Program-made: the position numbers and the translations under genes
Shown here: piece by piece, positions 1-64,000 of the stretch
Numbering within the stretch: the first letter of the stretch is position 1
How the letters are laid out: each line of letters begins with the position of its first letter
DNA from: a bacterium
Lineage (GTDB): Bacteria > Patescibacteriota > Dojkabacteria > SC72
Assembly: GCA_022840695.1 (NCBI GenBank)
Contig: JALHDC010000002.1
Location: 25,753 to 89,752 of the forward strand
Direction of reading: 5' to 3'
Length of the DNA: 64,000 nt
The notes under the pieces: model-generated
What the model was told of the DNA's origin: nothing
What the model saw: the letters and a program-made list of their open reading frames with translations, nothing else
Databases searched by the model: none

Positions 1-173
1 CTGACTAAAAGGATACACATTACTTTCCCTCCATTTAACCATTCTCTTGTAGAATTCATAGAAAGATGAACTCTGTTTTTTCCCAAATATTACGTCGAAC
101 ATAGTTAAATATATACTAATGGTGGGAACTATGGAAGATATATTAACAGATTTTAATACACTATGGAAAACTC

Positions 174-202
174 TTGACCAAAATTTTTAATAATGTAACA
201 TA
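174..202 (+). promoter_or_regulatory. possible sigma70-like promoter (TTGACC, 16-17 nt, TAACAT) driving the glmS leader/ribozyme
   Basis: TTGACC at 174-179 with an AT-rich -10-like hexamer about 17 nt downstream; located about 25 nt upstream of the ribozyme. Confidence 0.25.
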
Positions 203-223
203 TACATAGGGTATTTAACATAA

Positions 224-330
224 TAGCGGCTGGGCAATGCTAAGGACATTGCAACGAGGCAGGAGCTATCGAGACATCAGCGGGCACTCCTAGGCTGTAT
301 TGTAAGCCTAAAGGTTAGTTACAAATCCAC
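224..330 (+). ncRNA. glmS ribozyme (GlcN6P-dependent self-cleaving leader) in the 5' UTR of glmS
   Basis: AGCGGC near the expected cleavage site, 6-bp P1-like hairpin GCAATG/CATTGC, AACGAGG (consensus GACGAGG) at 253-259, GGAGC-UAUCGA-...-GCGGGCA-CUCC matching the conserved P2/P2a core (UAUCGA...CGGCGGAUGCC) with a compensatory closing stem, P3-like stem TAGGCT/AGCCTA followed by AAAGG; GC-rich island in an AT-rich UTR immediately upstream of glmS; 3' boundary (P4) uncertain. Confidence 0.75.
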
Positions 331-378
331 AAACTCTAACCAACAATCCCTAATCAATTAAAATAATTAACTACTACC

Positions 379-2166
379 ATGTGCGGCATATTTGGCTACA
401 CCGGATCTAATGTTGCAAACAATTTAATTTTTGACGGATTAAAAAGATTAGAGTATAGAGGGTACGATTCCTGGGGAATAGCGATATTAAAAGAAAATAA
501 AATACACCAATACAAAAACATCGGCTTAGTGAAAAAAGATAAAGATTTAGAAAAACTACCAGATGCTAAAATAGGGATAGGACATACTAGATGGGCAACT
601 CATGGAGGTGTAAAGAAAGTAAATGCCCATCCTCACATTTCGACAGAGAAAGACTTCACAATTGTTCAAAACGGAATGGTTGAAAATTTCGATTCATTAA
701 AAAAGCAACTTCTAAAACAGAAAGCTATATTTAAATCAGAAACAGACACAGAGGTAATTGTTAAACTTGTAGAAAAAGAAGTAAGGAGTGGGAAGTCTCT
801 CAAACAATCGTTAATAACTTCATTTAAAAAATTAGAGGGAAGAAATACCATAGCAATACTTGATTCAAAACAGAATAAAATATATGCAATTAAAAATGGT
901 TCGCCATTAGTTGTAGGACTCTCTAAAGATGGTATATACCTAGCTTCTGATTCTCTCTCCTTCTCTCCATACACTAAAAAAATTGTAGTCCTTGATGACT
1001 ATGATATGGTTGAAATTGAAGGAAAAAATATAAGTATATTCAATATTAAAACGAATAGAAAGAAAAAACCTGAGATTAAAACTTTAAAATATCAGTACGA
1101 GGAGATAGACAAAGGTAAGTATGATCACTTCATGCTTAAAGAAATTGTAGAGCAACAAAAAACAATTAATTATGCCACTGAATATACCTTGGAGGAGCTA
1201 AAACCTCTCCTAGAGGCAATTAGGAGGTCAAAAAAAGCATATATATTAGGAGCTGGTACTGCAGGATTTGCAGCTGGTCAAATTGGATATTTTCTAAGAA
1301 CAATAGCAGGCATAGATGCACAGGATGTAAAGAGCTATGAATTTAGATCATATCTTCCAATCATAACTTCTAAAGATTTAATAATAGCTGTATCACAAAG
1401 TGGAGAAACTGCAGATACAATAGAGCCATTGGAGATTTTGAAAAAGAAAGGTTGTAAGATAGCAAGTTTTGTAAATATGTTTGGTACTACAATATCCAGA
1501 ATGTCAGATTATGAATACTATACTAATGCGGGACCTGAGATATGTGTTGCTTCCACAAAGGTATTTACAGCTCAAAGTGCATGGGGATATCTTTTAGCTA
1601 TGTCATTAGCAGGAAAACATACTACAGCCCATAGAAGATTAAAATTACTAACAAAATCACTTAATAGTCTATTCACACCAAGTAGTTTTGACTACCTTAA
1701 ACGTATGTGTGGGGTTTTAAAAAAGAGTGAGCATATGTTCATATTAGGTAAAGGAGAAAATTCTTTTATAGCCCTAGAGGGAGCTCTAAAGATCAAAGAG
1801 ATTTCATACAAGCATGTGGAAGGCTTCTTTGCAGGAGAATTAAAACATGGAGTAATAGCTCTCATAGAGAAAGGTACTCCTGTATTTGGAATTATACCCG
1901 ATGATCATAAAGATAATGAGAACAAAGACATTATCAGTGCAATAGAACAGGTAAAGGCTAGGGGAGCTTTAACCATAGGTATTGGGAGTGAGCAGTATTC
2001 AAAATTAAAAATATTTGACTATTTCATTCCTACACCTCAAATTAACTCATTAAGTAGTATAGCCAATGTTATACCTTTTCAATTGGTATCATACTTTCTT
2101 TCTTTGCAATTAGGTAATAACATAGATAAACCTAGGAATTTAGCAAAATCAGTCACTGTTAAATAG
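379..2166 (+). CDS. glmS: glutamine--fructose-6-phosphate aminotransferase (isomerising)
   Basis: N-terminal MCGIFGY catalytic Cys nucleophile, two SIS domains, 595 aa. Confidence 0.95.
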   Translation: MCGIFGYTGSNVANNLIFDGLKRLEYRGYDSWGIAILKENKIHQYKNIGLVKKDKDLEKLPDAKIGIGHTRWATHGGVKKVNAHPHISTEKDFTIVQNGMVENFDSLKKQLLKQKAIFKSETDTEVIVKLVEKEVRSGKSLKQSLITSFKKLEGRNTIAILDSKQNKIYAIKNGSPLVVGLSKDGIYLASDSLSFSPYTKKIVVLDDYDMVEIEGKNISIFNIKTNRKKKPEIKTLKYQYEEIDKGKYDHFMLKEIVEQQKTINYATEYTLEELKPLLEAIRRSKKAYILGAGTAGFAAGQIGYFLRTIAGIDAQDVKSYEFRSYLPIITSKDLIIAVSQSGETADTIEPLEILKKKGCKIASFVNMFGTTISRMSDYEYYTNAGPEICVASTKVFTAQSAWGYLLAMSLAGKHTTAHRRLKLLTKSLNSLFTPSSFDYLKRMCGVLKKSEHMFILGKGENSFIALEGALKIKEISYKHVEGFFAGELKHGVIALIEKGTPVFGIIPDDHKDNENKDIISAIEQVKARGALTIGIGSEQYSKLKIFDYFIPTPQINSLSSIANVIPFQLVSYFLSLQLGNNIDKPRNLAKSVTVK

Positions 2167-2190
2167 ACTTAATATGGGTTACAATTAAAT

Positions 2191-2748
2191 ATGGATTCAA
2201 GTAGGAATAAAACTGTAGTGTTGTTTCTGTTAATGGGAGCTACTGTAATATTCTCAATACTGTATGTATTTGTAATACTGCCTAATAATAAAAGTACATT
2301 GGGAAGCTCTGATATACTTCTAGAACTACCAGTACAGAAATGGAATATTAGGTATTCGGAGTATGGAATACTACCATTTTGTAAAGATGATAATACATCA
2401 TTAACATTTGAAGTAGGACCAGATACTACAGTATTTTCATCAGTATCAGGTATTGTAAGCTCTGTTAAGGACAACATCATAACAGTTGAGGTGTCTCCTG
2501 GTATCTATGTAGAGCACTTTCCAGTATCTAATTACAATGTTTTTGAGAATGACTATATAACAAAGGGACAATCAATCGGAAAAGTAGATGGGGAGTATTT
2601 GAATTTAAGAATTAATGTACAAAAGAATGAGTTATATGAATGTCCATATAATTTTTTAAATACATTTGGAAAGAGTATCGTAGATGAGGTATTAGAATTA
2701 GTAGAATATGAGGGTAATGCTTGTGAATGTGCTATTTTAAATTATTAA
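2191..2748 (+). CDS. membrane-anchored hypothetical protein
   Basis: 185-aa ORF with N-terminal TM helix; no recognisable catalytic motif. Confidence 0.4.
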   Translation: MDSSRNKTVVLFLLMGATVIFSILYVFVILPNNKSTLGSSDILLELPVQKWNIRYSEYGILPFCKDDNTSLTFEVGPDTTVFSSVSGIVSSVKDNIITVEVSPGIYVEHFPVSNYNVFENDYITKGQSIGKVDGEYLNLRINVQKNELYECPYNFLNTFGKSIVDEVLELVEYEGNACECAILNY

Positions 2749-2759
2749 TATATAGATAT

Positions 2760-3041
2760 ATGCCTGAGTATGTATACAGTATTATATTGGTATTAGCTAT
2801 TGTAGGTATTATGGTTTGGTGGGTAGCTAAGAAGAGAGGAGAGGAATGGAAGGGAGAAGTAATTAAGAAGAGGTATTCTCCTGGGGATTATGAGAATTCA
2901 CCTAGTTATACTGTAGTGTTTAAGACAGATGAGGGTAAAAAGAAAAGATTTACTACAGCAGATAGTAAATATTATGATTCATGGAATGAGGGAGATAGGG
3001 CAGAGAAGAAGAAAGGAGAGTTTTTTCCAAGTAAGGTGTAG
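2760..3041 (+). CDS. small membrane-anchored hypothetical protein
   Basis: ORF; likely start at internal ATG 2760 (MPEYVY...), one TM then K/E-rich domain. Confidence 0.3.
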   Translation: MPEYVYSIILVLAIVGIMVWWVAKKRGEEWKGEVIKKRYSPGDYENSPSYTVVFKTDEGKKKRFTTADSKYYDSWNEGDRAEKKKGEFFPSKV

Positions 3042-3046
3042 TAATT

Positions 3047-3379
3047 ATGGAATTTGAAACACTTAGAAACAAGCAGGTGTATTTAATAGATAGGGATAAT
3101 AGTCCTTCTAAGTATAAAGAAGATTCTAAAAAGATAGAAGAAGAGATAAGGAAGGAGATATGGAATGGGGAATATAGTAAACCTATCTATTATTATGGTA
3201 TATCAGATGTTTTACCTGAATTAGATAAATTTACAAATGGAGATAGATCTAAGGTTTGTGTTTCTGATAATTGTGTATTTCCTGATAAATATAATAATAC
3301 ATTAGTTTATGTAGCAGAGGATAAGGTTATACATTGGTTTGTTTCTCCTAAGGATGTAGGATTGGAAAGAGGGGATTAG
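3047..3379 (+). CDS. hypothetical protein
   Basis: 110-aa ORF, co-directional, 5-nt spacing from upstream ORF. Confidence 0.35.
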   Translation: MEFETLRNKQVYLIDRDNSPSKYKEDSKKIEEEIRKEIWNGEYSKPIYYYGISDVLPELDKFTNGDRSKVCVSDNCVFPDKYNNTLVYVAEDKVIHWFVSPKDVGLERGD

Positions 3380-3406
3380 TAGGGTATAATTACATTGTTT
3401 TATTAT

Positions 3407-3484
3407 GGTGGATGTAGCTCAACTGGTTAGAGCATCGGTTTGTGGAACCGAGGGTTGTGGGTTCAAATCCCATCTTCCACCCCA
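3407..3484 (+). tRNA. tRNA-His (anticodon GTG) with encoded G-1 and 3' CCA
   Basis: cloverleaf folded by eye: extra G-1 pairing with discriminator C73 (His-specific), acceptor GTGGATG/CTTCCAC, anticodon stem TCGGT/ACCGA, loop TTGTGGA, T-arm GTGGG-TTCAAAT-CCCAT, CCA at 3482-3484. Confidence 0.9.
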
Positions 3485-3485
3485 T
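3472..3485. repeat. attL-like direct repeat (3' end of tRNA-His), ATCTTCCACCCCAT
   Basis: identical 14-mer recurs at 14365-14378; flanking similarity TCAAATC / TGAAATC. Confidence 0.7.
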
Positions 3486-3574
3486 GTAGAGAAACAATCT
3501 CTTTGTATTGGCAGCCTTTATTGATACTAAATCCAAGCTTGAGGTATGGTTCAAGTAGTTCGATAACTTTGTTT

Positions 3575-3793
3575 TTATTTCGTTGTAATCCCCTCATCGT
3601 TATCCTCCTTATATGATCCTGTATCGTCTTCAAATTGATATGGTTGATCATCTTCTGGATATTCAGTTTCCATTGCATTATCATCTTCTAGAAGGTCTGT
3701 AAGAGCCTCTAGAGACTGTTCATCCCCTTCATCGAATGTAGAAGTTTCTTCTGTATCTATTTCATCTTGTGTTGTCTGATCATCGTCATCCAT
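3575..3793 (-). CDS. very acidic small protein (about 45% Asp/Glu), last gene of the RM operon
   Basis: 72-aa ORF, 15 nt downstream of hsdS on the same strand; composition DDDD...EDD; no homology recognisable. Confidence 0.35.
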   Translation of the reverse strand: MDDDDQTTQDEIDTEETSTFDEGDEQSLEALTDLLEDDNAMETEYPEDDQPYQFEDDTGSYKEDNDEGITTK

Positions 3794-3807
3794 ATTTGAT
3801 TATATCG

Positions 3808-5025
3808 CTATATTAGCTTACCTTCAAAGGCTTTTTTAAGGATTGATTGACGGAGTGACTTTATAAAAGCTTTTTGCTCTTGAATCCTACGAATTGATTC
3901 GTCAGAGTATGTCTTTAACTTCTCAAGCTTCTTGGAAATCGCTTTTTGACGGCTTATGTCTTGAGGATAAATAAATGGCAGATTCTCTGTTTTTGATTTA
4001 TTTAATATTGGCAGTGTTGTACTAGAACTCTCAGTAGTGATTAATGAGCGTATTTTTCTGAGATAGAAATAAAGATATTTCATATCGAACTTTGGATTAG
4101 GAATAAAAGAATTGATTTGTTGGTTTGTTGTAAGCTCTACTTCTGCAATCCCGACTTTTCCAATCGTTGCACCTATGCAACATAAGAGTACTGTATCTTC
4201 AGGTAATAGTCTTACAACCCCAGTTTCGATTGCATATTTATCAATATATTTATTAGCCTTTGTGATTACGATTTCTGAGTCAGGTAAATCGCTTGGTCCG
4301 ACAAAAGGTATGTCCTGATTTGTATAGTAAAGTTTCTCCTTTGTTTGGGGTGTTTTTCCCGTGTATACTTGGAAAATATCTCCTAGTGATTTAATTTCCC
4401 AGCGATCATCTTCCTCAGGTAAGGTATGAGGGATAAGCCTCTCTAATGCACTATCCATTACCTTGTTTAATTTATCTTCAGCTTGTTTAAGCTTTGCTTC
4501 TGATTTATCTAATAATGTAAAGCATTCTTTTATTTTTGATAAGATTTCAGACTGTGTTTCTAAATCGGGCAAATTTATAGGAATTTCTCTTATGACTTTC
4601 ATCGGTTTTAAATTCTGCATTGCCGTGCCTGAAGTTTGTAGAAGATATCTCTTTTGGACATATTCTGATTCTAAGTAAAGCTTTAAAAACTCTGAGTACA
4701 CTTTTTCACTTGGTCGGATTCTTAGTAATGCTTGGTTTATAATGCCACTTTTTACACCTTTAGGAGCAATTGATAACTTTCCGATGGTTCCTGAACAACT
4801 CATGATTATGTCATTTGGTATTACTTCGAATGCCTTCATCTCTTGAAACTTCTCGCTATTTATATAATAGGAACCAAGTCTGAAATCATCGTAAATAGCA
4901 TTTTTTTGCTCATACACTTTATAACCATCTGGTACGAAAATGCTCTTCTTTAATGCTCCACCAAAAGGGCCTCTCTTTAGGTCTGCTACTTCATTTAGCT
5001 TGATTGTTTTAAAATTCTTTTTCAT
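3808..5025 (-). CDS. hsdS: type I restriction-modification specificity subunit
   Basis: 405 aa, two-TRD architecture with central and C-terminal conserved coiled-coil spacers, located after hsdM/hsdR. Confidence 0.8.
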   Translation of the reverse strand: MKKNFKTIKLNEVADLKRGPFGGALKKSIFVPDGYKVYEQKNAIYDDFRLGSYYINSEKFQEMKAFEVIPNDIIMSCSGTIGKLSIAPKGVKSGIINQALLRIRPSEKVYSEFLKLYLESEYVQKRYLLQTSGTAMQNLKPMKVIREIPINLPDLETQSEILSKIKECFTLLDKSEAKLKQAEDKLNKVMDSALERLIPHTLPEEDDRWEIKSLGDIFQVYTGKTPQTKEKLYYTNQDIPFVGPSDLPDSEIVITKANKYIDKYAIETGVVRLLPEDTVLLCCIGATIGKVGIAEVELTTNQQINSFIPNPKFDMKYLYFYLRKIRSLITTESSSTTLPILNKSKTENLPFIYPQDISRQKAISKKLEKLKTYSDESIRRIQEQKAFIKSLRQSILKKAFEGKLI

Positions 5026-5034
5026 TGCTATTTA

Positions 5035-5802
5035 TTAAAATGGTAATTCGTTTTCATTACTCACTGATTGAGGCTCTTCAATATTAAACTTTTTGTTGTA
5101 GTAGCTAATTAAAAATATTCCCACCGTAGCAACAGAATTAATGATAAATGAAGCATACAGAGGATTGTCTATAATTCTGTCTTCGGTTAATTTACCATGT
5201 GATCTAGTCTTTTCACTTCGGAGTTGTTCTATTGCTCTTGAAACAGCTAATAAGCTACTGCCTATTGTTTTCACCTCAGTAGGCATTTCTTTTTCTGGAT
5301 ATAATTGAAATTGTTTAAGAATATCAATAGCCTGTTCGTATAAAGTCTTTGTCTTATCAAAGTTTTCAAATTTACTATCCTTTAATATATGTTTTACGAT
5401 GCTTTCTAGTGCAGAATTAGCTAGTGAAATTGCATTATCTGGATGTTCGTAACATTGATTCAGTGCCTGTTTGAATGTTTCTCCAGCTGTTTGGTAGTTT
5501 ACCTTGAAAATATTATATATTTCAGATACCGCAGGTATAAAGTCTGGTGTATTAACTCCTATGTCTGCTGCGATTTGTAAAACGGTCTCATCGTCAATAT
5601 GTGTTAATGTCTGTGTCAAATCTATCTCGTTTGTATCTCCTTTGGTAATTATTACAAAATTCTGATTATTCCAATCATACTCTTCTATCCATTGCTCCAT
5701 GTATTGTCGTACACGCTTATACGTTTTGTATTCGTTCCATATAGCATTTTCAATCTCGAGTAATAACTGCATTTTGAATTTTGGAGAGATCTTATCTATC
5801 AT
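5035..5802 (-). CDS. hypothetical protein inserted between hsdM and hsdS; candidate HEPN/Abi-like defence protein
   Basis: 255 aa, start overlaps hsdM stop by 4 nt; C-terminal R-x6-H (RSEKTRSH) motif compatible with HEPN Rx4-6H; assignment tentative. Confidence 0.5.
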   Translation of the reverse strand: MIDKISPKFKMQLLLEIENAIWNEYKTYKRVRQYMEQWIEEYDWNNQNFVIITKGDTNEIDLTQTLTHIDDETVLQIAADIGVNTPDFIPAVSEIYNIFKVNYQTAGETFKQALNQCYEHPDNAISLANSALESIVKHILKDSKFENFDKTKTLYEQAIDILKQFQLYPEKEMPTEVKTIGSSLLAVSRAIEQLRSEKTRSHGKLTEDRIIDNPLYASFIINSVATVGIFLISYYNKKFNIEEPQSVSNENELPF

Positions 5803-7166
5803 AATTCTTTCTGTAATTTTTCCAAGTTATCTAATACCTCTTTAATATCCTTTATACTCTCTTGTATAAGTACTTCCGGTTCTGGAAGATCATCTAAGTT
5901 TCCTAAGCTCTTATCTTTTATCCAAGTGATATCTAAGTTGAAGTTTCTTTTTTGTATATCTTCATATGTAAATTTCTTCCATCTTTCTGTCTCTTCATTT
6001 CTATTCTGGTGTGCATCTTCAAATTCTTTGAAATAGTTTTTTGTTAATCCTTTTGTTTTGGTGATCTTTTCTACATTAGTTCTCATATCGTAGATCCATA
6101 CTTCTTCTGTTCTCTTACCTGTTTTTTCAAAGAAAAGAACGTTTGTTTTCACTCCTGCAGCATATGGTGTAAATACTCCATCTGGAAGTCTTAGGATAGT
6201 ATGTAGGTTGTTATTCTCTAATAATATCTTTCTAATCTTTTGACCATCGTTATCTTCAAAAAGTACATTGTCGGGCATAACCATTGCACATCTTCCTCCG
6301 ATCTTTAGAATACTCATACAGTGTTGTAGGAAGTTTAACTGCTTGTTACTTGTCTGTACTGTAAAGTCGTCTCTGGTGTATTTAGAGCCTCCAGATTTCG
6401 TTCCAAATGGAGGATTGGTTACTATTACGTCGTATGATCCATATCGTTCTTCTAGAGCGTCTCCAAAGCGTATATTGGCCTCTATATCGTGTAGGTAGAG
6501 GTTCATTATGCATAGTCTTCTTGTATCCCAAACAATCTCACCTCCTGATATTGCTTTCTTTTGTAGAAACTCTTGTTCTTCAATACTTAATGCTTTGTTT
6601 TCTTTTTCTAATTTACTAAATATGTGCTCAAATGCTCCAATTAAGAAGCCTCCTGTACCACAAGCAGGATCGTGTATTGTTTCGTTATGTTTTGGATCTA
6701 CACATTTAACTATTGATTTAATTAATTCTCTTGGTGTGAAGTATTGTCCTGCTCCTTTTTGATCAGCTGCAAATTTAGCTAGAAGGCCTTCATATGCTGT
6801 TCCTTTTACATCTATATCAAGTGTCCCCCAGTCGTTTTCGTTTATTAGAAGTATCAGCTTTGAGAGGTTTACTGGATTTCTGAATTTGTTGTTAGATTGG
6901 GAAAATATATCTCCTAATACGTCTTCTTGTTTCCCAAGTTCTCTAAGCATTTCAGAATAGTGTTCTAGAAGATCTGTACCACTATGTTCTAGCAGTGTAT
7001 TCCATTTATATTTTTCTGGTACATATGCTCCTCTTTCATCTGCCATTTTCAAAAAGAGTAGGTATGTCAACTGTTCAATGTAGTCTCCATAGTGCATACC
7101 GTCTGCTTTGAGTACGTTACAGTATCCCCAAAGTTTATTTACTATGTCTGATTCTTGTTGTGTCAT
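5799..7166 (-). CDS. hsdM: type I RM DNA methyltransferase subunit (N6-adenine)
   Basis: NPPFG catalytic motif (VIVTNPPFGTK), AdoMet-binding region, HsdM N-terminal domain. Confidence 0.9.
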   Translation of the reverse strand: MTQQESDIVNKLWGYCNVLKADGMHYGDYIEQLTYLLFLKMADERGAYVPEKYKWNTLLEHSGTDLLEHYSEMLRELGKQEDVLGDIFSQSNNKFRNPVNLSKLILLINENDWGTLDIDVKGTAYEGLLAKFAADQKGAGQYFTPRELIKSIVKCVDPKHNETIHDPACGTGGFLIGAFEHIFSKLEKENKALSIEEQEFLQKKAISGGEIVWDTRRLCIMNLYLHDIEANIRFGDALEERYGSYDVIVTNPPFGTKSGGSKYTRDDFTVQTSNKQLNFLQHCMSILKIGGRCAMVMPDNVLFEDNDGQKIRKILLENNNLHTILRLPDGVFTPYAAGVKTNVLFFEKTGKRTEEVWIYDMRTNVEKITKTKGLTKNYFKEFEDAHQNRNEETERWKKFTYEDIQKRNFNLDITWIKDKSLGNLDDLPEPEVLIQESIKDIKEVLDNLEKLQKEL

Positions 7167-7167
7167 A

Positions 7168-8718
7168 TTATTCTTGTCCTAAAATTATCTTTTCTAACTC
7201 TTGATAAACCTTCATTTCTGGAGTAATTACTTCTGCCAATTTTTGTTTGTATGTCTTTAGGTCAATACTTTTCAAAGTAGGTGTAACAGTGTTTCTAAAT
7301 GTTATACTTAGATCCTTCAGCTCGTCATTGATTATATCTTTAACCAACTTATCATATTCTTCCTTACTCGCGTTATTATCAAGCTTTGAAACCACCTCCC
7401 AGTCATACAAATAGTTCTCAAGCTCTCTTCGTTTGAGCATTCTTCTTTTGGTCGGATTCACTTTAAGCCATTCATCTCTATTCTCATTGTCTCGATCTTT
7501 TAAAACAAAAATTTTTAGTGAATCAAATGCTTTTGCTAATACCTTTAATGCTATCTCAGAATATCCGTCTGGTTCTGTATTTCCTCCGCTTGATACAAAT
7601 AATATCTCTGGCTTCGTTATCTCAAATATCTTGTTATAACAAATAGCGTCTATTCCTCGTTCATCGTCTGTATCATTGCGACCTTCGCAATAGTAAATCT
7701 GCTCAGGAGCTAGGAGGCCAGTTAAGTCCTCCAATGTTATCTTGAACAACTTTTTCCAATTTGCTGGTGTCGTCTTCATAGGGGTTAGTATTTGTTCAAC
7801 ATCGAAATCCTTATCAAAATCTAGCACAATGCTTTTGTCTTTTAGTTCCTTTTGTAGTGCTTGTAAAAAGCCTATGCTATGTGTTGCTATCCACAACTGG
7901 CAATTGTTAGGTACAAGTTTTTCGATCTCTATTAATAAGTTTCTTTGTATAGAAGGATTTATGTGTAGCTCAGGTTCGTCAATGCAAAAGATTGTATCGT
8001 TATAAGCATCTTTTTTGATAATCAAGTCAAGAACAATGTCTAAAACTTCTTTTTCTCCCGAGGAGAGATCTTCATAAGGTATATTTCGTGCTGATCCTTT
8101 ATGAAAGAATAATTGTCCTCTTTTTTCTATGACATTTCCTAAATCTGCCACTGATATATCTCCAAGAATATTTCTTAGTGATTGGTTAATTTGTCCAAGT
8201 AAATCGTTCATAATTTCTTGCCCAGTTTTTGTTCTTGTTACAAATACATCTTTCCAAGCTTTTCCTTGAAGTCTTTCATAGTTCTCTGTTAATCTGGAAT
8301 CTATCTGAGTCATACTTCCTGGTCTGTTTGTATCATTTAACAAGTCTTGCTCTTGTGCTCGTATCTGAGTGATATTTAGAGAAGGAGTATAACGATATGG
8401 AGTCCTAATGTAAAAACTCTTATTATTCAAGGCTGCTGAGTCCTCTCTTTCCACGTTAATGTTGGAATTTCTCGAGTATGAAGCTCCGCTCGGCTCTGAA
8501 CTTGTTACATATAAAGATTTAGACAGATATGTCACTTGAGGATTATAACTAGAGCCCTTATGATTCTTGTTTAACTCTTCAAAGGCGTCAAATACTGAAC
8601 TTTTCCCCGATCCATTGGGGCCAACAAGTGCTACTATTTTAGGTGAGTATCCATCTAAATCAATCTCAAGATTAGTGAAGCGTTTAAAATCTTTCAGAAT
8701 GACCTTCTTAATTCTCAT
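7168..8718 (-). CDS. ABC/SMC-like ATPase fused to C-terminal Toprim-like domain (OLD-family / PARIS AriA-AriB-like or Gabija GajA-like defence nuclease)
   Basis: Walker A GPNGSGKSS, signature-like LSSGEKEVL, Walker B FCIDEPELH, H-loop ATHS; C-terminal YYCEGRNDTD ... VLKDRDNEN resembling Toprim E/DxD motifs; embedded between hsdR and hsdM with overlapping ends. Confidence 0.6.
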   Translation of the reverse strand: MRIKKVILKDFKRFTNLEIDLDGYSPKIVALVGPNGSGKSSVFDAFEELNKNHKGSSYNPQVTYLSKSLYVTSSEPSGASYSRNSNINVEREDSAALNNKSFYIRTPYRYTPSLNITQIRAQEQDLLNDTNRPGSMTQIDSRLTENYERLQGKAWKDVFVTRTKTGQEIMNDLLGQINQSLRNILGDISVADLGNVIEKRGQLFFHKGSARNIPYEDLSSGEKEVLDIVLDLIIKKDAYNDTIFCIDEPELHINPSIQRNLLIEIEKLVPNNCQLWIATHSIGFLQALQKELKDKSIVLDFDKDFDVEQILTPMKTTPANWKKLFKITLEDLTGLLAPEQIYYCEGRNDTDDERGIDAICYNKIFEITKPEILFVSSGGNTEPDGYSEIALKVLAKAFDSLKIFVLKDRDNENRDEWLKVNPTKRRMLKRRELENYLYDWEVVSKLDNNASKEEYDKLVKDIINDELKDLSITFRNTVTPTLKSIDLKTYKQKLAEVITPEMKVYQELEKIILGQE

Positions 8719-11428
8719 TTGGATACCCTCCTTGTAATACTCGCTGATTTACATCTGCAATAACATACTGTAATTCTCCATTAAAATCGGTATTAGCTTT
8801 GTTATACCCACCTTTTCTTTTGAAGGTAAGGAGGTTGTTGAAGTCTTCTTTTTCTACAACAACATTCCTAGTGAGATGATTCTTTACAAGGTTTAACCAT
8901 TGCAATTGTTGTTGAGTGTATTCATCTAATTTCATAGTACTGAAAGCATTATCTACTCTTTCTTGTGGAGATATCAACTCACCACCATATACAGCATATG
9001 ACACAAAAGAGTAGAGGTCTGCATCTGTTTCTTCTTCTATGATCTGTTCTGCGGCTTCTTGTAATCTTCTTTCTGTAAACATTTCAGGAGTATTCTTCAA
9101 TTGCTCTTTTAGTTCGTTAAAAGCTTTTCTAGTGAAGTCTTTTGGATTCTCTAGAAGTATCCTTAATGCTTGTATAGTATGCTTGTTATCGTTTATGTAT
9201 GTTTTAAACGATTCCATGTAGTCTTCAGGTTTTAGATCTCTTCCATCTGTAGTTTTGAAAAGGTACTCAGAAGTTACAATCTTTGCTTGCCTCTCTCTGG
9301 AAACGATTAACCCATCTCTATATCTTGGGTATCTTTTAACAAATGTTATCCAGTTTGCATCTCCCCATCTTTCTAATTCCTGTTCGTTCTTGCTTGATAA
9401 TCTGTCTTGTACTGAGTCTGCAAGTTTTAGTAATCCATCTTTTTCAATTCCGAACCTATCTTCAAGTTCTTGTCTTCCCTCTTCTGTAATGTTTTTATCC
9501 ATTCGTCTTAGCTTGTTTGCTAGAATCTTCGCGTTCTTATCAATATTCGTTTCATTTTCTAATTCTTCTACCACCTCCTCTATGGATTTGGTGTTTGAAG
9601 GGGCTGTAGGCTCCATTACGCCTCCTTCTTTCTGCATAAACTCTATTACCCCCACTGCGTCAAATACTGTGAAATGGGTCTTTCCTATTTCGTTACAAAG
9701 TCTTGTTCCCCTTCCTATAATCTGCTCATAAAGTATTCTTGATCTAATAGGGCGAATTAGTACTAAGTTTTCAACTTGGGGAATATCAACACCAGTTGAA
9801 AGCATATCTACTGAAACAACAATACTTGGCTTCTTTTCGTTTCTAAAATGTCTTATCCAACTATTCGCTTTATCGATTCTGTATGTGATCTTTTGAATCT
9901 CATCTGGATATTTTATCTCTTCTTGTAATAGTTTTACTAATTGATCTGCGTGATCTTCGTTTACTGCGTAGAATATGGTCTTAGGTATTCTTTCGCCCTC
10001 TTTTTTAATGTAGGAGAGCACTTCTTGTACAATTTTTCTGTTTCTATCTTCAACTGTAACTTTTCTTTCTAATGAAGCCGTTTGAATGTTCAATTCATCT
10101 TCTAGGAAGGTACTAAATCTGTATGTACCACCTCTGTCTCTAACTTCTACCGCTTCTCCCTTTTGAAGTTCAATCTCTTTTGCCATATCTATGTCAGTTT
10201 GTATCCTTACAGCGTCAAAGTCTACTAAGTATCCTTCGTGTACTGCTTTTTCGTATGGGTAGTAGTAGATGTCTTTTTCGGTATGACAATCAAAATATGC
10301 TGCAGTATGAGCGGCTGGTGTTGCCGTTAATCCAATTTGATAACTATCGAAATAGTCGAGAACGTATTTCCACTTGTTGTAAATTGATCGATGGCATTCA
10401 TCTGAAATGATTAAGTCGAAGCTATCAATTGGGAAATCTGGATTATATTTGATTTCTGAATCCCCTAACTCTTCCCAGTTCTCATCTTCAATGTCTGTAT
10501 AACTTACTTTTTTTCCTGTTAATGTTGCATATAGTCCCTGTATCGTTGACACATAGACAAATGAGTTTACATTCTGTCGATTCTTCAAATTCTTGAGTTG
10601 TAATTGTTCTGCTCCTAGATCTTTTGGATCTTCGTCTCCTTTAAACAATCTATCAAAATATACTGGATATACAGTGTTAAATTTCTGGCCTGTTACTGGC
10701 TCAAACGTTGAGAATGCTGAGATTGCCTGAGAAGCAAGTGATCTTCTATCAACTAGAAACAGGATTCTTTTGAAATATCCTGTTCTCATTAAGTGATAGA
10801 TCAATGCTGAAGCCATAAAGGTTTTGCCTGTACCTGTTGCCATAGCTACGAGTCCTTTTCTTTTGCCTTCAAGTATTCGTTTAACTGCATACTCGACTGC
10901 TTCCTTTTGGTATTTTCTTAATCCCTTTTGTCCGTACTTCTCTATAACTTGTTCTGTTTCAAGTTCTCTTAGTGCCTCGTTTTTTGAATCTGAGAGCAAT
11001 TCGTTTAATGCTTCTGGTGTATGAAATCCTTTTACTCGTCTTGGTATCGAATTATTGATATGCAATTCTTGGAATGTTATTTCATTTCCGTCTGTACTGT
11101 ATATGAATGGTACTTTGTATTCTCCGTAGAGCTTTGGAAGGTCGATATCTTGGGCGTATCTCTTAGCTTGTGCAATGACTCCTTCTGTTGAGGTGTTATC
11201 CTTCTTGGCTTCTACAATCGCAATTGCTTTGCCATTAAAAGTTAATAAGTAGTCAGCTGGTCCTGAGACTGTTCCAAATTCTACTATTGCGTCTTTACTG
11301 CTATTAGTGAGGTCTTCTTTTGTTCGAGTGACTTTCCATCCAGCGTCTTTTAGAAGTTTATCAATACTATCTTTTCTAGTATTCTTTTCACTTTTGTAAG
11401 TCTTCGTAAATCTGAATGGTAGTTCCAT
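8708..11428 (-). CDS. hsdR: type I restriction enzyme R subunit (endonuclease/helicase)
   Basis: N-terminal PD-(D/E)xK nuclease (IVEAKKD), SF2 helicase motifs MATGTGKT and DECHR, 906 aa. Confidence 0.9.
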   Translation of the reverse strand: MELPFRFTKTYKSEKNTRKDSIDKLLKDAGWKVTRTKEDLTNSSKDAIVEFGTVSGPADYLLTFNGKAIAIVEAKKDNTSTEGVIAQAKRYAQDIDLPKLYGEYKVPFIYSTDGNEITFQELHINNSIPRRVKGFHTPEALNELLSDSKNEALRELETEQVIEKYGQKGLRKYQKEAVEYAVKRILEGKRKGLVAMATGTGKTFMASALIYHLMRTGYFKRILFLVDRRSLASQAISAFSTFEPVTGQKFNTVYPVYFDRLFKGDEDPKDLGAEQLQLKNLKNRQNVNSFVYVSTIQGLYATLTGKKVSYTDIEDENWEELGDSEIKYNPDFPIDSFDLIISDECHRSIYNKWKYVLDYFDSYQIGLTATPAAHTAAYFDCHTEKDIYYYPYEKAVHEGYLVDFDAVRIQTDIDMAKEIELQKGEAVEVRDRGGTYRFSTFLEDELNIQTASLERKVTVEDRNRKIVQEVLSYIKKEGERIPKTIFYAVNEDHADQLVKLLQEEIKYPDEIQKITYRIDKANSWIRHFRNEKKPSIVVSVDMLSTGVDIPQVENLVLIRPIRSRILYEQIIGRGTRLCNEIGKTHFTVFDAVGVIEFMQKEGGVMEPTAPSNTKSIEEVVEELENETNIDKNAKILANKLRRMDKNITEEGRQELEDRFGIEKDGLLKLADSVQDRLSSKNEQELERWGDANWITFVKRYPRYRDGLIVSRERQAKIVTSEYLFKTTDGRDLKPEDYMESFKTYINDNKHTIQALRILLENPKDFTRKAFNELKEQLKNTPEMFTERRLQEAAEQIIEEETDADLYSFVSYAVYGGELISPQERVDNAFSTMKLDEYTQQQLQWLNLVKNHLTRNVVVEKEDFNNLLTFKRKGGYNKANTDFNGELQYVIADVNQRVLQGGYPNEN

Positions 11429-11449
11429 AATGTCTTATTATATCGCAGA

Positions 11450-13747
11450 TTATTGTGTCTGAATAGCCATTTCTGATAGCTTTTGCTCTATTCTGTTCCA
11501 GTCTAAAATTAAATCTAAACTCTGATTCCACCAGTCACTAAATGGCAATTGTGAATCAGTCTTTTTTATTTCACTATATTGTCCAACTCGAAGTGTATCA
11601 GTCGATGGAATATTGTATGTACCTGATTCAGTAATCAACCATCTGTCGTGCAAGGAATTCTTTAATTCTGAATCTAAAATGACACGCATTTCTGCGTTTA
11701 TACCTCTGTAGTTGAGCTCTTCTTTTAAGGTTTTGAACTTTTCTCGAATCTTATGGTCTACTTTATTTATCGAAGTTATAATTTTTACAGAGGAGATTTT
11801 TGAATCTGAGCTTTCTGATATGCTTTCGGATATTAAATCCAAGCCTACGACTGAAAAGTATTTGTCTACCCATTTGATTTCGCCATATTGAGCTTTGATT
11901 ATATCCTTGAGATGTTTTGTATTCGTGTATGGACTTTGTGGTGTTATTAGGATCGTTTCCTTTTGAGCTCCTTCAAAAATGCTTCTTAATTCATTAATGA
12001 TTGTCTTCTTTCTCTCTTGAATGAAGTCATTAAAGTCTTCAGATCCGAAATTTTCTCTCGTCAGTATTTCAATAGCCTTTCTAGAAAGAAGATGTGTTTG
12101 CATTAGATCGTAGAATTGCTCGTCATTTCCGATATTTCTCTTTATCTCGTTGAGGTAATCGCTTGGAAGTCTGTCGCTAATCTTCTTGTTTGTATCATTT
12201 GAAATAGGAGCTTTGTTTAATATCGTATTTATGTCTTTTATTCCGTTTTTCTTACCCCAAGATGCTGGAACAATGTGGTGATCTTCTAATACTGAATACT
12301 CTGGTAGATTGTTTGTATAGAAATCTCTTGCTTCGTTTCTAGCAAACAAACTGAATATTGCATTATATATAGCAGTATTCTGCCTATTCTCTCTAACCAA
12401 ATCTAGATTCTCAATAGTATTAACGGCTCTTTGAACCACATTTGGTGTTATTGAATCGTCTTCTATCCATTTTTTGAGGTCTAAGTAGTCTTTTGTCATT
12501 GTTGATTCAACACTGCTCGAATAACTGTTGGATAGTACAGAAGCCCAATACCATTGTGTAATCTTCTTATCAAAAGCTTGCTGTTTTGTTGAATCGAGTG
12601 ACTCTTTTTCTTTCAGTAGAACAGCGAGAATTGGGGTCATAGTTGGATATGGAATAAACTTTGGTTGAAGTGATCCAAAATCCCTAGGATTCTCGATTTT
12701 TGCTAAAGCCTTTTGAGTATATTGTAAGGCCTCACCCCAGTATTGTGTGAATTCTTCCGGGCTTGTCATAATAACACGTTTCTCTTTTGAACCATCTTCT
12801 TTTCTAATTGTTCTTTGCGTATTAGGCACCAAGTAGTAAAGGTATCTAGGTGAGCAATATCCTTGTAGTCTGATCGACATATACTGAAGAAGGTATATGT
12901 TCATCTTTTCTAATTCCTTGTGGTTATAATTTTCAGAAGCAATTCTCCAGTTTTTCTTAAGCTCAATAGCGTGAGGCTTCAATAACGCGTTGAGAAGATC
13001 GAAGATCGTAAGTTTCAACCCAGATGAGTTGATTTTTGTAAATATATCGCACACCTTTGCGACATCGATGTCCTTTGAAAGCTCTATGTAGCTAATATCG
13101 TAACTATTAAGTAATGATTGGAAGAACTTCTCTAGCTTCTGAACTTTCTCTTCTTTTTCGGTATACCCTTGTTTCTCTAACCAATTTCCATACTGTACAA
13201 CCCACTTATACCATTCAAAGCCTTGACCAAGAAGATAAAGTGGGAATAGTCCTTCTTCGAATTGCTTTTCTAATGGTCCTACAAATTCTTCAGCAGTTCT
13301 TTGTCTTGAAGTATTGTCATTTCTGTACTCAATTGATTCGTCCCAATCGTCTTCTAAAATACTGTTTAGTTTAACAAAGAAATAGAAACGAGTTTTTCTT
13401 TTTGGAAATGGCTCTGTAGGTGGGAAAAATGCATAATGTAGAGCACTAAGTCTCTGTTGTCCGTCTAAAACAATGTGTTGGGCTGTATATTTTAGTTTCT
13501 CTTTATTGATCTTGTTAAATCCGTATATAGACTCACAATTCAGTTTATCGAAGTTTTCTGGGGTTGATCTCCAGAGAAGTAGTGTACCAATGTAATAATC
13601 TGCGAATATTGATTGCAACAATGCTTGTATATCCCAAGGTCCCCATTCAAATTCTCTTTGAAAGTCTGGAATTACATAGAATCCAGAATCTATTGCAGTT
13701 AGTATTTTGCTAAGATTGTCTTTTGACGGAGTCTCTAGGTCTCGCAT
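11450..13747 (-). CDS. DUF262 (ParB-like NTPase) / DUF1524 (His-Me finger) protein, GmrSD/BrxU-like type IV restriction enzyme, with extra C-terminal domain
   Basis: N-terminal FQREFEW and DGQQR motifs; EDHHIVP...N His-Me finger motif; 765 aa with about 200-aa uncharacterised C-terminal extension; first gene of the operon. Confidence 0.75.
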   Translation of the reverse strand: MRDLETPSKDNLSKILTAIDSGFYVIPDFQREFEWGPWDIQALLQSIFADYYIGTLLLWRSTPENFDKLNCESIYGFNKINKEKLKYTAQHIVLDGQQRLSALHYAFFPPTEPFPKRKTRFYFFVKLNSILEDDWDESIEYRNDNTSRQRTAEEFVGPLEKQFEEGLFPLYLLGQGFEWYKWVVQYGNWLEKQGYTEKEEKVQKLEKFFQSLLNSYDISYIELSKDIDVAKVCDIFTKINSSGLKLTIFDLLNALLKPHAIELKKNWRIASENYNHKELEKMNIYLLQYMSIRLQGYCSPRYLYYLVPNTQRTIRKEDGSKEKRVIMTSPEEFTQYWGEALQYTQKALAKIENPRDFGSLQPKFIPYPTMTPILAVLLKEKESLDSTKQQAFDKKITQWYWASVLSNSYSSSVESTMTKDYLDLKKWIEDDSITPNVVQRAVNTIENLDLVRENRQNTAIYNAIFSLFARNEARDFYTNNLPEYSVLEDHHIVPASWGKKNGIKDINTILNKAPISNDTNKKISDRLPSDYLNEIKRNIGNDEQFYDLMQTHLLSRKAIEILTRENFGSEDFNDFIQERKKTIINELRSIFEGAQKETILITPQSPYTNTKHLKDIIKAQYGEIKWVDKYFSVVGLDLISESISESSDSKISSVKIITSINKVDHKIREKFKTLKEELNYRGINAEMRVILDSELKNSLHDRWLITESGTYNIPSTDTLRVGQYSEIKKTDSQLPFSDWWNQSLDLILDWNRIEQKLSEMAIQTQ

Positions 13748-13886
13748 TGTAATTCCTCGCTAAAATTACTTTTATAAGGATATCAGAAAAGGCTGTATTT
13801 GAACAGAAATACAACTGTGTATTCATCGTACTAGCACTCTCTCTCAGAGTTTGCTAAAATAATTAATAACTTTTCAATTTAGCTTT

Positions 13887-14201
13887 ATGTCTAAAACACA
13901 ATCACACATAAGAGCCCAGTCTAAGGCTGCAGGTAAAGAGGGAAAACAGGAAGTCTCCTTATCTCGAAATAGACGACTAGATGCGGTTACAAAGTCTGGG
14001 TCTCGAGCAACAGAGATTGAAAGAAGTGGAAATCCAAAACTTCTTGAGAAAGCGGCTCAGAGATTAGGAGATAGACGTTCAAGTCAGAAGGTCTTGCAAG
14101 TTCCTCAGTCAGATATGGGATTAGCTACTGCCGCAATGCGAAAAAAGGAAGTCCACGGAACAGTTAAAAATATGTCAGGCACAAAGAGGAGATCTGTATA
14201 A
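13887..14201 (+). CDS. doubtful ORF (basic 104-aa product) within a GC-rich anomalous block; may instead be noncoding
   Basis: uses codons rare for this genome (CGA, GCG, ACG, GGC); local GC far above window average. Confidence 0.15.
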   Translation: MSKTQSHIRAQSKAAGKEGKQEVSLSRNRRLDAVTKSGSRATEIERSGNPKLLEKAAQRLGDRRSSQKVLQVPQSDMGLATAAMRKKEVHGTVKNMSGTKRRSV

Positions 14202-14364
14202 AGTTGGAGTCCTCGCTTCCTTCTAAGTTTTAGAGCTTATAATCGAGCTTTATATAAGGCTTAGTCTTACTTTCAGCAATGATCAAATCCATCTCTTCCT
14301 GAACCTTTTTAACTTGTTGGAATAGCGGTATTAGTACCTCTTCGACAAATTGGAGAAGTTTGAA

Positions 14365-14378
14365 ATCTTCCACCCCAT
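14365..14378. repeat. attR-like direct repeat ATCTTCCACCCCAT
   Basis: identical to 3472-3485 (tRNA-His 3' end). Confidence 0.7.
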
Positions 14379-14665
14379 TTCTCCCTACTTTTTTCTGTTA
14401 TAATAAAAAATGGAATTAAAAGGTAATATCTTCTGGTATATATATATTCCTTCTACTATTACAATTCATACTCTTAATATTTGCATTAAATCAGAAATAT
14501 GATTTTTTCAATATTAAAATTATAAAAATATCTGACTATGTTATCTCATATATACCAAGAATATTAATAGTAACTATATTACAATTCTTTCTAGTATATA
14601 TATTCCTAACAAAGGGATACTATACCGATTCTACATTATCCTTAGTAATTACATTATTCTCTACT

Positions 14666-15016
14666 TTGATACTCTTAGATACAATAGGGAATATTTTTAA
14701 TCTATATAACATAGGAGAGATAGTAGGGAAGTTACACTATGATAATATAATGCACTCTATTGGACCCCTCATTATCTTCATATCCTCACATATGCTTTTA
14801 GTTAATAGATTTAGTTATACTAATGACAAATCAAGATTAATATCCTTAGTAGTTGCACTCTCACTTATACTACTCTGGGAACTTTATGAATATAGTAGTG
14901 ATCTAATATTTCATACTAAAATGGTTTTAGGATCTAAAGATACCATTAGAGACCTAATATACGGTACAGGAGCAATAATAATTGGATTTCTAATGACATA
15001 TCTACCAGTAATCTAA
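14666..15016 (+). CDS. small multi-pass membrane protein (TTG start in ORF track; reading frame stays open upstream to 14420)
   Basis: 116-aa ORF starting at TTG; in-frame upstream translation is also strongly hydrophobic, with no ATG. Confidence 0.4.
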   Translation: MILLDTIGNIFNLYNIGEIVGKLHYDNIMHSIGPLIIFISSHMLLVNRFSYTNDKSRLISLVVALSLILLWELYEYSSDLIFHTKMVLGSKDTIRDLIYGTGAIIIGFLMTYLPVI

Positions 15017-15064
15017 TATTTTCCATTGACCTTCCATATCCCCATATATATACTAAATTTAGTA

Positions 15065-16147
15065 ATGAAATATACATATTTAGAATATATATCAAAAAAT
15101 ATTAAATCCCTAATACATAACAAATATATTCTTAAAATACTTGTAACTCTCCTTCTCACTCTCTGTGTATTTGAAACACCACTTCTTCTTAGCTATATAA
15201 AAACCAAAGATCAAACCTCTGAACAAAAGATTGTTGAAACAAATAAAGATGAGAAATTAGATGAGGACATATCAGTACCTGAAGATGTAGAACAACAGGA
15301 AGAGGAAGTACCAGAAAAGATAGAGGAAAAAGCGAATACTACACCAAGCTATCCATCTAAACAAACCAATACAGAAATAGAGAAAGAAGAAATACCTACT
15401 GAGACTCCAATTGAACAACCTCCACAAGAACAACCAGTTGAAGAACCACCAATACCTGAATCCCCAAGTGCAGTTGTTGCATTCTATGCTGACACACAAT
15501 CAGATACTGATCAAGAAGATTTAAATCATCAAAGAGTGGTTAATTACATATTAAGTTCTGGAGGTAATCCTGTATTTCATGCAGGAGATGTTATGGAAGA
15601 TGGTACACAGGCTAGTTTAGACAGATTTAATACCGTTACCTCTACATTAAGATCTACAAGAACCTTCTATGCGGCATTAGGGAATAATGATAGGGCAGTG
15701 GGAGATTCTAGTACACCTTCACAACTATTTTTAGATAATTTTGTATTTCCAAATAATGAAAGATGGTACTCTGTAAACTATGGTAATCTACATTTGGTTG
15801 TATTAGATAGCGCTTTTGGATCTGGTAATGTTACACAATTAAATTGGCTAACTAATGACCTTCAGAGTAGTAATTCACAGAATAGAATAACAGGAGTTAT
15901 GTATCATCATCCTACATTTGCAAGTTCAATATCTTCATATTTAATTAATTATGGAGTAGATTTTGTAGTAGCAGGACATATACATTCGTATGGTCATTCT
16001 ATAAGTAATGGTATTAACTACTTTACACTCAGTGGTCAACCTTCCATAGGATACATGGTAGCTAGAATATACTCGGACAAAGTATCCATTACTGTATACA
16101 ATAGTAGCAATGCTGTAATAGATAGTATTGAGTTCAATGAGAGGTAG
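15065..16147 (+). CDS. membrane-anchored metallophosphoesterase (calcineurin-like) with Pro/Glu-rich linker
   Basis: GD (HAGDVMEDG), GNND (GNHD-like), GHIHSYGH motifs; N-terminal TM; E/P/Q-rich low-complexity spacer; ATG 15065 preferred over TTG 15026. Confidence 0.6.
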   Translation: MKYTYLEYISKNIKSLIHNKYILKILVTLLLTLCVFETPLLLSYIKTKDQTSEQKIVETNKDEKLDEDISVPEDVEQQEEEVPEKIEEKANTTPSYPSKQTNTEIEKEEIPTETPIEQPPQEQPVEEPPIPESPSAVVAFYADTQSDTDQEDLNHQRVVNYILSSGGNPVFHAGDVMEDGTQASLDRFNTVTSTLRSTRTFYAALGNNDRAVGDSSTPSQLFLDNFVFPNNERWYSVNYGNLHLVVLDSAFGSGNVTQLNWLTNDLQSSNSQNRITGVMYHHPTFASSISSYLINYGVDFVVAGHIHSYGHSISNGINYFTLSGQPSIGYMVARIYSDKVSITVYNSSNAVIDSIEFNER

Positions 16148-16153
16148 TATTAA

Positions 16154-16921
16154 CTACGGTCTCAATGTTCCTCCAAATACCTGCCATGCTAACAATGTCT
16201 TAGCTACAAGACTTAATACAATATATGCTTTTTCTCCATATAGATAATCCTTCCACTTCCCAACCTTCTTGTATTGTAAAAACATATTAATTGCAAAACT
16301 ATTAAAGAATAGGAATATACTTACATATATCCAATACACAAAATTAGGGATATCACCTCCACCAACCTCTGTTATGGAATAAACATATATACCAAACACT
16401 ACCCAAGGAACAATACCAGCTATACAACCTAATACAAAGGTTAACCAATTAACCTTCTCCTTCCCAGTATTATGTACCTCCATAGCCAAACCAGTTAAAT
16501 TCATTAATGCATCTAATGCAAAAATCATAACCAAACTAGCTAAATCATATATACCTGTTAAAAAACTAATTGCTAACATCATTACACTTGCACTAAAAGC
16601 ATACTCAAACCATCTAACTCTATTTATACCAACCTTTAGATCCTCCTCATACTTCCTTCTATACACAGTTGATATGAATAGGTGAGCAAAAGCACTCATA
16701 AAGAAGAATGTAGCAACAAACCATGCTATATTAACCTCTGTAATCTGCTCTGTCATAGGAAGAAGCTTCTGTAACTCCAAATCATATTTTAAATAGTTTA
16801 CCGTTATTGGAACAATTCCTTTTTCTGGATCACTAAGAAGAAGGACAACAATACCCTGAACAAGGTGAAAGAGTCCCATTACAAGATTGAAGATTCTTAA
16901 ATTCTTTAATTTCTTCTCCAT
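16154..16921 (-). CDS. heliorhodopsin (retinal-binding 7TM protein with inverted topology)
   Basis: strong similarity along the full length to heliorhodopsin 48C12-type sequences: FHLVQGIVVLLLS, RWFEYAFSASVMMLAI, GCIAGIVPW, SIFLFFNSFA, YIVLSLVAKTLLAWQVFGGT (Schiff-base Lys conserved). Confidence 0.85.
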   Translation of the reverse strand: MEKKLKNLRIFNLVMGLFHLVQGIVVLLLSDPEKGIVPITVNYLKYDLELQKLLPMTEQITEVNIAWFVATFFFMSAFAHLFISTVYRRKYEEDLKVGINRVRWFEYAFSASVMMLAISFLTGIYDLASLVMIFALDALMNLTGLAMEVHNTGKEKVNWLTFVLGCIAGIVPWVVFGIYVYSITEVGGGDIPNFVYWIYVSIFLFFNSFAINMFLQYKKVGKWKDYLYGEKAYIVLSLVAKTLLAWQVFGGTLRP

Positions 16922-17083
16922 ATATACTTAACTAAAATTATATACATACAGTATATGGCATTCTAACTGAAAAACAAAATATCTGGTATAATCAAACTAC
17001 AATGAAAAACATTAGATATACATACATACATCATATATAGCACCTTTGGTGTATATTTTGTCGTATATATATCAAAGGAATAC

Positions 17084-17109
17084 AAAAGAACCAAACGGTT
17101 CTTTTTTTT
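17084..17109 (+). terminator. intrinsic-terminator-like hairpin (9-bp stem AAAAGAACC/GGTTCTTTT, loop AAAC, T8 tail) in the hisS 5' leader
   Basis: seen in sequence between an extended -10 (TGgTATAAT at 16984-16992) and the hisS start; possible attenuator or bidirectional terminator. Confidence 0.4.
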
Positions 17110-17142
17110 GTTAATATGTAATATAACTTAAGATATAGAGAT

Positions 17143-18438
17143 ATGAAAAATAATATAAATACACAACCAATGCCAGGATTCATGGAACTACTACCACAAC
17201 AACAGATGGTATTTAATAATATGATCAAAACCATAAGGGAGGTATATGAGCTATATGGATTTAGACCAATAGAGACACCGTTATTAGAACGATCAGAGGT
17301 CCTTTTGGCAAAAGGAAGTGGAGAAACAGATAAACAAATATATAGATTTAAAAAAGGAGATGCAGATATATCCCTTAGGTTTGACTTAACAGTACCATTA
17401 GCTAGATATGTAGCAAACAATCAAAATGATTTGGTATTTCCATTCAAGATAGGGAACATTGGTAAGGTATACAGAGGAGAAAAACCACAAGCAGGAAGAT
17501 TTAGAGAATTCTATCAATGTGATTTCGATGTAATAGGCAGAGAAGAATTACCAATATCATATGATGCAGAGATAGTAGCAATGATATATCAAATGTTTAC
17601 TAAATTAGGATTAAACAATTTAAAAATTAAAATCAATAACAGGAAAGTATTAAATGGATTCTTTAGAAGTCTAAGTATTTCCAACTCTCAAGATATTCTT
17701 AGAATAATAGATAAGATTGAGAAAATTGGAAAAGGAAAAGTAGAGGAAGAATTAAAAGGTATAGGAGTATCAAAAGATACTGTAGAAAAAATCTTAAATT
17801 TCTTGAATATAAAAGAGGATGTTGTAAAAAAGTTAAAAAATTTAGACATAGAAGATGAAGAGTTCAAAAAAGGAGTAGAAGAATTAGAGTATGTACAAAA
17901 TCAGGTTGAGATATTTGAAATACCAAAAGAAGCATTTGAAATAGATTTAACTATTGCAAGAGGATTAGACTACTATACAGGAACTGTATACGAAACAATC
18001 CTAAACAACTATCCTAATTTTGGTTCAGTATGCTCTGGTGGAAGATATGACAACCTTACATCCTTCTATACTTCTAATAACTATCCAGGAGTAGGGTGTA
18101 GCATAGGCCTTACAAGGCTATTTGATTGTTTACTAAAAAATAATCTTCTTGATATTAAAACAGAAACAGATACCCAACTTCTAGTTATAGGTATGGATGG
18201 ATACGAAAACAATGCTACAAAATTAGGAACTGATTTAAGAAAAGAAAATATCAATACAGAAGTTATGAATAGCCTAAAGAACGGTCTTAAATATGCAAAC
18301 AGATTAAAGATACCTATTGTTGTGATAATAGGGGAACAAGAAGCAAAGAGTAACAGCTTTACTGTAAAAGATATGAATAGTGGTCAACAAAGTACTTTAA
18401 AATATGATGCTTTATTAAAATATCTTAGAGCTAATTAA
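17143..18438 (+). CDS. hisS: histidine--tRNA ligase
   Basis: class II aaRS motifs (GRFREFYQCDFD, GGRYDNL) and C-terminal anticodon-binding domain. Confidence 0.9.
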   Translation: MKNNINTQPMPGFMELLPQQQMVFNNMIKTIREVYELYGFRPIETPLLERSEVLLAKGSGETDKQIYRFKKGDADISLRFDLTVPLARYVANNQNDLVFPFKIGNIGKVYRGEKPQAGRFREFYQCDFDVIGREELPISYDAEIVAMIYQMFTKLGLNNLKIKINNRKVLNGFFRSLSISNSQDILRIIDKIEKIGKGKVEEELKGIGVSKDTVEKILNFLNIKEDVVKKLKNLDIEDEEFKKGVEELEYVQNQVEIFEIPKEAFEIDLTIARGLDYYTGTVYETILNNYPNFGSVCSGGRYDNLTSFYTSNNYPGVGCSIGLTRLFDCLLKNNLLDIKTETDTQLLVIGMDGYENNATKLGTDLRKENINTEVMNSLKNGLKYANRLKIPIVVIIGEQEAKSNSFTVKDMNSGQQSTLKYDALLKYLRAN

Positions 18439-18650
18439 AGGATCTCAACAATCTTCTCTTTACTTCTTAATCCATGTTTAATAGACACATTGCCTTTTGG
18501 TACATTAAAGAATTTTGATAATTGATTGATTACAGAAATATTAGCTCTATTTTCCTTCGCTGGTTCCTTAGTATGAACAATATATAATCCATTTTTCAAA
18601 ACTATATTATTTTCTTTTGAGTTACTCTTAACCCTTATTCTAATAATCAT
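18435..18650 (-). CDS. DUF167 (YggU-like) protein
   Basis: 71 aa, KEPAKENRAN core similar to DUF167 (ApAxxGxAN); convergent 4-nt overlap with hisS. Confidence 0.55.
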   Translation of the reverse strand: MIIRIRVKSNSKENNIVLKNGLYIVHTKEPAKENRANISVINQLSKFFNVPKGNVSIKHGLRSKEKIVEIL

Positions 18651-18684
18651 TTTAAAACAAATTATACATTACTTTAGAAAATAT

Positions 18685-18713
18685 TTGACACAATTTAAAA
18701 CAAATTGTATATT
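18685..18713 (+). promoter_or_regulatory. near-consensus sigma70 promoter TTGACA-17-TGtATATT for the ABC importer/upp operon
   Basis: TTGACA 18685-18690, 17-nt spacer, extended -10 TG at 18706-18707 plus TATATT 18708-18713. Confidence 0.45.
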
Positions 18714-18717
18714 GTAT

Positions 18718-18739
18718 TCTTAGAGTGACTACTCTAAGA
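18718..18739. promoter_or_regulatory. operator-like perfect palindrome TCTTAGAGT-N4-ACTCTAAGA overlapping the predicted transcription start
   Basis: 9-bp inverted repeat with 4-nt spacer immediately downstream of the -10 element. Confidence 0.4.
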
Positions 18740-18760
18740 AAAACAAAAACAACTAGAAAT

Positions 18761-19582
18761 ATGATAATTCAAAAAGACCTGAGCGGTCTTTTTTTTTGGT
18801 TTAAAAAGAGTAATTTAGTAAAAATATTTAAAACAATTCTCTTTTTAACAATATTACTATTAACATGGGAATTAATTATTACGAAGTTTAATATTCCAAA
18901 AAGAATAATACCGAAACCTACAGATCTATTTAATTTTCTACAACAGGAATTCTTAAATTCAAAATCAACAACCGTCCTTACTAAATCCATATTTAGTTTC
19001 AAAGATGCTTTAATTGGATTTTTCCTTTCTCTATTGGTAGGAACAGGGATAGGTATTACACTTTCAAAGAGTAAAACAGTAGATGCAATACTTTTTCCTT
19101 TCCTCTTTTTAACTCAGATAGTACCAGTTCCTGCATTAGCACCTGTACTAGCCGCAATACTTGGATATGGACAAACAACTAAAATATTTTTGATTGTTCT
19201 GTTTACAATATTTCCGATAGCTGTAATTATTAAAAATGCCATTCTTAACATTCCTGAAAATTACACACTACTCCTTCATACCTATACAAGAAAAAGATTT
19301 GCAATATTTAAACATCTAATACTTCCTTCTTTAGTCCCTCCTTTACTCTCTGTCATGAAAATAGTCGCCACATCTAGTATTGTTGCAACAATCATTACAG
19401 AACTACCTCTTTCTGTTAAAAATGGTATTGGAAAAGATATATATAATTCATTTAACAATCAATTAATTCCAAGAGTTTGGGTTAGTGTAATAATCATTTC
19501 AATCATATCGCTTCTCTTTTTCAACTGTATATCATTTTTTGAAAAATATATAACCTCAAAATATAAATATGGTCAATACTAA
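18761..19582 (+). CDS. ABC transporter permease (NitT/TauT family)
   Basis: multi-TM with BPD-transport EAA-like loop; ATG 18761 preferred over GTG 18725, which lies inside the palindrome. Confidence 0.75.
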   Translation: MIIQKDLSGLFFWFKKSNLVKIFKTILFLTILLLTWELIITKFNIPKRIIPKPTDLFNFLQQEFLNSKSTTVLTKSIFSFKDALIGFFLSLLVGTGIGITLSKSKTVDAILFPFLFLTQIVPVPALAPVLAAILGYGQTTKIFLIVLFTIFPIAVIIKNAILNIPENYTLLLHTYTRKRFAIFKHLILPSLVPPLLSVMKIVATSSIVATIITELPLSVKNGIGKDIYNSFNNQLIPRVWVSVIIISIISLLFFNCISFFEKYITSKYKYGQY

Positions 19583-20354
19583 AGCAATAGAAGTGAAGAG
19601 ATTAAGTGCTGATTTCAAAGGAGATGGTAAAGATTTAAATGTTTTAAGTAATATTAATTTTACAATATCCAAAGGATCATTTAATTGCATAATCGGTCCC
19701 TCTGGATGTGGGAAATCAACTCTATTTAGACTTCTAAGTGGATTACCCACAAGAGATTCTTGCAAAATATCAGGAAGTATTAGAGTTTTAGGTAAAAAGC
19801 CAGAAACTGCATCAAGGAATAGGGAGATAGGCTTAGTATTACAGAAACCTACACTTCTAGAGTGGAGAGATGTCCAAAGTAATATTGCACTTCCATTAGA
19901 GATCATGGGATATACAAAAGAGAAACAGGAAGAAAAAATATCTGAACTGTTAAATCTTTTGGATTTAAATGAATATTCTGAATACAGACCTAGTGAACTA
20001 TCTGGAGGTATGCAGCAAAAAGTTTCAATCGGTAGGGCACTTGCATACGATCCAGAACTACTTTTAATGGATGAACCATTTGGAGCATTGGATGAGATTA
20101 ATAGAAGAAGAATGAATAATGAAATTATTAAGATATGGAGGAAAACAAAAAAGACAATTCTTTTCATAACACATAGCATAGATGAAGCAGTATATCTTTC
20201 TCAAAAAGTTATGGTTCTTTCTAAGAAACCATCGACTATTCACAAAACCATCAATATAGATCTTGAATATCCAAGGGAGAAGGAAGAAAACAGTAGTAAA
20301 TATTTTAAATATATAAAAGAGGTAAGAGGATATCTAAATGAAGCAAGTTGTTAA
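19569..20354 (+). CDS. ABC transporter ATP-binding protein (NitT/TauT family)
   Basis: Walker A GPSGCGKST, signature LSGGMQQKV, Walker B LLLMDEPFGALD; start overlaps upstream permease. Confidence 0.85.
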   Translation: MVNTKAIEVKRLSADFKGDGKDLNVLSNINFTISKGSFNCIIGPSGCGKSTLFRLLSGLPTRDSCKISGSIRVLGKKPETASRNREIGLVLQKPTLLEWRDVQSNIALPLEIMGYTKEKQEEKISELLNLLDLNEYSEYRPSELSGGMQQKVSIGRALAYDPELLLMDEPFGALDEINRRRMNNEIIKIWRKTKKTILFITHSIDEAVYLSQKVMVLSKKPSTIHKTINIDLEYPREKEENSSKYFKYIKEVRGYLNEASC

Positions 20355-21099
20355 AAAAGAATATACATATTTAATATCGATAATTACAATTATTGCTTTT
20401 CTGCTTCTTTGGGAAATACTTTTAAATATATTGGACATATCTAGAGCTGTATTAATTAAACCAACGGAGATACTTAAGACAGCGATATCAGAATATGACA
20501 TTATTCTTAGTGAGCTTCTGTATACAGCAAAGGAAATAATACCGGGGTGGATAATAGGAAATAGTTTGGGATTTTTTGTAGCAGTAACTATTTACAGAAG
20601 ACAAAATATATCAACAAAGTTAGTAAATACATTTGTATTAATAAATTCTGTCCCTTTAATAGCTCTCTCAGCTATATTAGGGGGCATTATGGGAACTAAT
20701 ACAGATCAAAAAATATTAATAGTTTCCTTAGTATTATTTTTTCCCATGTTAATTACAGCACTATCTCAATTAACAACTATAGAAGATGACCATAGAGATC
20801 TTCTTCTTACATACTCTGCATCTCAAAAGGATATTTTTAAGAAAATACTCTTACCAAAATCTCTACCGTTCCTACTTAACTGTATAAAGGTTAGTGTAAT
20901 TACTGCAATATTTACAGCAATCACTGCTGAATTTTTCGGAGGATATGGTGGTATAGGGATATTCATACTTTCAAAAAAAGGACTATATAACTTACCTTTA
21001 GTATGGGCAAGCATATTTTACATAGCGATATTTGGAACTATCTTTTATTTTTCTGTTGAGGCTTTGCAAAAAAAGTTAACACCTTGGCAGAGATCATAG
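20338..21099 (+). CDS. ABC transporter permease (second)
   Basis: 6-TM permease, overlapping start with the ATPase gene. Confidence 0.75.
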   Translation: MKQVVKKEYTYLISIITIIAFLLLWEILLNILDISRAVLIKPTEILKTAISEYDIILSELLYTAKEIIPGWIIGNSLGFFVAVTIYRRQNISTKLVNTFVLINSVPLIALSAILGGIMGTNTDQKILIVSLVLFFPMLITALSQLTTIEDDHRDLLLTYSASQKDIFKKILLPKSLPFLLNCIKVSVITAIFTAITAEFFGGYGGIGIFILSKKGLYNLPLVWASIFYIAIFGTIFYFSVEALQKKLTPWQRS

Positions 21100-21136
21100 A
21101 TAGTGACATATATATTTAAATTATTAATTATTTAAT

Positions 21137-22180
21137 ATGGAAGAAAAGAATTCTTCTAATTCACTTCTAATTGGAGTGATACTTCTTCTGCTTGTGGCAG
21201 CTGGAGTATATTTTCTCTTTCTGAAAGATTCTCCTGAGAATGAGGAAGAGGGTAAGGATACAGTTACTTTGCAACTTAAATGGATTGAGCAAGCTCAGTT
21301 CATGGGCTTTTTAGTTGCTAGAGAGCTTGGATACTACGAGGATGAAGGTATAGATATTGAGATACTACCAGGAGGAGTTGGTATTAATCCAATAGATGTC
21401 CTAATTGCTGGAGATGCAGATGTAGCTGTAGCATGGACGGGTAATGTACTACCAGCAATATCCCAAGGTGAAGAGTTAGTAAATATTGGACAAGGATTAC
21501 AAAGATCTGCAATGAGATTAATGGCATTAAAAGAAAGTGGTATAGAAAACCCAGAGGATATAGAAGGAAAAAAGATTGGAACATGGCCAGGTGGTAATGA
21601 ATTAGAGCCATATGCATTCATAGAGATGCAAGGATTGGATAAAGATAGAGATGTTACATTGGTAAGTCAGAATTTTGATATGAACCAATTACTAAATGGT
21701 GAAATAGATCTTGCCTCTGCAATGATTTATAACGAATATTGGCTACCAATAGAGCAAGGATATAATGAAGATGATTTCACAGTATTTGATATGGAAGAAG
21801 AGGGTGCAGGCATGCTACAGGATGCTTTATTTGTTAAAAAAGATTTCTTAGATAACAATGAAGATCTTTTAGTAAGATTCCTTAGAGCAAGTATAAAAGG
21901 ATGGGAGTATGCTATAGCAAATCCCGAAGAAGCTGTAGATTTAATGAAATTAGATTTTACTGCTAATGATGTAACTGCAAAAGATCATCAAATTAGAATG
22001 GCACAAGAAACAGCAAAACTATATCAATCTGATGATGGAGCTAGTAAAGGTCTTTTCTACATAAATGAAGAAAAGCTTCAACAAACTGTAGATATTGCTA
22101 CAGAGTATATTGAGGAAGTAAAGAATATAGATATTTCCAAGATATATACTTTGAGTATATGGGAGAAAGCTATACAGTAA
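21137..22180 (+). CDS. ABC transporter substrate-binding protein, NMT1/THI5-like (pyrimidine/sulfonate-type)
   Basis: N-terminal TM anchor, LQLKWIEQAQFMGF...GYYEDEGIDIEI characteristic of NMT1/THI5-like periplasmic binding proteins. Confidence 0.7.
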   Translation: MEEKNSSNSLLIGVILLLLVAAGVYFLFLKDSPENEEEGKDTVTLQLKWIEQAQFMGFLVARELGYYEDEGIDIEILPGGVGINPIDVLIAGDADVAVAWTGNVLPAISQGEELVNIGQGLQRSAMRLMALKESGIENPEDIEGKKIGTWPGGNELEPYAFIEMQGLDKDRDVTLVSQNFDMNQLLNGEIDLASAMIYNEYWLPIEQGYNEDDFTVFDMEEEGAGMLQDALFVKKDFLDNNEDLLVRFLRASIKGWEYAIANPEEAVDLMKLDFTANDVTAKDHQIRMAQETAKLYQSDDGASKGLFYINEEKLQQTVDIATEYIEEVKNIDISKIYTLSIWEKAIQ

Positions 22181-22824
22181 TGAAAAACCTTACTCTTCTT
22201 ACAAATCCAGTTATACAAAGCATTGGATTGAAACTTCATGATAAGGATAACAATCCTCATGAATATAGGGAGTATGCCAGATTATTAGGTCTATACATGG
22301 GTATAGACCTTTCTGGTAGAAGTATACTACCTACAAAAAAAGTTATTTGTAAAACACCACTTGGCTCACTCACATCAGAGGTTATAGATGACAATAAAAT
22401 AGGAATAGTGAATGTATTAAGAGCTGGGACTGGTATGGCATTGGGAGTAGGGGAAGCATTTCCTGAAAGCTGTATTGCCTTTATATCTGCATGGAGAAGA
22501 CAGGAAAACAATACTATTATTGCAGACACGGATTACAATAGAGGGATAGAGGATTTAGATAAAAAAATTGTAATTATAACAGATCCTGCCTTGGCATCTG
22601 GTTCTTCCATACTAGCCTGTATCGATGTAATACATAAGAAAGTAAAACCTAAGAAAATAATAATATGCTGTTTACATGCTGCAACTGAGGGTATAAAAAA
22701 TATAAGAAAGGAGTATCCTGATATTAATATATACTCTGTATTTGGACCTAGTGATTTAAACGAAAAATTCTATATCGTAAATGGTCCTGGAGATTGTGGA
22801 GATAGAAGCTTTAATACAAAGTAG
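22180..22824 (+). CDS. upp: uracil phosphoribosyltransferase
   Basis: PRPP-binding signature VLRAGTGMALGV and ITDPALASGSS; start ATG overlaps SBP stop (TAATG). Confidence 0.85.
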   Translation: MKNLTLLTNPVIQSIGLKLHDKDNNPHEYREYARLLGLYMGIDLSGRSILPTKKVICKTPLGSLTSEVIDDNKIGIVNVLRAGTGMALGVGEAFPESCIAFISAWRRQENNTIIADTDYNRGIEDLDKKIVIITDPALASGSSILACIDVIHKKVKPKKIIICCLHAATEGIKNIRKEYPDINIYSVFGPSDLNEKFYIVNGPGDCGDRSFNTK

Positions 22825-22848
22825 AAATTAAATTAATATTTATACTAT

Positions 22849-23316
22849 ATGAAAGTGCTAGTAAGTGCATGTCTGTTGGGCATTAATAGTAGATATGATG
22901 GTAAAAACAAATTTAATAAAGATCTTCTTTCTTTTTTAATTAATAACAACATAGATTTTTTTCCTCTTTGTGCAGAGCAACTAGGAGGCTTAACAACTCC
23001 AAGAGAACCATCTGAGATAGAGTATGGTTTTACAGCTCAAGATGTTATTGAGGGTAGAGGAAGAGTATTAACAAAAAGTGGAAAAAATGTTACTAAGAAT
23101 TATATCGATGGAGCAAATGAGGTATTAAAATTTTGCAAATCTATAAATATTACTCATGCTATATTAGCTGAAAAAAGCCCGTCTTGTGGATATACAAAAA
23201 CATATGATGGAACATTTAGTGGGATATTAATAGATGGTAATGGAATACTTACTCAATTACTCAAAAACAATGGAATTGCGATTGTAAAAGATATGCAAGA
23301 TTTAAACAAAAGTTAA
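22849..23316 (+). CDS. DUF523 protein, TudS-like (thiouracil desulfidase family, [4Fe-4S])
   Basis: MKVLVSACLLG N-terminus; three Cys positioned as in TudS cluster ligands (SACLLG, FPLCAEQLGG, SPSCGY). Confidence 0.6.
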   Translation: MKVLVSACLLGINSRYDGKNKFNKDLLSFLINNNIDFFPLCAEQLGGLTTPREPSEIEYGFTAQDVIEGRGRVLTKSGKNVTKNYIDGANEVLKFCKSINITHAILAEKSPSCGYTKTYDGTFSGILIDGNGILTQLLKNNGIAIVKDMQDLNKS

Positions 23317-24483
23317 AGCAAAACCTTTCTTACCTGCTCTTCCTGTTCTTCCAATACGATGGATATAATCCTCGTATGATTGAGGCATATCGTAATTAAT
23401 AACATGAGAGATATTATTTACATCTAAACCTCTAGATGCTACATCTGTTGCTATCAACACATCTATGCTTCCTTTCTTGAACCTATCAATTATTCTACTT
23501 CTCTGGCTCTGTTTCTTATTTCCATGTAAAGCTTCTACATATATTTTACATTCCTCCAATTTTTTACATAGATTGTCTGCACCTCTTTTTGTTGCTGTAA
23601 AGACCAATACTTTCTTTACTTCTTCTTTTCCTAATAAATTCTTTAAAACATCAAATTTGTTTTGATCTCTTTCTAATCTAATTACATCCTGATCTACATT
23701 CCTTCCTGGTTCCTGTCTCTCTATTTCAATTCTAATTGGATTATGTAATAAGGTGTTGGCTATTTGCTCTGATTTGTTATTCATAGTGGCTGAGAAGAAT
23801 AGGGACTGTCTTTCTTTCTTAAGACCATCTATTATGAATTTAATATCGTTAATAAATCCCATATCTAACATCCTATCCACTTCATCTAGAATGACATTAT
23901 TTATTGTAGAAAGATTAATTTCTCTTCTTTCTGTTAAATCTTTTAATCTCCCAGGAGTACAAATGATGAATTCTGGATTCCTTCTTAATATACTAATTTG
24001 AGTTCTCATACTGTTTCCACCCATTATTAATACACTATTAATACCTGTGTTTCTTGAAAGTTGTCTAAATTCATCCTGTATTTGCATAGCCAATTCCCTA
24101 GTGGGGACAACTATTAGACATCTACTGTTTCTATCCTTAACAATTTTATTTATCATTGGAATTAAAAATGCTGCAGTTTTACCTGATCCAGTAGTAGCAA
24201 TGCCTAGGATATCTCTTCCACTTAATATCTCAGGTATAGCCTTATACTGTATTTTTGTAGGATGACTATAGCCTTTTTCGTATGCATTTCTTTTTAATAT
24301 CTTAGTGATATCAAATTGAGAATATTCAAAATCATCTACAAACATATTCATAGGCTCACTATCTACAGCCTTAGCTACCAATTTGTCTACCGAGATAGCA
24401 TTTGGCTTATATCGAGATCTTCTTGAATTGTTATTATATCTATTATGGCGATATCCTCCATTACTTCTGTGATAATTTCTCAC
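23302..24483 (-). CDS. DEAD-box ATP-dependent RNA helicase with N-terminal R/N/Y-rich extension
   Basis: Q-motif, TGSGKT, PTRELA, DEVD, SAT, HRIGRTGRAG; 393 aa; ends unusually soon after motif VI. Confidence 0.85.
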   Translation of the reverse strand: MRNYHRSNGGYRHNRYNNNSRRSRYKPNAISVDKLVAKAVDSEPMNMFVDDFEYSQFDITKILKRNAYEKGYSHPTKIQYKAIPEILSGRDILGIATTGSGKTAAFLIPMINKIVKDRNSRCLIVVPTRELAMQIQDEFRQLSRNTGINSVLIMGGNSMRTQISILRRNPEFIICTPGRLKDLTERREINLSTINNVILDEVDRMLDMGFINDIKFIIDGLKKERQSLFFSATMNNKSEQIANTLLHNPIRIEIERQEPGRNVDQDVIRLERDQNKFDVLKNLLGKEEVKKVLVFTATKRGADNLCKKLEECKIYVEALHGNKKQSQRSRIIDRFKKGSIDVLIATDVASRGLDVNNISHVINYDMPQSYEDYIHRIGRTGRAGKKGFALTFV

Positions 24484-24625
24484 GGTTGTATGTATTTATT
24501 TTATTTTCAGTTTCTTATAGATAACCGAATATAAAATTTAAACCGTAAGGTACTTATTTCGTGAATCTACATTAAACGAAGGCTCAGTATACCATTATAT
24601 TGATAATTAGTATATAGCTACTATA

Positions 24626-25024
24626 TTAATGATGATGCTCTTCCTCAGCTTTCATTGCATCTTCTCTTGTAGCATGTACTGTACCCTCTGGGTGATTTGC
24701 AGGAGCATAGATTGTGTATAGCTTTAAATCTCCATCTCCTACATTGATAACATTATGCTTAGATCCTGCGGGTACTATAGCAACCATGTCTTCTTTAACT
24801 ATATTCTCTTCACCATCTATAACGAATTTTGCTTCTCCTTCTTCTACTCTAAAGAACTGATCAACTGTATCATGAACCTCTTCGCCTATATCTTCACCAG
24901 CCTTAAGAGACATAACTACTAATTGCATATGACTACCTGTAAACAATACTTTTCTGAAATTAGAATTTTCTAATGTCTTTTCCTCAATATTATCTATGTA
25001 TCCCATGATTAATAAATATAACAA
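24626..25024 (-). CDS. cupin domain protein
   Basis: 132 aa, conserved cupin barrel motifs, His-rich C-terminus. Confidence 0.55.
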   Translation of the reverse strand: MLYLLIMGYIDNIEEKTLENSNFRKVLFTGSHMQLVVMSLKAGEDIGEEVHDTVDQFFRVEEGEAKFVIDGEENIVKEDMVAIVPAGSKHNVINVGDGDLKLYTIYAPANHPEGTVHATREDAMKAEEEHHH

Positions 25025-25085
25025 TTTAAATATCTATGACTATATTGTACATCATTGTTGAGAAAATTTCCTAAGAGGGTGTAAC

Positions 25086-25628
25086 TTAACCAAATACCTT
25101 TTTAATTAATACCTTCTGTCTTTTAAATAGTGGGTGCTTTTTATCCGTATTAGCTATTATACTTTCATATACATTTCTGTGATACCATTCCTGATCTTCT
25201 CTTCCTCTTTTGAACTTACTCCATACCTCTTCTCCTTCTCTTTGTAAATCAATATATATTGATTCTAGATTATTTATCTTATCTGCACATTCGACTAACT
25301 TTACTTCTATACCTGCATCTTTAACATGATCTATTGTTTCCTGTTTTCTAACTTTCCAAGGCAAACTCTTATCTGATTCAGATACACCATCTACAATATT
25401 AGCTATTTTTTTACCAAATCTTTTCTCAATATCTTCCTTGGTATATGGGGTATCTTCTATAACATCATGTAATAGTCCAGATATAATAATATCATCACAA
25501 CATCCAGCTCTCTGTAATATCATTCCTACTGTAAATGGGTGAAATATCATTGCAACATCTTCCATCTTCCTATTTTGTCCATTGTGTGCCTTAGTTGCAA
25601 AATATATTGCTTTCTCTACCTTATCCAT
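25086..25628 (-). CDS. HD-domain (p)ppGpp hydrolase-like small alarmone hydrolase (Mesh1/RelA-SpoT HD type)
   Basis: AHNGQNRKMEDV...IFHPFTV...LLHDVIEDT motifs matching the RelA/SpoT hydrolase HD domain; 180 aa, no synthetase domain. Confidence 0.7.
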   Translation of the reverse strand: MDKVEKAIYFATKAHNGQNRKMEDVAMIFHPFTVGMILQRAGCCDDIIISGLLHDVIEDTPYTKEDIEKRFGKKIANIVDGVSESDKSLPWKVRKQETIDHVKDAGIEVKLVECADKINNLESIYIDLQREGEEVWSKFKRGREDQEWYHRNVYESIIANTDKKHPLFKRQKVLIKKVFG

Positions 25629-25730
25629 ATATCTATTCTAAAATTTTATTAGTATATCACTTTGTTAGAAATATATTAATTATTTTTGATATGATGTAAT
25701 ATATATTTAACTAAATATATATGTACTGCC

Positions 25731-26255
25731 ATGTTTCTTTCGAATAAAACAATTAGTAAATATATCCAAAAAGGAAAGATTATTGTAAAAGGAAAACTCC
25801 ATATTGAAACAAAGGGCATTACAATGAATTTAGGAAATGAATTATTAATACCCAAACCAAATCAAACTGTAGACACAGAAAGTCCAAAGGAGATTAGGTA
25901 TGAAAAATATGATTTAGAGAAAGAACCATATATACTCAAACCTAATGATTTTGTATTAGGATCTACATTGCAAAATATTAAAACAGGCAAGAATATAATT
26001 ACTATGATAGATGGAAGATCTACATTTGCTAGAGTAGGGATGACTGTACATATCACAGCTTTTGTATTGGATGGGATACCTTTTAACAATGAAAATTCTG
26101 TATTAGAAATAAAGAATCTAGGAAATTGTAATATTGTATTACATAAAGGTGAGCAGATTGGTACATATCTGTTTGCAAAACTAAGTGAAAAGATAGTAGG
26201 GGGAAAAGAAAGTAAGTACGAGGGACAGAATGGTGTAGTTGGAGTAAAGCTTTAA
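25731..26255 (+). CDS. dcd: dCTP deaminase
   Basis: DGRSTFARVGMTVHITA core and C-terminal KYEGQNG resemble Dcd. Confidence 0.75.
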   Translation: MFLSNKTISKYIQKGKIIVKGKLHIETKGITMNLGNELLIPKPNQTVDTESPKEIRYEKYDLEKEPYILKPNDFVLGSTLQNIKTGKNIITMIDGRSTFARVGMTVHITAFVLDGIPFNNENSVLEIKNLGNCNIVLHKGEQIGTYLFAKLSEKIVGGKESKYEGQNGVVGVKL

Positions 26256-26258
26256 ATT

Positions 26259-27248
26259 ATGGAAAAAATATATCCTAAAAAACTCAAGAGGGGAGATAGT
26301 ATAGCAGTAATAGCACCTTCTATGTCGATGGCTTTAATAGGAGATGATTGTAAAACATACTCAAAGAAATATTTTGAAGATGAATTAGGATTAAAAGTAA
26401 CATTTAGTAATAATGCAGAAGAGTTAGATGATTTCAGATCATCCTCTATACAGTCAAGAGTCGAAGATTTACAGAATGCTTTTTTGGATCGCAATATTAA
26501 AGCTATATTCACAATTATTGGAGGTTTTAATTGTAATCAAATGCTAGATTACATAGATTGGGATATTATAAAAAATAATCCGAAAATATTTTGCGGATTT
26601 TCTGATATTACTGCTTTTAATAATGCAATATATGCCAAGACAGGTCTAGTTACATATTCAGGACCTCACTATTCAACATTTGGACAAAAAGAATTAGATC
26701 CATATACACCTGAATATCTAAGAAAATGTCTATTTAAAGATACCTCTTTCGAAATAGTACCAAGCAAAAGATGGACTGACGATGCTTGGTATAGAGATCA
26801 AGATAACAGAAATTATATTGAGAATGATGGATATTGGATTGTAAATGAGGGTAAAGCAGAGGGAACTATTCTGGGAGCCAATCTTTGTACTTTTAATCTA
26901 CTGCAAGGGACACAGTATATGCCTTCTCTTGATAATTCAATACTCTTTTTAGAAGATGACTCAGAATCTAAGCTAGGAAATTTTGATAGAGATTTACATT
27001 CAATAATCCATCAAAAGAATTTTGATAAAGTAAGAGGCATTGTTATTGGTAGATTTCAAAAAAATAGTGATATATCAAAAGAAGAATTTAAGATGATGAT
27101 TAAGAACAAAAGAGAATTAGAAAACATACCAATTGTAGCCAATGTTGATTTTGGTCATACTGATCCCAAAATCGCATTCCCAATTGGGGGAGAGTGTACC
27201 CTCGAGACGATCGATAACAAATGTAAGATTCTAATAACAAAGCATTAA
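26259..27248 (+). CDS. ldcA: LD-carboxypeptidase (peptidase S66, muramoyltetrapeptide carboxypeptidase)
   Basis: IAVIAPSMS nucleophile-region motif, 329 aa. Confidence 0.7.
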   Translation: MEKIYPKKLKRGDSIAVIAPSMSMALIGDDCKTYSKKYFEDELGLKVTFSNNAEELDDFRSSSIQSRVEDLQNAFLDRNIKAIFTIIGGFNCNQMLDYIDWDIIKNNPKIFCGFSDITAFNNAIYAKTGLVTYSGPHYSTFGQKELDPYTPEYLRKCLFKDTSFEIVPSKRWTDDAWYRDQDNRNYIENDGYWIVNEGKAEGTILGANLCTFNLLQGTQYMPSLDNSILFLEDDSESKLGNFDRDLHSIIHQKNFDKVRGIVIGRFQKNSDISKEEFKMMIKNKRELENIPIVANVDFGHTDPKIAFPIGGECTLETIDNKCKILITKH

Positions 27249-27755
27249 ATGCACAAAAAAGTCATTGTAAATGATAAAATGCAATCCAATTATGTGTACT
27301 ACCTCATAGAACCTATTGGTAAGAACTTTGATCCAGAATTTAAACCTGAACTAACTCCTAAGGAAATGTTAGAACTAGGAGTATTTGGTGGGAAGTATAT
27401 GAATGATTGTATAAATGAATTTCCTAAAGATTGGTTTATTAATGCTAAATTATCACCAGAAAAGAAAGATATATCCCTTAACTATTTTAAAATAGATGCC
27501 AGTATGCCATTATCATACTGGAAAGAGAAAGGATGGATATATCATGAAGATCCTAGAGGATGGTTTCAATGGTACTGCAGATACTATATGGGCAGAAGAA
27601 TTCCTCCTGAGGATGAAAGACAGATCAAAAGATGGAAAGCTATAAAAAGACATATATCTGCTATACAGAAGAATTGTATACCACTAGATTTAGATTGCAG
27701 GAAGAAACAGAGACAAGCTGTATTACATTGGGCTTATGATAGTAGGAAGATATAA
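27249..27755 (+). CDS. hypothetical W/Y/R-rich protein translationally coupled to ldcA
   Basis: ATG overlaps ldcA stop (TAAATG); GWFQWYCRYYMGRR...RWKAIKRH; no family recognised. Confidence 0.4.
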   Translation: MHKKVIVNDKMQSNYVYYLIEPIGKNFDPEFKPELTPKEMLELGVFGGKYMNDCINEFPKDWFINAKLSPEKKDISLNYFKIDASMPLSYWKEKGWIYHEDPRGWFQWYCRYYMGRRIPPEDERQIKRWKAIKRHISAIQKNCIPLDLDCRKKQRQAVLHWAYDSRKI

Positions 27756-27757
27756 AG

Positions 27758-29041
27758 TTACCTATCAAATCTTCTAAAAATCTCATCTACATATCTAGTA
27801 TAATAATCCAGATTACACAATCTATTCAATTCTTTTTCATTTGTATACTTTAATATCCCTTTATGAGATAACAAAGAAGCTATAATATCGTTTTCATTAT
27901 CAAATGAAATTTTTTGTATTAATTTATATGCTTTTCTTTTTTCCATTCCCTTACTAACAAGGTAAAGCATCAGTGTTTGAGACAAATAATTATCTTTTTC
28001 AAGATTTATATTCTCTCTCATTTTTTCACTATTCACCTTTAAATTCCTTAATACAAACGACATATCATTTAGCATGAAATGTACTGTACATAATGAATCG
28101 GGGATTATGAATCTTTCTGCAGAAGAGTGGGACATATCTCTTTCCCCCCATAAAGATGTGTTTTCCATTCCTACAATTAAATTTCCCCTCAATACTCTAG
28201 CTAACCCACATATTCTTTCACAGAGTATAGGATTTTTCTTATGTGGCATACTAGATGAACCCTTCTGCCCATCTTCAAAAGGCTCTTTCAATTCTCCTAT
28301 CTCCGTTCTATGTAAATGCCTTATCTCGAATGCTATTTTTTCTAATGTATTTCCTACAGTAGAAATAGAATAGAGAACATCACAGTATCTATCTCTTTGC
28401 AAAATTTGAGAGGATACTTTTGCATACTTAAGTTTTAATTTTTTACAAACAAATTTTTCGACATATGGATCTACATGAGCATATGTACCTACTGAACCAG
28501 AAATTTTTCCATACGAGATATTCTTTAAAGACATTTCTAATCTTTCAATATCTCTATCTATCTCATATACCCACAAAAGAAATTTTAATCCTAAAGTAAT
28601 CGGCTCTGCATGAACACCATGTGTCCTTCCCATCATAATTTGTTTCTTGTATTTCTTTGCTTTCGTAAAAAGTACTTTTCTTAGTATTTTCGTGTCTTTA
28701 AGTATTACTTCCAATGATTTGATTATTTGTAAAGATTGAGCTGTATCTAAAATATCACTTGATGTGATACCGTAATGCAAATATCTACTAGATTTCCCAA
28801 CCTTATTAGTTATGCTTTCTACAAATGCAATTGTCTCATGTTTAGATTCTTCCTCTCTTTTTCTGATATCTGAAATATCTATTTTCGCTTTTTGTTTAAT
28901 ATTCCTTAAATCATCATTATTTATTTTTCCTTTCTTACTCCAAGCTTCACATACTGCAATCTCCACATTTAACATTGCTTGAAATCTATATTCATCACTC
29001 CATATTTCCCTTAGAGGTGAAAGTGTATACCTATCTATCAT
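27758..29041 (-). CDS. purB: adenylosuccinate lyase
   Basis: fumarate-lyase family, 427 aa, conserved GSSSMPHKKNP signature. Confidence 0.9.
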   Translation of the reverse strand: MIDRYTLSPLREIWSDEYRFQAMLNVEIAVCEAWSKKGKINNDDLRNIKQKAKIDISDIRKREEESKHETIAFVESITNKVGKSSRYLHYGITSSDILDTAQSLQIIKSLEVILKDTKILRKVLFTKAKKYKKQIMMGRTHGVHAEPITLGLKFLLWVYEIDRDIERLEMSLKNISYGKISGSVGTYAHVDPYVEKFVCKKLKLKYAKVSSQILQRDRYCDVLYSISTVGNTLEKIAFEIRHLHRTEIGELKEPFEDGQKGSSSMPHKKNPILCERICGLARVLRGNLIVGMENTSLWGERDMSHSSAERFIIPDSLCTVHFMLNDMSFVLRNLKVNSEKMRENINLEKDNYLSQTLMLYLVSKGMEKRKAYKLIQKISFDNENDIIASLLSHKGILKYTNEKELNRLCNLDYYTRYVDEIFRRFDR

Positions 29042-29052
29042 ATATATTTAAA

Positions 29053-30450
29053 TTAAATAAATAGTGTATCATGCCTATCTGGCCCATATGTAATCATTAC
29101 GGAAGAAGTATTTGTATATTCAGAATAGAAGTCTAAGAACTTTGTAACTTCTTTAGATAATTTTTTAGTACTCCTCAAATTCTTAAGATTCTCTATATTC
29201 CAAACTTTAAACTCCTTATATACAGGTTTTACACTATCTATATATTCCTGATCAGGTCTATATCCAACAACCTTATCTTTTATTTTATACTTAGTACAAA
29301 CCTTTACTGCAGAATCCCAAACTATATCCATATGTGTAAATACTAATTCCTCTATACCACCCATCTTACAAAAATATTCAAGCATAACTAAATCCATATA
29401 TGCAATATCTCTTGGCCTTCCTGTAGTTGTACCATACTCATGTGCTTCATCTCGAATTACAGTTGCATATTTTTCTTCCATTGCAGTTGGTAGTACTCTT
29501 TTTCCCACACTAGAAGTATATGTTGATTTAATTACACCAAATCTAGCAGATATATCATTTGCATTCACTATTCCTTCTGTAGAGTAGGTGATGCCATCTA
29601 AACTACAGTTAGATGCAGAGACATCTGGATATAGTCCCCAACGAGAATCTAATCCAATACCTTGTGCTTTTTCAAAAATAAAAGGGGTATCTGAATTCCA
29701 ATTCTTAAAAATAAAATCATACATATTAAATACATATGGTTTTAATAACTTTCTACATCGTTCCAAATCCTTAATATATTTATCACAACTCCCTACCTTG
29801 TACTCTCTACCTTTATATCTTTGTATTTTAATATCCTTCATTTCAAAACCTAAACCATTAATCCATTTAGAATACCTATTGTACTGTTCAATAAAATATA
29901 CTTTCCAATCTCTTTTGTATAGATCTCGAATTCTAAGAGGAAACCTATACACAACATCTGCATATGCAGGAGCTATACCTCTGCCTGTAGCAGCAGCACT
30001 ACCTAGTGATTTAGAGGATGAATTCTTTAATGCATATTCAAATGCTCTATGTAGATCAGTACTTAGTACTGCCATTTCATCTATCATCAAATTGGCAGGA
30101 AGTTCTTTAAATTCAAAAACCTGTTTAATTTCCTCTATCTCTTCTAACAGATCAGATGGGTGTATTACCATACCTTTACCTAGTACTACATAGCATCCCT
30201 TGTGTAATATCCCAGACCCTATTTGGTGTAATCCAATCTTTTTGCCATCATGTGATATTGTATGACCAGCATTAGCCCCACCATTATCTCTATACACTAT
30301 GACATTTTTAAATCTCTTTTTATTCAAAAAATACTCTGTTAATTCATCAGTTATCCTTCCTTTTCCTTCATCTCCAAACATAGCACCTAATATTGCTACA
30401 GAATTTTTTCTTCTTCCCTTTTTATTTAATGATTTTTCTAAATTAGTCAT
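29053..30450 (-). CDS. purA: adenylosuccinate synthetase
   Basis: GDEGKGR P-loop, GGANAGHT, TTGRPR motifs. Confidence 0.85.
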   Translation of the reverse strand: MTNLEKSLNKKGRRKNSVAILGAMFGDEGKGRITDELTEYFLNKKRFKNVIVYRDNGGANAGHTISHDGKKIGLHQIGSGILHKGCYVVLGKGMVIHPSDLLEEIEEIKQVFEFKELPANLMIDEMAVLSTDLHRAFEYALKNSSSKSLGSAAATGRGIAPAYADVVYRFPLRIRDLYKRDWKVYFIEQYNRYSKWINGLGFEMKDIKIQRYKGREYKVGSCDKYIKDLERCRKLLKPYVFNMYDFIFKNWNSDTPFIFEKAQGIGLDSRWGLYPDVSASNCSLDGITYSTEGIVNANDISARFGVIKSTYTSSVGKRVLPTAMEEKYATVIRDEAHEYGTTTGRPRDIAYMDLVMLEYFCKMGGIEELVFTHMDIVWDSAVKVCTKYKIKDKVVGYRPDQEYIDSVKPVYKEFKVWNIENLKNLRSTKKLSKEVTKFLDFYSEYTNTSSVMITYGPDRHDTLFI

Positions 30451-30626
30451 GAAAAATTTAAAACAATTTATACATCATATCCTAGCATATCTTTACAATA
30501 CTTAGCTTAGAGGGGATAATAGTAGAATAGGGGTTGAATCAAATAGAAAAAGCTCCAATATACCATAAATCAATATAATTCTGAAATATAAACCTGTATA
30601 TTTCCTTTTTCTAAGGTTTTTAGAAT

Positions 30627-31142
30627 TTAAAACAGCTCCTGCCAACAATATTTCTTAATATTTAGCATTTGCTCTTTAAAAAGAACAACAAAAGGAACAC
30701 CACAAAGCTCTAGATTTCGAATTTGCTTTCTCTTCCTCTCATCATTTGTTCTCATAGAAGAAAGAGTTATCTCTACTAATTTCCCATTGAAAGTTCGAGG
30801 ATTATATACAAAAAAATCAGGAACACTATCGCATAACTGTATCCTAGGTTCCCTATAAACTACCATATCCTTACTCAAGAGAAGTTTTGCAAATTGCCTT
30901 TCATTAGAATTCATTGTGCTTTTTCTATTTAATACTGAAAATTCATCCAATGGGGATGGAAGTACTAATTGGGGATACTGTTCTTTAATGGAATTTTCTA
31001 GTTGGTCAACATACTCTACGAAAAATGCTGTTTCTTTCAATGTTTCTGTTTCTACTTCTAGCATTACTATCTGTTTAAGTAGTACTATTTGATTCGGTAT
31101 ATACATAGTACAACAGTATTCAGAAACTGACAACTGTATCAA
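30627..31142 (-). CDS. hypothetical protein
   Basis: 171-aa ORF with plausible coding composition; no motif recognised. Confidence 0.4.
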   Translation of the reverse strand: MIQLSVSEYCCTMYIPNQIVLLKQIVMLEVETETLKETAFFVEYVDQLENSIKEQYPQLVLPSPLDEFSVLNRKSTMNSNERQFAKLLLSKDMVVYREPRIQLCDSVPDFFVYNPRTFNGKLVEITLSSMRTNDERKRKQIRNLELCGVPFVVLFKEQMLNIKKYCWQELF

Positions 31143-31168
31143 CCAATTATTGTGTTGACAATGGATTA

Positions 31169-32164
31169 ATGCTAATATTTTGTATCATGCCCCGTATTAA
31201 AAATTATAGAATTTTAATAATTTTCCCTCTAAGTATATTTTTGTTCTTCGGCCTATTTTTTTTAGAAAACTATACTTCCAAAGATATTGATGCCTATGAT
31301 ATCTCAGATGATTTTAATGATGCTACTTACATAGATATTGGAAATTCTTCTAATTATTTGTTATCTGGAGGACAGATTACTGCATCTACAAAATCATATA
31401 CATTTGGAACAGGGGCTGATGGTGCTTGTACAGTATCTAGTAATATGAATATTAATACACAGTCATGTGTGGGAAGACCATATGGTGATGCAGTGAGGTT
31501 TTATAAGAAGGCTGCATATAATGCTAATGCGGGAGATTACATTCTCGATATAAACACATCTACAACAAATGGATTAGCTATTGGTGATGAAGTATTAATT
31601 TTAATTCAAGATGGACTCGCATCTGCCTCTGCAAATACTGGTAAATATGAAACCGCGATTATTTCAAATATAACTGCTGACCGATTAACTTTCGAAACTC
31701 CACTTCAAAATTCATACACTTCTTCAAATAATGTAGCTGTCATTAGAGTTCCACAATATACAAATGTAACTGTGAATGAAGGAGTTACTGTTACAGCTGA
31801 TACAAAATCGCTACTAGCTCCAGCAGGAGTTGTCTTCTTCAAAGCTTCAGGTACTGTAACTATAAATGGAAGTATTAGTACAAATGCAAAAGGATTTCCT
31901 GGAGCAGCTAAATGCTTTTCAAATTGTGGAATTATGGGAGGAGCGAGAGGAGCAGATTATGCAAATGGTAATGCAATAGAAAGATTCAACGAACTATATA
32001 CAAACAAAATAATAGACTTTGTAATTGGTACAGATGCTACATATCATACAAAAGAATTATTAAGAGAAAATAAATGGTTTAAAGAAATATCTGTATCCAA
32101 TTATTTAGCAGAAACCATATATAGGATAAATAGAAGAAAATCAATTGGTGAGTTATTGAGGTAA
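31169..32164 (+). CDS. secreted/membrane-anchored hypothetical protein
   Basis: N-terminal TM/signal, G/A/T/N-rich beta-rich body. Confidence 0.4.
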   Translation: MLIFCIMPRIKNYRILIIFPLSIFLFFGLFFLENYTSKDIDAYDISDDFNDATYIDIGNSSNYLLSGGQITASTKSYTFGTGADGACTVSSNMNINTQSCVGRPYGDAVRFYKKAAYNANAGDYILDINTSTTNGLAIGDEVLILIQDGLASASANTGKYETAIISNITADRLTFETPLQNSYTSSNNVAVIRVPQYTNVTVNEGVTVTADTKSLLAPAGVVFFKASGTVTINGSISTNAKGFPGAAKCFSNCGIMGGARGADYANGNAIERFNELYTNKIIDFVIGTDATYHTKELLRENKWFKEISVSNYLAETIYRINRRKSIGELLR

Positions 32165-32227
32165 AAAAGGTTTTGAACTTGGGCGATATGATATGTGTAT
32201 TGGAACGATCAGATCGCCCATGTTCTA

Positions 32228-32473
32228 TTAATCCTCCAAACCCAAATACTTAAAAGCTATTCTTTTTCCACCATATACGATGTAGATTCCTATTATTAAG
32301 GTGAAAATGAATAAATTTAAGTTTATGGCCAGGAAAAGAAAAATCATGAAGACAGCTCCACCAAGATATATTAAGATATCTCCAATTTCTTTGTTTAAAA
32401 AAAATCTATTCCTTAAACCAAAGCCTAGCAAAATTACTCCTAAGAGTTCCCCCAAAAAGTATCCTATATCCAT
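32228..32473 (-). CDS. small membrane protein (2-3 TM)
   Basis: 81-aa hydrophobic ORF on opposite strand between two plus-strand genes. Confidence 0.25.
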   Translation of the reverse strand: MDIGYFLGELLGVILLGFGLRNRFFLNKEIGDILIYLGGAVFMIFLFLAINLNLFIFTLIIGIYIVYGGKRIAFKYLGLED

Positions 32474-32587
32474 TTTTTCTCCTCTTTTCTTTTTATTATT
32501 TTGTTTTAATAGAACAATTGATTATATTACTTTCCAACCCCATAGTAAATATACTGAAATATTCAATTCCTTCTGTTAACATATAAT

Positions 32588-33664
32588 ATGGATATAAAAA
32601 GATATCATTCCCTAAAGAAATACAATACCTTCTGTATTGATATAAAAGCAAAATATTTTGCTAAAGTAAAAACCATTCAACAATGCATAGACATATTAGA
32701 AAAATATAAAAATGAAAAAATATTAATACTAGGAGGAGGAAGTAATACACTATTTCTTAAAGATTGGGATGGATTAGTATTAAAGATTGAATTGAAAGGA
32801 AAAGAAATTGTTAAACAAGATGATCAATATGTATATATCAATGTATCCTCAGGAGAAGATTGGAATAAATTTGTTAAGTATGCAGTAAAAAATGATTGGG
32901 CTGGTATTGAAAATTTAATATTCATACCAGGTACAGTAGGGGGAGCTGTAGCACAAAATATAGGGGCATATGGACAAAGTATTACTGATTCTTTGTATAG
33001 TATAGAAGCATTAGAGATAGATACATTACAATTAAAAAAGTTCGATCCCAAAGAATGTGACTATAGATATAGAAGTAGTCGATTTAAAAGGGAATGGAAA
33101 AATAAATACATCATTACTTCTGCTACATTTAGATTAAGAAAAAATACAGAAGAATTTGAGCTTAGTTATCATGAAAGATCTGGAAGATATGGATCTTTAA
33201 AAGAAGAATTGGAATCTTTTTCTAAAGAACCATACAGTATTCAAGATGTTATGAAGGCAGTAGTTAAACAAAGACAGAAAAGATTACCAACTGTAAAAGA
33301 GTATGGTACATGTGGAAGTTTTTTTGAAAATCCATTAGTTACATTCAAAAAATACAAAGAACTATCTAAAGTTGTATCTGATCTTCAATTTTATCCATCA
33401 GAGGATCTTAAGTATGATTTAACTGATACAGGAGAATTTAAGGACGATGATTTAGTAAAGATACCTGCAGGAAGATTGTTAGATGAGCGAGGATGGAAAG
33501 GAAAATGGGAAGGAAATGTAGGAGTATCTGAAAAACATGCACTATGTGTTGTTACAAACAAGAAAGCGAGAGGAGAGGAAATAGAGAAATTTATAAAAAA
33601 GATGCAAGATGATATAAAAAAGAATTATGATATTGAACTTAAACCTGAAGTAAATATATTTTAA
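32588..33664 (+). CDS. murB: UDP-N-acetylenolpyruvoylglucosamine reductase
   Basis: FAD-binding ILGGGSNTLF motif, MurB C-terminal domain, extended C-terminus. Confidence 0.75.
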   Translation: MDIKRYHSLKKYNTFCIDIKAKYFAKVKTIQQCIDILEKYKNEKILILGGGSNTLFLKDWDGLVLKIELKGKEIVKQDDQYVYINVSSGEDWNKFVKYAVKNDWAGIENLIFIPGTVGGAVAQNIGAYGQSITDSLYSIEALEIDTLQLKKFDPKECDYRYRSSRFKREWKNKYIITSATFRLRKNTEEFELSYHERSGRYGSLKEELESFSKEPYSIQDVMKAVVKQRQKRLPTVKEYGTCGSFFENPLVTFKKYKELSKVVSDLQFYPSEDLKYDLTDTGEFKDDDLVKIPAGRLLDERGWKGKWEGNVGVSEKHALCVVTNKKARGEEIEKFIKKMQDDIKKNYDIELKPEVNIF

Positions 33665-33665
33665 A

Positions 33666-35285
33666 TTACGGATGTTCTCTTACAAATTTAAGGAGTATTT
33701 TTCTTATATCCCTTACCTTAGATACACTTAATTCGATTATTGATATTGCATCTACAAAAACATTCCCATTATATTTATCATCCTGCTGCAGTTTGTGTAC
33801 ATGTTCATCAAATTCAGCCCTAATCTGTGCATATATTTCCTCTTCCTTAACCTTAATATTTAAAAGATCCTGTTCAATAGGATTTTGTAAAACAGTTTCC
33901 ATCTCTCTAAACAATTCTATTAACCTATTATATATATCCGTAACTCTTTCTATATTCATTTCGTCAGTAGGAATTCCTAAATTATGCATTCTTTGAAATA
34001 CTTCTGAAAAATCATTTCCTAAATCACCTATCTGTTCAATAGTATTAGAAACTTTTACTAAAACTATAGTTTTATATGCATCTTTCTCTGAAAGTTTAAA
34101 TTTTGAAAGGGAAACTATTGAAGCTGTAATTTCATCATCCAAAAAATCATTCAATGTTTCTAATTTCTGGATCTCCATTAATGTAGAACCAGACAAATTG
34201 TAGAATACAGATACTGCCTTCTGATATATCTTTATGGTATTTTCTATTGAATATCCCAATTCTTTATCTATATCATCCATTCTTTCATGTAATTTTCTAT
34301 TTCCATTTCTCTGAATATATTTTGTTCTAAATAGTATTTCTTCCTCATCACCTTTTATTATCCTACTTACAAGTTTTTCAAAAGGTGTAAGGAGGAGGAG
34401 GAATACTGAGGTATTAATAACATTGAATATTAAATGGGCATATGCTGCTTGATATGCTACATTTTCAAATAGAAATTGCATTAAATATACAAAAGGAGAA
34501 AGGAGAAGCATTGCTACTAATGTACCTATTAAATTAAGGAGAAAATTTGCAAAGCCAGCTCTTCTTGCAAAAAGATTTAATTTCGAAGAAGCAATTAATG
34601 CTGTTATACTGGATCCTAGATTAGCACCCAAAATCATTGGAATAGCAACCCAAATTGGAAGAATTCCACCTTGTGCAAGGATGACAATTATACCGGTAGT
34701 GATGGAGCTAGAATGAATGATCATCGTAAAAAGAGCAGTTACCACAAATGCTACTGTTGGACTTTCTAACTCAGCAAATAGTCTCATTAATTCTGGGTTA
34801 TTCTTTAATGGCTCTACAGTCGATGAAAGCCAATTAAGTGTAAAAAGAATTAAGCCTAAGAAAAATATTGGCTTACTTATTAATTTCAATTTCCTATTTA
34901 ATATTCCAAGAATAAACCCTATTATTATTAATACAGAAGCAATTACAGAAGAATTTACCAGTGCTAATTGTGCAGTTATTGTAGTACCTATGTTAGCTCC
35001 TAGAATAATTCCTAAGCTATTACTAAAAGATATTATTCCTGTATTGACTAAAACTACTGCTAATACTGTAACTGCTGAGCTTGATTGTGTTATTGCAGTA
35101 GCTAAAGCCCCTACCAATGTACCTTTTACTCTGTTCCTTACTAATCTAGATATCAATTTTCTAAATTTCTCAGAAGCTAATTCTTGAATTTCCTTGCTTA
35201 AATTATCAATTGCATATAAGAAAAGAACTAAAGCTGAGAGCAATCCTAAAGTGATCTGTAAATAGCTAGAATCGAATATATTCAT
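33666..35285 (-). CDS. Na/Pi cotransporter family protein with PhoU-like domains
   Basis: two Na_Pi_cotrans repeats (GANIGTT, GANLGSS) plus C-terminal PhoU-like helical repeats. Confidence 0.8.
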   Translation of the reverse strand: MNIFDSSYLQITLGLLSALVLFLYAIDNLSKEIQELASEKFRKLISRLVRNRVKGTLVGALATAITQSSSAVTVLAVVLVNTGIISFSNSLGIILGANIGTTITAQLALVNSSVIASVLIIIGFILGILNRKLKLISKPIFFLGLILFTLNWLSSTVEPLKNNPELMRLFAELESPTVAFVVTALFTMIIHSSSITTGIIVILAQGGILPIWVAIPMILGANLGSSITALIASSKLNLFARRAGFANFLLNLIGTLVAMLLLSPFVYLMQFLFENVAYQAAYAHLIFNVINTSVFLLLLTPFEKLVSRIIKGDEEEILFRTKYIQRNGNRKLHERMDDIDKELGYSIENTIKIYQKAVSVFYNLSGSTLMEIQKLETLNDFLDDEITASIVSLSKFKLSEKDAYKTIVLVKVSNTIEQIGDLGNDFSEVFQRMHNLGIPTDEMNIERVTDIYNRLIELFREMETVLQNPIEQDLLNIKVKEEEIYAQIRAEFDEHVHKLQQDDKYNGNVFVDAISIIELSVSKVRDIRKILLKFVREHP

Positions 35286-35979
35286 GGTTAATATAATTTA
35301 CCATATTGAAATATACATTCCAACAATGTATCGTTTAACTATGCTTAAGAAATTTAATGAGGTAGTGCTACTATTAACAGTATCAGATACATTTACATGG
35401 GGACCTTTCATCATAATTGCAAATCTCTCTAGTATATATTTGGCTAGCAAATTGGGTGCAAATACAATAAGTTTTGTTGGGATTGGTACTGGTATATATT
35501 TCGTCACAAGAGCACTTTTTCAAATGCCAATAGGACATATTACTGATAAAATAGACAATGATAAGGATGAAATCATTCTTTTAGTATTAGGAATCATCTT
35601 GATGGGTATTCCTTTTCTCTTCTACCCATTAATAACAAAAGCTTTTCAGTATTATGTTCTCCAATTTATCTTTGGATTGGGAGTATCTTTTAATCTTCCA
35701 AATTGGAGAAAGCTCTTTGCATTGAATTTGGATAAAGGTAAGGAGGGATTTCAGTACGGTTTCTACGAGACCGTTCTTAGTATCTCTACTGCAATATTTA
35801 GTGCTTTGGTAGGATATATAGCAAACCTAGGAGATCAGTATTTCGATATGTCCATGAGAGGAGTAGGGATTGTAATGATTCTATCAGCAATATGGGTTGT
35901 GTTAATAATCAAGGTAAAAAAGAGAAAGAGTAATGGATATGAAGTTCCTACTGTTGCAGTTGATAAAGTAGCAAAATAA
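35284..35979 (+). CDS. MFS-like transporter half (6 TM) - truncated or split
   Basis: 231 aa with MFS-like loop motif; only half the usual length. Confidence 0.3.
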   Translation: MVNIIYHIEIYIPTMYRLTMLKKFNEVVLLLTVSDTFTWGPFIIIANLSSIYLASKLGANTISFVGIGTGIYFVTRALFQMPIGHITDKIDNDKDEIILLVLGIILMGIPFLFYPLITKAFQYYVLQFIFGLGVSFNLPNWRKLFALNLDKGKEGFQYGFYETVLSISTAIFSALVGYIANLGDQYFDMSMRGVGIVMILSAIWVVLIIKVKKRKSNGYEVPTVAVDKVAK

Positions 35980-35996
35980 CTTTTCAATATAAATAA

Positions 35997-36404
35997 ATGG
36001 AGAAAAAGAATATCCTTGGTTTTGGAATACTTCTTGTCATACTACTAGTTGTAGGAGCAATTGTATTCAATATATATATGGATTTAAACAGTGATGAAGA
36101 ACAAGATAATCAAAATACTGATACTATATCTGATCAAATAGAATATGACGATATTAATTTTGAATATGAATATGTAGGTAATTCATTATGGAGATATACG
36201 ATATCAGGAACATTACCAAATCCTTGCTACAAAATTAGTACAGAAGCAATAGTAATGGAAAGCTATCCAGAGCAAGTTATTGTTAAATCTACCGTATTAC
36301 TTCCTGATGCAGAAACTATGTGTGTACAGGTAATTCAAGAAGTATTTGAAGAAGGAGAGTTTGAGGCAAGTGAGCAAGCACAGGTTAGATATGAAATAGA
36401 GTAA
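35997..36404 (+). CDS. membrane-anchored acidic hypothetical protein
   Basis: N-terminal TM, D/E-rich. Confidence 0.35.
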   Translation: MEKKNILGFGILLVILLVVGAIVFNIYMDLNSDEEQDNQNTDTISDQIEYDDINFEYEYVGNSLWRYTISGTLPNPCYKISTEAIVMESYPEQVIVKSTVLLPDAETMCVQVIQEVFEEGEFEASEQAQVRYEIE

Positions 36405-36466
36405 AAGAGCTTGACTTTCATTTTGAAAATGATACTATATACCCATACCTATGGTGGGGGTATATT

Positions 36467-36886
36467 ATGAATAATGAAAAAACAAACATATACATAGGAA
36501 TAGCTTTAATAATTTCTTTTTTACTTATATTTTTTGCTGTTTCTTCAAGGAACGATTCTAAATCTAATACAAGAGATGTTAATGAGAAAAAAGAAATTTC
36601 AGAAAATGTCCTTTTGGAAGAGGAGTTGCAGACTGTAACAATAACTTCAAGAGCAGGGGGTTATACACCAAAAATAACATATGCCAAATCATCTGTTCAT
36701 ACGATATTAGAAATGAACTCAGTTAATTCATATGGATGTGAGAGAGCATTTAGAATACCTTCATTAAATATTTCAAAAGAATTACCAAATAATGGAACAA
36801 CAACATTTGATCTTGGAACTCCGGAAGAATCTATAACTGGTACATGTAGTATGGGAATGTATGTATTTACTATTAAGTTCATATAA
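36467..36886 (+). CDS. membrane-anchored putative cupredoxin-like/metal-binding protein
   Basis: C-terminal GTCSMGMYVF motif (Cys/Met-rich) immediately upstream of copA. Confidence 0.35.
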   Translation: MNNEKTNIYIGIALIISFLLIFFAVSSRNDSKSNTRDVNEKKEISENVLLEEELQTVTITSRAGGYTPKITYAKSSVHTILEMNSVNSYGCERAFRIPSLNISKELPNNGTTTFDLGTPEESITGTCSMGMYVFTIKFI

Positions 36887-36888
36887 TT

Positions 36889-39069
36889 ATGAAAAAATAT
36901 TCAGAAAAAATAGAAGGAATGCACTGTGCAACATGTGCAATTAATATAAAAGATAGAATAGCTTCCTTGGATGGAGTCAGTAATGCAACAGTAAATTATG
37001 CTAGTAAACAAATTAATGTGGAATACGATGAGAAAAAAATAAACGAACAAGATTTTAAGAAGGAAATTAAAGATCTAGGTTATTTAGTCTCATCTAAATC
37101 AAATAAAGAAGAAAATAGCTATTTGAAGAAAGAAAGAAGAAAGCTCTACTTCCTTATTCCAATTGCTCTGTCTATTTTCTTTTTAATGATCTGGAATATG
37201 CTAATGATGGAAATTTTTAAAAATGATCAATTTATGATAGAAATAAAAATTTTTGATGAAATACTTTTTTTAATATCAAGTTTAGTTCTTCTAATAGCTG
37301 GAAGACCTTTCCTAAATGGGCTAACAAATTTCTTGAGCGGTAAAGGTGCAGATATGAATACCTTGATTGGACTAGGAACAGGTGCAGCATATATATACAG
37401 TACCATTATTCTAATATTGAGGTATTTCAATACCAATATCTATGTTGAAAATGTCTTGTACTTTGAAGCATTAATAATCGTAATTAGTTTTGTAGTTTGG
37501 GGGAAGTATTTAGAAGAAAAATCAAAAGCAAGTACAGGAAGTGCAATCAAGGAATTGGCAAGCCTACAATCTGTATCTGCAATACTATACAAAGATGGAA
37601 AGGAATTAGATATTAAAATTGAGGATATTAAAATAAATGACATCTTACTAGTTAAGCCTGGATCAAAAATCCCTACAGATGGATTAATAATAGATGGCGA
37701 TGCTTTAATAGATCAATCTATGCTAACAGGAGAACCTGTGCCTGTTTTGAAAAAAATAAACGAAAATGTATTTGGTGGAACAATTAATAAACAAGGTTTT
37801 TTAAAAATAAAAGCTACAAAGGTTGGAAAGGATACAGTACTAGCTAGAATCATTGAATTAGTTGAAAATGCTCAGAATTCAAGAGCACCAATAGAGAAAT
37901 TAGTGGATAAAATATCTAGAGTTTTTGTTCCATTAATAATAATTTTAGCAATACTTTCTTTCATTATTTGGACTATATCTGGAAATGTTTCAATGGGAAT
38001 ATCAGCTCTAGTTTCTACATTGGTCATAGCATGTCCCTGTGCTCTTGGATTAGCAACTCCTACAGCAATTATAGTAGGAGTAGGAAAGGGAGCAAAAAAT
38101 GGCATATTAATAAAAGATGTTGAGAAGATGCAAAATCTTAGTAATGTAGATACTATTGTTTTTGATAAAACAGGAACAATAACATATGGGAAGCCACAAG
38201 TTACAAAAATTATTACTACAAAGAATGAAGCGGAAATATTAACAATAGCAGCTTCCTTAGAATCAAAATCTCAACATCCCTTGGCATATGCTATGAAAGA
38301 GAAAACGAAAGAGTTAGGACTTAAGATCAAGCCAGTCAAAAATTTTAAAAATATTGATGGGAAAGGATTAGAGGGTATGATTGGAAATGAACAGTATTTT
38401 TTGGGAAGTCCTACGTATATAAAGAGTTTAAATATTGAAATAGATGATACAGATATTGATTCAACAGCTATCGTTTTAGCAGATAGAAAGAATGTACTCG
38501 CAAAAATATTTGTTGAAGATCAAATAAAGGAGGATGCAAAGGATACAATAAAACACATTCATTCATTAGGTATTAAGACTGTATTATTAAGTGGAGATAA
38601 TGAAAAAACTGTAAATAAGATAGCGAAATTCTTAAATATAGATGAATTTTATTCCAATGTTCTACCAGAAGACAAATCAAAAATAATTAATACTCTCAAA
38701 AAAGAGAAAACCATTGCTATGGTTGGAGATGGTATTAATGACGCTCCCGCTCTTGCCCTTGCAGATGTAGGGATTGCTATGGCAACAGGAACAGATATAG
38801 CCATTGAATCATCCGATATTATTTTATTAGGTGGGAATCTAGAGAAAATTCCAATGAGTATAAAGCTATCCAAAGATATAATGCTAACTATAAAGCAGAA
38901 TCTATTCTGGGCCTTTATATACAATATCATTGGAATTCCATTGGCAATGGGAGTTTTCTATCCAATATTTAAGATATTAATAAATCCTGCTTTTGCAGGA
39001 ATGGCTATGTCATTTAGCAGTATATCTGTTGTACTTAATTCGTTAAGACTTAAATTTAAAAAAGTATAG
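36889..39069 (+). CDS. copA: copper-translocating P1B-type ATPase
   Basis: N-terminal HMA GMHCATCA, CPC in TM6, DKTGT, GDGINDAP. Confidence 0.9.
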   Translation: MKKYSEKIEGMHCATCAINIKDRIASLDGVSNATVNYASKQINVEYDEKKINEQDFKKEIKDLGYLVSSKSNKEENSYLKKERRKLYFLIPIALSIFFLMIWNMLMMEIFKNDQFMIEIKIFDEILFLISSLVLLIAGRPFLNGLTNFLSGKGADMNTLIGLGTGAAYIYSTIILILRYFNTNIYVENVLYFEALIIVISFVVWGKYLEEKSKASTGSAIKELASLQSVSAILYKDGKELDIKIEDIKINDILLVKPGSKIPTDGLIIDGDALIDQSMLTGEPVPVLKKINENVFGGTINKQGFLKIKATKVGKDTVLARIIELVENAQNSRAPIEKLVDKISRVFVPLIIILAILSFIIWTISGNVSMGISALVSTLVIACPCALGLATPTAIIVGVGKGAKNGILIKDVEKMQNLSNVDTIVFDKTGTITYGKPQVTKIITTKNEAEILTIAASLESKSQHPLAYAMKEKTKELGLKIKPVKNFKNIDGKGLEGMIGNEQYFLGSPTYIKSLNIEIDDTDIDSTAIVLADRKNVLAKIFVEDQIKEDAKDTIKHIHSLGIKTVLLSGDNEKTVNKIAKFLNIDEFYSNVLPEDKSKIINTLKKEKTIAMVGDGINDAPALALADVGIAMATGTDIAIESSDIILLGGNLEKIPMSIKLSKDIMLTIKQNLFWAFIYNIIGIPLAMGVFYPIFKILINPAFAGMAMSFSSISVVLNSLRLKFKKV

Positions 39070-40055
39070 TGATGCTATCAAGAAAATATTATGTAAAAGG
39101 TATGCACTGTCCATCTTGTGAGATATATATTGAAAATAAACTAAAAGATATTGATTCTATATCCAATATAAAAAGTAACTATAAAAACCAAACAGTAACT
39201 TTTAATACGAATCAGCAATATCAAGAAAATACAGTTATAAATGAAATAAATAATCAAATAGAAAAGGATGGATATCAAATTCAAGCAGATTCATTAGAAA
39301 TAGGGAAAAGCAAACAAAATATTCTACTTCCACTATCTATTTCTATAATTATTATGCTTATATTTTATCTAATTCAAAAATATTTTCCTTTTGACATAAT
39401 TTCAGGATCAACAAATATATATTTAACATCTTTCCTTATTGGAGTATTAGCTTCTCTTTCTTCATGTATGGCAGTTGTTGGGAGCATAACAATATCTATG
39501 TCGACAAAATATAAAAACAGATCCTCAATCATTATTTTTCATATATCAAGAATCTTTTCCTTTTTTATACTTGGAGGAATTTTAGGCTTAATAGGTAGTA
39601 CTGTTTCTCTGTCAGATAATTTCTACCTTATTTCAGGTATCGTACTATTTTTTATAATGATAATTATGGGACTTAATTTATTAGATCTGTTTCCATTTGT
39701 AAAAAATTTACAACCAAAACTACCCAAGCAAATTACTTCAAAAACTTTTCGAAATAACACTTCCCCTTTGCTCTTAGGATTCTTAACATTCTTTCTACCA
39801 TGCGGGTTTACCCAATCAATGCAAATCTTAGCTATAAGTACTGGTGATATTATTATTTCATCGTTAACTATGCTCATTTTTGCTTTAGGAACCTTACCTA
39901 TATTAGGACTTCTTTCATTTGGCATTAGAATACTAAAAGAAAAAGTTGATACTCAAATACTTTTTAAAACTGCAGGATTTATTATTATCTTTTTCTCTTT
40001 GTACAATCTGATGTCATTACTTACATCTATTGGTATAATAGTAAATATATTTTAA
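39069..40055 (+). CDS. HMA-domain fused to CcdA/DsbD-like (DsbD_2) membrane thiol-disulfide protein
   Basis: GMHCPSCE metal-binding motif, TM Cys in LSSCMAVVG and FLPCGFTQ; start overlaps copA stop. Confidence 0.5.
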   Translation: MMLSRKYYVKGMHCPSCEIYIENKLKDIDSISNIKSNYKNQTVTFNTNQQYQENTVINEINNQIEKDGYQIQADSLEIGKSKQNILLPLSISIIIMLIFYLIQKYFPFDIISGSTNIYLTSFLIGVLASLSSCMAVVGSITISMSTKYKNRSSIIIFHISRIFSFFILGGILGLIGSTVSLSDNFYLISGIVLFFIMIIMGLNLLDLFPFVKNLQPKLPKQITSKTFRNNTSPLLLGFLTFFLPCGFTQSMQILAISTGDIIISSLTMLIFALGTLPILGLLSFGIRILKEKVDTQILFKTAGFIIIFFSLYNLMSLLTSIGIIVNIF

Positions 40056-40068
40056 GCTTAAAGAATAT

Positions 40069-40335
40069 ATGAATACAGATACTACATCGATAAACTTCAA
40101 AAAAGTGAGAAGCTTGATGGATAAGATAATAAAGATGAAAGAGAGAGATGAATACTGCATAGATATAATGCAACAGAATCTTGCAGCAATTGGCCTACTT
40201 AAATCTGCTCATCAATCACTAATGGAAGATCATTTGCATCATTGCTTTCTAAAAGCAATTGATTCAAAAAATGAGAAGAAGAAACTTGAAATGATTGAGG
40301 AGATTCTTAAAGTAACAAAATTAGCAAATAAATAA
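40069..40335 (+). CDS. csoR: CsoR-family metal-sensing transcriptional repressor
   Basis: 88 aa, C...H-x3-C ligand pattern (CIDIM...HLHHC). Confidence 0.6.
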   Translation: MNTDTTSINFKKVRSLMDKIIKMKERDEYCIDIMQQNLAAIGLLKSAHQSLMEDHLHHCFLKAIDSKNEKKKLEMIEEILKVTKLANK

Positions 40336-40336
40336 T

Positions 40337-41497
40337 ATGTACTATTTTGATAATTCAGCTACAACAAAGATAGATAAAGAGGTATTGGATGAAATGATGC
40401 CATATCTTACAGAAAAATTTGGAAATGCATCTACAATATATTCATTAGGAATAGAGAGTAGAACAGCTATATTGAATGGCAGAGAAAAAGTAGCCAAGGC
40501 ATTGGGATGTAGTAGTAAAGAAATATATTTCACTAGTTCTGGGACAGAGTCGGATAACTGGGCTTTAAAGGGAGTCGCATTTGCAAACAAAGATAAAGGA
40601 AAACATATAATAACAACGGCCATTGAGCATCATGCAATATTACATACTTGTGAATATTTAGAAAAACAAGGATTTGAAATAACATACCTCCCTGTAAAAG
40701 AGAATGGAATCATAGATATAGAAGTTCTGAAGAAAGAAATCCGAGAGGATACTATACTAATATCCATAATGACTGCAAATAATGAGATAGGAAGTATTCA
40801 ACCAATTGCAGAGATAGGAAAGATAGCTAAAGAGAAAGGTATATACTTCCATACAGATGCTGTACAGGCAGTAGGGAATATGAATATAGATGTTAATGAA
40901 TCAAATATTGATCTTCTTTCATTCTCAGGACATAAAATAAATGGACCTAAGGGAATAGGAGTATTGTACATAAGAGAGGGTGTAAACATAGACAACCTCC
41001 TTCACGGAGGAGGGCAGGAAAGAAGAAAAAGGGCAAGTACAGAAAATGTTGCTAGCATAGTTGGAATTGGTAAAGCAGTAGAGATTGCTACAAAAAATAT
41101 TGGAAAAAAGAGTGAATATTTAATTAATTTGAGAGAGAAATGTATAAAAGGGATATTAGATAAGATTCCAGATACAATTGTAAATGGTGATAGAGAAAAG
41201 AGATTGCCTGGAAATGTAAATGTATGCTTCAAATATATAGAAGGAGAATCTCTACTCTTACACTTAGATAAATTAGGAATATGTGCATCTAGTGGATCTG
41301 CATGTACCTCTGGAGAATTGAATCCCTCTCATGTACTTCTGGCAATTGGTCTACCTCATGAGATAGCACATGGATCATTAAGAATATCCATAGGAAAAAA
41401 TAATACAGAAGAAGAAATAGACTACATACTATCAGTATTACCTGATATTGTGCAGAAATTAAGAGATATGTCACCGTTATACATTAAAAACAAATAA
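40337..41497 (+). CDS. iscS: cysteine desulfurase
   Basis: PLP Lys in SGHKI, active-site SSGSACTSG. Confidence 0.9.
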   Translation: MYYFDNSATTKIDKEVLDEMMPYLTEKFGNASTIYSLGIESRTAILNGREKVAKALGCSSKEIYFTSSGTESDNWALKGVAFANKDKGKHIITTAIEHHAILHTCEYLEKQGFEITYLPVKENGIIDIEVLKKEIREDTILISIMTANNEIGSIQPIAEIGKIAKEKGIYFHTDAVQAVGNMNIDVNESNIDLLSFSGHKINGPKGIGVLYIREGVNIDNLLHGGGQERRKRASTENVASIVGIGKAVEIATKNIGKKSEYLINLREKCIKGILDKIPDTIVNGDREKRLPGNVNVCFKYIEGESLLLHLDKLGICASSGSACTSGELNPSHVLLAIGLPHEIAHGSLRISIGKNNTEEEIDYILSVLPDIVQKLRDMSPLYIKNK

Positions 41498-41499
41498 AT

Positions 41500-41877
41500 A
41501 TGGAAAATTATAGCGAGAAAGTTATGGATCACTTCATGAATCCCAGAAATGTAGGAGAGATTAAAGATGCAAACGGGATAGGAGAGGTAGGAAATCCAAG
41601 GTGTGGAGATATTATGAAGATGTATATAAAAGTAAAGAATAATAAGATAGAGGATGTAAAATTCTTAACTTTTGGATGTGGAGCAGCTGTAGCTACTAGC
41701 AGTATGATTACAGAATTAATAAAAGGAAAGACATTAGAAGAAGCTCTAGATATATCAAATAGACAGGTAGCAGAAGCACTAAATGGATTACCTCCTGTTA
41801 AAATGCACTGTTCTAATCTAGCAGAACAAGCTGTAAAAGCAGCAATAGAAGATTACAAGAAGAAAAATGAGAAATAA
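41500..41877 (+). CDS. iscU: Fe-S cluster assembly scaffold
   Basis: GNPRCGD, FGCGAA, HCS motifs. Confidence 0.85.
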   Translation: MENYSEKVMDHFMNPRNVGEIKDANGIGEVGNPRCGDIMKMYIKVKNNKIEDVKFLTFGCGAAVATSSMITELIKGKTLEEALDISNRQVAEALNGLPPVKMHCSNLAEQAVKAAIEDYKKKNEK

Positions 41878-42892
41878 AAAAGTACTCCTAGGTATGAGTG
41901 GAGGAGTAGATAGCTCTGTAGCTGCATACCTACTTAAAAAGAAAGGATATGAAGTAATAGGTGCTACTCTCCAAATGACAGATATTAAAGATACCGATGC
42001 TAAAAAAGTATGTGAATACCTTGGCATACAACATATATACATAGATAGAAGAGAAGAATTTAGAAAGGAAATAATTAATTATTTTTTAAATGAATACAAA
42101 GAGGGTAGAACTCCAAACCCCTGCACTCTATGTAATAGAAAAATAAAATTTAAAACTTTAATACAGGAAGCTAACAAATTGAATTGTAATTATATATCAA
42201 CTGGTCATTATGCAAGAGTAGCAAAAAAAGGTAATAGATATCTACTTAAAAAAGGTAAAGATAAAACAAAAGATCAAAGTTATGTACTATTCAATCTCAC
42301 TCAAGATCAATTAAGTAGATGTATATTTCCATTAGGTAATACAACAAAGAAAAGAATTAGAAATATAGCTAAAGATTTGAAATTAGAAATAGCAGAAAAA
42401 AAGGATAGCCAAGAAATATGCTTCATCCCAGATAATGATCATAATAGCTATATTAAAAACAATAGCTCTGAAAAATTTAAGAATGGGGATATTGTAGATA
42501 AAGAAGGCAATATATTAGGAAAACATAATGGAATATTCAATTACACAATAGGACAAAGAAAAGGTATTAAAATATCTTCTAAAGATCCTCTCTATGTTGT
42601 AGATATAGATGTAAAAAGAAATCAAATAGTAGTTGGAAATGAAGATGAAATATATAAAAATAAATTGATTGCAACTAATATTAACTGGATCGGTATTGAA
42701 GAATTAAGAAAAGAGATGAATGTGAAAGCAAAAATAAGATATAGTGGGAAAGAGTCTAAGTGTAAAGTATCTAAGATAGAAAATGACAAAGTATTAGTAG
42801 AATTTGATCAAGAACAACGGGCTATAACTTCTGGACAATCTGTAGTTTTTTACAAAAGAGATATTGTACTAGGGGGAGGAATAATTCTTTAG
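41867..42892 (+). CDS. mnmA: tRNA-specific 2-thiouridylase
   Basis: PP-loop LLGMSGGVDSS, 341 aa. Confidence 0.85.
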   Translation: MRNKKVLLGMSGGVDSSVAAYLLKKKGYEVIGATLQMTDIKDTDAKKVCEYLGIQHIYIDRREEFRKEIINYFLNEYKEGRTPNPCTLCNRKIKFKTLIQEANKLNCNYISTGHYARVAKKGNRYLLKKGKDKTKDQSYVLFNLTQDQLSRCIFPLGNTTKKRIRNIAKDLKLEIAEKKDSQEICFIPDNDHNSYIKNNSSEKFKNGDIVDKEGNILGKHNGIFNYTIGQRKGIKISSKDPLYVVDIDVKRNQIVVGNEDEIYKNKLIATNINWIGIEELRKEMNVKAKIRYSGKESKCKVSKIENDKVLVEFDQEQRAITSGQSVVFYKRDIVLGGGIIL

Positions 42893-43220
42893 GAACTCTA
42901 TTTCACAATCTTCTGTATTTTTATATAATTCACAAGCTTTTCATATTCTTTTACAAGGAGGCATACTGTTGTCTGACAAGAACGATTTCGTTAAAGAAAA
43001 GAACGGTAGGGAGAAAGAAAATATACAAACTTCTCTTATAGAGAAAAGGAAATACGAAATAAAAAACAAAGCAAGAAAAAAGAATGAAGAAAAGAAAAAG
43101 TAAAACCTGCTCCATGAGTGGGCCTATATTAGATTTCATTTCATATATATAGGCTCACTTAAAATTTTTACTTACATAAAAGATATAGTATATTGTATAA
43201 GTAACATAAATATATCAAAC

Positions 43221-43949
43221 ATGAGAAAAGAAATAATTCTTAAAATATTAATCTTCCTATTACTCACTACTACCATTGCAGTAAATGCTTTAGCCAATAT
43301 TGTACCGATAAATGGAATTACTACTGGTGAAGTATCTAATGCAATACCCATATATTTTGTACCTTCAGGATATGTTTTTGGTATTTGGGGATTCATATAT
43401 ATATCATTACTCTTCTATGCTTTTTACATATTTAAAGATTTCCAAAAAGAAGATAAAAAGATATTCCCATGGTTTGTTATTGGAAGTTTAAGTAATTCTA
43501 TTTGGATAGTTCTTTGGCATTATAAATTTATATATTTAAGTATATTACCAATGCTACTACTCCTTTCATCACTCATTGCGATATATAACATTACAGATAC
43601 AGAAGAGTATTCCAAATTAAAAAGAATTCCTTTTCAAATATATTTAGGCTGGATATCTGTAGCTACCATTGCAAATATATCTGGAGCTTTACACATTAGT
43701 CAATGGAACGGTTTTGGTATTCCAGAACAGATATGGGCAGTTATAATGATTGGAATTGCTACTAAATTAGCAATTTTAGTGACATCCATGAAAAAAGATG
43801 TTTTCTACTCACTTGTCATAATATGGGCAATTATAGGGATATTGGTTAATTTCTTTTCCAAATCGGATTTATTAACCGGAGCTTGTCTAGTATCCATAAT
43901 GGCAATATTTATGAATATCTTTACTGTGATATATATAAAAAAGACTTAG
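43221..43949 (+). CDS. TspO/MBR-like tryptophan-rich membrane protein
   Basis: multi-TM with W-rich motifs (FGIWGFIY, IYLGWISVATIAN) resembling TspO. Confidence 0.4.
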   Translation: MRKEIILKILIFLLLTTTIAVNALANIVPINGITTGEVSNAIPIYFVPSGYVFGIWGFIYISLLFYAFYIFKDFQKEDKKIFPWFVIGSLSNSIWIVLWHYKFIYLSILPMLLLLSSLIAIYNITDTEEYSKLKRIPFQIYLGWISVATIANISGALHISQWNGFGIPEQIWAVIMIGIATKLAILVTSMKKDVFYSLVIIWAIIGILVNFFSKSDLLTGACLVSIMAIFMNIFTVIYIKKT

Positions 43950-43961
43950 TTATTAAATTAA

Positions 43962-45446
43962 TTGAAAAAGAAATTAGAGAAGAAAATATACAGAATTTCA
44001 GAGATCCTCTTCTTTATTGTTCTTCTACTATTCACAGCTTTGTCTAGTTACTCTTTCTTTAAATATCAAAAGATTATTCAATCCTTACAAGCTACTAAAG
44101 TTGATTTCAAAAATTTTCCAAAAGCAAAGTTTGAATATGCCAAACCATTACCATTCGAGCTAAATATACTTCCATCTGATTTTTCTGATTTCATAGATAA
44201 ATATAATTTAGATATCAAAAGAGAACACATTGTCTCATTTCTCAATACTGGTTCCTTTTTCTATCCTAAAGATACATATCCCAAAAATATAGATCTTTTT
44301 AATGAATATTCAGAACTTGCAAATATCAATAATGAGATTTTCCTTTCTTCAAATATTTTAAATATGTATTTTGAAAATCAATATACAAATATTACAGAAG
44401 GATCAAAGAATCTAGAGAGAGAGGGAAGGGAGATAGAAGCTGATGTAAATATTGAAATCGAAAAAGATTCGGAAGTACTAAATTATCTAAGTAATCATCT
44501 AACATACCTGAAATCTTTAAATAAAGAATATGAATCATTAGAGAATCAAGTAAAAGCTTTATTGAATTATTCTGAAGGAAACAATGAGGACATATTAAAT
44601 ATAATTAAGAATCTTCCAACAATTGAATTAAAAGAAAATCAGGAATACGGATATTTAATATCATTACATAATAATCAATTAGTCATATCTCCATATATAG
44701 CAGAAGAGAATGATTTTGTAATAGATAACGAAAACTTTTCAAAAGGTTATGATATTGAGCCAACAACACAACTTGCAGGCTCTATTAGAATACCTGTACT
44801 TATGTTCCATCAAATAGCATATATTCCTAATACTGAAAGTACATTTAAACAAGGTTTATATATTATTCCCGAAGTTTTTGAACAACAGATAGCATATTTA
44901 ACAAAGAAAAATTACAGAAGTATATCTACAGAAGAATTTTTTAATATTCTAAAAACAGGCAAAAATCCTACACAAAAAACAATTGTCTTAACCTTTGATG
45001 ATTCTGTAGAAAATCATTTTACCACTGCATATCCCATTTTAAAAAAGTATGGGCAAACTGGAGTGTTTTTTGTTGTATCACATAGAAGCTCAATAACAGC
45101 AGAGCAATTAAAAGAGATGTCTAATAATGGTATGGATATAGAATCTCATACATCAATGCATCCTGATTTAACTAAGTTAACTTCTGATTCCGAATTAACA
45201 TCTGAGATAGCTGGGAGTAGGTCTGCACTCAGTAGCATTACAGGAAAGAGTGTTAATGCTATTGCATATCCTGGATGTGTAGCCAATACAAATGTATATA
45301 GCAAAGTACAAGGTTCTGGATATTTAACAGGATTCTCTTGTGGAAGAAAAATAGATCATTACTACATTAATAGATTCTCTATTTCCAGAACACATGTATC
45401 TAATTCATTGGAATCATTAAAAATCATACTGTCCGGTAGATATTAG
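43962..45446 (+). CDS. membrane-anchored polysaccharide deacetylase (NodB/CE4 family)
   Basis: C-terminal TFDD (LTFDDS) and HTxxHP motifs; N-terminal TM. Confidence 0.65.
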   Translation: MKKKLEKKIYRISEILFFIVLLLFTALSSYSFFKYQKIIQSLQATKVDFKNFPKAKFEYAKPLPFELNILPSDFSDFIDKYNLDIKREHIVSFLNTGSFFYPKDTYPKNIDLFNEYSELANINNEIFLSSNILNMYFENQYTNITEGSKNLEREGREIEADVNIEIEKDSEVLNYLSNHLTYLKSLNKEYESLENQVKALLNYSEGNNEDILNIIKNLPTIELKENQEYGYLISLHNNQLVISPYIAEENDFVIDNENFSKGYDIEPTTQLAGSIRIPVLMFHQIAYIPNTESTFKQGLYIIPEVFEQQIAYLTKKNYRSISTEEFFNILKTGKNPTQKTIVLTFDDSVENHFTTAYPILKKYGQTGVFFVVSHRSSITAEQLKEMSNNGMDIESHTSMHPDLTKLTSDSELTSEIAGSRSALSSITGKSVNAIAYPGCVANTNVYSKVQGSGYLTGFSCGRKIDHYYINRFSISRTHVSNSLESLKIILSGRY

Positions 45447-45448
45447 AT

Positions 45449-45832
45449 CTACATTCTGATCTCCCATAATCCATGGATATTACAATATGCTCTAACTATA
45501 TAGCTATCTGATTCTACAAAATCAAATACTGCTTGAGGTTTTTCACTTGGTTTCAGAAATTTTCTAAAAGAAACACCATTTACAATATATTCAATCCATT
45601 CAATATAGTGAGCATCTTCCATTGGATGAGGGATATCACCTATATTTACAATCAATTTACTATCTTCAAACGATAGTGATGGAAGATGTTTTTCGAATCC
45701 TTGATCTTGATCATGTTCTACTTGCAATGTCATTGGCTTATCACAACATACCAAGGTACCAGTTCCTGAATGTATAACATTAACCATATTTCCGCATATT
45801 TCACATTTATATATTTGATGTAATTCTGTCAT
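45449..45832 (-). CDS. dfx: desulfoferrodoxin (2Fe superoxide reductase)
   Basis: N-terminal desulforedoxin-like CEICGN...CC and C-terminal SOR domain; 127 aa. Confidence 0.85.
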   Translation of the reverse strand: MTELHQIYKCEICGNMVNVIHSGTGTLVCCDKPMTLQVEHDQDQGFEKHLPSLSFEDSKLIVNIGDIPHPMEDAHYIEWIEYIVNGVSFRKFLKPSEKPQAVFDFVESDSYIVRAYCNIHGLWEIRM

Positions 45833-45931
45833 ACATATGTATCTTAATTTATGTAATTCAGTATATATTAATTATTGAAAATTGTTAACCTATGAGTATA
45901 ATATACTACAGTAAATTGAATATAAAAAAAT

Positions 45932-46234
45932 ATGGCTAAAAGATTGTACAGATCAGAAACAGATAAAATAATTGGTGGAGTATGTGGAGGTATTGCTGAA
46001 TATCTAAATATTGATTCAGTTATTATAAGAGTTTTGTTTATATTAGCTTTGATTTCAGAAGGATTTGGTTTAATGCTTTATATAATACTCTGGGTTGTGT
46101 TACCTACAAAAGAAAATATTGATAAAGATCCAGAAGAAGTTATACAGAAGAATACAGAGGAAATAAAAAAGAATGTGGTTAAAGCTACTAAAGGTATCAG
46201 GAAGGAAGTAAAATCTGATACAAAGAAAAAATAA
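45932..46234 (+). CDS. PspC-domain protein
   Basis: LYRSETDKIIGGVCGGIAEYL PspC N-terminal motif + TM. Confidence 0.6.
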   Translation: MAKRLYRSETDKIIGGVCGGIAEYLNIDSVIIRVLFILALISEGFGLMLYIILWVVLPTKENIDKDPEEVIQKNTEEIKKNVVKATKGIRKEVKSDTKKK

Positions 46235-46251
46235 TTTAAGTAATAAAATAT

Positions 46252-47256
46252 ATGGCAGAACCAATAAAAGAAAAAAAGGATATTGTATTTGCAATATTTC
46301 TGATATTCATAGGAGCCCTATTCCTACTAAACACAACAGGAGTAGTAGGATGGGGGATATGGGAATATATATTAAGATTTTGGCCTGTATTTCTAATATT
46401 AGGTGGTATTAGATTGATTTTAGGTTATTCTGTCATTACCGAAATTATAATCTCTGTAATTGCATTAATTCTCTTTGCATTAATTGGGATATTCTCATAC
46501 ATATCCTTTAGTTCAAATTCTTTACCATTTGTACCAAATTGCATGAATGAATACATATTGAAAAATTCTAATTGGCTTACATACAAGAGTTCTGACATGG
46601 TAGAAGATGAGACATTTGTAAATACTGAGGATTATGATGGTGTAACAAAAAGAAATTTGAATATCAAAGTCGGAGCATCTCAATTTACTTTAAATGATAA
46701 TGAAGAAGATAAGTTACTAAAACTTAATTCTAAGTATGTTGAAAATTACATAGAGCCGTCATTGGAAAGTGAAAAAGTTGAAGATACGGTTAATATTTCT
46801 TTTAATACAGTATCACCTAATACAATTAGATTTTGGGATAGTAGGAAATCTCCAGAGTTCAATTTCACTCTAGGAAAGATAGATTTAATTACTGATATAA
46901 ATATGATATTAGGAGCCGGGAAAGGAGAAGTTGATTTGGAATTGGTTAAACTTGATGAAGTATCAGCACAGGTAGGGGCTGGACAAATGATAATCAAATT
47001 AAACAAATCCTCCATTCCTTCAAAACTTAATTTAGATGTAGGTGCTGGAGAAATTATACTTCTACTTCCTGAGGAGATTGGATACAAATTATCGTACGAT
47101 TTAGGAGTAGGGGAAATTACCCAAAATGATGAAAAGATAGCAGAATTCTTAGGTAAAAATTCCGATTATGAATCAGAAAATTATCAAGAAGCTGAAATAA
47201 AATTAGAAATAGTAGCTAGAGTAGGAGTAGGTTCTTTAGAAATAAATAATATTTAA
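46252..47256 (+). CDS. membrane protein with C-terminal DUF4097-like beta-helical (putative adhesin) repeats
   Basis: 4 TM then repeated VGAG/GVG beta-strand units. Confidence 0.45.
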   Translation: MAEPIKEKKDIVFAIFLIFIGALFLLNTTGVVGWGIWEYILRFWPVFLILGGIRLILGYSVITEIIISVIALILFALIGIFSYISFSSNSLPFVPNCMNEYILKNSNWLTYKSSDMVEDETFVNTEDYDGVTKRNLNIKVGASQFTLNDNEEDKLLKLNSKYVENYIEPSLESEKVEDTVNISFNTVSPNTIRFWDSRKSPEFNFTLGKIDLITDINMILGAGKGEVDLELVKLDEVSAQVGAGQMIIKLNKSSIPSKLNLDVGAGEIILLLPEEIGYKLSYDLGVGEITQNDEKIAEFLGKNSDYESENYQEAEIKLEIVARVGVGSLEINNI

Positions 47257-47267
47257 TTATAAAAAAA

Positions 47268-47945
47268 ATGAAGGATACTATAAAAATAATTATTGGAGTA
47301 GCCCTGGTGACAATAGGCTCGCTTCTCATTATAGAAAGAATTGGGATTTTTCTTCCGTTCACTGTTGATGTATGGAAGATAGTCAGTATTTTCTGGCCAC
47401 TAATTCTCATATATTTGGGCCTTAAAATGTTTTTTGAAAATAATACAACTGGAGGAGTAATACTTTTCACATTAGGTTCTGTGATATTCCTAACAAATGT
47501 CTTTGATTGGAATTTTTTCTCAATACTATGGCCATTATTAATAATAGGTATTGGAGTATCCATCTTAGTTAAGAAAGATGAAACTAGATTTAATATAGAA
47601 TCTTCTGAATATAGTGATGATTATATTAAAGAAAGCATCGCCTTCTGGGGAAGTGATAAGAAATTGACATCTAAAAGCTTTAAAGGTGGGGAGATCAATG
47701 TTGCTTTTGGTGGAGTTAATTTGGATATGAGAGAAACAAAGATTCATAAAGATGGAGCAAAACTAAATGTTAATGTTGCTTTTGGAGGAGCAGAGATATT
47801 TGTTCCTAAAAATTGTAGAGTTAAAACAAATGGTACAGGAATATTGGGTGGTTGGGATCCACATCTTAGTAGCAGTGATATAAAAGAACCTGTTTTGGAA
47901 ATAACAGGAACAGCTATCTTTGGTGGAGTAGATATAAAAGAATAA
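47268..47945 (+). CDS. LiaF-like cell-wall-active antibiotic response protein (DUF2154)
   Basis: N-terminal TMs, C-terminal AFGG-repeat domain. Confidence 0.45.
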   Translation: MKDTIKIIIGVALVTIGSLLIIERIGIFLPFTVDVWKIVSIFWPLILIYLGLKMFFENNTTGGVILFTLGSVIFLTNVFDWNFFSILWPLLIIGIGVSILVKKDETRFNIESSEYSDDYIKESIAFWGSDKKLTSKSFKGGEINVAFGGVNLDMRETKIHKDGAKLNVNVAFGGAEIFVPKNCRVKTNGTGILGGWDPHLSSSDIKEPVLEITGTAIFGGVDIKE

Positions 47946-47980
47946 ACATTGTTAGAGGTAGTCTTATCTAATCGGATATA

Positions 47981-48012
47981 GAAAAAAGGGAGTACAAAGT
48001 ACTCCCTTTTAA
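47981..48012. terminator. bidirectional intrinsic terminator (10-bp stem AAGGGAGTAC/GTACTCCCTT, loop AAA, T-runs on both sides)
   Basis: between convergent liaF-like (+) and RRM (-) genes. Confidence 0.6.
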
Positions 48013-48031
48013 AATCTAATAAAGATTACAA

Positions 48032-48325
48032 TTAGTTATCGTAACTTCTTCTGTTATCCCCACCAAATGAATCTCTTCTCTCTTCTCGAGCTTCAGATAC
48101 ATTGATAGGTCTACCATCGACTTCTTTTCCGTTTATCTGCTCTAAAGCAGCTTGTGCTTCCTCTTCAGTAGACATTGTAACAAATCCAAATCCTTTGGAT
48201 CTATTCTTCATTCTGTCTATGATGACTACTGCTTCAATAACAGTACCAACAGCACTGAAAACTTCTTTTAACTGTTCATCTCTAACATCCCAGCTAAGGT
48301 TTCCTACAAATAATTTTTTACCCAT
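48032..48325 (-). CDS. RRM-type RNA-binding protein with Gly/Arg tail
   Basis: RNP2 LFVGNL and RNP1 KGFGFVTM. Confidence 0.8.
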   Translation of the reverse strand: MGKKLFVGNLSWDVRDEQLKEVFSAVGTVIEAVVIIDRMKNRSKGFGFVTMSTEEEAQAALEQINGKEVDGRPINVSEAREERRDSFGGDNRRSYDN

Positions 48326-48460
48326 TATTTATATAAATAAAATAAATTAAATCTTTGCTACACCATTAATTGGGAGAATACACTCTAAGCAGTCTATCAA
48401 ATGAAGAAAGCTTCCATAGCTATTTATATTATATCATACATTTGAAAAATAAATGCAATA

Positions 48461-49675
48461 CTATCTAAAATACTTAACTATCTCTGCAAATGTTGGCCTT
48501 CTATTGTACATAAGGCAACCTAATTCGAATAGTTTAGAAGCTAAAAATATTGCAATAGCTACATAGATAATGGAGGTGAATATTCCGATAATTAGTTCCT
48601 CTACAGAGAGAACACCTAACGAATTTCTTGTTAAAAGAATCATGAAAGATGTAAATGGAAAATAACTAAAGATTTTTGCTAATAAACTATTTGGTTCTGT
48701 TATTAAAGATTGCATTAAATACATAGGAAATATAGAAAGAATTATAAATATAGATGAAAGATTTCTACTATCCTCGGCTCCAGTTCCTACTGCTCCAACT
48801 CCAGTCATTACGGAAGCAAAAAACAAGAAGCCCATTATTATGAAAAACAAATTAATAGGTAAATACTGCAAATCAATAGCCTTGATATCAATCGGTATTG
48901 GGATATCAAACTTACTCATAGCTAAATAATAAATTAAAACTCCAAACAGAAGCCATATTATTAACTGTGTGAATACAACACATATTAAACCAACCATCTT
49001 CCCAATCATTAAAGATTTTTTATCTACAATAGAAAGCATCGTCTCAATCATTCTATTTTCTTTTTCAGCAGAGACACTTTGTAAAAGGAATGATGATGAT
49101 ATAAACACTGTAACAAAGAATAGAACAAGAGAAATAATTGGAAGTACAAATTTCTCCAAACCTTCTTCTTGTAATTTGCCATCATCCGTAATTGAAAATA
49201 CCGTAGAATTAAATTGAGACGTGAGAAGTATTCTAGAACTTTCATTATCTATTCCCTGTATAGCACTATTCTTCAGAAGAGAATCAACAATTAAAGCAAC
49301 ATTTGCACCTCTTAATATATCTCCCTCTTCACTAAAATATACTTCATACCTAAGTGATTCAAGAAAATTATCTGGGATAACTATTAGAATGCTCTTTGAA
49401 TCTTCTAATAATGAATCTTTTACCTCATCAAGATTATCTATTTCAAAAAGATTTTGTCCTAAATTTTGAGTATCTATCAAATCTAATTCGTCAACTATAT
49501 ATATTTTTGAAAAAATTTCCATATTTTCCATTTTTTTCATTGCATCCATAGAAGAGTATCCCGATACCAAACCTACAATTCCTATAAATATTGGCAAAAA
49601 TAGAGTAGAGGCCCAAAAAGAGGGTTTTTTAATTATTTTTTTATATTCAAATTTTGCTATTTCAAAGAATTTCAT
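48461..49675 (-). CDS. ABC-2 family transporter permease
   Basis: N-terminal TM, large extracytoplasmic domain, 5 C-terminal TMs. Confidence 0.6.
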   Translation of the reverse strand: MKFFEIAKFEYKKIIKKPSFWASTLFLPIFIGIVGLVSGYSSMDAMKKMENMEIFSKIYIVDELDLIDTQNLGQNLFEIDNLDEVKDSLLEDSKSILIVIPDNFLESLRYEVYFSEEGDILRGANVALIVDSLLKNSAIQGIDNESSRILLTSQFNSTVFSITDDGKLQEEGLEKFVLPIISLVLFFVTVFISSSFLLQSVSAEKENRMIETMLSIVDKKSLMIGKMVGLICVVFTQLIIWLLFGVLIYYLAMSKFDIPIPIDIKAIDLQYLPINLFFIIMGFLFFASVMTGVGAVGTGAEDSRNLSSIFIILSIFPMYLMQSLITEPNSLLAKIFSYFPFTSFMILLTRNSLGVLSVEELIIGIFTSIIYVAIAIFLASKLFELGCLMYNRRPTFAEIVKYFR

Positions 49676-49676
49676 A

Positions 49677-50573
49677 CTATTTTTTCATTAATTCTATAAA
49701 TATTTGGTTTAAAGATGGATAATCAAGTGTCATATCAACTATTTTAACACCTTGATTTAAAATATTTTTAATTATTTCATTGCTATCAATGTTTGATTTA
49801 GGAGATATTTCTGCTCTTTTATTTGAAATAATCGCACTATATAGGCGATTATCTTTCTCAGGAGCTTTCCCTACAAAATCAATAATTATATTTTTACTTC
49901 CATATTTTTCTCTAACTTTTTCTACATTACCATATTCCAAGCTTTTACCATTTTTAATAATCAAAAGTGTATCAGCCATTTTTTGAGCTTCATCTATTAC
50001 ATGTGTACTATACAGTATTGTAGTCCCATTCTTTGCTCTTTCAATTAGAATATCTACGAAAAGCTGTCTATTAACAGGATCTAACCCTTTAAAAGGTTCA
50101 TCTAAAATCAATATCTCAGGTTCATGTATCAATGCTGTACCTAATTGTACTTTCTGTTGCATTCCAGAGCTTAATTTAGCAATCTCTTTATCCCTATGAT
50201 CATACAGATCAACTTTTTTAAGATATTCTATACTTCTGCTCAAAGCCTCCTCTTTCTTTATATTTCTTAAAACTGCAGTATATACAAGTATATCCAAAAC
50301 AGAAACATCTCTGTACAAACCTCTTTCTTCGGGAAGATATCCTATTAAGTTATTAAAATCTTCATTATATTCTGAGTTATTTATCAACAATTCTCCTTCA
50401 TCTGGTTGATAGATTTTTAAAAGACATCTTATTGTAGTTGTTTTTCCAGAGCCATTAGCACCAAGAAAAGCAAATATTTCACCCTCATTAACATCAAAAG
50501 AAAGATTATCTACTGCTTTCAAATCACCAAAGCTTTTTGAAAAATTCTTTATATGTATTGAATAATTAGCCAT
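49677..50573 (-). CDS. ABC transporter ATP-binding protein
   Basis: GANGSGKTT, LSSGMQQKV, ILILDEP. Confidence 0.85.
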   Translation of the reverse strand: MANYSIHIKNFSKSFGDLKAVDNLSFDVNEGEIFAFLGANGSGKTTTIRCLLKIYQPDEGELLINNSEYNEDFNNLIGYLPEERGLYRDVSVLDILVYTAVLRNIKKEEALSRSIEYLKKVDLYDHRDKEIAKLSSGMQQKVQLGTALIHEPEILILDEPFKGLDPVNRQLFVDILIERAKNGTTILYSTHVIDEAQKMADTLLIIKNGKSLEYGNVEKVREKYGSKNIIIDFVGKAPEKDNRLYSAIISNKRAEISPKSNIDSNEIIKNILNQGVKIVDMTLDYPSLNQIFIELMKK

Positions 50574-50596
50574 GGCTTAAATATACCACAAACTAA

Positions 50597-51931
50597 CTAT
50601 GTTAACATACCTCTAGCAGCCATTACACCTGTTACTGCAGCTCCTGTGATCGATCCTGAGAGCCCTGCAGCATCTCCAGCTACATATAAACCTTTGATTG
50701 AAGTTTCCATATTTCTATCTGTTTTTGTCTTAGAGGATCTAAATTTAACCTCTGGGGCATAAAGTAGGGTAGACCCAGAATTGATTCCTGGCATTACTAA
50801 ATTAAGAATACCAAGCCCTTCAACTATATTAACTACAATTCTATGTGGTAATGCCATTGATATATCCCCCGGAGTGTATTCCTCCAAAGAAGGAGTAACA
50901 AAAGATTTTTCTAATCTACTTTCAGTACTTCTTCTTCCACATTTCAAATCCTCTAAAGATTGCAATATAGGTTTGCCACCACCAATAGTTGATGCTACTT
51001 CTGCAATAGATTTTGCATAAGCAATTGAATTCTCGACCGGTTCTGTCAAATTAACTTCACACAAAAATGCAAAATTAGAATTCTCAGAAAGATGATCAGA
51101 ATTAGAATGACCGTTAACACAAACATATCCATCATATTTTTCTGTTGAGACTAAACCATTTGGGCAACTACAAAATGTTCTAACAATATCATGATATGTT
51201 TTAGTTCTTACTCTATATACAGTTTCATACAAGACCTCAGCCTGTCTCTGCATTATTGATGATGGGAATTCTACTCTAACACCAACTTCTACCTTATCAT
51301 ACATATATTCAATACCATACCTATCAGAAAGAGTTTGTAACCATTTTGCATTTACTCTACCAGGAGCCAATACTACTTTCTTTGCATATATATTCTTCTT
51401 TTCTGTTTTAATACCTTTTAGGTTCTTTTTTTCAATGATTAAATCTGTGACTTTTGTATTATCTAAAATATCTACACCATTCTTTATTAAATATTCCTCA
51501 AAATTCATCATTACTTTTCTTAGTTTGTCTGTACCAACATGCCTAGCTTTTCTTAGTACAAGCTCTATATCATTTCTTTTAGACTCAAGGATTAGTTCAT
51601 TAAGAAGATCATTTTCTTTCGGATAGTATTCTGAATCAACTCCAAAATCAGTTAATACCCCATCAACATAATCTAATATTTTTTGATACTTATTCCTATT
51701 TATCAAATGAAAAGCTTTTTCGTGAGAGAGATTTGCTGTTAATGTCAATTTCCCATCCGAAAATGTTCCTGCACCTCCAAATCCTGACATCACATCACTT
51801 CTCTTCCTCCCTTTCATACTTTTACCCATTTCCACTAAAGCAATTTTCATTCCTTTAGATCTCTTTATGAGTTCGTAACAAGCGAAAAGTCCTGCAGGTC
51901 CAGCACCAACAACTAGTACATCGTATTTCAT
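50597..51931 (-). CDS. FAD-dependent oxidoreductase/dehydrogenase of unknown specificity
   Basis: N-terminal VLVVGAGPAGLFA dinucleotide-binding motif, C-terminal GDAAG. Confidence 0.6.
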   Translation of the reverse strand: MKYDVLVVGAGPAGLFACYELIKRSKGMKIALVEMGKSMKGRKRSDVMSGFGGAGTFSDGKLTLTANLSHEKAFHLINRNKYQKILDYVDGVLTDFGVDSEYYPKENDLLNELILESKRNDIELVLRKARHVGTDKLRKVMMNFEEYLIKNGVDILDNTKVTDLIIEKKNLKGIKTEKKNIYAKKVVLAPGRVNAKWLQTLSDRYGIEYMYDKVEVGVRVEFPSSIMQRQAEVLYETVYRVRTKTYHDIVRTFCSCPNGLVSTEKYDGYVCVNGHSNSDHLSENSNFAFLCEVNLTEPVENSIAYAKSIAEVASTIGGGKPILQSLEDLKCGRRSTESRLEKSFVTPSLEEYTPGDISMALPHRIVVNIVEGLGILNLVMPGINSGSTLLYAPEVKFRSSKTKTDRNMETSIKGLYVAGDAAGLSGSITGAAVTGVMAARGMLT

Positions 51932-52098
51932 TAAGGTATTTCTGTTATGTTAACAATATATGGTACATGAAATTATATTAACAAACAATCGATACTGTCT
52001 ATAGTATATTAAAAAGTATCGAAAAAATGTAAAATAGAATATATAAACAAAGGATTATTAACTACCTTTAACGTAGGATATATGCAAATGTTGGATAT

Positions 52099-52635
52099 AT
52101 GGAAAAAATTTTAATACATACATGTTGTGCAGATTGTTTCTTAAATACCATTGATTATTTAGAAAATGAAGGCATTATTAACAATCAAACAGAAATTACC
52201 TCTTTTTTTTACAATCCTAATATACATCCAAGATCTGAGTATATAGAGAGATTGAATGCACTAAAGAAGATACTATCGAAAGATATAAAATTAGTAGTTC
52301 CAGATTATAGACCAACGGATTATTTCAAAAGTATAGAAGGAAAGAAGGAGAGATGTATTGGTTGTTGGAAAGTTCGTTTAAAAGGACTTTTTGAATATGC
52401 TAGAGATAATAATATATCCAATGTAACCTCTACTCTGTTAGTGAGTTTGTACCAAGAGAGAACAAGAATTATGAGTATAGCAGAAGGATTAAATAGAGAG
52501 TATGGGTTGAATTTTGTAAATATTGATAGTAAGCATAATTGTAAACATAAGGGTTTTTACAAACAAAATTTTTGTGGTTGTTGTTATTCCTTAGTTGAAA
52601 AAATGACAGAAAAAGAAATTAATACTAGAAGATAG
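52099..52635 (+). CDS. queH: epoxyqueuosine reductase QueH-like (DUF208)
   Basis: HTCCADC N-terminal motif and downstream C-x2-C; about 180 aa. Confidence 0.5.
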   Translation: MEKILIHTCCADCFLNTIDYLENEGIINNQTEITSFFYNPNIHPRSEYIERLNALKKILSKDIKLVVPDYRPTDYFKSIEGKKERCIGCWKVRLKGLFEYARDNNISNVTSTLLVSLYQERTRIMSIAEGLNREYGLNFVNIDSKHNCKHKGFYKQNFCGCCYSLVEKMTEKEINTRR

Positions 52636-52755
52636 TCAATTCTTTGCTTCTATAACAGCATTTCTTTATTATCCATTCTATACCCCTTCCAACTTTTTGA
52701 TCTATTTGATAGATTGGAAATTCTTTCGTCCTATTTAAATTTTTTTACTACCCAC

Positions 52756-52911
52756 ATGACCAAAAATATACTAGAACTGGGCATATATATTGCCATAATG
52801 AGCCTACTCTTAGGAATAGTTGCACTCATAAGTGTACTCTTTACAGATGTAAATAGAAGTAAAAGTGAGGATATAAATAATAATCCCCAATATATACATT
52901 TGCAAAATTAG
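52756..52911 (+). CDS. small single-TM peptide (51 aa)
   Basis: short N-term, one TM helix, charged C-tail; ATG start inside a TTG-initiated ORF. Confidence 0.3.
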   Translation: MTKNILELGIYIAIMSLLLGIVALISVLFTDVNRSKSEDINNNPQYIHLQN

Positions 52912-52935
52912 TATTAAAAAGTAATATAATAGGAT

Positions 52936-53055
52936 ATGGGAATCATAATTACAGTTGCTGTATTTATAGCATTTATTGTTATATTCCTTATATTGGCAAC
53001 ATTAATGCCAGAAAATGAGGAAAAAAGTGGAGAACGGGAGGAAAGTGAAGAATAG
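52936..53055 (+). CDS. small single-TM peptide (39 aa) with acidic tail
   Basis: MGIIITVAVFIAFIVIFLILATLMPENEEKSGEREESEE; below the ORF-track length cut-off, found by reading. Confidence 0.25.
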   Translation: MGIIITVAVFIAFIVIFLILATLMPENEEKSGEREESEE

Positions 53056-53057
53056 TT

Positions 53058-54347
53058 TTAGTTCTGCCTTAAAGCCTCTATTGGATCTATCTTAGAAGCT
53101 TTTCTTGCAGGATACAGTCCTGCTATTATTCCAATCAGAATACTACCTAGTGTTATATAAATAGCATTCAATAGTTGGAAATTAAAAAATTTATCTATAC
53201 TAGTAAATCCTTGTTTTGAAAGAATACTAACAATAAATGGATCAGCTAATTTCATCCCTAAAAATGTTATTCCTAGTCCTAAAGCTCCCCCTATGAATCC
53301 GATTATTCCCGATTGTATTAAGAATATAATTAATACTTGAGAATTAGATGCTCCCATTGCCTTTATAATACCTATTTCCTTTGTTTGTTCATAAATACTC
53401 ATTACCATGGTATTTATAATACCTATGGATGCAACGAGTGCAGATATTGATCCAAATATGACTAAAGCTATTGTTAAGCCTGATGTAAGAGTATCAAGAA
53501 ATCCTAATAATGTTTCAGTAGATATTACAGAAAGTTTTAATTCATCAACTATATATTTTTCAATATCCGATGTTTTTCCTTCTTCTGTAATCAATAAGAT
53601 CTGATCATAACCCACCTTTTCCAAGTATTCATTCTCGTCTGTAAAGCCACCAAGATCAACTAGCATATTCATTGCCTCTTTTGTATTAACAAAAAATGCA
53701 TCGTTACCTGATTCCACGACTCCCGCTACTGTAAACTCGTACTGTTTATCTATCATACTTTTAGAAGCAACCGAAAGAAAAGTACTGCTATTAGAGCTCT
53801 TAACAAGAATCTTTTTACCTATTATTTCTTTCTTGCTAGTTTCGAAGAAAGATACAACAAAATTACTGACAAAGATCTCTCCATTATCCAATTTATCATC
53901 ACTACCAAAGAAACCGTTATAGATATGATGGGTTCCTGGCAAATCAGCACTACCCACAAAGTTCATAGGGTAGGGTACATCATCTCCCTCTAAAAATACT
54001 TCTACATTACTAACAGTAAATATTGGATTAGTGGAAATTACTCCATCTATTTTCTCTAATTCTTCTCTTAATTGAGTATTTAGAATTATTTCTTCTTTCA
54101 CATCATCCTGTTTGCTAGGAGCAGTATTCATACCACCAAACATAAACATATCTCGGCCTGAAACATATAAATCTTGAGGAGAGAACCTACTACTGAATTC
54201 ACTTGTTACAGCATTCTTTAAATCTGACATACCAAAAAGAATGAATGTCATTAACATAACTGCAATCATAATTCCTAAACTTGTTAAGAATGTTCTTAAT
54301 TTCCTTCTAAAGATTATTTGTACTGCATATCTAAACATTTTTTCCAT
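53058..54347 (-). CDS. ABC transporter permease, FtsX/MacB-like
   Basis: TM1 - large extracytoplasmic domain - 3 TM FtsX domain. Confidence 0.7.
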   Translation of the reverse strand: MEKMFRYAVQIIFRRKLRTFLTSLGIMIAVMLMTFILFGMSDLKNAVTSEFSSRFSPQDLYVSGRDMFMFGGMNTAPSKQDDVKEEIILNTQLREELEKIDGVISTNPIFTVSNVEVFLEGDDVPYPMNFVGSADLPGTHHIYNGFFGSDDKLDNGEIFVSNFVVSFFETSKKEIIGKKILVKSSNSSTFLSVASKSMIDKQYEFTVAGVVESGNDAFFVNTKEAMNMLVDLGGFTDENEYLEKVGYDQILLITEEGKTSDIEKYIVDELKLSVISTETLLGFLDTLTSGLTIALVIFGSISALVASIGIINTMVMSIYEQTKEIGIIKAMGASNSQVLIIFLIQSGIIGFIGGALGLGITFLGMKLADPFIVSILSKQGFTSIDKFFNFQLLNAIYITLGSILIGIIAGLYPARKASKIDPIEALRQN

Positions 54348-55008
54348 CCACTAAAGTTACTGTTCTATCCGTTTGACTAGCTATCTTACTATCATGAGTT
54401 ACTATTATGGTCGTCATTCCTTCTTGCATATTTAAAGACCTAAGAAGATTTATTATCATGTTCCCTGTTTTACTATCCAAATTACCAGTTGGTTCATCTG
54501 CCAATATTATCTTAGGACTATCTATAATAGCTCTTGCTATAGCTACTCTCTGTGCTTGTCCACCAGACAACTCATTTGGATAATGTTTCCTTCTATCGCT
54601 CAATCCTGTTTTATTTAAAATATATTCCAATCTCTCATTTAATTTCTGTTTACTAATATTTTTCTGAAACCTAGTAGGAAGAAGTATGTTTTCTTCAACA
54701 GTAAGGGACGGAATTAAATGAAATTGTTGAAAGATTGTTCCAACAATAAATCTTCTGTAGTAGTTTTGATCATAATTTCTAATATTTTTTCCCTCTATAT
54801 AAATATCTCCTGAATAATTCCAATCTAACCCTCCAAGAATATTTAGAAATGTAGATTTTCCAGATCCTGAGCTTCCAACTAAAGAAATCATTTCCCCTTT
54901 TTTAACAGAAAATGCAAGATTTCTTAAAGCCGCAACCAATACTTTCTTGCTTGGCCTATACTCTCTGCACAAATTTTGAATTTTAATATATTCCGACATA
55001 GGCTTCAT
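54331..55008 (-). CDS. ABC transporter ATP-binding protein, MacB/LolD-like
   Basis: GSSGSGKST, LSGGQAQRV, ILADEPTGNLD; start moved to ATG 55008. Confidence 0.85.
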   Translation of the reverse strand: MKPMSEYIKIQNLCREYRPSKKVLVAALRNLAFSVKKGEMISLVGSSGSGKSTFLNILGGLDWNYSGDIYIEGKNIRNYDQNYYRRFIVGTIFQQFHLIPSLTVEENILLPTRFQKNISKQKLNERLEYILNKTGLSDRRKHYPNELSGGQAQRVAIARAIIDSPKIILADEPTGNLDSKTGNMIINLLRSLNMQEGMTTIIVTHDSKIASQTDRTVTLVDGKNV

Positions 55009-55079
55009 ATTACTTGATATTGTGTATCTTTTCAATTTTTTGTAACCTTTTTGTAAGAATTTAGTTTTAATATGAAAAA

Positions 55080-55787
55080 GTGAGAAATTACAAAATTTCT
55101 GTATTATTAATAGAAGATGATGCAAGCCTGGTATTTATTCTCACACGGTTTTTAGAAAATCTTAATATGAAGGTCGAATCTTCATATACTGCAAAAGAAG
55201 GATTGATTAAGGCATTGACAAACAAATATCAAATTCTAATCATAGATATTGGACTACCAGACTCAGATGGATTTAAAATAATAGAGCAGATTCGTTTAAT
55301 AGATAATACAAAGCCAATCATAGTTATAACTGGTGACAACTCACGAGATAAAGAAATATACTCCTACAAAGCCAAAGCAAATATTTTTCATCCTAAACCA
55401 ATTAAGTTCGATATCCTTGAAGCACAGATTAAGTCTTTAATAGAGGATCAATACCCTAATATTATTGTTATTGGAGATCTTTGTATAGACAAAATAAAAA
55501 GGATCGTAAAGATAAAAAACAAGGGAATTAAATTAACACACAGTGAATATAATTTATTAATTATGCTAATAGATTCTAACGGGGAGATATTCACTAGGAA
55601 ACAGATATTAAGCAATATTATGAATTACTATCGTAATTCCTCTGAGACATCTGTAGATACATTAGTCTGCAGAATTAGAAAGAAACTAGGGAACAAGATA
55701 GGTGGTGATTTAATAAAAACAGTATACAAATCAGGATATTGTATTAATCCCTATCTCAAGGATCAGACATTAAGAAGTTATCAATAA
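55080..55787 (+). CDS. OmpR-family response regulator
   Basis: REC domain + winged-helix output domain. Confidence 0.8.
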   Translation: MRNYKISVLLIEDDASLVFILTRFLENLNMKVESSYTAKEGLIKALTNKYQILIIDIGLPDSDGFKIIEQIRLIDNTKPIIVITGDNSRDKEIYSYKAKANIFHPKPIKFDILEAQIKSLIEDQYPNIIVIGDLCIDKIKRIVKIKNKGIKLTHSEYNLLIMLIDSNGEIFTRKQILSNIMNYYRNSSETSVDTLVCRIRKKLGNKIGGDLIKTVYKSGYCINPYLKDQTLRSYQ

Positions 55788-57034
55788 GGAATTTCAACTA
55801 TAATTTGCGAATATCCCCCTTCCTTACTCTTAATATCAACACTCCCATTAAAGTCTCTTTTTACTGAATTTAATACAAAAAGTAATCCCAGTCCAAAATG
55901 ATTTTCACTCTTTGAAATATATCTACCTATGGAAATATCCTCAATTATATTCTTACTAATACCCATACCATTATCTTGAACTTTAAGAATTATGAAATTT
56001 TTCTTTCTTAACAGATCAACATTTATATATTTTTTCTTTCTATCCGTTGATTCTAATTCTTCAACTGCATTTAGGAATATATTAAGAAATATTCTAGAAA
56101 AAGAAGTCTCGCAACCTTTTATCTTCAGAGCTTCATCCAAAACTGTATTAACCTCTATATTATTTTTAGATATTCTGTAATCTAACAAACTTAAAACCTT
56201 CTTAATAGAAGATGATGGCTTAAAAACTTTCTCATTTCTTTTTCCATCTACAATAGACAATGCATCCTCTAATATACATTCCAAATATTCAATAGAGTCC
56301 ATAAGTAATGGTTGTAAAGTACTTTGATCTTCTTTATTAAGAAGTTTTAAACTTCCAGATATTACACTTAGTGGAGTGGCAATATCATGCAAAATACACT
56401 TTGAAATTTTACCCATTAATCTATTTCTGTATTCTACCTTTACTAAATAATTGTACTTTTCAAAACAAAGAAAGTATTTTTCTTTACATAATTTTCTAAG
56501 TAGAAAAATTCTGTACTGAATATATAGAAAGAATAGAAATAGCCATATTGATTTTAAGAATGTAAATTCGACATTTTCATGGTTTTGATAATTTAGAAAA
56601 GTATTTTTGTTAATAGCAGTAGCTACAATTAAAAGTAGTATAGCAATACAAGCAGAAACAACAAACTCTTTTTCATTTAAATAGAATAGGGAGAGAATGA
56701 AAAGAATGGAAATGTATATATATGGTAACGGAACTAATAAGCCTTGGATATAAATGGAGACAGATGAAATGAGAGAAAATACTCCCAAGAGAATATACAC
56801 AGATATTTGTATATGTTTTTTAAGTATTTTAAATCTTCCTAAAAAAATTAAAGATATTAAAAAAAGAAAGAATGAAGCTTGATATAAACATATGTCTGAA
56901 GTTATATACACATATTTGCATGTATAGAGAAAGAGTAGAGACAGTATTGAAATGAAAAGAATATTGTAAATATCTATCAACAATTTCTTTTTACTCTCTT
57001 CTAAATACTTAGTTACATCTTCTTCAAAAAGCAT
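55781..57034 (-). CDS. sensor histidine kinase (multi-TM sensor)
   Basis: H-box ILHDIATPL, N/G boxes (QDNGMGIS, GLGL). Confidence 0.75.
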   Translation of the reverse strand: MLFEEDVTKYLEESKKKLLIDIYNILFISILSLLFLYTCKYVYITSDICLYQASFFLFLISLIFLGRFKILKKHIQISVYILLGVFSLISSVSIYIQGLLVPLPYIYISILFILSLFYLNEKEFVVSACIAILLLIVATAINKNTFLNYQNHENVEFTFLKSIWLFLFFLYIQYRIFLLRKLCKEKYFLCFEKYNYLVKVEYRNRLMGKISKCILHDIATPLSVISGSLKLLNKEDQSTLQPLLMDSIEYLECILEDALSIVDGKRNEKVFKPSSSIKKVLSLLDYRISKNNIEVNTVLDEALKIKGCETSFSRIFLNIFLNAVEELESTDRKKKYINVDLLRKKNFIILKVQDNGMGISKNIIEDISIGRYISKSENHFGLGLLFVLNSVKRDFNGSVDIKSKEGGYSQIIVEIPY

Positions 57035-57124
57035 TTCTATTGCTCTAATCTAAAATCTGTAAAAATAATAAAAGTATTAATTTACAAAATCATTACAAAA
57101 TTAAAATATGATATACTTTCTGAA

Positions 57125-57613
57125 ATGGCAAAACAATTGAAAATATATACAATTGACAATAAAAATGAAGAAAAATCTTTGAGAGAAAAAAGTCTCCCTG
57201 TAACTGAGATTGAATTAAAAGATTCAGTTTTTAGGGAATTCCTAGATGATTTACTCTTCACTGCTCTTCATAGTGAAGAACAGGGAAATGTTGCTGCAGG
57301 AGGGATAGCAGCACCTCAGGTAGGAGAGAAAAAAAGAGTATTCTATATCCTTGATTATGATACAAATGAATGGAAGCTATTCATAAATCCGGAAGTTACA
57401 CCTCATGGATTTGCAAAGACAGTAACAAAGGAGGGATGTTTGAGTGTTCCTAACAGAGAAGAAGATGTTTTGAGGTACAAAAAGATTAAGATAAAATATC
57501 AAGACATTGACGGGAATTGGAAGAATGAAAAATACTCAGATTTAAATGCAGTCTCTATTCAACATGAATTAGATCATTTAGATGGCATTCTTTTCATTGA
57601 TAGATTAAAATAG
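57125..57613 (+). CDS. def: peptide deformylase
   Basis: GIAAPQVG, EGCLSVP, HELDHL. Confidence 0.85.
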   Translation: MAKQLKIYTIDNKNEEKSLREKSLPVTEIELKDSVFREFLDDLLFTALHSEEQGNVAAGGIAAPQVGEKKRVFYILDYDTNEWKLFINPEVTPHGFAKTVTKEGCLSVPNREEDVLRYKKIKIKYQDIDGNWKNEKYSDLNAVSIQHELDHLDGILFIDRLK

Positions 57614-57648
57614 ATAAAAATATATGAATTAAATTTAACTGTCCAAGC

Positions 57649-58761
57649 ATGAAAATCTCTTTAAAGAATATATTAATACTTCTTTTGCTTTTAATTCCAT
57701 TAAATACTGCTATAGCCCAAACAAAATCTACAGCAGAAATCCTTGGGGAGGAAAATACAAATACTACTGAAGAATTAGATTTGAAAGAAGCTGCTAGGGA
57801 GGCTGATTTTCTTAATCAGCTCCTATTGGATATTCCTGTATTAACTGATAATCCAAGTCACATAATCACCTTTGTGGATCCTTCTGAAGACAAATCAGGA
57901 GTACAAATGGAGATTGATGGAAAAAGCTTTCAAGATATTCTAAGCCCTTACTCCCTACCAGCTTTAAGTATAGGTAAGCATGAATTAAGATTTAAGTTTG
58001 TTGATAAATATGGAGCGACACAAATACTAGAGAAGGATATCATTATCATTCCAAGACCTCCAATAATAAATTCCCCTACATTCCAAGAAGAATCGTTGCA
58101 AATATCTGGCACAGGTTTGTCAAATTCAGAGATTATAATAATCATCGCCTCAAGTAAGGATATATTAACCTTGGAGGATAATATTGATGGAGAAGGAAAT
58201 TGGAGTTTCAATATAAATAAAGAAAATCTGACAGAAGGAGTATATACATTTTCTGGATATACAAGAAGACATGGCTATGCAAGTAATCTTTCAGAACCCA
58301 TAACATTTGAAGTAGGAGATTCTCAAACAGTAGTCACAAAAGAGAATGGGAATGAAATATATTTTAAATTTAAGGACATTTCTTTCTCAAATTTAAATGA
58401 AATAGTTTCAAAAAATGTTGATCTGATAATTCTCATCATCTCTACATTTACCTTGGGGTTCGTTCTATCTGCTATCCTCTTTTCTATATTTAGAAATAAT
58501 TCTGATGGGAAGAATATAAAGATTTTAGAGAAGAAAATAAAAGAGAATGGAAAGCAGAATAAAGAAATAACATTGAAAGAGAAGTTATCACAAACAGAAG
58601 CAATTGCAAAAGATAATAAAATAAAAGAGAAGAAAGAAGAGAAGAAAGAGGAAAAGATAGTAACAAAAATAGATTTCTTAAAAGACTTCAAAATGTTTGA
58701 TCCAGATAATGAGAAAGGACAAGAGGAAAAGATCAAAGTAACCCTAACTTCAAAAGATTAA
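57649..58761 (+). CDS. cell-surface protein with Ig-like domain, TM anchor and K/E-rich cytoplasmic tail
   Basis: signal peptide, Ig-like beta region, TM (LIILIISTFTLGFVLSAILF), KEKKEEKKEEK tail. Confidence 0.4.
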   Translation: MKISLKNILILLLLLIPLNTAIAQTKSTAEILGEENTNTTEELDLKEAAREADFLNQLLLDIPVLTDNPSHIITFVDPSEDKSGVQMEIDGKSFQDILSPYSLPALSIGKHELRFKFVDKYGATQILEKDIIIIPRPPIINSPTFQEESLQISGTGLSNSEIIIIIASSKDILTLEDNIDGEGNWSFNINKENLTEGVYTFSGYTRRHGYASNLSEPITFEVGDSQTVVTKENGNEIYFKFKDISFSNLNEIVSKNVDLIILIISTFTLGFVLSAILFSIFRNNSDGKNIKILEKKIKENGKQNKEITLKEKLSQTEAIAKDNKIKEKKEEKKEEKIVTKIDFLKDFKMFDPDNEKGQEEKIKVTLTSKD

Positions 58762-58784
58762 TACATGATAGAATATGCATGAAT

Positions 58785-58868
58785 GCCAAGATGGTGAAAT
58801 CGGCAGACACGCTATGTTCAGAACGTAGTCCTAGAAATAGGGTGGGGGTTCAACTCCCCCTCTTGGCA
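58785..58868 (+). tRNA. tRNA-Leu (anticodon CAG), type II, no encoded CCA
   Basis: acceptor GCCAAGA/TCTTGGC, anticodon stem CTATG/CGTAG, loop TTCAGAA, long variable arm, T-arm GGGGG-TTCAACT-CCCCC, discriminator A. Confidence 0.85.
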
Positions 58869-58871
58869 CTT

Positions 58872-60653
58872 CTATTCAAAATACCAATCTTGGATACTCT
58901 TAAACCTTTCGTATGAGTAGTTTATATTCTCTAAATCTATACCTTTAATATTATCTTTCACAAAATAATAGAAAGTCGGATTGTATAAAAAGACAACAGG
59001 AGAATCTGCCATTATATACTTCTGAACTAAATCATACTTCTCTTTACGAACATTCCTCTGTGATATTTTTCTAGCATCCTCTAGAAGTATATCTACTCTC
59101 TCATAAGAGTACCCAGATATATTTAAATCAGGATAATTGCTCTTCAAAGAGTGCCACAAATTATACTGATCAGGATCTACAGTAGTCTCAACTTCATATA
59201 GTAATATATCAAAATCCCTAGTTGCAATTATTTCTTGTGTTATCTGATTGTAATTTAATTTCTCTCCTTTCAAAACCACTCCTTCTTTCTTTAATAATTC
59301 CTTCAATACGGAGAACAATCTTTCATTAGTAATGCTATCAAAATAGCTAATGGTAAAAGAAAGGATTTCTTCCTGATCGTTTTCAAAATAACCACTTTCC
59401 TCATTCTTGGTAAATCCTAGATTTTTAAATATCTCAGCTGCCTTAGCTGGATCATATGCATAATAGTCAATATTAGAGTTAAAAGCCCAGGAATCCTCTG
59501 GGAATGGACCTTTTCTAACAATACCTTGAATACCTGACTGCTCTACTAAACCTTCTTTATCTATTAAATAGTTAAAGGCCAAACGAATTTCTTTTCCTTT
59601 ATATGTATCTCTTCTTGTATTAAAAAATAGTAATTTGGTTCTGTAATTCTCAATCTTGCTAAAACTATTTAAGTTACTATACTCCTGAGTAAATTTTAAC
59701 AATTCATAATCCCAACCACCTACTGCATCTAAAACCCCAATCCTAAACGACATCTCCATACTTTGTTTATCAGGGAATACCTTAAATACAATATTTTGTA
59801 TATCACATTCACTTTCATCGTATTTATTATCTTCCAAAAAGACCGTATTTTGCTCTGTTCTTGTAACCATATATCTCCCAGTACCAACGGGATATCTAGA
59901 AAACATATCAAAAGCCATCTGACTTAAATCAACACTCTCTAATCTAGACTTAGGAACTATGAAGAGAGAGACTGCTTCAAAGAAAGTAGGGTTGGGTTCT
60001 GATAGTTTAAATACAACTTCCTTTCCATTTTTACTAATATCAACACCTATCAAAGAAATACCGACTGAATCAAAACCAAATTCCTCTGAAAGAGCCTTTG
60101 CAGTATTAAAGGTAAATAAAATATCATCAGCTGTAAGAGGAGTTCCATCATGCCAAAATACATCCTCTTTTATCTGAAATCTATACTCTAATCTATCATC
60201 AGAAACACTCCAACTCTCCGCTATTCCTGGTAGAGGTTCCCCATCTTTATTGATATAAACAAATCGATCAAAAACAAGTTCCTGTACTGCTTTATCTACA
60301 TAATTAACTGATATAAATAAAGGATTGAAAGTAGAGATAGCACCCACAGAACCCTCTGTAAAAGTATTTTCGGATCCAGAACCCTCTAAAATCCTAGCCA
60401 CAACCTTAGAATCCAGAACAAAAGAAATTGCAATACCAACAATACCAAATAACACAATATAACTTAGTGGAATTAAATTCTTAAATAATTTGGAAATATA
60501 TATGGGATAATCCCACAAAACATCTCTGAAATCTCTTTTCTTTAATTTCTTACCATTAGCATCTCTCCTTTTTTTTATATCAATAGATCCCAACGCCTCT
60601 TTCATCGTAGACTTGGTGTCAGAAGAAGATTCTTTTACTATTTTCTTTCCCAT
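58872..60653 (-). CDS. ABC transporter substrate-binding protein, family 5 (peptide/nickel type), membrane-anchored
   Basis: 593 aa with N-terminal TM; SBP_bac_5-like length and composition. Confidence 0.55.
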   Translation of the reverse strand: MGKKIVKESSSDTKSTMKEALGSIDIKKRRDANGKKLKKRDFRDVLWDYPIYISKLFKNLIPLSYIVLFGIVGIAISFVLDSKVVARILEGSGSENTFTEGSVGAISTFNPLFISVNYVDKAVQELVFDRFVYINKDGEPLPGIAESWSVSDDRLEYRFQIKEDVFWHDGTPLTADDILFTFNTAKALSEEFGFDSVGISLIGVDISKNGKEVVFKLSEPNPTFFEAVSLFIVPKSRLESVDLSQMAFDMFSRYPVGTGRYMVTRTEQNTVFLEDNKYDESECDIQNIVFKVFPDKQSMEMSFRIGVLDAVGGWDYELLKFTQEYSNLNSFSKIENYRTKLLFFNTRRDTYKGKEIRLAFNYLIDKEGLVEQSGIQGIVRKGPFPEDSWAFNSNIDYYAYDPAKAAEIFKNLGFTKNEESGYFENDQEEILSFTISYFDSITNERLFSVLKELLKKEGVVLKGEKLNYNQITQEIIATRDFDILLYEVETTVDPDQYNLWHSLKSNYPDLNISGYSYERVDILLEDARKISQRNVRKEKYDLVQKYIMADSPVVFLYNPTFYYFVKDNIKGIDLENINYSYERFKSIQDWYFE

Positions 60654-60671
60654 ACTAAATCCATACTTATA

Positions 60672-60899
60672 TTACGAGTATTTCAATATCGCTAAAGAAA
60701 GAAATACTAAAACCACTATTAAAAATATTGTGAAATAATACAAAAACTTCTCCAAACCTCTCTTAGTTCGAAAGACCTCACCACCCCCTCCAAACATCTT
60801 CCCAAGACCCTCAGCCCTATTCTGTAACAAAATTGCTCCTATTAATATCCCACAAACAATAATTTGTGAAATTAAAAGAGTTTTAGATATGTTGTCCAT
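60672..60899 (-). CDS. secG: preprotein translocase subunit SecG
   Basis: 75 aa, two TMs, LLQNRAEGLGKMFGGGG motif. Confidence 0.7.
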   Translation of the reverse strand: MDNISKTLLISQIIVCGILIGAILLQNRAEGLGKMFGGGGEVFRTKRGLEKFLYYFTIFLIVVLVFLSLAILKYS

Positions 60900-60928
60900 A
60901 AAAGCTATTATACACTATTTAAATGAAA

Positions 60929-61339
60929 TTAATCACCATCTAACTCTCTGTAGATAGTACAGAAGAATGAACAAGCAACAGCAGATATTACAATAGAAAG
61001 AAGTGGAACAACCTCAAAACTCTTTATCTGAATACTTCCTAATTCCAATCCCTTAAAAACAAATTCATTAACATAAAAATCAACCATAAATATCTTCAAA
61101 ACATACAAAATTCCAGTTAAAAGTATAGCAGACATAAGAAAAAAGGTTGGAAATTTACATTTAACAGTTAAGAAACTAAGAAGAGGACATGCCATCAGAA
61201 CAGTTAAACTTAATACAAAAATTGTAAGTATCAAATATGTAATATTATCATCAGGAAGTTGAATTCCCTCTTTAAACAAGCTTAAAATGAAATATAAGAT
61301 AAGCGAGTAAACCAGAAACAATTTTATACCTTTTTTCAT
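60929..61339 (-). CDS. small multi-pass membrane protein
   Basis: 136 aa, about 4 predicted TMs. Confidence 0.35.
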   Translation of the reverse strand: MKKGIKLFLVYSLILYFILSLFKEGIQLPDDNITYLILTIFVLSLTVLMACPLLSFLTVKCKFPTFFLMSAILLTGILYVLKIFMVDFYVNEFVFKGLELGSIQIKSFEVVPLLSIVISAVACSFFCTIYRELDGD

Positions 61340-61457
61340 TGCCTAATATAACATATCACAACTACTGTTCATAGTCCTGTAATATGAATTATACAAGATG
61401 ATTATGTTCATTAATAATATTTTTTCTGCTATACTTTCGATATCAAAATCTGCCCAT

Positions 61458-62870
61458 ATGCAAAATATATCTAAAACAAAAATCATAGCAACAATAGGTC
61501 CATCTTCATGGGATAAAGATATTCTAAAAGAAATGTACAAAGCAGGTATGCAATTGGCTAGAATAAATGCCTCCTTTGCTGATTCAGAAGAAATTCAAAG
61601 AGTATCAAAAGAGGTAAGAACACTTTCTCCTAGAGTATCACTCATTCTTGATCTACAAGGAACAAAAATACGAGTAGTTAATCTAAATACAGATATTAAA
61701 TTAGATCAAAATGTTATCATTTCATCAGCAAATAGTTCAGAACACCAAGATCCCAAAATCAGCATCTCATACCCAGACCTTCATAAACATATTGTGAATG
61801 GTTCAAAAATATTCTTAGACGATGGAACCATTGAATTGGAAGTGACGAAGATTGATGGAACAGATATTTATTGCAAAGTAATCCAATCGGGCATATTAAA
61901 ACCCAACAAAACTGTAAACATACCACATCTAAATTTACATTTCCCAACTCTAACAGAAAAGGATAAAACAGACATTAGCTATGCAATAGAAAATGATTTT
62001 GATTTCATATGCCTTTCCTTTGTAAGGAATTCAACCGATGTTAACACAGTACGAGAAATATTAGGAGATTCTTCAATAAAAATAATATCAAAAATAGAAA
62101 ATCAAGAAGGAATAGACAATTTTGATTCAATCCTGGAAGTATCAGATGCAATTATGATAGCCAGAGGAGATTTAGGAGTAGAAACTCCATTAGAAAACAT
62201 ACCAATACTGCAAAAACAAATGATTTACAAATGCAGAGCTAAAGGAAAACCAGTAATAGTAGCAACACAAATGTTAGAATCTATGAGAGAAAACAAACAA
62301 CCAACCCGAGCAGAAGTATCCGATGTAGCAAACTCTGTTATGGATGGTACTGACTCCGTAATGCTTTCTGCAGAAACCTCTACAGGAAAATATCCAGTAT
62401 TAGCTATAAAAACAATGAATAAAATTGCATACACCGCAGAACAGTATATGCAAATGACCCCAATATACGGAAGAACAACAGCATCAGAAGAAGTAGACGA
62501 AATATCAAAAAATGTATGTCTACTTTCCCAAAGTATCCCACTCAAAGGAATCTGTGTACTATCAGATAATGTACAAACAATCGGTAGTATAAGTCGACAT
62601 AGACCTAATATCCCTATATGGTCAATCAATTCATCTTTAGAGAGAATTCGTAAGGATTCCCTATATAGGGGAGTAAAAACCTTTTATATAAATGATCTTC
62701 CTTCAGACAGAGATGAAAGCATCCTAAAAGCAATTCAAACTATCTATACCCACGGGGAGTTGGATTTAACCGACAAAATTGCTATTATTAGCGGTAGCTC
62801 AATAAAACATAAGAGTAGTGACCTAATTCTTGAAATAGTCACTGTTAAAGATGTTTTAAATCACCAATAA
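61458..62870 (+). CDS. pyk: pyruvate kinase
   Basis: N-terminal KTKIIATIGPSS, MIARGDLGVE, start at ATG 61458. Confidence 0.9.
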   Translation: MQNISKTKIIATIGPSSWDKDILKEMYKAGMQLARINASFADSEEIQRVSKEVRTLSPRVSLILDLQGTKIRVVNLNTDIKLDQNVIISSANSSEHQDPKISISYPDLHKHIVNGSKIFLDDGTIELEVTKIDGTDIYCKVIQSGILKPNKTVNIPHLNLHFPTLTEKDKTDISYAIENDFDFICLSFVRNSTDVNTVREILGDSSIKIISKIENQEGIDNFDSILEVSDAIMIARGDLGVETPLENIPILQKQMIYKCRAKGKPVIVATQMLESMRENKQPTRAEVSDVANSVMDGTDSVMLSAETSTGKYPVLAIKTMNKIAYTAEQYMQMTPIYGRTTASEEVDEISKNVCLLSQSIPLKGICVLSDNVQTIGSISRHRPNIPIWSINSSLERIRKDSLYRGVKTFYINDLPSDRDESILKAIQTIYTHGELDLTDKIAIISGSSIKHKSSDLILEIVTVKDVLNHQ

Positions 62871-62872
62871 AT

Positions 62873-62948
62873 GGTGACGTAGCCAAGTTGGTTAAGGCCG
62901 CGGTCTGCAAAACCGCTATCACGGGTTCGAATCCCGTCGTCACCTCCA
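62873..62948 (+). tRNA. tRNA-Cys (anticodon GCA) with encoded CCA
   Basis: acceptor GGTGACG/CGTCACC, anticodon stem GCGGT/ACCGC, loop CTGCAAA, discriminator U73. Confidence 0.9.
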
Positions 62949-63079
62949 AATCCCTCTACCTTTAGTTTATTAAATAATCTCTACCTATCAATGACTACAG
63001 CCATTATATGAACGAAATTTAATATACTATCGGTACGATTGAAAATAAACAACATTTAGATTAAAATAGCACAATATTA

Positions 63080-63163
63080 GCCGGGATGGCGGAATAGGCA
63101 GACGCGCGGGACTTAAAATCCCGTTCTAGCAATAGAGTGAGGGTTCGATTCCCTCTTCCGGCA
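63080..63163 (+). tRNA. tRNA-Leu (anticodon TAA), type II, no encoded CCA
   Basis: acceptor GCCGGGA/TTCCGGC, anticodon stem CGGGA/TCCCG, loop CTTAAAA, long variable arm, T-arm GAGGG-TTCGATT-CCCTC, discriminator A. Confidence 0.85.
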
Positions 63164-63171
63164 GGATATAA

Positions 63172-63393
63172 TTACTCAGCATCCTCAAATTTGTCTGGAT
63201 CTTGATTACCACACTTAGGACAAACCTTCAATCTAGTAACTCCTTCATACAAATACCCACAGACTAAGCATTTCCACCTTAACCATCTACTATCCAAATC
63301 TTCAGGAGCAACACTATTTACATCAAACCCATTATCTTCAGGAGTAGCAGAATCCACAGGCATTTGTTCATTCTTTTTCAATATATCGTCCAT
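63172..63393 (-). CDS. rubredoxin-like zinc-ribbon mini-protein (rubrerythrin C-terminal-domain type) with acidic N-terminal extension
   Basis: WKCLVCGY...CPKCG with 15-residue spacing (rubrerythrin-type rather than canonical rubredoxin); overlaps cmk start by 26 nt. Confidence 0.45.
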   Translation of the reverse strand: MDDILKKNEQMPVDSATPEDNGFDVNSVAPEDLDSRWLRWKCLVCGYLYEGVTRLKVCPKCGNQDPDKFEDAE

Positions 63394-63988
63394 CTCTTAA
63401 TCTTTTTAAAATTAAGTTAACTGTTTCCTCTTCATTAAGCTTAGAGGAATCAATCACAATATCATTGTACACATTTGGCTTACTATAATCCACTCCATAC
63501 AGTTTCTTATATCTCATATTATCCATCTCCCATCTTTTTCTTAAATCCCTTCTAATTTTGAAATATCTAAAAAATCTTTTAAAGAAACTTTTAATATCCT
63601 CATTCTCTAAATGTCGTAAAGCCCTTCTGTGTAATGATGCATTAATCCAAATCTTAGCAGTACATGGAATATTTTTTATACTAGCAATAGCAGAAAATAT
63701 TTTAGATTCTATAAGTAAATTATTTTCATTATTTACCATATCTATCAATCCTCGATCCACTTCCATATCTATTTTCATTAACTCATCTTCATTACTTTTC
63801 TTAAAGAAACTTTCAAAATCCTCATAACCCCTTTGTTCTACAGCCTTTCTAAAAAGAGATCCGGCATAAACTCTCTTTAGATTAAAATGACTTGCTAACA
63901 TTTCTGATATGGTCGAAGCACCGGAACCACCAGGACCACCGACAACAATCAAAAATCTTTTTCTCTTATCCATTCGCTTACCTTCCAT
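63368..63988 (-). CDS. cmk: cytidylate kinase
   Basis: P-loop GGPGGSGAST, 206 aa. Confidence 0.7.
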   Translation of the reverse strand: MEGKRMDKRKRFLIVVGGPGGSGASTISEMLASHFNLKRVYAGSLFRKAVEQRGYEDFESFFKKSNEDELMKIDMEVDRGLIDMVNNENNLLIESKIFSAIASIKNIPCTAKIWINASLHRRALRHLENEDIKSFFKRFFRYFKIRRDLRKRWEMDNMRYKKLYGVDYSKPNVYNDIVIDSSKLNEEETVNLILKRLRDGRYIEKE

Positions 63989-64000
63989 ATGTTAATATAG

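Follow-up and report, generated by a model that had tools for sequence, protein, structure and literature searches.

A compact ABC-ATPase/Toprim fusion of probable AriAB-like type encoded between hsdR and hsdM of a type I restriction-modification operon

The window analysed here, a stretch of 64,000 nucleotides, carries a type I restriction-modification (R-M) operon in which a gene for a fused ABC-ATPase and Toprim protein is embedded between hsdR and hsdM (Table 1). This placement, proposed in the earlier note, was confirmed by Pfam, which identifies the flanking genes through ResIII and EcoEI_R_C on one side and N6_Mtase on the other; scripted translation of the open reading frame (ORF) also returned every motif quoted for it at the expected place. 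The junctions of the gene are tight. Its 5' end overlaps the 3' end of hsdR by 11 nucleotides, with the ATG falling within the last hsdR codons and an AGGAGG sequence 8 nucleotides 5' of that ATG, and a single nucleotide separates its TAA from the ATG of hsdM. The fused gene is translationally coupled to both hsdR and hsdM. A scan of the operon detected no terminator-like site between the genes, and performed no better than on shuffled controls; promoter-like sites were no more frequent in the operon than in shuffled sequence. The operon lies on an island of about 10.9 kb with a tRNA-His direct repeat at its bounds, which also carries a GmrSD-like enzyme and the embedded HEPN (Abi_C) gene. The DUF262 protein upstream of hsdR has its own HHIVP His-Me motif, and its best PADLOC model is the GmrSD/BrxU-like HEC-05.

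Table 1. Positions in the window, and supporting observations, for the fused gene, its domains and motifs, and the neighbouring genes. Fractions give conservation among divergent full-length representatives.
Feature	Residues	Positions	Strand	Observations
Fused ABC-ATPase/Toprim gene (AriAB-like)	1-516	7168..8718	minus	ORF with ATG start, 516 aa + stop, 59.3 kDa
ABC ATPase domain	1-295	7834..8718	minus	Pfam AAA_21, AAA_15, SMC_N; Foldseek
Walker A, GPNGSGKSS	33-41	8596..8622	minus	K39 in 114/114
Helical hairpin insert	136-185	8164..8313	minus	DSSP helices 136-160 and 166-185 in the model
Signature-like motif, LSSGEKEVL	218-226	8041..8067	minus	S219, G221 and E222 in 112-114/114
Walker B/D-loop, IFCIDEPELH	243-252	7963..7992	minus	D247 114/114, E248 113/114
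H-loop, IATHS	277-281	7876..7890	minus	H280 110/114
Linker	296-337	7708..7833	minus	Two short strands and one long helix; conserved P313, W321, F325, D331
Toprim nuclease core	338-437	7408..7707	minus	b1 340-344, a1 356-365, b2 372-376, a2 383-397
Toprim core, remaining elements				b3 402-407, a3 414-420, b4 425-427
YCEG (within YYCEGRNDTD)	343-346	7681..7692	minus	Predicted catalytic E345 right after b1; 113/114
D357	357	7648..7650	minus	N-terminus of helix a1; 114/114
DRD (within VLKDRDNEN)	408-410	7489..7497	minus	Toprim DxD right after b3; D408 112/114, D410 112/114
ENY	434-436	7411..7419	minus	E434, fifth conserved acidic residue, 111/114; Y436 103/114
C-terminal helical bundle	438-516	7171..7407	minus	pLDDT >90
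hsdR, type I, 906 aa		8708..11428	minus	ResIII 2e-37, EcoEI_R_C 2e-34, HSDR_N
hsdM, 455 aa		5799..7166	minus	N6_Mtase 1e-73, HsdM_N
hsdS, 405 aa, two target-recognition domains		3808..5025	minus	Profile matches
Abi_C (HEPN) gene, 255 aa, embedded in the operon		5035-5802		Profile match
DUF262/GmrSD_N protein, 765 aa, upstream of hsdR		11450-13747		Profile match

The ORF is not a chance one, because more than 4000 homologues with full-length coverage were found by a word-indexed search, an exhaustive search (E<=1e-30) gave 285 clusters at 50% identity, and the quoted residues occupy invariant alignment columns. The architecture is fixed throughout this family at around 515-560 aa. Its members occur in Patescibacteria, Pseudomonadota, Acidobacteriota, Spirochaetota and others, and are deposited as 'AAA family ATPase', 'ATP-binding protein' or, occasionally, 'predicted ATP-dependent endonuclease of OLD family'.

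The N-terminal half of the protein is an ABC ATPase, as had been read from its motifs. Pfam AAA_21 matches residues 28-284 across the whole of its 304-position model (4.3e-23; 83.3 bits against a cut-off of 27) and AAA_15 matches at 1.2e-19 (71.6 bits, cut-off 32.1), both above the Pfam gathering scores; SMC_N (4e-11) and other P-loop models match this half more weakly. The full-length AlphaFold model has a mean pLDDT of 84.6, and the Foldseek neighbours of its ATPase are PtuA, an SMC head, GajA and the retron-Eco8 OLD protein. Residues K39, D247, E248, H280 and the S219/G221/E222 set are 96-100% conserved in 114 divergent full-length representatives of the family, and an active ATPase is therefore expected. 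The helical hairpin at residues 136-185, the one hairpin between the two lobes of the model, is a candidate dimerization or sensor arm, far shorter than the coiled-coil bundle of AriA.

The C-terminal half has the layout of a Toprim nuclease. When this domain was modelled alone the pLDDT was 86.1, and the secondary structure elements follow the b-a-b-a-b-a-b order seen in Toprim. The YCEG and DRD motifs had been taken for the Toprim glutamate and DxD; this assignment holds up well, with E345 and the DxD in their canonical positions after b1 and b3 of the AlphaFold model and nearly invariant in the 114 relatives. An alignment of 40 homologues displays five invariant blocks, YCEG, GxDA (containing D357), SSGG, LKDRD and RxxxENY, and each of the five acidic residues E345, D357, D408, D410 and E434 is at least 97% conserved across the 114 divergent representatives. 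AriB, the nuclease of the two-gene PARIS system, also binds its metals through five acidic residues: E26, D30, D88, E90 and E122 (PMC11464382). By topology, and without superposition, D357 would be the counterpart of AriB D30 and E434 that of AriB E122. The helical bundle that follows the core is a candidate nuclease dimerization element.

Assignment of this nuclease to a family relied on its relatives. The C-terminus of the window protein itself (residues ~292-516) gave no significant match against Pfam, PADLOC or PHROGs, and Pfam DUF4435 (PF14491; cut-off 27 bits) was not matched by the protein even at E<=10. The C-termini of 29 homologues were scanned alone against PADLOC: 21 of the 29 match AriAB (best 3.5e-10) and seven match AriB (best 1.7e-6), and none matches OLD, GajA, HEC-04, HEC-01B or RloB-type models. 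DUF4435 is matched weakly by four of these 29 C-termini (best 2.7e-4), and by two of ten distant full-length members at 18-19 bits, which is under the 27-bit cut-off. The window protein and the 29 relatives give no match to Pfam OLD-like_TOPRIM (PF20469) or RloB (PF13707). A Foldseek search with the C-terminal model returned nothing significant, and HMM profiles of the C-terminal family, built from close and from divergent alignments, did not reach E. coli AriB, any OLD or GajA among PDB sequences.

For the whole window protein the top PADLOC model is AriAB (PDLC02981; 116.1 bits, 4.7e-34). This score exceeds both published cut-offs for merged AriAB, 80 and 20 bits (PMC9122126), on the assumption that PADLOC and DefenseFinder use one and the same model. 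In the main aligned stretch, residues 145-470 correspond to profile positions 239-554 of 694. Ahead of it, the first 144 residues stand opposite approximately 238 profile positions, with some 95 of these unmatched around the ATPase insert, and the C-terminal bundle is a further ~95 residues shorter than the profile. Since AriAB is the best model for the entire protein and the C-termini alone match no other defence Toprim family, these comparisons favour a fused PARIS protein among the three candidates put forward at the outset (OLD, fused PARIS and GajA-like), with the profile searches of the C-termini speaking against OLD and GajA. The Toprim domain is best placed in the AriB/DUF4435 branch.

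Size separates the protein from PARIS more clearly than from OLD. The earlier note had described a compact variant, and relative to PARIS this is correct: the 516 residues fall ~180 short of the 694-position AriAB profile, and AriA and AriB together amount to 55 + 35 kDa (~90 kDa) (PMC11464382). The note also calls it shorter than classical OLD, which holds only in part: with 528 aa, the class 1 OLD from Thermus scotoductus (TsOLD, 6p74) is of similar size.

Comparison with characterized systems gives insight into what such a protein might do. In two-gene PARIS, a hexamer of AriA sequesters AriB monomers; AriB is set free when an anti-restriction protein, Ocr for example, binds and ATP is hydrolysed, and it then dimerizes and cuts tRNA-Lys and other tRNAs by two-metal chemistry (PMC11464382, PMC10802264, PMC12409363). 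The window protein resembles this system in its pairing of an AAA_21/AAA_15-type ABC ATPase with a Toprim nuclease, in its five conserved acidic metal ligands, in its match to the AriAB model, in its carriage on mobile or defence islands and in its logical link to restriction systems; AriB is also taken as the closest solved structure for its nuclease, although, as noted, the Foldseek search with the C-terminal model gave nothing significant. It differs in the two shortened regions described above, in its distance from Pfam DUF4435, and in having a two-helix hairpin where AriA has a four-helix coiled-coil bundle for binding Ocr and assembling the hexamer. Furthermore, the nuclease is tethered here, and the release-and-dimerize step of the two-gene system cannot apply as such.

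The class 1 OLD nucleases (P2 Old, TsOLD and V. cholerae OLD) are similar in other respects: they are single chains with an ABC ATPase at the N-terminus and a Toprim domain at the C-terminus, of comparable length, with two-metal acidic sites, and they are often solitary genes. A review calls the distinction between single-gene AriAB and class 1 OLD unclear (PMC10568477). The protein could be, in function, a class 1 OLD nuclease that nicks or degrades phage or host DNA and not tRNA, triggered by a change in the DNA-repair or nucleotide status of the host and not by an anti-restriction protein. We consider this unlikely. The window protein and its 29 relatives differ from class 1 OLD in lacking PF20469. 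Gabija GajA, a class 2 OLD, shares the fusion of an ABC ATPase to Toprim in an ATP-regulated nuclease. The window gene is not a Gabija component, since its neighbours encode HsdR and HsdM and not a UvrD-like GajB, and GajA profiles do not match the C-terminus. One relative of the fused gene sits beside a complete Gabija pair, which shows the fused family and Gabija to be distinct systems; the GajA of that pair does match PF20469.

Further systems combine an ATPase with a nuclease inside another defence locus. HEC-04, too, joins an ABC ATPase to Toprim in a single gene and was found inside another defence system; in experiments it defends, and both active sites are needed (Payne et al., bioRxiv 10.1101/2024.01.29.577857). 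It is absent from the best 25 of the 127 PADLOC matches of the window protein and from all 29 homologous C-termini, and we assign it to a different lineage. The RloAB and AbiL systems also pair an ATPase with a nuclease of the Toprim superfamily, and RloAB lies within type I R-M loci of Campylobacter. Both are two-gene systems with an RloB-type Toprim, whereas the window gene is a fusion without an RloB match, and its similarity to AbiLi is confined to the ATPase. We also looked for a split, two-gene version of the fused family; the ~230-aa matches examined, short enough to look like a free-standing Toprim, were a copy truncated by IS66 and a copy at a contig end, and so remnants of the fusion and no two-gene form.

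The genomic settings of the family were sampled at 13 independent loci, the window included. Restriction genes adjoin six of them. A relative with 61% identity retains the GmrSD-hsdR-X-hsdM order of the window, X being the fused gene. Another is immediately upstream of type III mod/res genes on an island with TIR and AbiEii genes, one is near a FokI-like (type IIS) R-M system and a Schlafen/AlbA gene between two integrases, and one overlaps an upstream Mrr-type endonuclease gene; a distant relative truncated by IS66 is found near GmrSD and hsdM genes. At five of the 13 loci the gene is on a mobile or defence element and has no R-M gene beside it: three on integrase/recombinase elements, the one beside the Gabija pair, and one abutting a serine recombinase. 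At the remaining two loci the gene stands alone among housekeeping genes. These contexts indicate that the gene is an autonomous mobile defence module, often but not always located in or beside restriction systems.

These data bear on a reading in which the fused protein is the Toprim counterpart of PrrC, the guardian of the EcoprrI type IC locus. Here the protein would be co-translated with the restriction genes and physically docked on the type I complex, held latent by HsdR, HsdM and HsdS, and would fire in cis, with no subunit set free, once a phage anti-restriction protein disables that complex. PrrC offers the precedent of an ABC-type NTPase fused to a nuclease (PMC12707154), situated inside a type I R-M operon and acting as a back-up when restriction is blocked. 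The overlap and the 1-nt spacer that join the window gene to hsdR and hsdM, the synteny kept in the 61%-identical relative, and the proximity of the IS66-truncated copy to GmrSD and hsdM are all consistent with such a role. The nuclease of PrrC is an HEPN anticodon nuclease, so that the window protein, with its Toprim fold, is not itself a PrrC. Moreover, PrrC nearly always sits inside type I R-M, which the fused family mostly does not: seven of the 13 loci have no R-M neighbour and other relatives adjoin unrelated types (type III, type IIS, Mrr), which argues for an autonomous module. Dependence on the type I enzyme is possible at the window locus and unlikely as a property of the family, and overall we regard the guardian reading as quite doubtful. 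If true, it would add a new kind of restriction guardian and show how a tethered PARIS nuclease becomes activated.

Two other interpretations start from the ATPase. The first is a multi-gene system resembling Menshen or MADS, with the DUF262 protein as sensor, the ATPase as transducer and the fused Toprim as effector; Menshen variants with Toprim effectors are known (PMC12065111). In PADLOC the ATPase matches NsnB at 5.5e-21 and mad3 at 1.8e-18; there is a weak NsnA match (7.5e-5) in the DUF262 neighbour, and hsdM and hsdS likewise have matches to mad2 and mad5. However, the NsnB and mad3 matches are limited to the ATPase and score under AriAB, and the NCBIfam bit scores are far below their cut-offs (MAD2, 130 against 720; MAD3, 30 against 420; MAD5, 85 against 400). 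The DUF262 protein has its own His-Me motif and HEC-05 as its best model, hsdR intervenes between the DUF262 and ATPase genes, no match is present to DUF3696, the domain that NsnB carries, and most relatives lack a DUF262 neighbour. Profile scores and gene order already contradict this interpretation, which we consider largely refuted and highly improbable. The second is a housekeeping DNA-maintenance ATPase, akin to SMC, RecF or Rad50, that lies beside the R-M genes by chance. SMC_N, Rad50 and RecF profiles do match the N-terminus, and two relatives are located among housekeeping genes; yet these matches do not extend past the P-loop region and fall far short of the family cut-offs, the distribution of the family is patchy and tied to mobile elements, and the protein has a conserved nuclease domain fused on and no long coiled coils. 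We find this explanation scarcely credible.

We propose that the gene probably encodes a compact, single-chain abortive-infection protein of PARIS type (AriAB-like), in which a Rad50/SMC-like ABC ATPase is covalently linked to a two-metal Toprim nuclease from the DUF4435/AriB branch. The original description of PARIS already mentioned fused ariAB genes (PMC9122126), which form two 'merged' clades of its phylogeny (PMC11464382), and a survey of defence genes lying inside type I R-M, BREX, DISARM and Hma systems mentions embedded PARIS (bioRxiv 10.1101/2024.01.29.577857). Since neither a fused AriAB gene nor a defence gene inside a type I R-M operon is new to the literature, the window gene is one more example of a published class. 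Our literature search found no experimental study of any fused AriAB.

The analysis shows which domains the protein has, how they fold, which residues are conserved, how the gene is coupled within its operon and where the family occurs; we infer a trigger, a form of autoinhibition, an oligomeric state and a substrate for this AriAB-like protein. The N-terminal ATPase would act as sensor and switch. In the uninfected cell, dimers of ATPase heads, or higher oligomers, may keep the tethered nuclease domains apart or occluded. A phage-made cue, most plausibly an anti-restriction protein such as a DNA mimic, would bind the ATPase or its helical insert, and ATP binding and hydrolysis would then remodel the oligomer, allowing two Toprim domains to pair through their C-terminal helices. 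The active site formed by E345, D357, D408, D410 and E434 with two Mg2+ ions is predicted to cut host nucleic acid; by analogy with AriB the substrate may be the tRNA anticodon stem, with a stop of translation and abortion of the infection as the outcome. Unlike AriB in two-gene PARIS, the tethered nuclease has no way of being set free, and so activation has to take place in cis. The occurrence of relatives as solitary genes implies that the protein is self-sufficient, and since about half of the sampled relatives have no adjoining R-M genes, a specific anti-restriction trigger is conjecture.

The fused family is a minimal (59 kDa), widespread, single-gene form of the ABC-ATPase/Toprim defence proteins. 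Its sensor and nuclease are inseparable, and it could therefore show how proteins of this kind switch on in cis. Fused AriAB genes have so far been counted in surveys, and the main value of the window gene is as a minimal model for the activation of a tethered PARIS-type nuclease. The locus is also a clear case of layered defence: on one small mobile island, the type I R-M operon that holds the gene is accompanied by a type IV enzyme and by another embedded candidate nuclease (HEPN). In practice, Pfam fails to recognise the nuclease domain across the whole fused family. In a scan of the genome collection for related loci, two of 80 were true relatives and the rest were generic Walker-A matches.

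The defence operon that carries the ATPase-Toprim gene is enclosed as a whole by two copies of the 14-mer ATCTTCCACCCCAT, giving an island of around 10.9 kb. These are the only copies in the 64-kb window, where 0.02 matches would be expected and none of 100 shuffles reached two. The pair has the look of att-type direct repeats flanking an integrated element, but the island between the two copies contains no integrase gene.

Features of the island and of the ATPase-Toprim gene within it
Feature	Position	Strand	Remarks
tRNA-His gene	3408-3485		3' end is ATCTTCCACCCCAT
Abi_C gene (255 aa)	5035-5802	minus	second embedded gene, between hsdM and hsdS
Basic/aromatic block	8268-8418		first ATPase insert, residues 101-150; strictly conserved
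DUF262 protein gene (765 aa)	11450-13747	minus	first gene of cluster
Very basic ORF (104 aa)	13887-14201	plus	inside island, between DUF262 gene and distal repeat
Second copy of ATCTTCCACCCCAT	14365-14378		just past DUF262 gene

The DUF262 protein contains all three motifs of its family (QREFEW at residue 30, DGQQR at 95 and FTKIN at 236) together with a His-Me-like motif, HHIVP, at residue 490, and its top PADLOC match is HEC-05 (BrxU/GmrSD-like; 1.3e-28). The protein is likely to be a modification-dependent enzyme of type IV. An additional C-terminal region of about 170 residues gave a weak PLD-like (MIT_C) hint and nothing more.

The Abi_C gene overlaps hsdM by 4 nt, and its product matches the Pfam Abi_C domain (2.2e-9) and the C-terminal part of AbiJ in PADLOC (1.4e-7). 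The presence of a HEPN-like Rx4-6H motif, RSEKTRSH, at residue 195 makes this protein a candidate RNase effector. The gene is missing from the locus of the relative with 61% identity to the ATPase-Toprim protein, so this gene and the one for ATPase-Toprim are probably independent of each other.

Within the ATPase-Toprim protein itself, the strictly conserved residues of the first ATPase insert are F102, R105, Y108, R109, P133, D140, R142 and Y147. This strict conservation differs from the situation in AriA, the ATPase of two-gene PARIS, whose trigger-binding surfaces are reported to be poorly conserved; nucleic-acid binding and interdomain contact are both possible roles for the block.

The loci of two other family members show further arrangements. 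At L093 (7001-12153 in its own coordinates), the family member is P0035, positioned 460 bp upstream of a complete Gabija system: a GajA with an OLD-like_TOPRIM domain and a UvrD-like GajB. Two distinct ATPase-Toprim systems thus adjoin each other, both carried on a serine-recombinase element. At L091 (650-3948), the family member has lost its ATPase half to an IS66 insertion and survives as a Toprim remnant of 245 residues, immediately downstream of which are genes for GmrSD_N, HNH_5 and hsdM.

Elsewhere in the window, a glmS ribozyme (214-351; Rfam RF00234, 47 bits) directly precedes the glmS gene (379-2166), which is an ordinary arrangement.

Follow-up and report, generated by a model that had tools for sequence, protein, structure and literature searches.

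A canonical heliorhodopsin in a Candidatus Dojkabacteria genome and an orphan protein family as its candidate partner

We found that the heliorhodopsin (HeR) gene of a bacterial MAG, assigned to Candidatus Dojkabacteria (CPR/Patescibacteria), is a canonical, intact and ordinary member of the known heliorhodopsin family. Its product probably acts as a non-pumping photoreceptor that uses exogenous retinal, signals to a partner protein and serves photo-oxidative protection. What was observed, in the window (the whole 64-kb stretch of DNA that was analysed) and in comparisons with related loci, is the identity of the gene, its integrity and context, the conservation of its residues and the purifying selection on it. 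The window is AT-rich (31.5% GC), as the preliminary description of this DNA had it, and carries the gene at the following position:

16154..16921, minus strand: heliorhodopsin (HeR) gene, 255 aa, seven hydrophobic segments, Pfam and NCBIfam match

The open reading frame (16154..16921, minus strand) starts with ATG and runs unbroken through 255 aa. The protein matches the Pfam profile Heliorhodopsin (PF18761) with an E value of 1.2e-94 and 316.6 bits (cut-off 26.7), and the alignment places residues 8-253 on profile positions 1-242 of 242, which is the full length. The NCBIfam equivalog NF038020 "heliorhodopsin HeR" is matched with 325.7 bits (cut-off 100). Among homologues that carry a name in NCBI, the closest are annotated as "heliorhodopsin HeR [Candidatus Dojkabacteria bacterium]", with 71-82% identity, and the best solved relatives are TaHeR (6is6, E 1.3e-74) and 48C12 (6su3, E 7e-53). 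As to other rhodopsins, the type-1 profile PF01036 (Bac_rhodopsin) gave no match at E <= 0.01. Type-1 rhodopsins have a DxxxK motif where HeRs have SxxxK, with the Schiff-base lysine in helix 7; a single Glu in helix 3 is the HeR counterion. The assignment of the protein to the type-1 microbial rhodopsins was rejected, since it carries SxxxK and not DxxxK, a Glu and not an Asp counterion, and no PF01036 domain.

The motif VLSLVAKTLLAW, in which the preliminary description had placed the Schiff-base lysine, is found in the protein; its Lys, at residue 241, falls on the Schiff-base Lys241 of 48C12 in the alignment. This lysine lies in S237-L-V-A-K241, in which S237 and K241 align with Ser237 and Lys241 of 48C12. 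The counterion position is Glu106 (Glu107 in 48C12), and both His19 (His23 in 48C12) and His80 are kept. With the list of 48C12 residues taken from PMC7049168, 27 of the 29 residues called structurally important in 48C12 are identical, the exceptions being Q213M and S242T; E106, H19, H80, N12, Y91, N100, R103, Y107, S76, S110 and E230 are the same in both proteins. The fenestration and carotenoid-site residues F162, C166, G169, F206, N207 and A210 are likewise identical to those of 48C12, as judged from sequence register only by the criteria of a preprint (10.1101/2025.11.27.691015; 48C12 positions 162, 166, 169, 206, 207 and 210). Across 79 CPR homologues, Lys241, Glu106, His80, Ser237, Asn100, Trp104 and Tyr107 are invariant. 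HeRs span the membrane with seven helices in an inverted topology, with the N-terminus in the cytoplasm. Here, the seven hydrophobic segments are accompanied by Lys/Arg-rich stretches at 1-9, 88-103, 150-156 and 217-231 and by an acidic loop at 184-192, a charge pattern that, on the predicted segments, fits an N-terminus-inside (inverted) topology. Taken together, these results bear out the earlier claim of a full-length heliorhodopsin with 48C12-type motifs; a lost lysine or a broken frame, which had been named as grounds against it, was looked for, and Lys241 is kept in an intact reading frame.

The gene is under purifying selection, with a dN/dS of about 0.05-0.19 against Dojkabacteria orthologues at saturated dS. 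The strength of this selection indicates that HeR is in use in those lineages. An identical protein is found on GCA_022839185.1, where the gene order is unchanged, and identical proteins occur on 8 contigs from different samples. For a wider comparison, 80 related loci were available, all labelled as CPR or unclassified bacteria except for two short contigs that were binned with other phyla (L020 and L023).

The surroundings of the gene consist of the following features:

15026..16147, plus strand: metallophosphoesterase, calcineurin-like and membrane-anchored (PF00149)
16922..17142: HeR-hisS intergenic region of 221 bp, presumed to hold the HeR promoter and the hisS leader
17084..17105: terminator-like hairpin in the hisS leader
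3472..14378: defence island at tRNA-His, with type I R-M (HsdS/M/R), Abi_C, an AAA ATPase and GmrSD

A direct repeat of 14 nt, ATCTTCCACCCCAT, from the tRNA-His 3' end marks both borders of the defence island (3472 and 14365), and HeR lies 1.8 kb outside this tRNA-His-integrated element. In other strains, a different cassette replaces the island while HeR and the phosphoesterase stay in place, which confirms the earlier reading of HeR as a native gene just outside the island. These results also bear on whether HeR is non-functional, be it an ORF that arose by chance, a pseudogene or foreign DNA inserted recently as part of the island. Its GC content (33.2%) is slightly above that of the backbone (30.6%), and a mobile island is 1.8 kb away, as a foreign insertion would have it. 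However, the ORF is intact over its full length with family scores far above the cut-offs, the same protein recurs on 8 contigs from different samples with dN/dS well below 1, the boundary repeat at 14365 leaves HeR outside the island, and strains with a different island keep the HeR locus. We therefore regard a non-functional HeR as refuted for practical purposes, with only a negligible chance of being correct.

As had been described, HeR is convergent with the membrane metallophosphoesterase, their stop codons being separated by 6 bp. With this convergent gene on one side and the divergently transcribed hisS on the other, HeR is monocistronic. The HeR ATG is preceded, at about 15-20 bp, by a TATAAT-like box, with no clear Shine-Dalgarno sequence; a promoter scan upstream of HeR gave a signal no higher than the shuffled expectation. 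An Rfam E-value scan of 16850..17250 found nothing near any gathering score, and a structured RNA upstream of HeR and hisS was dropped, as no Rfam family was above threshold. An NMT1-type ABC importer lies 1.8 kb from HeR on the opposite strand. In tblastn searches, the metallophosphoesterase, HisRS, DUF167 and the NMT1-type ABC transporter were found near HeR in 0 of the 80 related loci, and these neighbouring genes were rejected as HeR partners on that ground. The metallophosphoesterase is kept beside HeR only among strains, and since it is absent near HeR in all 80 related loci, its pairing with HeR carries no functional signal. Other genes do occur beside HeR elsewhere. Eight Saccharibacteria loci have MsrA two genes upstream of HeR; an SDR-type epimerase precedes HeR in L010 and L012 and is found three genes upstream on the opposite strand in L035. 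A small cupin gene is present in 11 of the 80 related HeR loci; as an HeR-linked gene it was judged to be weakly above expectation and was rejected, six of the 11 loci being mutually close relatives.

At the Pfam level, no blh or crt (carotenoid or retinal) genes were found in the 64-kb window, nearly all called genes being covered, in agreement with the preliminary description. The only Lycopene_cycl match was below threshold and fell on the Rossmann motif of an HI0933-like flavoprotein. Retinal synthesis by the host is almost certainly impossible, given the genes absent from the 64-kb window. Rhodopsin-bearing Saccharibacteria, which are related CPR, are also without blh and probably import retinal, and external retinal is bound rapidly; TaHeR takes retinal through an opening, and its own organism is also without a retinal pathway (PMC9296517).

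We infer from these data that retinal is imported from an exogenous source and that HeR acts as a sensor, without pumping, through a partner protein. All-trans retinal would be held covalently on Lys241 with Glu106 as the counterion, and His19, His80, Ser76, Ser110 and Ser237 would line the Schiff-base cavity. The retinal, and possibly a xanthophyll antenna too, would be obtained from neighbouring or host cells and enter by way of the lateral fenestration, the lining residues of which are conserved. Light would then isomerise retinal and lead, in a slow photocycle, to a long-lived intermediate with no ion pumping, and the conformational change of HeR would be read by a partner protein as a light-dependent switch. 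Most plausibly, this switch would help to protect an oxygen-sensitive fermenter from photo-oxidative or near-UV damage. HeR is transcribed alone, so that no operon in this genome points to its partner. For the HeR family, light sensing is the role that can best be inferred.

HeRs have been reported absent from diderms, and a monoderm-type host would be expected. In this window, we found a glmS ribozyme, LiaF/PspC-type envelope-stress genes and peptidoglycan genes; no outer-membrane genes were found among the genes of the 64-kb window, which covers part of the genome only. In related Saccharibacteria loci, a sortase adjoins HeR. The window also contains two genes for anaerobe-type oxygen defences:

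45449..45832, minus strand: desulfoferrodoxin
63172..63393, minus strand: rubredoxin-like domain protein

The preliminary description had linked these proteins to light sensing. The desulfoferrodoxin and rubredoxin-like genes are indeed there, but they lie 29-46 kb from HeR, and the link is one of co-residence in the genome only. A stress-related role has been proposed in the literature: HeRs were suggested to be light sensors for photo-oxidative stress in monoderms (PMC8612252), and a survey of 80 HeRs in Saccharimonadia and 7 in Dojkabacteria reported the SLVAK motif and proposed a role in oxidative stress (Chiriac et al. 2022, PMC9166423). HeRs in Dojkabacteria, rhodopsin-bearing Saccharibacteria without blh and the stress-sensing idea have thus already been published (PMC9166423, PMC8612252 and PMC9296517), so that the earlier interpretation is largely right and the novelty that it implied does not stand.

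Against a sensory HeR, the protein is without an operon partner here and its immediate neighbours are not conserved; nor is the benefit of a light sensor in dark, anoxic places obvious. MAGs with close homologues carry names such as AnMBR.bin348, AS06rmz..., CG22_combo, nzgw507 and Zod_Metabat, and the names of many close relatives suggest, insofar as habitat can be read from a name, dark and anoxic sources (anaerobic membrane bioreactor, anaerobic digester, aquifer, sulfidic spring). HeR may be light-independent or a relic in such habitats, binding or scavenging retinoids or carotenoids, or regulating a partner independently of a chromophore. Close homologues in MAGs whose names refer to anaerobic reactors, aquifers and a sulfidic spring (habitat as read from the names), strong purifying selection in those lineages and the anaerobe-type oxygen defences of the genome all favour this idea. 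However, every retinal-binding and photocycle residue is invariant in the 79 CPR homologues, which is what selection for photochemistry predicts, and the source names of the MAGs would also fit populations exposed to light, as in open tanks, in surface water or in biofilms. Moreover, no HeR is known to have a light-independent function, and we consider such a function unlikely here.

The cellular HeRs tested so far reportedly show no ion transport (Pushkarev et al. 2018), which speaks against HeR being a light-driven or light-gated proton transporter that, possibly with a carotenoid antenna, supplements fermentation. A transporter is conceivable in that proton transport by a viral HeR is on record (cited in PMC11109279 and PMC12873467) and most HeRs are argued to carry a carotenoid-binding site, the residues of which are present here (preprint 10.1101/2025.11.27.691015). 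In the same preprint by Kornilov, several HeRs of subfamily 2, a mainly viral group without the carotenoid site, are reported to have been shown to transport ions; in contrast, the HeR studied here has the carotenoid site and is closest to TaHeR. In addition, its extracellular half appears, from sequence identity, to be as hydrophobic as those of 48C12 and TaHeR. Taken together, these results make proton transport very improbable, and a sensory, non-pumping HeR remains the reading that we prefer.

For a sensory HeR, comparative gene context points to one candidate partner, which we call c12:

27249..27755, plus strand: uncharacterised 168-aa protein "c12", basic (pI 9.3), rich in aromatic residues, soluble and very conserved

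The gene lies 10.3 kb from HeR in the window, within an 11-kb stretch that holds HeR, c12, TudS-UPRT, a small alarmone hydrolase-like HD protein and the small cupin. In four other CPR lineages, c12 orthologues directly adjoin HeR, in four different arrangements. Elsewhere, c12 is operonic with TspO, RudS/TudS, MsrA-MsrB and rubrerythrin, and the family also adjoins SDR-DUF2867 genes in other bacteria. RudS genes have been reported in light-responsive operons (PMC11417400), and the position of c12 beside TspO or RudS/TudS suggests a role in light or oxidative stress. The family comprises more than 2,400 clusters at 50% identity. It has no match in Pfam (even at E <= 10), NCBIfam, PHROGs or, by phmmer, the PDB; the matches from a PDB profile search were all at chance level (E >= 0.6), and no fold match was found among solved structures. 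The AlphaFold model of c12 is confident (pLDDT 96.6) with diverse representatives in the alignment and reaches 52 with a shallow alignment. Longer homologues are fused to DUF5872, DUF6582 or a STAND NTPase, which are uninformative partners. In addition, 80 unrelated metagenome loci carrying c12 were inspected, and HeR was found within 6 kb of c12 in 0 of the 80, which rules out a general co-localisation of the two genes. The link between HeR and c12 is thus lineage-restricted and rests on four lineages. At a distance of 10.3 kb in this genome, c12 would be a candidate partner or co-regulated gene and no demonstrated part of a system, and among the genes considered in their comparative context it is the best candidate for an HeR partner. 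A broader proposal, which we put forward as a long shot, is that the c12 family may be an unrecognised cytoplasmic component of bacterial responses to light and photo-oxidative stress, and an effector or partner of HeR in CPR.

By itself, this HeR is one more uncharacterised heliorhodopsin in a catalogued group and adds little. CPR bacteria are attractive test cases for HeRs, since genomes as tiny as theirs offer only a few candidate partners, and the adjacency of HeR and c12 provides a testable partner hypothesis that is absent from published neighbour classifications. If this link is confirmed, HeR would be connected with a defined component downstream of it, and a very large family of orphan proteins would gain a function.

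Compared with known systems, the HeR-partner systems with glutamine synthetase, photolyase and the OmrDE ABC exporter (PMC11109279) share the proposed mode of action, in which a light-activated HeR binds and modulates another protein. Of the neighbour classes listed there (GS, NAD+ synthetase, photolyase, MerR, TerC, ABC transporter, SDR, alpha/beta hydrolase, DUF2177 and DUF2238), 0 of 10 are adjacent to HeR here. The CPR HeRs of PMC9166423 share the taxon, the SLVAK motif, a reduced fermentative genome and the proposed oxidative-stress role, whereas the local gene neighbourhood differs between the HeR studied here and its closest relatives. The founding member, 48C12 (PDB 6su3/6su4 and 6uh3), is 44% identical and has in common Lys241, Glu107 (here Glu106), His23 (here His19), His80, Ser237 and the fenestration and carotenoid-site residues; it differs in Q213M, S242T and the loops, and comes from a freshwater actinobacterial fosmid, while the present HeR comes from a CPR genome whose examined region is without respiratory and carotenoid genes. 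The closest solved relative is TaHeR from Thermoplasmatales archaeon SG8-52-1 (PDB 6is6, 7clj and 7u55), with 51% identity over 244 aligned residues. The two proteins are alike in length class, in the SLVAK lysine motif, in the counterion Glu and in a Met where 48C12 has Gln213, and the host of TaHeR, like CPR bacteria, is reported to be without a retinal pathway (PMC9296517). TaHeR is archaeal, whereas this HeR is bacterial (CPR) and has a helix 5-6 loop that is 5 residues longer and a first extracellular loop that is longer by 2 residues. At the two positions reported to tighten the fenestration, it has Ile170 and Phe203 as in 48C12, in contrast to Phe and Ala in TaHeR (PMC7049168).

The open reading frame at 16154..16921 (−) is intact, starts with ATG and encodes 255 amino acids. 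Pfam Heliorhodopsin (PF18761) matches its product end to end (E 1.2e-94), and the NCBIfam equivalog 'heliorhodopsin HeR' scores 325.7 bits, where the cut-off is 100. Among solved structures, the best match is the archaeal TaHeR (6is6, E 1.3e-74), followed by the founding member 48C12 (6su3, E 7e-53), with identities of 51% and 44%, respectively. A residue map taken from the HMMER alignments shows that 27 of the 29 residues singled out in 48C12 by Kovalev et al. (PMC7049168) are identical in the window protein. The two proteins agree (48C12 numbering), among other positions, at the Schiff-base Lys241, Ser237, His80, Ser76, Ser111, Asn16, Asn101, Arg104, Tyr108, Glu149, Glu230, Gln216 and Trp246, while the 48C12 counterion Glu107 corresponds to Glu106 here and His23 to His19; they differ at Q213M, which is common to TaHeR, and at S242T. 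They are also identical at positions 162, 166, 169, 206, 207 and 210 (48C12 numbering), the residues by which the Kornilov preprint (10.1101/2025.11.27.691015) defines a lateral fenestration and carotenoid site. Hydropathy gives seven hydrophobic segments, and the distribution of Lys and Arg fits an N-terminus-inside topology. Taken together, these results indicate, at the level of sequence, a heliorhodopsin (HeR) in every respect. The preliminary description had claimed full-length similarity and a Schiff-base Lys, and both are borne out by the family matches and by Lys241 aligned to 48C12; neither loss of this Lys nor a frame disruption, which it named as refuting, was seen.

An identical HeR protein, with the same neighbouring genes, is encoded on JALHFM010000006.1 (GCA_022839185.1) and on seven more contigs from different sequencing runs, and relatives that are 71-82% identical carry the name 'heliorhodopsin HeR [Candidatus Dojkabacteria bacterium]'. 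Relative to JALHFM010000006.1, the window reaches about 4.3 kb past the contig start, and so derives from a longer assembly of the same strain or a near-identical one. When one genome per GTDB species was scanned, 80 related HeR loci at 50-84% identity were returned. Their labels are CPR (Dojkabacteria, Saccharibacteria, WWE3, Woesebacteria, Woykebacteria, Berkelbacteria) or unclassified bacteria, with the exception of the short contigs L020 (SLPE01000048.1, 'Candidatus Izimaplasma') and L023 (LNGD01000252.1, 'Candidatus Methanofastidiosum'); the HeRs of these two are 75-80% identical to the Dojkabacteria protein, and they are probably mis-binned CPR contigs rather than HeRs of the named taxa. 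Dojkabacteria-type HeRs at >80% identity also occur in many loci labelled 'uncultured Candidatus Saccharibacteria'. Across 79 CPR homologues, Lys241, Glu106, His80, Ser237, Asn100, Trp104, Tyr107, Gln216 and Trp246 are invariant, and His19 is kept in 77. The dN/dS between the window HeR and Dojkabacteria orthologues is 0.05-0.19 (Nei-Gojobori), with synonymous sites saturated. HeR is under strong purifying selection, at precisely the residues that retinal photochemistry needs. Many related MAGs seem, from their isolate names, to come from dark, anoxic places, which suggests a light-independent role, but this invariance of the photochemical residues contradicts it.

The genes on either side of HeR are as follows.
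15026..16147, membrane metallophosphoesterase, convergent with HeR
17143..18438, hisS, divergent from HeR
The stop codons of HeR and the metallophosphoesterase are 6 bp apart, in agreement with the convergent arrangement described earlier, and a 221-bp spacer separates HeR from hisS; HeR is thus a single-gene unit. The metallophosphoesterase carries a membrane anchor at its N-terminus and, at roughly residues 60-150, a long low-complexity linker rich in Glu, Pro and Thr; an antisense 75-aa ORF at 15272..15499 was rejected as an artefact of the linker's repeat composition. In the HeR-hisS gap, some 40 nt before hisS begins, lies a perfect 9-bp-stem hairpin (17084..17105) that is followed by a T-run on both strands; this candidate attenuator or bidirectional terminator has no match to an Rfam family such as T-box.

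The 3′-terminal 14 nt of tRNA-His (ATCTTCCACCCCAT, at 3472) are repeated at 14365, with a chance expectation of about 0.0015 for such matches in both stretches compared. These direct repeats flank a stretch of about 10.9 kb (3472..14378) that encodes type I R-M HsdS/M/R, an Abi_C protein, an AAA ATPase and GmrSD, and that has a GC content of 35% versus 30.6% in the backbone (31.5% for the window). The defence island integrated at tRNA-His is real. In the strains of the related HeR loci L003 and L005, a HinfI-type R-M system occupies the island slot, together with a serine recombinase in the longer L003 contig, and neither strain differs in the HeR-phosphoesterase pair. As had been proposed, HeR lies outside the island, 1.8 kb beyond the boundary repeat at 14365, and the locus is kept where the island differs. 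The family scores, the identical protein on other contigs, the dN/dS and this island boundary refute the reading of HeR as a non-functional gene.

Carotenoid and retinal synthesis Pfam signatures are absent from the called genes of the 64-kb window, nearly all of which were scanned, as had been noted for blh/crt genes; the Pfam scan gave a single sub-threshold Lycopene_cycl match (50597..51931), which covers only the dinucleotide-binding motif of an HI0933-like flavoprotein. Rhodopsin-bearing Saccharibacteria without blh have been described, external retinal is bound rapidly, and heliorhodopsin occurs in other organisms without a retinal pathway, with retinal entering via an opening in the apoprotein (Jaffe et al., PMC9296517). 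The conserved fenestration residues of the window HeR are consistent with such an external-retinal route. With 31.5% GC, genes for peptidoglycan and envelope stress, and none for respiration, the window is in keeping with a reduced, fermentative CPR genome. Further features of this organism are listed here.
214..351, glmS ribozyme (Rfam RF00234, 47 bits versus a gathering score of 37), directly upstream of glmS
379..2166, glmS
45449..45832, desulfoferrodoxin
63172..63393, rubredoxin-like domain protein
The glmS riboswitch is thus shown in a CPR genome. Co-occurrence of desulfoferrodoxin and the rubredoxin-like protein had been taken to suggest light sensing; both genes are present, but their link to HeR goes no further than co-residence in one genome. 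What the preliminary description observed was correct in all checkable details.

When 18 window proteins were compared with the 80 loci by tblastn, the metallophosphoesterase, HisRS, DUF167 and the NMT1-ABC component were near no other HeR. Clustering the ORFs of the HeR loci de novo, with all ORFs included, revealed a recurrent Saccharibacteria block, MsrA/DUF427/sortase - HeR - RsmE/RumA/PD-(D/E)XK/SerRS. Eight loci (L044, L045, L052, L062, L079, L084, L087, L088) have MsrA (methionine sulfoxide reductase) two genes upstream of HeR; of these, six have the upstream DUF427, five a divergent sortase and five RsmE or RumA directly downstream. The block is partly or largely housekeeping synteny, but MsrA fits the oxidative-stress association that the literature proposes. 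The small cupin of the window has counterparts near HeR in 11 of the 80 loci, six of which are close relatives of one another, a recurrence judged weakly above expectation. The nearest Dojkabacteria relatives of the window encode a 166-168-aa protein without a Pfam family immediately 3′ of HeR on the same strand; the gap is 1-16 bp in L012, L013, L016 and L021, and a tiny ORF intervenes in L010 and L014. The 168-aa gene is immediately upstream of HeR in L071 and L083 (cupin, IPP-isomerase-like Nudix, 168-aa, HeR, with one opposite-strand ORF between cupin and Nudix in L083 only), two genes upstream in L035 and convergent in L032. Judged by HeR identities, these pairings represent four separate lineages with four arrangements, and we estimate that chance adjacency of a single-copy gene in a genome of ~900 genes would be expected in well under one of the 80 loci. 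The gene order in L010, L012, L013, L014 and L021, the closest Dojkabacteria relatives, is HeR, 168-aa protein, IscS, then NifU and MnmA (tRNA 2-thiouridylase) where the contig reaches; MnmA is visible in L010, L012 and L014, and only IscS in L013. The IscS-NifU-MnmA block of the window is separate (40337..42892).

The window orthologue of the 168-aa protein is 87% identical and lies 10.3 kb from HeR, with an S66 peptidase, a dCTP deaminase, an HD_4 protein and a small cupin as neighbours.
22159..22824, UPRT, adjoining TudS
22849..23316, stand-alone TudS/DUF523 thiouracil desulfidase
between TudS and the small cupin, DEAD helicase
24626..25024, small cupin
25086..25628, HD_4 RelA/SpoT-hydrolase-like protein
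27249..27755 (+), 168-aa protein
The family has no Pfam match even at E <= 10 and none in NCBIfam, PHROGs or PDB (phmmer), and a PDB profile search gave chance-level matches only (E >= 0.6). This family is huge and unusually conserved: a word-index search returned at least 8,000 candidates, the best 120 all at 74% identity or more, and the family spans 2,408 clusters at 50% identity. It also occurs in larger genomes, e.g. on a 2.9-Mb contig. The protein is basic (pI 9.3) with many invariant Arg, Trp and Tyr, and AlphaFold with a diverse alignment confidently predicts a beta-hairpin at the N-terminus and then a helical domain (pLDDT 96.6, pTM 0.91). In 80 metagenome loci with the 168-aa gene, HeR was never seen within 6 kb, so the link is specific to some CPR lineages. 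TspO/MBR is near the 168-aa gene in five metagenome loci, with gaps of 0-13 bp in three, and TspO is associated with porphyrin photo-oxidation. RudS/TudS/DUF1722 is nearby in L089, L096, L157 and L161, and probably in L126, where its placement comes from the cluster representative only; other neighbours are Fur-family regulators, SDR-DUF2867 fusions, an MsrA-MsrB fusion, rubrerythrin, DUF1295 and lipocalin. RudS removes UVA-sensitive 4-thiouridine from tRNA, and its genes are reported to share light-responsive operons with those for photolyase or carotenoids (PMC11417400); the literature links relatives of TudS/RudS to UVA responses. These neighbours and the window TudS suggest a theme of light and oxidative stress, which matches the published HeR hypothesis for monoderms and CPR (PMC8612252, PMC9166423). 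Since this is guilt by association with small counts, the tie is a lead, not a finding.

In the best-supported account, HeR would bind retinal taken from other cells, absorb visible light, form a long-lived intermediate without pumping, and modulate a partner protein. The first three steps draw on family knowledge and the complete conservation of the relevant residues. The rival role as an ion transporter or energy harvester is at odds with the report that ion transport is shown only for members of the mainly viral subfamily 2, which is without the carotenoid site (10.1101/2025.11.27.691015). Partner modulation by HeR is proposed from published cases in which HeR has glutamine synthetase, photolyase or the OmrDE exporter as partner (PMC11109279). 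None of the ten HeR neighbour classes of that study adjoins the window HeR, and among possible partners in this genome only the 168-aa protein has comparative support.

Seven HeRs with the SLVAK motif have been reported in Dojkabacteria (PMC9166423), an oxidative-stress sensing role has already been proposed (PMC8612252, PMC9166423), and close relatives are already named by the NCBI pipeline. Given these reports and the blh-less Saccharibacteria, the HeR finding is correct and already known. Mildly interesting beside these known systems are the recurrent HeR/168-aa pairing and the purpose that a strictly conserved photoreceptor may serve in lineages that come largely from dark anaerobic systems.

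Follow-up and report, generated by a model that had tools for sequence, protein, structure and literature searches.

In the pyrBI and rph-pyrE attenuators of Escherichia coli, transcription and translation are coupled in a UTP-sensitive manner: a promoter-proximal intrinsic terminator lies before the pyrimidine genes, and a leader reading frame ends a few nucleotides before that terminator or crosses it. The stand-alone desulfidase TudS prefers 4-thio-UMP about 2000-fold over 4-thiouracil (PMC10611767), and in vivo 4-thiouracil is activated by Upp, which is needed for its incorporation, and is detoxified by TudS (PMC12210855). The Pyd enzymes of reductive pyrimidine degradation have been described (PMC7332683), and the NMT1-motif (xanthine/urate) riboswitch operons set a precedent for "NMT1/THI5-like" genes that belong to nucleobase rather than thiamine metabolism (PMC7373994). 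Here a tiny-genome CPR bacterium, probably a member of the Dojkabacteria, links a probable uracil importer, Upp and TudS in one operon, and comparison with related loci supports a predicted role in uracil/thiouracil salvage. The six genes probably serve to scavenge pyrimidine bases by import, Upp and TudS, most likely under attenuation.

The operon lies on the forward strand of a 64-kb stretch of DNA (called the window below) and comprises six co-directional genes. ABC permease 1 (PF00528, E = 5e-20; best NCBIfam matches to NitT/TauT-type permeases) ends at 19582 and starts either at ATG 18761 or at GTG 18725, back to which the ORF stays open. The Lys/Arg-rich open leader frame could simply be the cytoplasmic N-terminal tail of this permease. 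The ABC ATPase follows at 19569..20354 (PF00005, E = 5.5e-30; best NCBIfam matches to SaoA, TauB and nitrate-type ATPases), ABC permease 2 at 20338..21099 (PF00528, E = 2.6e-19), and a membrane-anchored substrate-binding protein of the NMT1/THI5 fold at 21137..22180 (PF09084, E = 4e-45). The last two genes encode the uracil phosphoribosyltransferase Upp, at 22180..22824 (PF14681, E = 3e-39; 152 bits to NF001097, cut-off 114), and TudS (DUF523), a stand-alone [4Fe-4S] thio-pyrimidine desulfidase, at 22849..23316 (PF04463, E = 1.8e-39). Since the gene junctions overlap or are 24-37 nt apart, they fit a single transcription unit. An earlier note on this DNA had already given this gene order, at 18685-23316, together with the promoter and the palindrome described below, and all were seen again in the sequence, the ORFs and the Pfam and NCBIfam searches. 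That the upp ATG overlaps the binding-protein stop as TAATG was likewise evident in the sequence; the gap from the upp stop to tudS is 24 nt, not the 25 nt reported before.

More than 12 related CPR contigs (L003, L004, L005, L083-L086, L088-L090, L093, L099, L101) share the order permease-ATPase-permease-binding protein-upp-tudS, and more distant CPR loci (L007, L008, L097, L107-L109) keep the ABC genes and Upp. Bacillota have orthologous binding proteins 38-49% identical to that of the window, and an alignment of 66 sequences shows 36 invariant columns. PreA, PreT or dihydropyrimidinase occurs within 8 kb in 57 of 74 Bacillota transporter loci, and some Pyd-type gene does so in 68 of the 74. 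In five Bacillota loci (L010, L013, L015, L018, L082) tudS comes directly past the binding-protein gene. The two TudS homologs looked up outside the operon clades (L103/L104, L105/L106) are beside neither upp nor the transporter, and for that reason TudS might act in the turnover of the cell's own tRNA and not on thiouracil brought in from outside.

Upp aligns full-length to solved Upps, including the DPxxAxGxS and GxGDxGDR motifs. The TudS of the window matches TudS 6Z92 with E = 1.5e-19, and its Cys8/Cys41/Cys113, Glu43, Ser110/Ser112 and Arg15-Tyr16 agree with published ligand and catalytic residues (PMC10611767). Judged by gene neighborhoods, the most likely cargo of the NitT/TauT-type importer (two different permeases, one ATPase and an anchored binding protein) is uracil, together with the 4-thio analog that occurs in nature. 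Upp, by its family membership, would turn the imported bases into UMP and 4-thio-UMP, and TudS, which has the requisite residues, would strip sulfur from 4-thio-UMP to give UMP, a step that would recover the nucleotide and keep thiolated uridine out of RNA. Pyrimidine uptake and salvage, as first proposed, is thus supported by neighborhoods centered on the binding protein (upp, tudS, reductive pyrimidine catabolism), but the proposed sequence of TudS and then Upp has to be reversed. The published TudS kinetics and the activation by Upp make import, Upp, TudS the likely order, that is, 4-thiouracil to 4-thio-UMP to UMP (PMC10611767, PMC12210855).

Upstream of the genes, a sigma-70-type promoter at 18685..18713 (TTGACA at 18685-18690, a 17-nt spacer, TATATT at 18708-18713) scores 11/12, the best site in 18300-23700, where 29 promoter-like sites are found against a shuffle expectation of 28.7. 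This is the near-consensus promoter described before; its TG sits right against the hexamer, and for that reason the promoter scan gives it no credit as an extended -10. A feature absent from the earlier note follows the palindrome and precedes the main part of permease 1: an intrinsic-terminator-like hairpin at 18771..18797, AAAAAGACC-TGAGC-GGTCTTTTT, running into 9 T. It is crossed by a leader reading frame (18725..18797, from GTG 18725 or ATG 18761) that is in frame with permease 1. We compared 20 leaders, which fall into about 8 types unrelated in sequence, and tabulated 12 leaders of one group (group A). Each of the 20 has, at the equivalent place, TTGAC[AT] followed after 16-18 nt by a -10 of the TAnnnT type, and the terminator sits at the same place in 20 of 20, although its stem varies by lineage (AGACC/GGTCT, GGAGCC/GGCTCC, GAGCT/AGCTC, CCCCGC/GCGGGG, GAAGCC/GGCTTC, AGAGCCC/GGGCTCT). 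The group-A stem is kept at the nucleotide level across two reading frames and a non-coding context. An ATG or GTG stands 11-12 nt past the -10 in 12/12 tabulated group-A leaders, and in all 20 leaders an ORF at least 10 codons long either crosses the terminator stem or stops 12 nt or less upstream of it, whereas 2000 shuffles give a mean of 6.8/20 and never more than 14 (a comparison that ignores kinship, with about 8 independent leader types). The window leader folds as two hairpins (-22 kcal/mol, z = -4.7), and RNAalifold returns the same two.

The combination of promoter, short ORF reaching the terminator, and terminator in 20/20 leaders points to ribosome-coupled attenuation, which is the most likely control of the operon as read from these leaders. 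RNA polymerase leaving the strong sigma-70-type promoter would run into the intrinsic terminator after about 55-85 nt. The start codon that stands 11 nt past the -10 would open a short frame, fused in the window to permease 1 across the terminator, and a ribosome close behind the polymerase would cover the terminator's 5' arm, permitting read-through; without coupling, transcription would stop there. Such coupling could, speculatively and by analogy with pyrBI and pyrE of E. coli, report UTP supply.

The earlier note had called the operon repressor-controlled, and the palindrome it described is real: a perfect 9-4-9 repeat, TCTTAGAGT-GACT-ACTCTAAGA, at 18718..18739, whose loop holds GTG 18725. 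Perfect hairpins with 9-nt arms are not rare in the window (11 against about 4.7 in shuffles, at 31% GC), so what makes this one significant is that related loci keep it in the same place. It could be either a DNA operator or a stem-loop at the 5' end of the transcript. As an operator it might be bound by a dimeric repressor, with its gene elsewhere, that would block the promoter when pyrimidines are plentiful, the T-run hairpin being non-regulatory; we regard this as possible but doubtful, and a repressor could in any case coexist with attenuation. The palindrome begins 4 nt past the -10 and covers the expected start site, and a start at the usual 7th-10th nt past the -10 would give an RNA in which the 5' arm is partly or wholly missing (a start at A/G 18722-18723 would leave that arm untranscribed and make an RNA hairpin impossible). 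The outer hexamers TCTTAG/CTAAGA are kept at a fixed N10 in most group-A leaders while the inner bases drift and are often unpaired, and in the L004/L090/L091 clade both half-sites change together, to TTTCAG/CTGAA[AT]. Yet L003 has an N7 spacer and L100 an N11, and in the clade that has the palindrome its loop always carries an ATG or GTG; this codon is asymmetric and shares the frame of the ORF that follows, a feature for which an operator gives no reason. Out to about 10 kb from the operon there is no regulator gene, in keeping with the earlier remark that no cognate repressor gene is obvious in the window, and neither the 64-kb window nor some 166 kb of related loci holds a second copy of the motif or another operator-like site. 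Among the compared leaders the palindrome is limited to group A; other leader types lack it and still have promoter, upstream ORF and terminator. With the anatomy of an attenuator common to all the leaders, the 22-bp palindrome over the start site would add a further layer in one clade, whether as an operator or as a 5' RNA hairpin displaying the start codon, and repression is one possibility only.

Alternatives for the importer turn on its binding protein, whose predicted ligand is uracil or 4-thiouracil, a specificity assigned by guilt by association through orthologs roughly 45% identical. Its AlphaFold model (pLDDT 91.6, N-terminal helix at residues 9-30) finds as closest solved structures the thiamin-bound 4NMY and the FAMP-binding ThiY 3IX1 (TM about 0.7-0.8), and the UniRef/NCBI names of some homologs mention thiamine pyrimidine synthase, as would suit a ThiXYZ-like importer of HMP, formylaminopyrimidine or thiamine with upp and tudS as mere neighbors. 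We consider this thiamine-related role, the counter-case named in the earlier note, highly improbable: identity to both structures is only 21%, LQLKWxxQAQF, invariant in the subfamily of the window protein, stands where ThiY has LDWYPNAVH, scans of 18 loci and of the window gave no TPP riboswitch, the neighbors are Upp, TudS and Pyd enzymes with no thi genes, and the window operon has two permease genes. It is also unlikely that the importer carries a different pyrimidine-derived compound such as thymine, dihydrouracil, uridine, a pseudouridine-derived base or cytosine, with TudS only recycling breakdown products of the cell's own s4U-tRNA. Thymine or dihydropyrimidines would suit the Bacillota Pyd clusters equally well, TudS has been seen as recycling 4-thio-UMP from tRNA turnover (PMC10611767), and several CPR versions of the operon dispense with TudS and have a PCC-domain gene in its place. 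But Upp, which uses the free base uracil, is the one partner kept in all CPR versions, and two phyla have tudS as the gene immediately following that of the binding protein.

Set beside the pyrBI and rph-pyrE attenuators, leaders of the window type share a frame that reaches the terminator, so that a close-following ribosome would prevent the hairpin in both. They differ in that the window has no U-rich pause region upstream of the terminator (the sequence there is A-rich, which lends no direct backing to UTP sensing), in that the leader ORF opens very close to the transcript's 5' end with no Shine-Dalgarno, and in that many loci, the window included, have this ORF joined to the first structural gene as a fusion. 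PyrR attenuation of Bacillus pyr, pyrP and upp likewise places a 5' stem-loop and then a terminator before pyrimidine transport or salvage genes, but in the window there is no nearby pyrR gene, no evident antiterminator pairing, and no match to Rfam families, PyrR included, when 18400-19000 is searched with E as high as 10. The NMT1-motif operons, by contrast, serve purine oxidation in Proteobacteria under a riboswitch, and no such RNA was found in the window or the loci scanned (PMC7373994).

ThiXYZ/ThiY (Bacillus halodurans, 3IX1) and 4NMY resemble the importer in NitT/TauT type, NMT1/THI5-fold binding protein and pyrimidine-ring class of ligand; the window system departs from them in its 21% identity, other pocket-motif residues and lack of a TPP riboswitch, and from ThiXYZ in its two permease genes and in neighbors (window and relatives) that are Upp, TudS and Pyd rather than thi. 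The Pyd-cluster transporters of Bacillota (Paenibacillus, Clostridium, Cohnella and others) have an orthologous binding protein, ATPase and two permeases, sometimes with TudS directly after; they are not mentioned in PMC7332683, and literature searches gave no characterization of them. Their clusters degrade the base (PreA/PreT, dihydropyrimidinase, carbamoylase, aminotransferase, with PucR regulators) and run ATPase-permease-permease-binding protein, whereas the window would salvage the base via Upp and runs permease-ATPase-permease-binding protein. The TudS proteins of Aeromonas, Pseudomonas and Clostridioides difficile share with that of the window PF04463, three Cys ligands, the Glu/Ser residues, Arg-Tyr contacts to phosphate and base, and a form free of DUF1722 fusion. 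In C. difficile and S. aureus the logic is the same, Upp activating 4-thiouracil and TudS detoxifying it (PMC12210855); what distinguishes the window is the predicted co-transcription of tudS with upp and the importer.

The operon at about 18685-23316 on the forward strand comprises six ORFs, all reading in the same direction downstream of a promoter and palindrome, and Pfam and NCBIfam bear out all six gene families named in the earlier note. Permease 1 (18725 or 18761 to 19582, +; PF00528, E = 5e-20), an ATPase (19569-20354, +; PF00005, E = 5.5e-30), permease 2 (20338-21099, +; PF00528, E = 3e-19) and a substrate-binding protein (21137-22180, +; PF09084, E = 4e-45) are followed by the uracil phosphoribosyltransferase Upp (22180-22824, +), whose ATG does overlap the binding-protein stop as TAATG, and, after a gap of 24 nt, by the DUF523 protein TudS (22849-23316, +). 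The first four products have every attribute of a NitT/TauT-type importer (BPD_transp_1 permeases, a TauB/SsuB/NrtD-type ATPase and a binding protein of the SsuA/TauA/NMT1 fold). The top NCBIfam matches are SaoP, NtrB, SsuC and TauC for the permeases, and SaoA and the taurine and nitrate ATPases for the ATPase, every one of these last under its equivalog cut-off. At the far end, the stop region of tudS (23302-23316) overlaps by 15 nt the 3' end of a convergent DEAD-box helicase gene (23302-24483, -), and there is no terminator between the two. Also close to the operon are genes for a heliorhodopsin (16154-16921, -; PF18761 on the identical contig L001), an HD_4 small alarmone hydrolase-like protein (25086-25628, -) and a dCTP deaminase (25731-26255, +); a glmS ribozyme (Rfam RF00234, 47 bits) lies at 214-351, upstream of a 595-aa ORF at 379-2166.

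Both enzymes can be matched to characterized proteins at the level of functional residues. Upp scores 135 bits to PF14681 (cut-off 27) and 152 bits to NF001097 (cut-off 114), and only 148.9 to TIGR01091, under the cut-off of 208, and is therefore a divergent member of the UPRTase family. It aligns over its full length to solved Upp structures, including the PRPP loop (ITDPALASGSS, against DPMVATGYS in the solved Upp 3DMP) and the C-terminal uracil-binding motif (YIVNGPGDCGDRSFNTK, against YIVPGLGDAGDRLFGTK). TudS, a single domain of 155 aa with no DUF1722 fusion, scores 135 bits to PF04463 against a cut-off of 34.7. In alignment to the crystallized TudS 6Z92, C8, C41 and C113 match the cluster ligands Cys10/43/104, E43, S110 and S112 match the catalytic Glu45 and Ser101/103, and R15-Y16 match Arg17-Tyr18, which contact phosphate and base. 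The gene is a stand-alone TudS, a predicted [4Fe-4S] desulfidase of 4-thio-UMP or 4-thiouracil. The earlier note placed TudS ahead of Upp, an order that published work reverses. The kcat/Km of TudS for 4-thio-UMP is >2000-fold above that for 4-thiouracil (PMC10611767), and in S. aureus the incorporation of 4-thiouracil into RNA needs Upp and is prevented by TudS (PMC12210855), so that the sensible order of steps would be import, then Upp, then TudS. With this correction to its enzyme order, the uptake-and-salvage reading of the operon is supported by the comparative evidence.

Structure leaves the ligand of the importer unfixed. The model of the binding protein (pLDDT 91.6, with an N-terminal membrane helix) resembles ThiY, THI5, SsuA and TauA; its closest solved relatives, the thiamin-bound protein 4NMY and the formylaminopyrimidine-binding ThiY (3IX1), share just 21% identity with it, and LDWYPNAVH of ThiY aligns to LQLKWIEQAQF within the same fold. 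Rfam gathering scans find no TPP riboswitch in the window or in 18 related loci, and the leader, the stretch from promoter to permease 1, has none in an E-value scan; nor does the operon show a riboswitch of any kind, a PyrR site or a T-box by gathering and E-value scans. No thiamine biosynthesis or salvage genes lie beside the transporter, whose neighbors are instead Upp and TudS in CPR bacteria and enzymes of reductive pyrimidine degradation (Pyd) in Bacillota. The SEED/RAST label "pyrimidine ABC transporter" is used for transporters of pyrimidine-utilization clusters, which may or may not mean this family. Work on xanthine riboswitches indicates that "NMT1/THI5-like" annotations may conceal nucleobase functions (PMC7373994).

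Because structure does not fix the ligand, gene neighborhoods were used to predict it. Scanning one genome per species with the binding-protein alignment yields 80 loci, and a metagenome scan adds a set of 18. (L-numbers below denote homologous loci, on CPR or Bacillota contigs, found with the window's binding protein or TudS.) Relatives labelled Candidatus Dojkabacteria or other CPR bacteria carry binding proteins 57-82% identical to the window's. The complete order of permease, ATPase, permease, binding protein, upp and tudS recurs in CPR loci L003-L005 from the first scan, and the metagenome scan and contig look-ups extend it to L083-L086, L088-L090, L093, L099 and L101. In CPR versions further removed, the transporter and Upp are retained, and a gene for a PCC-domain protein (PF03479, function unknown) stands in place of TudS. 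This gene adjoins upp, directly after the transporter genes (L006, 9037-9450; L007, 9107-9520; L107, 6289-6690; L108, 6330-6746; L109, 5580-5990), a recurrent link between the PF03479 domain and uracil salvage in CPR operons without tudS.

The remaining 74 of the 80 loci are from Bacillota (one is labelled Spirochaetales), with binding proteins 38-49% identical to the window's; 36 columns are invariant over 66 aligned sequences. By Pfam and NCBIfam, the transporter's neighbors there are the PreA and PreT subunits of dihydropyrimidine dehydrogenase, dihydropyrimidinase, PucR regulators, a carbamoyl-amino-acid amidohydrolase or CN-hydrolase, a class III aminotransferase, and a (methyl)malonate-semialdehyde dehydrogenase or Fe-alcohol dehydrogenase, a gene set that matches the reductive pyrimidine degradation pathway (PMC7332683). 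PreA, PreT or dihydropyrimidinase is encoded within 8 kb of the transporter in 57 of the 74 loci, and some gene of the pathway is near it in 68. A TudS gene (PF04463) lies immediately 3' of the binding-protein gene in five of these Bacillota loci. Uracil is the one substrate common to Upp, TudS and the Pyd pathway, and 4-thiouracil is its thiolated analogue; by association with three independent partners in two phyla, we infer that the transporter carries uracil and/or 4-thiouracil. The linkage of DUF523 homologues to upp or ABC genes, to which the earlier note looked for confirmation, is found in the CPR and Bacillota clades and is missing from two TudS homologues outside them, and is thus clade-specific rather than a general property of DUF523. 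In one Bacillota locus (L048, Paenibacillus sp. WLX2291) a purine riboswitch (4077-4176, -) occurs on the strand opposite to the orthologous transporter, about 1 kb upstream of it, where it presumably controls a divergent gene.

The control region begins with a near-consensus promoter, as the earlier note had read it: TTGACA (18685-18690), a 17-nt spacer and TATATT (18708-18713). With a scan score of 11/12 it is the top site in 18300-23700, a region whose total count of promoter-like sites equals chance; the TG next to the -10 hexamer does not stand at the extended -10 position. Four bases further on lies the perfect 9-4-9 palindrome TCTTAGAGT-GACT-ACTCTAAGA (18718-18739), present as described. 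Between it and the body of permease 1 there is a second hairpin, AAAAAGACC-TGAGC-GGTCTTTTT running into nine T (18771-18797), which scores as an intrinsic terminator. The leader RNA folds into two hairpins at -22 kcal/mol (z = -4.7). All 20 leaders compared have the same plan: TTGAC[AT], a 16-18 nt spacer and a -10 element, a leader of 50-105 nt, and a terminator with 7-10 T that either immediately precedes permease 1 or falls within its 5' end. The stems of these terminators vary from lineage to lineage, with six or more sequences that bear no relation to one another, so it is the structure itself that is conserved. In group A, the clade of leaders to which the window's belongs, the stem AAAGACC/GGTCTTT is conserved at the nucleotide level. 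Translation of it gives KDLxGLFF in three loci and KRPxxSFFL in six, and three leave it untranslated or only partly translated; selection on this stem acts at the nucleic acid, not the peptide.

Every one of the 20 leaders, which fall into about eight types of unrelated sequence, also has an ORF of at least 10 codons, initiated by ATG or GTG, that stops near the terminator stem or reads through it, often in frame with the permease. Measured from the stem, the stops fall from -11 to +8, except in L096, where the stop is at +43, past the terminator, and shares an ATGA with the start codon of the permease. The expectation from dinucleotide shuffles is that an ORF would reach the terminator in a mean of 6.8 leaders (maximum 14), against the 20 of 20 observed; a stricter test that admits the first start codon only gives 14 of 17 against 6.9 expected, relatedness among leaders being ignored in both. 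In L085, L087, L100 and L096 the ORF encodes a separate short peptide ending at the terminator. In the window it is fused in frame to permease 1, so that the element occurs in two forms, as a short leader ORF (uORF) in those relatives and as an N-terminal extension here. No in-frame ATG, GTG or TTG occurs in the window between the terminator and the permease's conserved Trp-Glu, so permease 1 must be translated across the terminator. L006 and L097 have in addition a start-stop ORF (ATG TAA or ATG TGA) 7 nt after the -10, at the expected transcription start and upstream of a longer uORF, MTNFQR... We regard the paired terminator and uORF as the core that is conserved in the control region.

Perfect hairpins with 9-nt arms number 11 in this 31% GC window against about 4.7 in shuffled sequence, so the palindrome is unremarkable alone, and it gains weight because related loci keep it at the equivalent place. 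There, the outer hexamers TCTTAG/CTAAGA recur in most group A loci with an N10 spacer, one clade has both arms changed to TTTCAG/CTGAA[AT], and position 7-16 covaries between A-T and G-C. All of this fits a DNA operator or an RNA stem alike, and the leaders compared hold no G-U-only changes of the kind that separate the two (the 18 loci of the metagenome scan restrict covariation analysis). A classical operator would explain why the palindrome overlaps the start site and why its half-sites are kept at fixed spacing in most group A loci; moreover, a start at the usual 7th-10th base after the -10 would leave part or all of the 5' arm out of the RNA, which favors a DNA role. However, the loop always holds an ATG or GTG, 11-12 nt after the -10 and in frame with the downstream ORF, an asymmetric feature for which an operator does not account. 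The spacing is N7 in L003 and N11 in L100, and the palindrome is confined to group A (12 distinct leaders and one near-duplicate, L090, of L004) and missing from the other leader types. Nor is a regulator gene found within about 10 kb of the operon, in keeping with the earlier note, or any second copy of the motif beyond chance-level near-matches in the window and about 166 kb of related loci. We judge the classical operator rather unlikely; the label "repressor-controlled" given to the operon is not established, and a conserved putative attenuator had been missed.

A second promoter-uORF-terminator leader occurs in the window at 16984-17145, upstream of the histidyl-tRNA synthetase gene hisS (17143-18438). 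It has TGgTATAAT, a short ORF MKNIRYTYIHHI* that has two His codons in a row close to its end, and a hairpin AAAAGAACC-AAAC-GGTTCTTTTTTTT (17084-17111) followed by the hisS ATG. Rfam detects no T-box in this leader, which looks like a His-codon leader-peptide attenuator.

The NitT/TauT ABC importer, Upp, TudS and attenuation are each of known kinds. The literature searched yields no characterized uracil ABC importer of this type, no prediction of uracil or thiouracil specificity for this NMT1/THI5 subfamily, no importer-upp-tudS operon and no uORF-terminator leader of this sort. The joint proposal, that the binding-protein family marks an uncharacterized class of uracil/4-thiouracil ABC importer and that the CPR leader is a new kind of pyrimidine-responsive attenuator, is put forward tentatively and is quite unlikely to hold in both its parts. 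If it did, one importer class would be common to pyrimidine-degrading Bacillota and nucleotide-scavenging CPR bacteria, and a near-leaderless short ORF, its start codon in a 5' hairpin, would need to be translated up to or through a terminator for the operon to be transcribed. CPR bacteria (Patescibacteria) have very small genomes, and the prevailing view is that they depend on metabolites from other cells; an importer devoted to uracil and wired to Upp would identify one such supply route. Scavenged RNA bases would include 4-thiouracil from tRNA, from which Upp would make a toxic nucleotide, hence a rationale for TudS in the operon as a built-in "proof-reader" for thiolated bases arriving through scavenging. 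The transporter family is present in most Bacillota reductive pyrimidine-degradation clusters and is now annotated as generic NitT/TauT or as a "thiamine pyrimidine" protein, so identifying the ligand of one member would re-annotate hundreds of genes. The leader, for its part, would give an accessible example of attenuation in a phylum where gene regulation is almost unknown.

Several other modes of control known from pyrimidine genes do not fit the leader. Rfam gives no match to a PyrR-binding attenuator in 18400-19000, even with E relaxed to 10. A codBA- or pyrG-like mechanism, by reiterative transcription or start-site switching, would need a T- or G-run at the start site, and none is consistent across the loci. 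Antiterminator pairing between the 5' hairpin and the terminator comes down, by inspection and folding, to 4-bp complementarities that are not kept in the TTTCAG clade. The geometry of leader ORF plus terminator is that of ribosome-coupled attenuation at pyrBI and rph-pyrE of E. coli. A ribosome halted a few nt from the stem, or one that reads on through it, would mask the terminator's 5' arm, and a UTP-dependent race between polymerase and ribosome could then set read-through, an attractive arrangement for a pyrimidine operon. This UTP-dependent coupling step is speculative, since the leaders are A-rich, their sole U-rich stretch is the terminator tail, and a U-rich pause region of the pyrBI/pyrE type ahead of the terminator is absent. 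In its layout the window's operon is like the pyrBI and pyrE attenuators in two respects: an intrinsic terminator separates the promoter from the first structural gene, and a leader ORF ends at or crosses that terminator, as in all 20 leaders.
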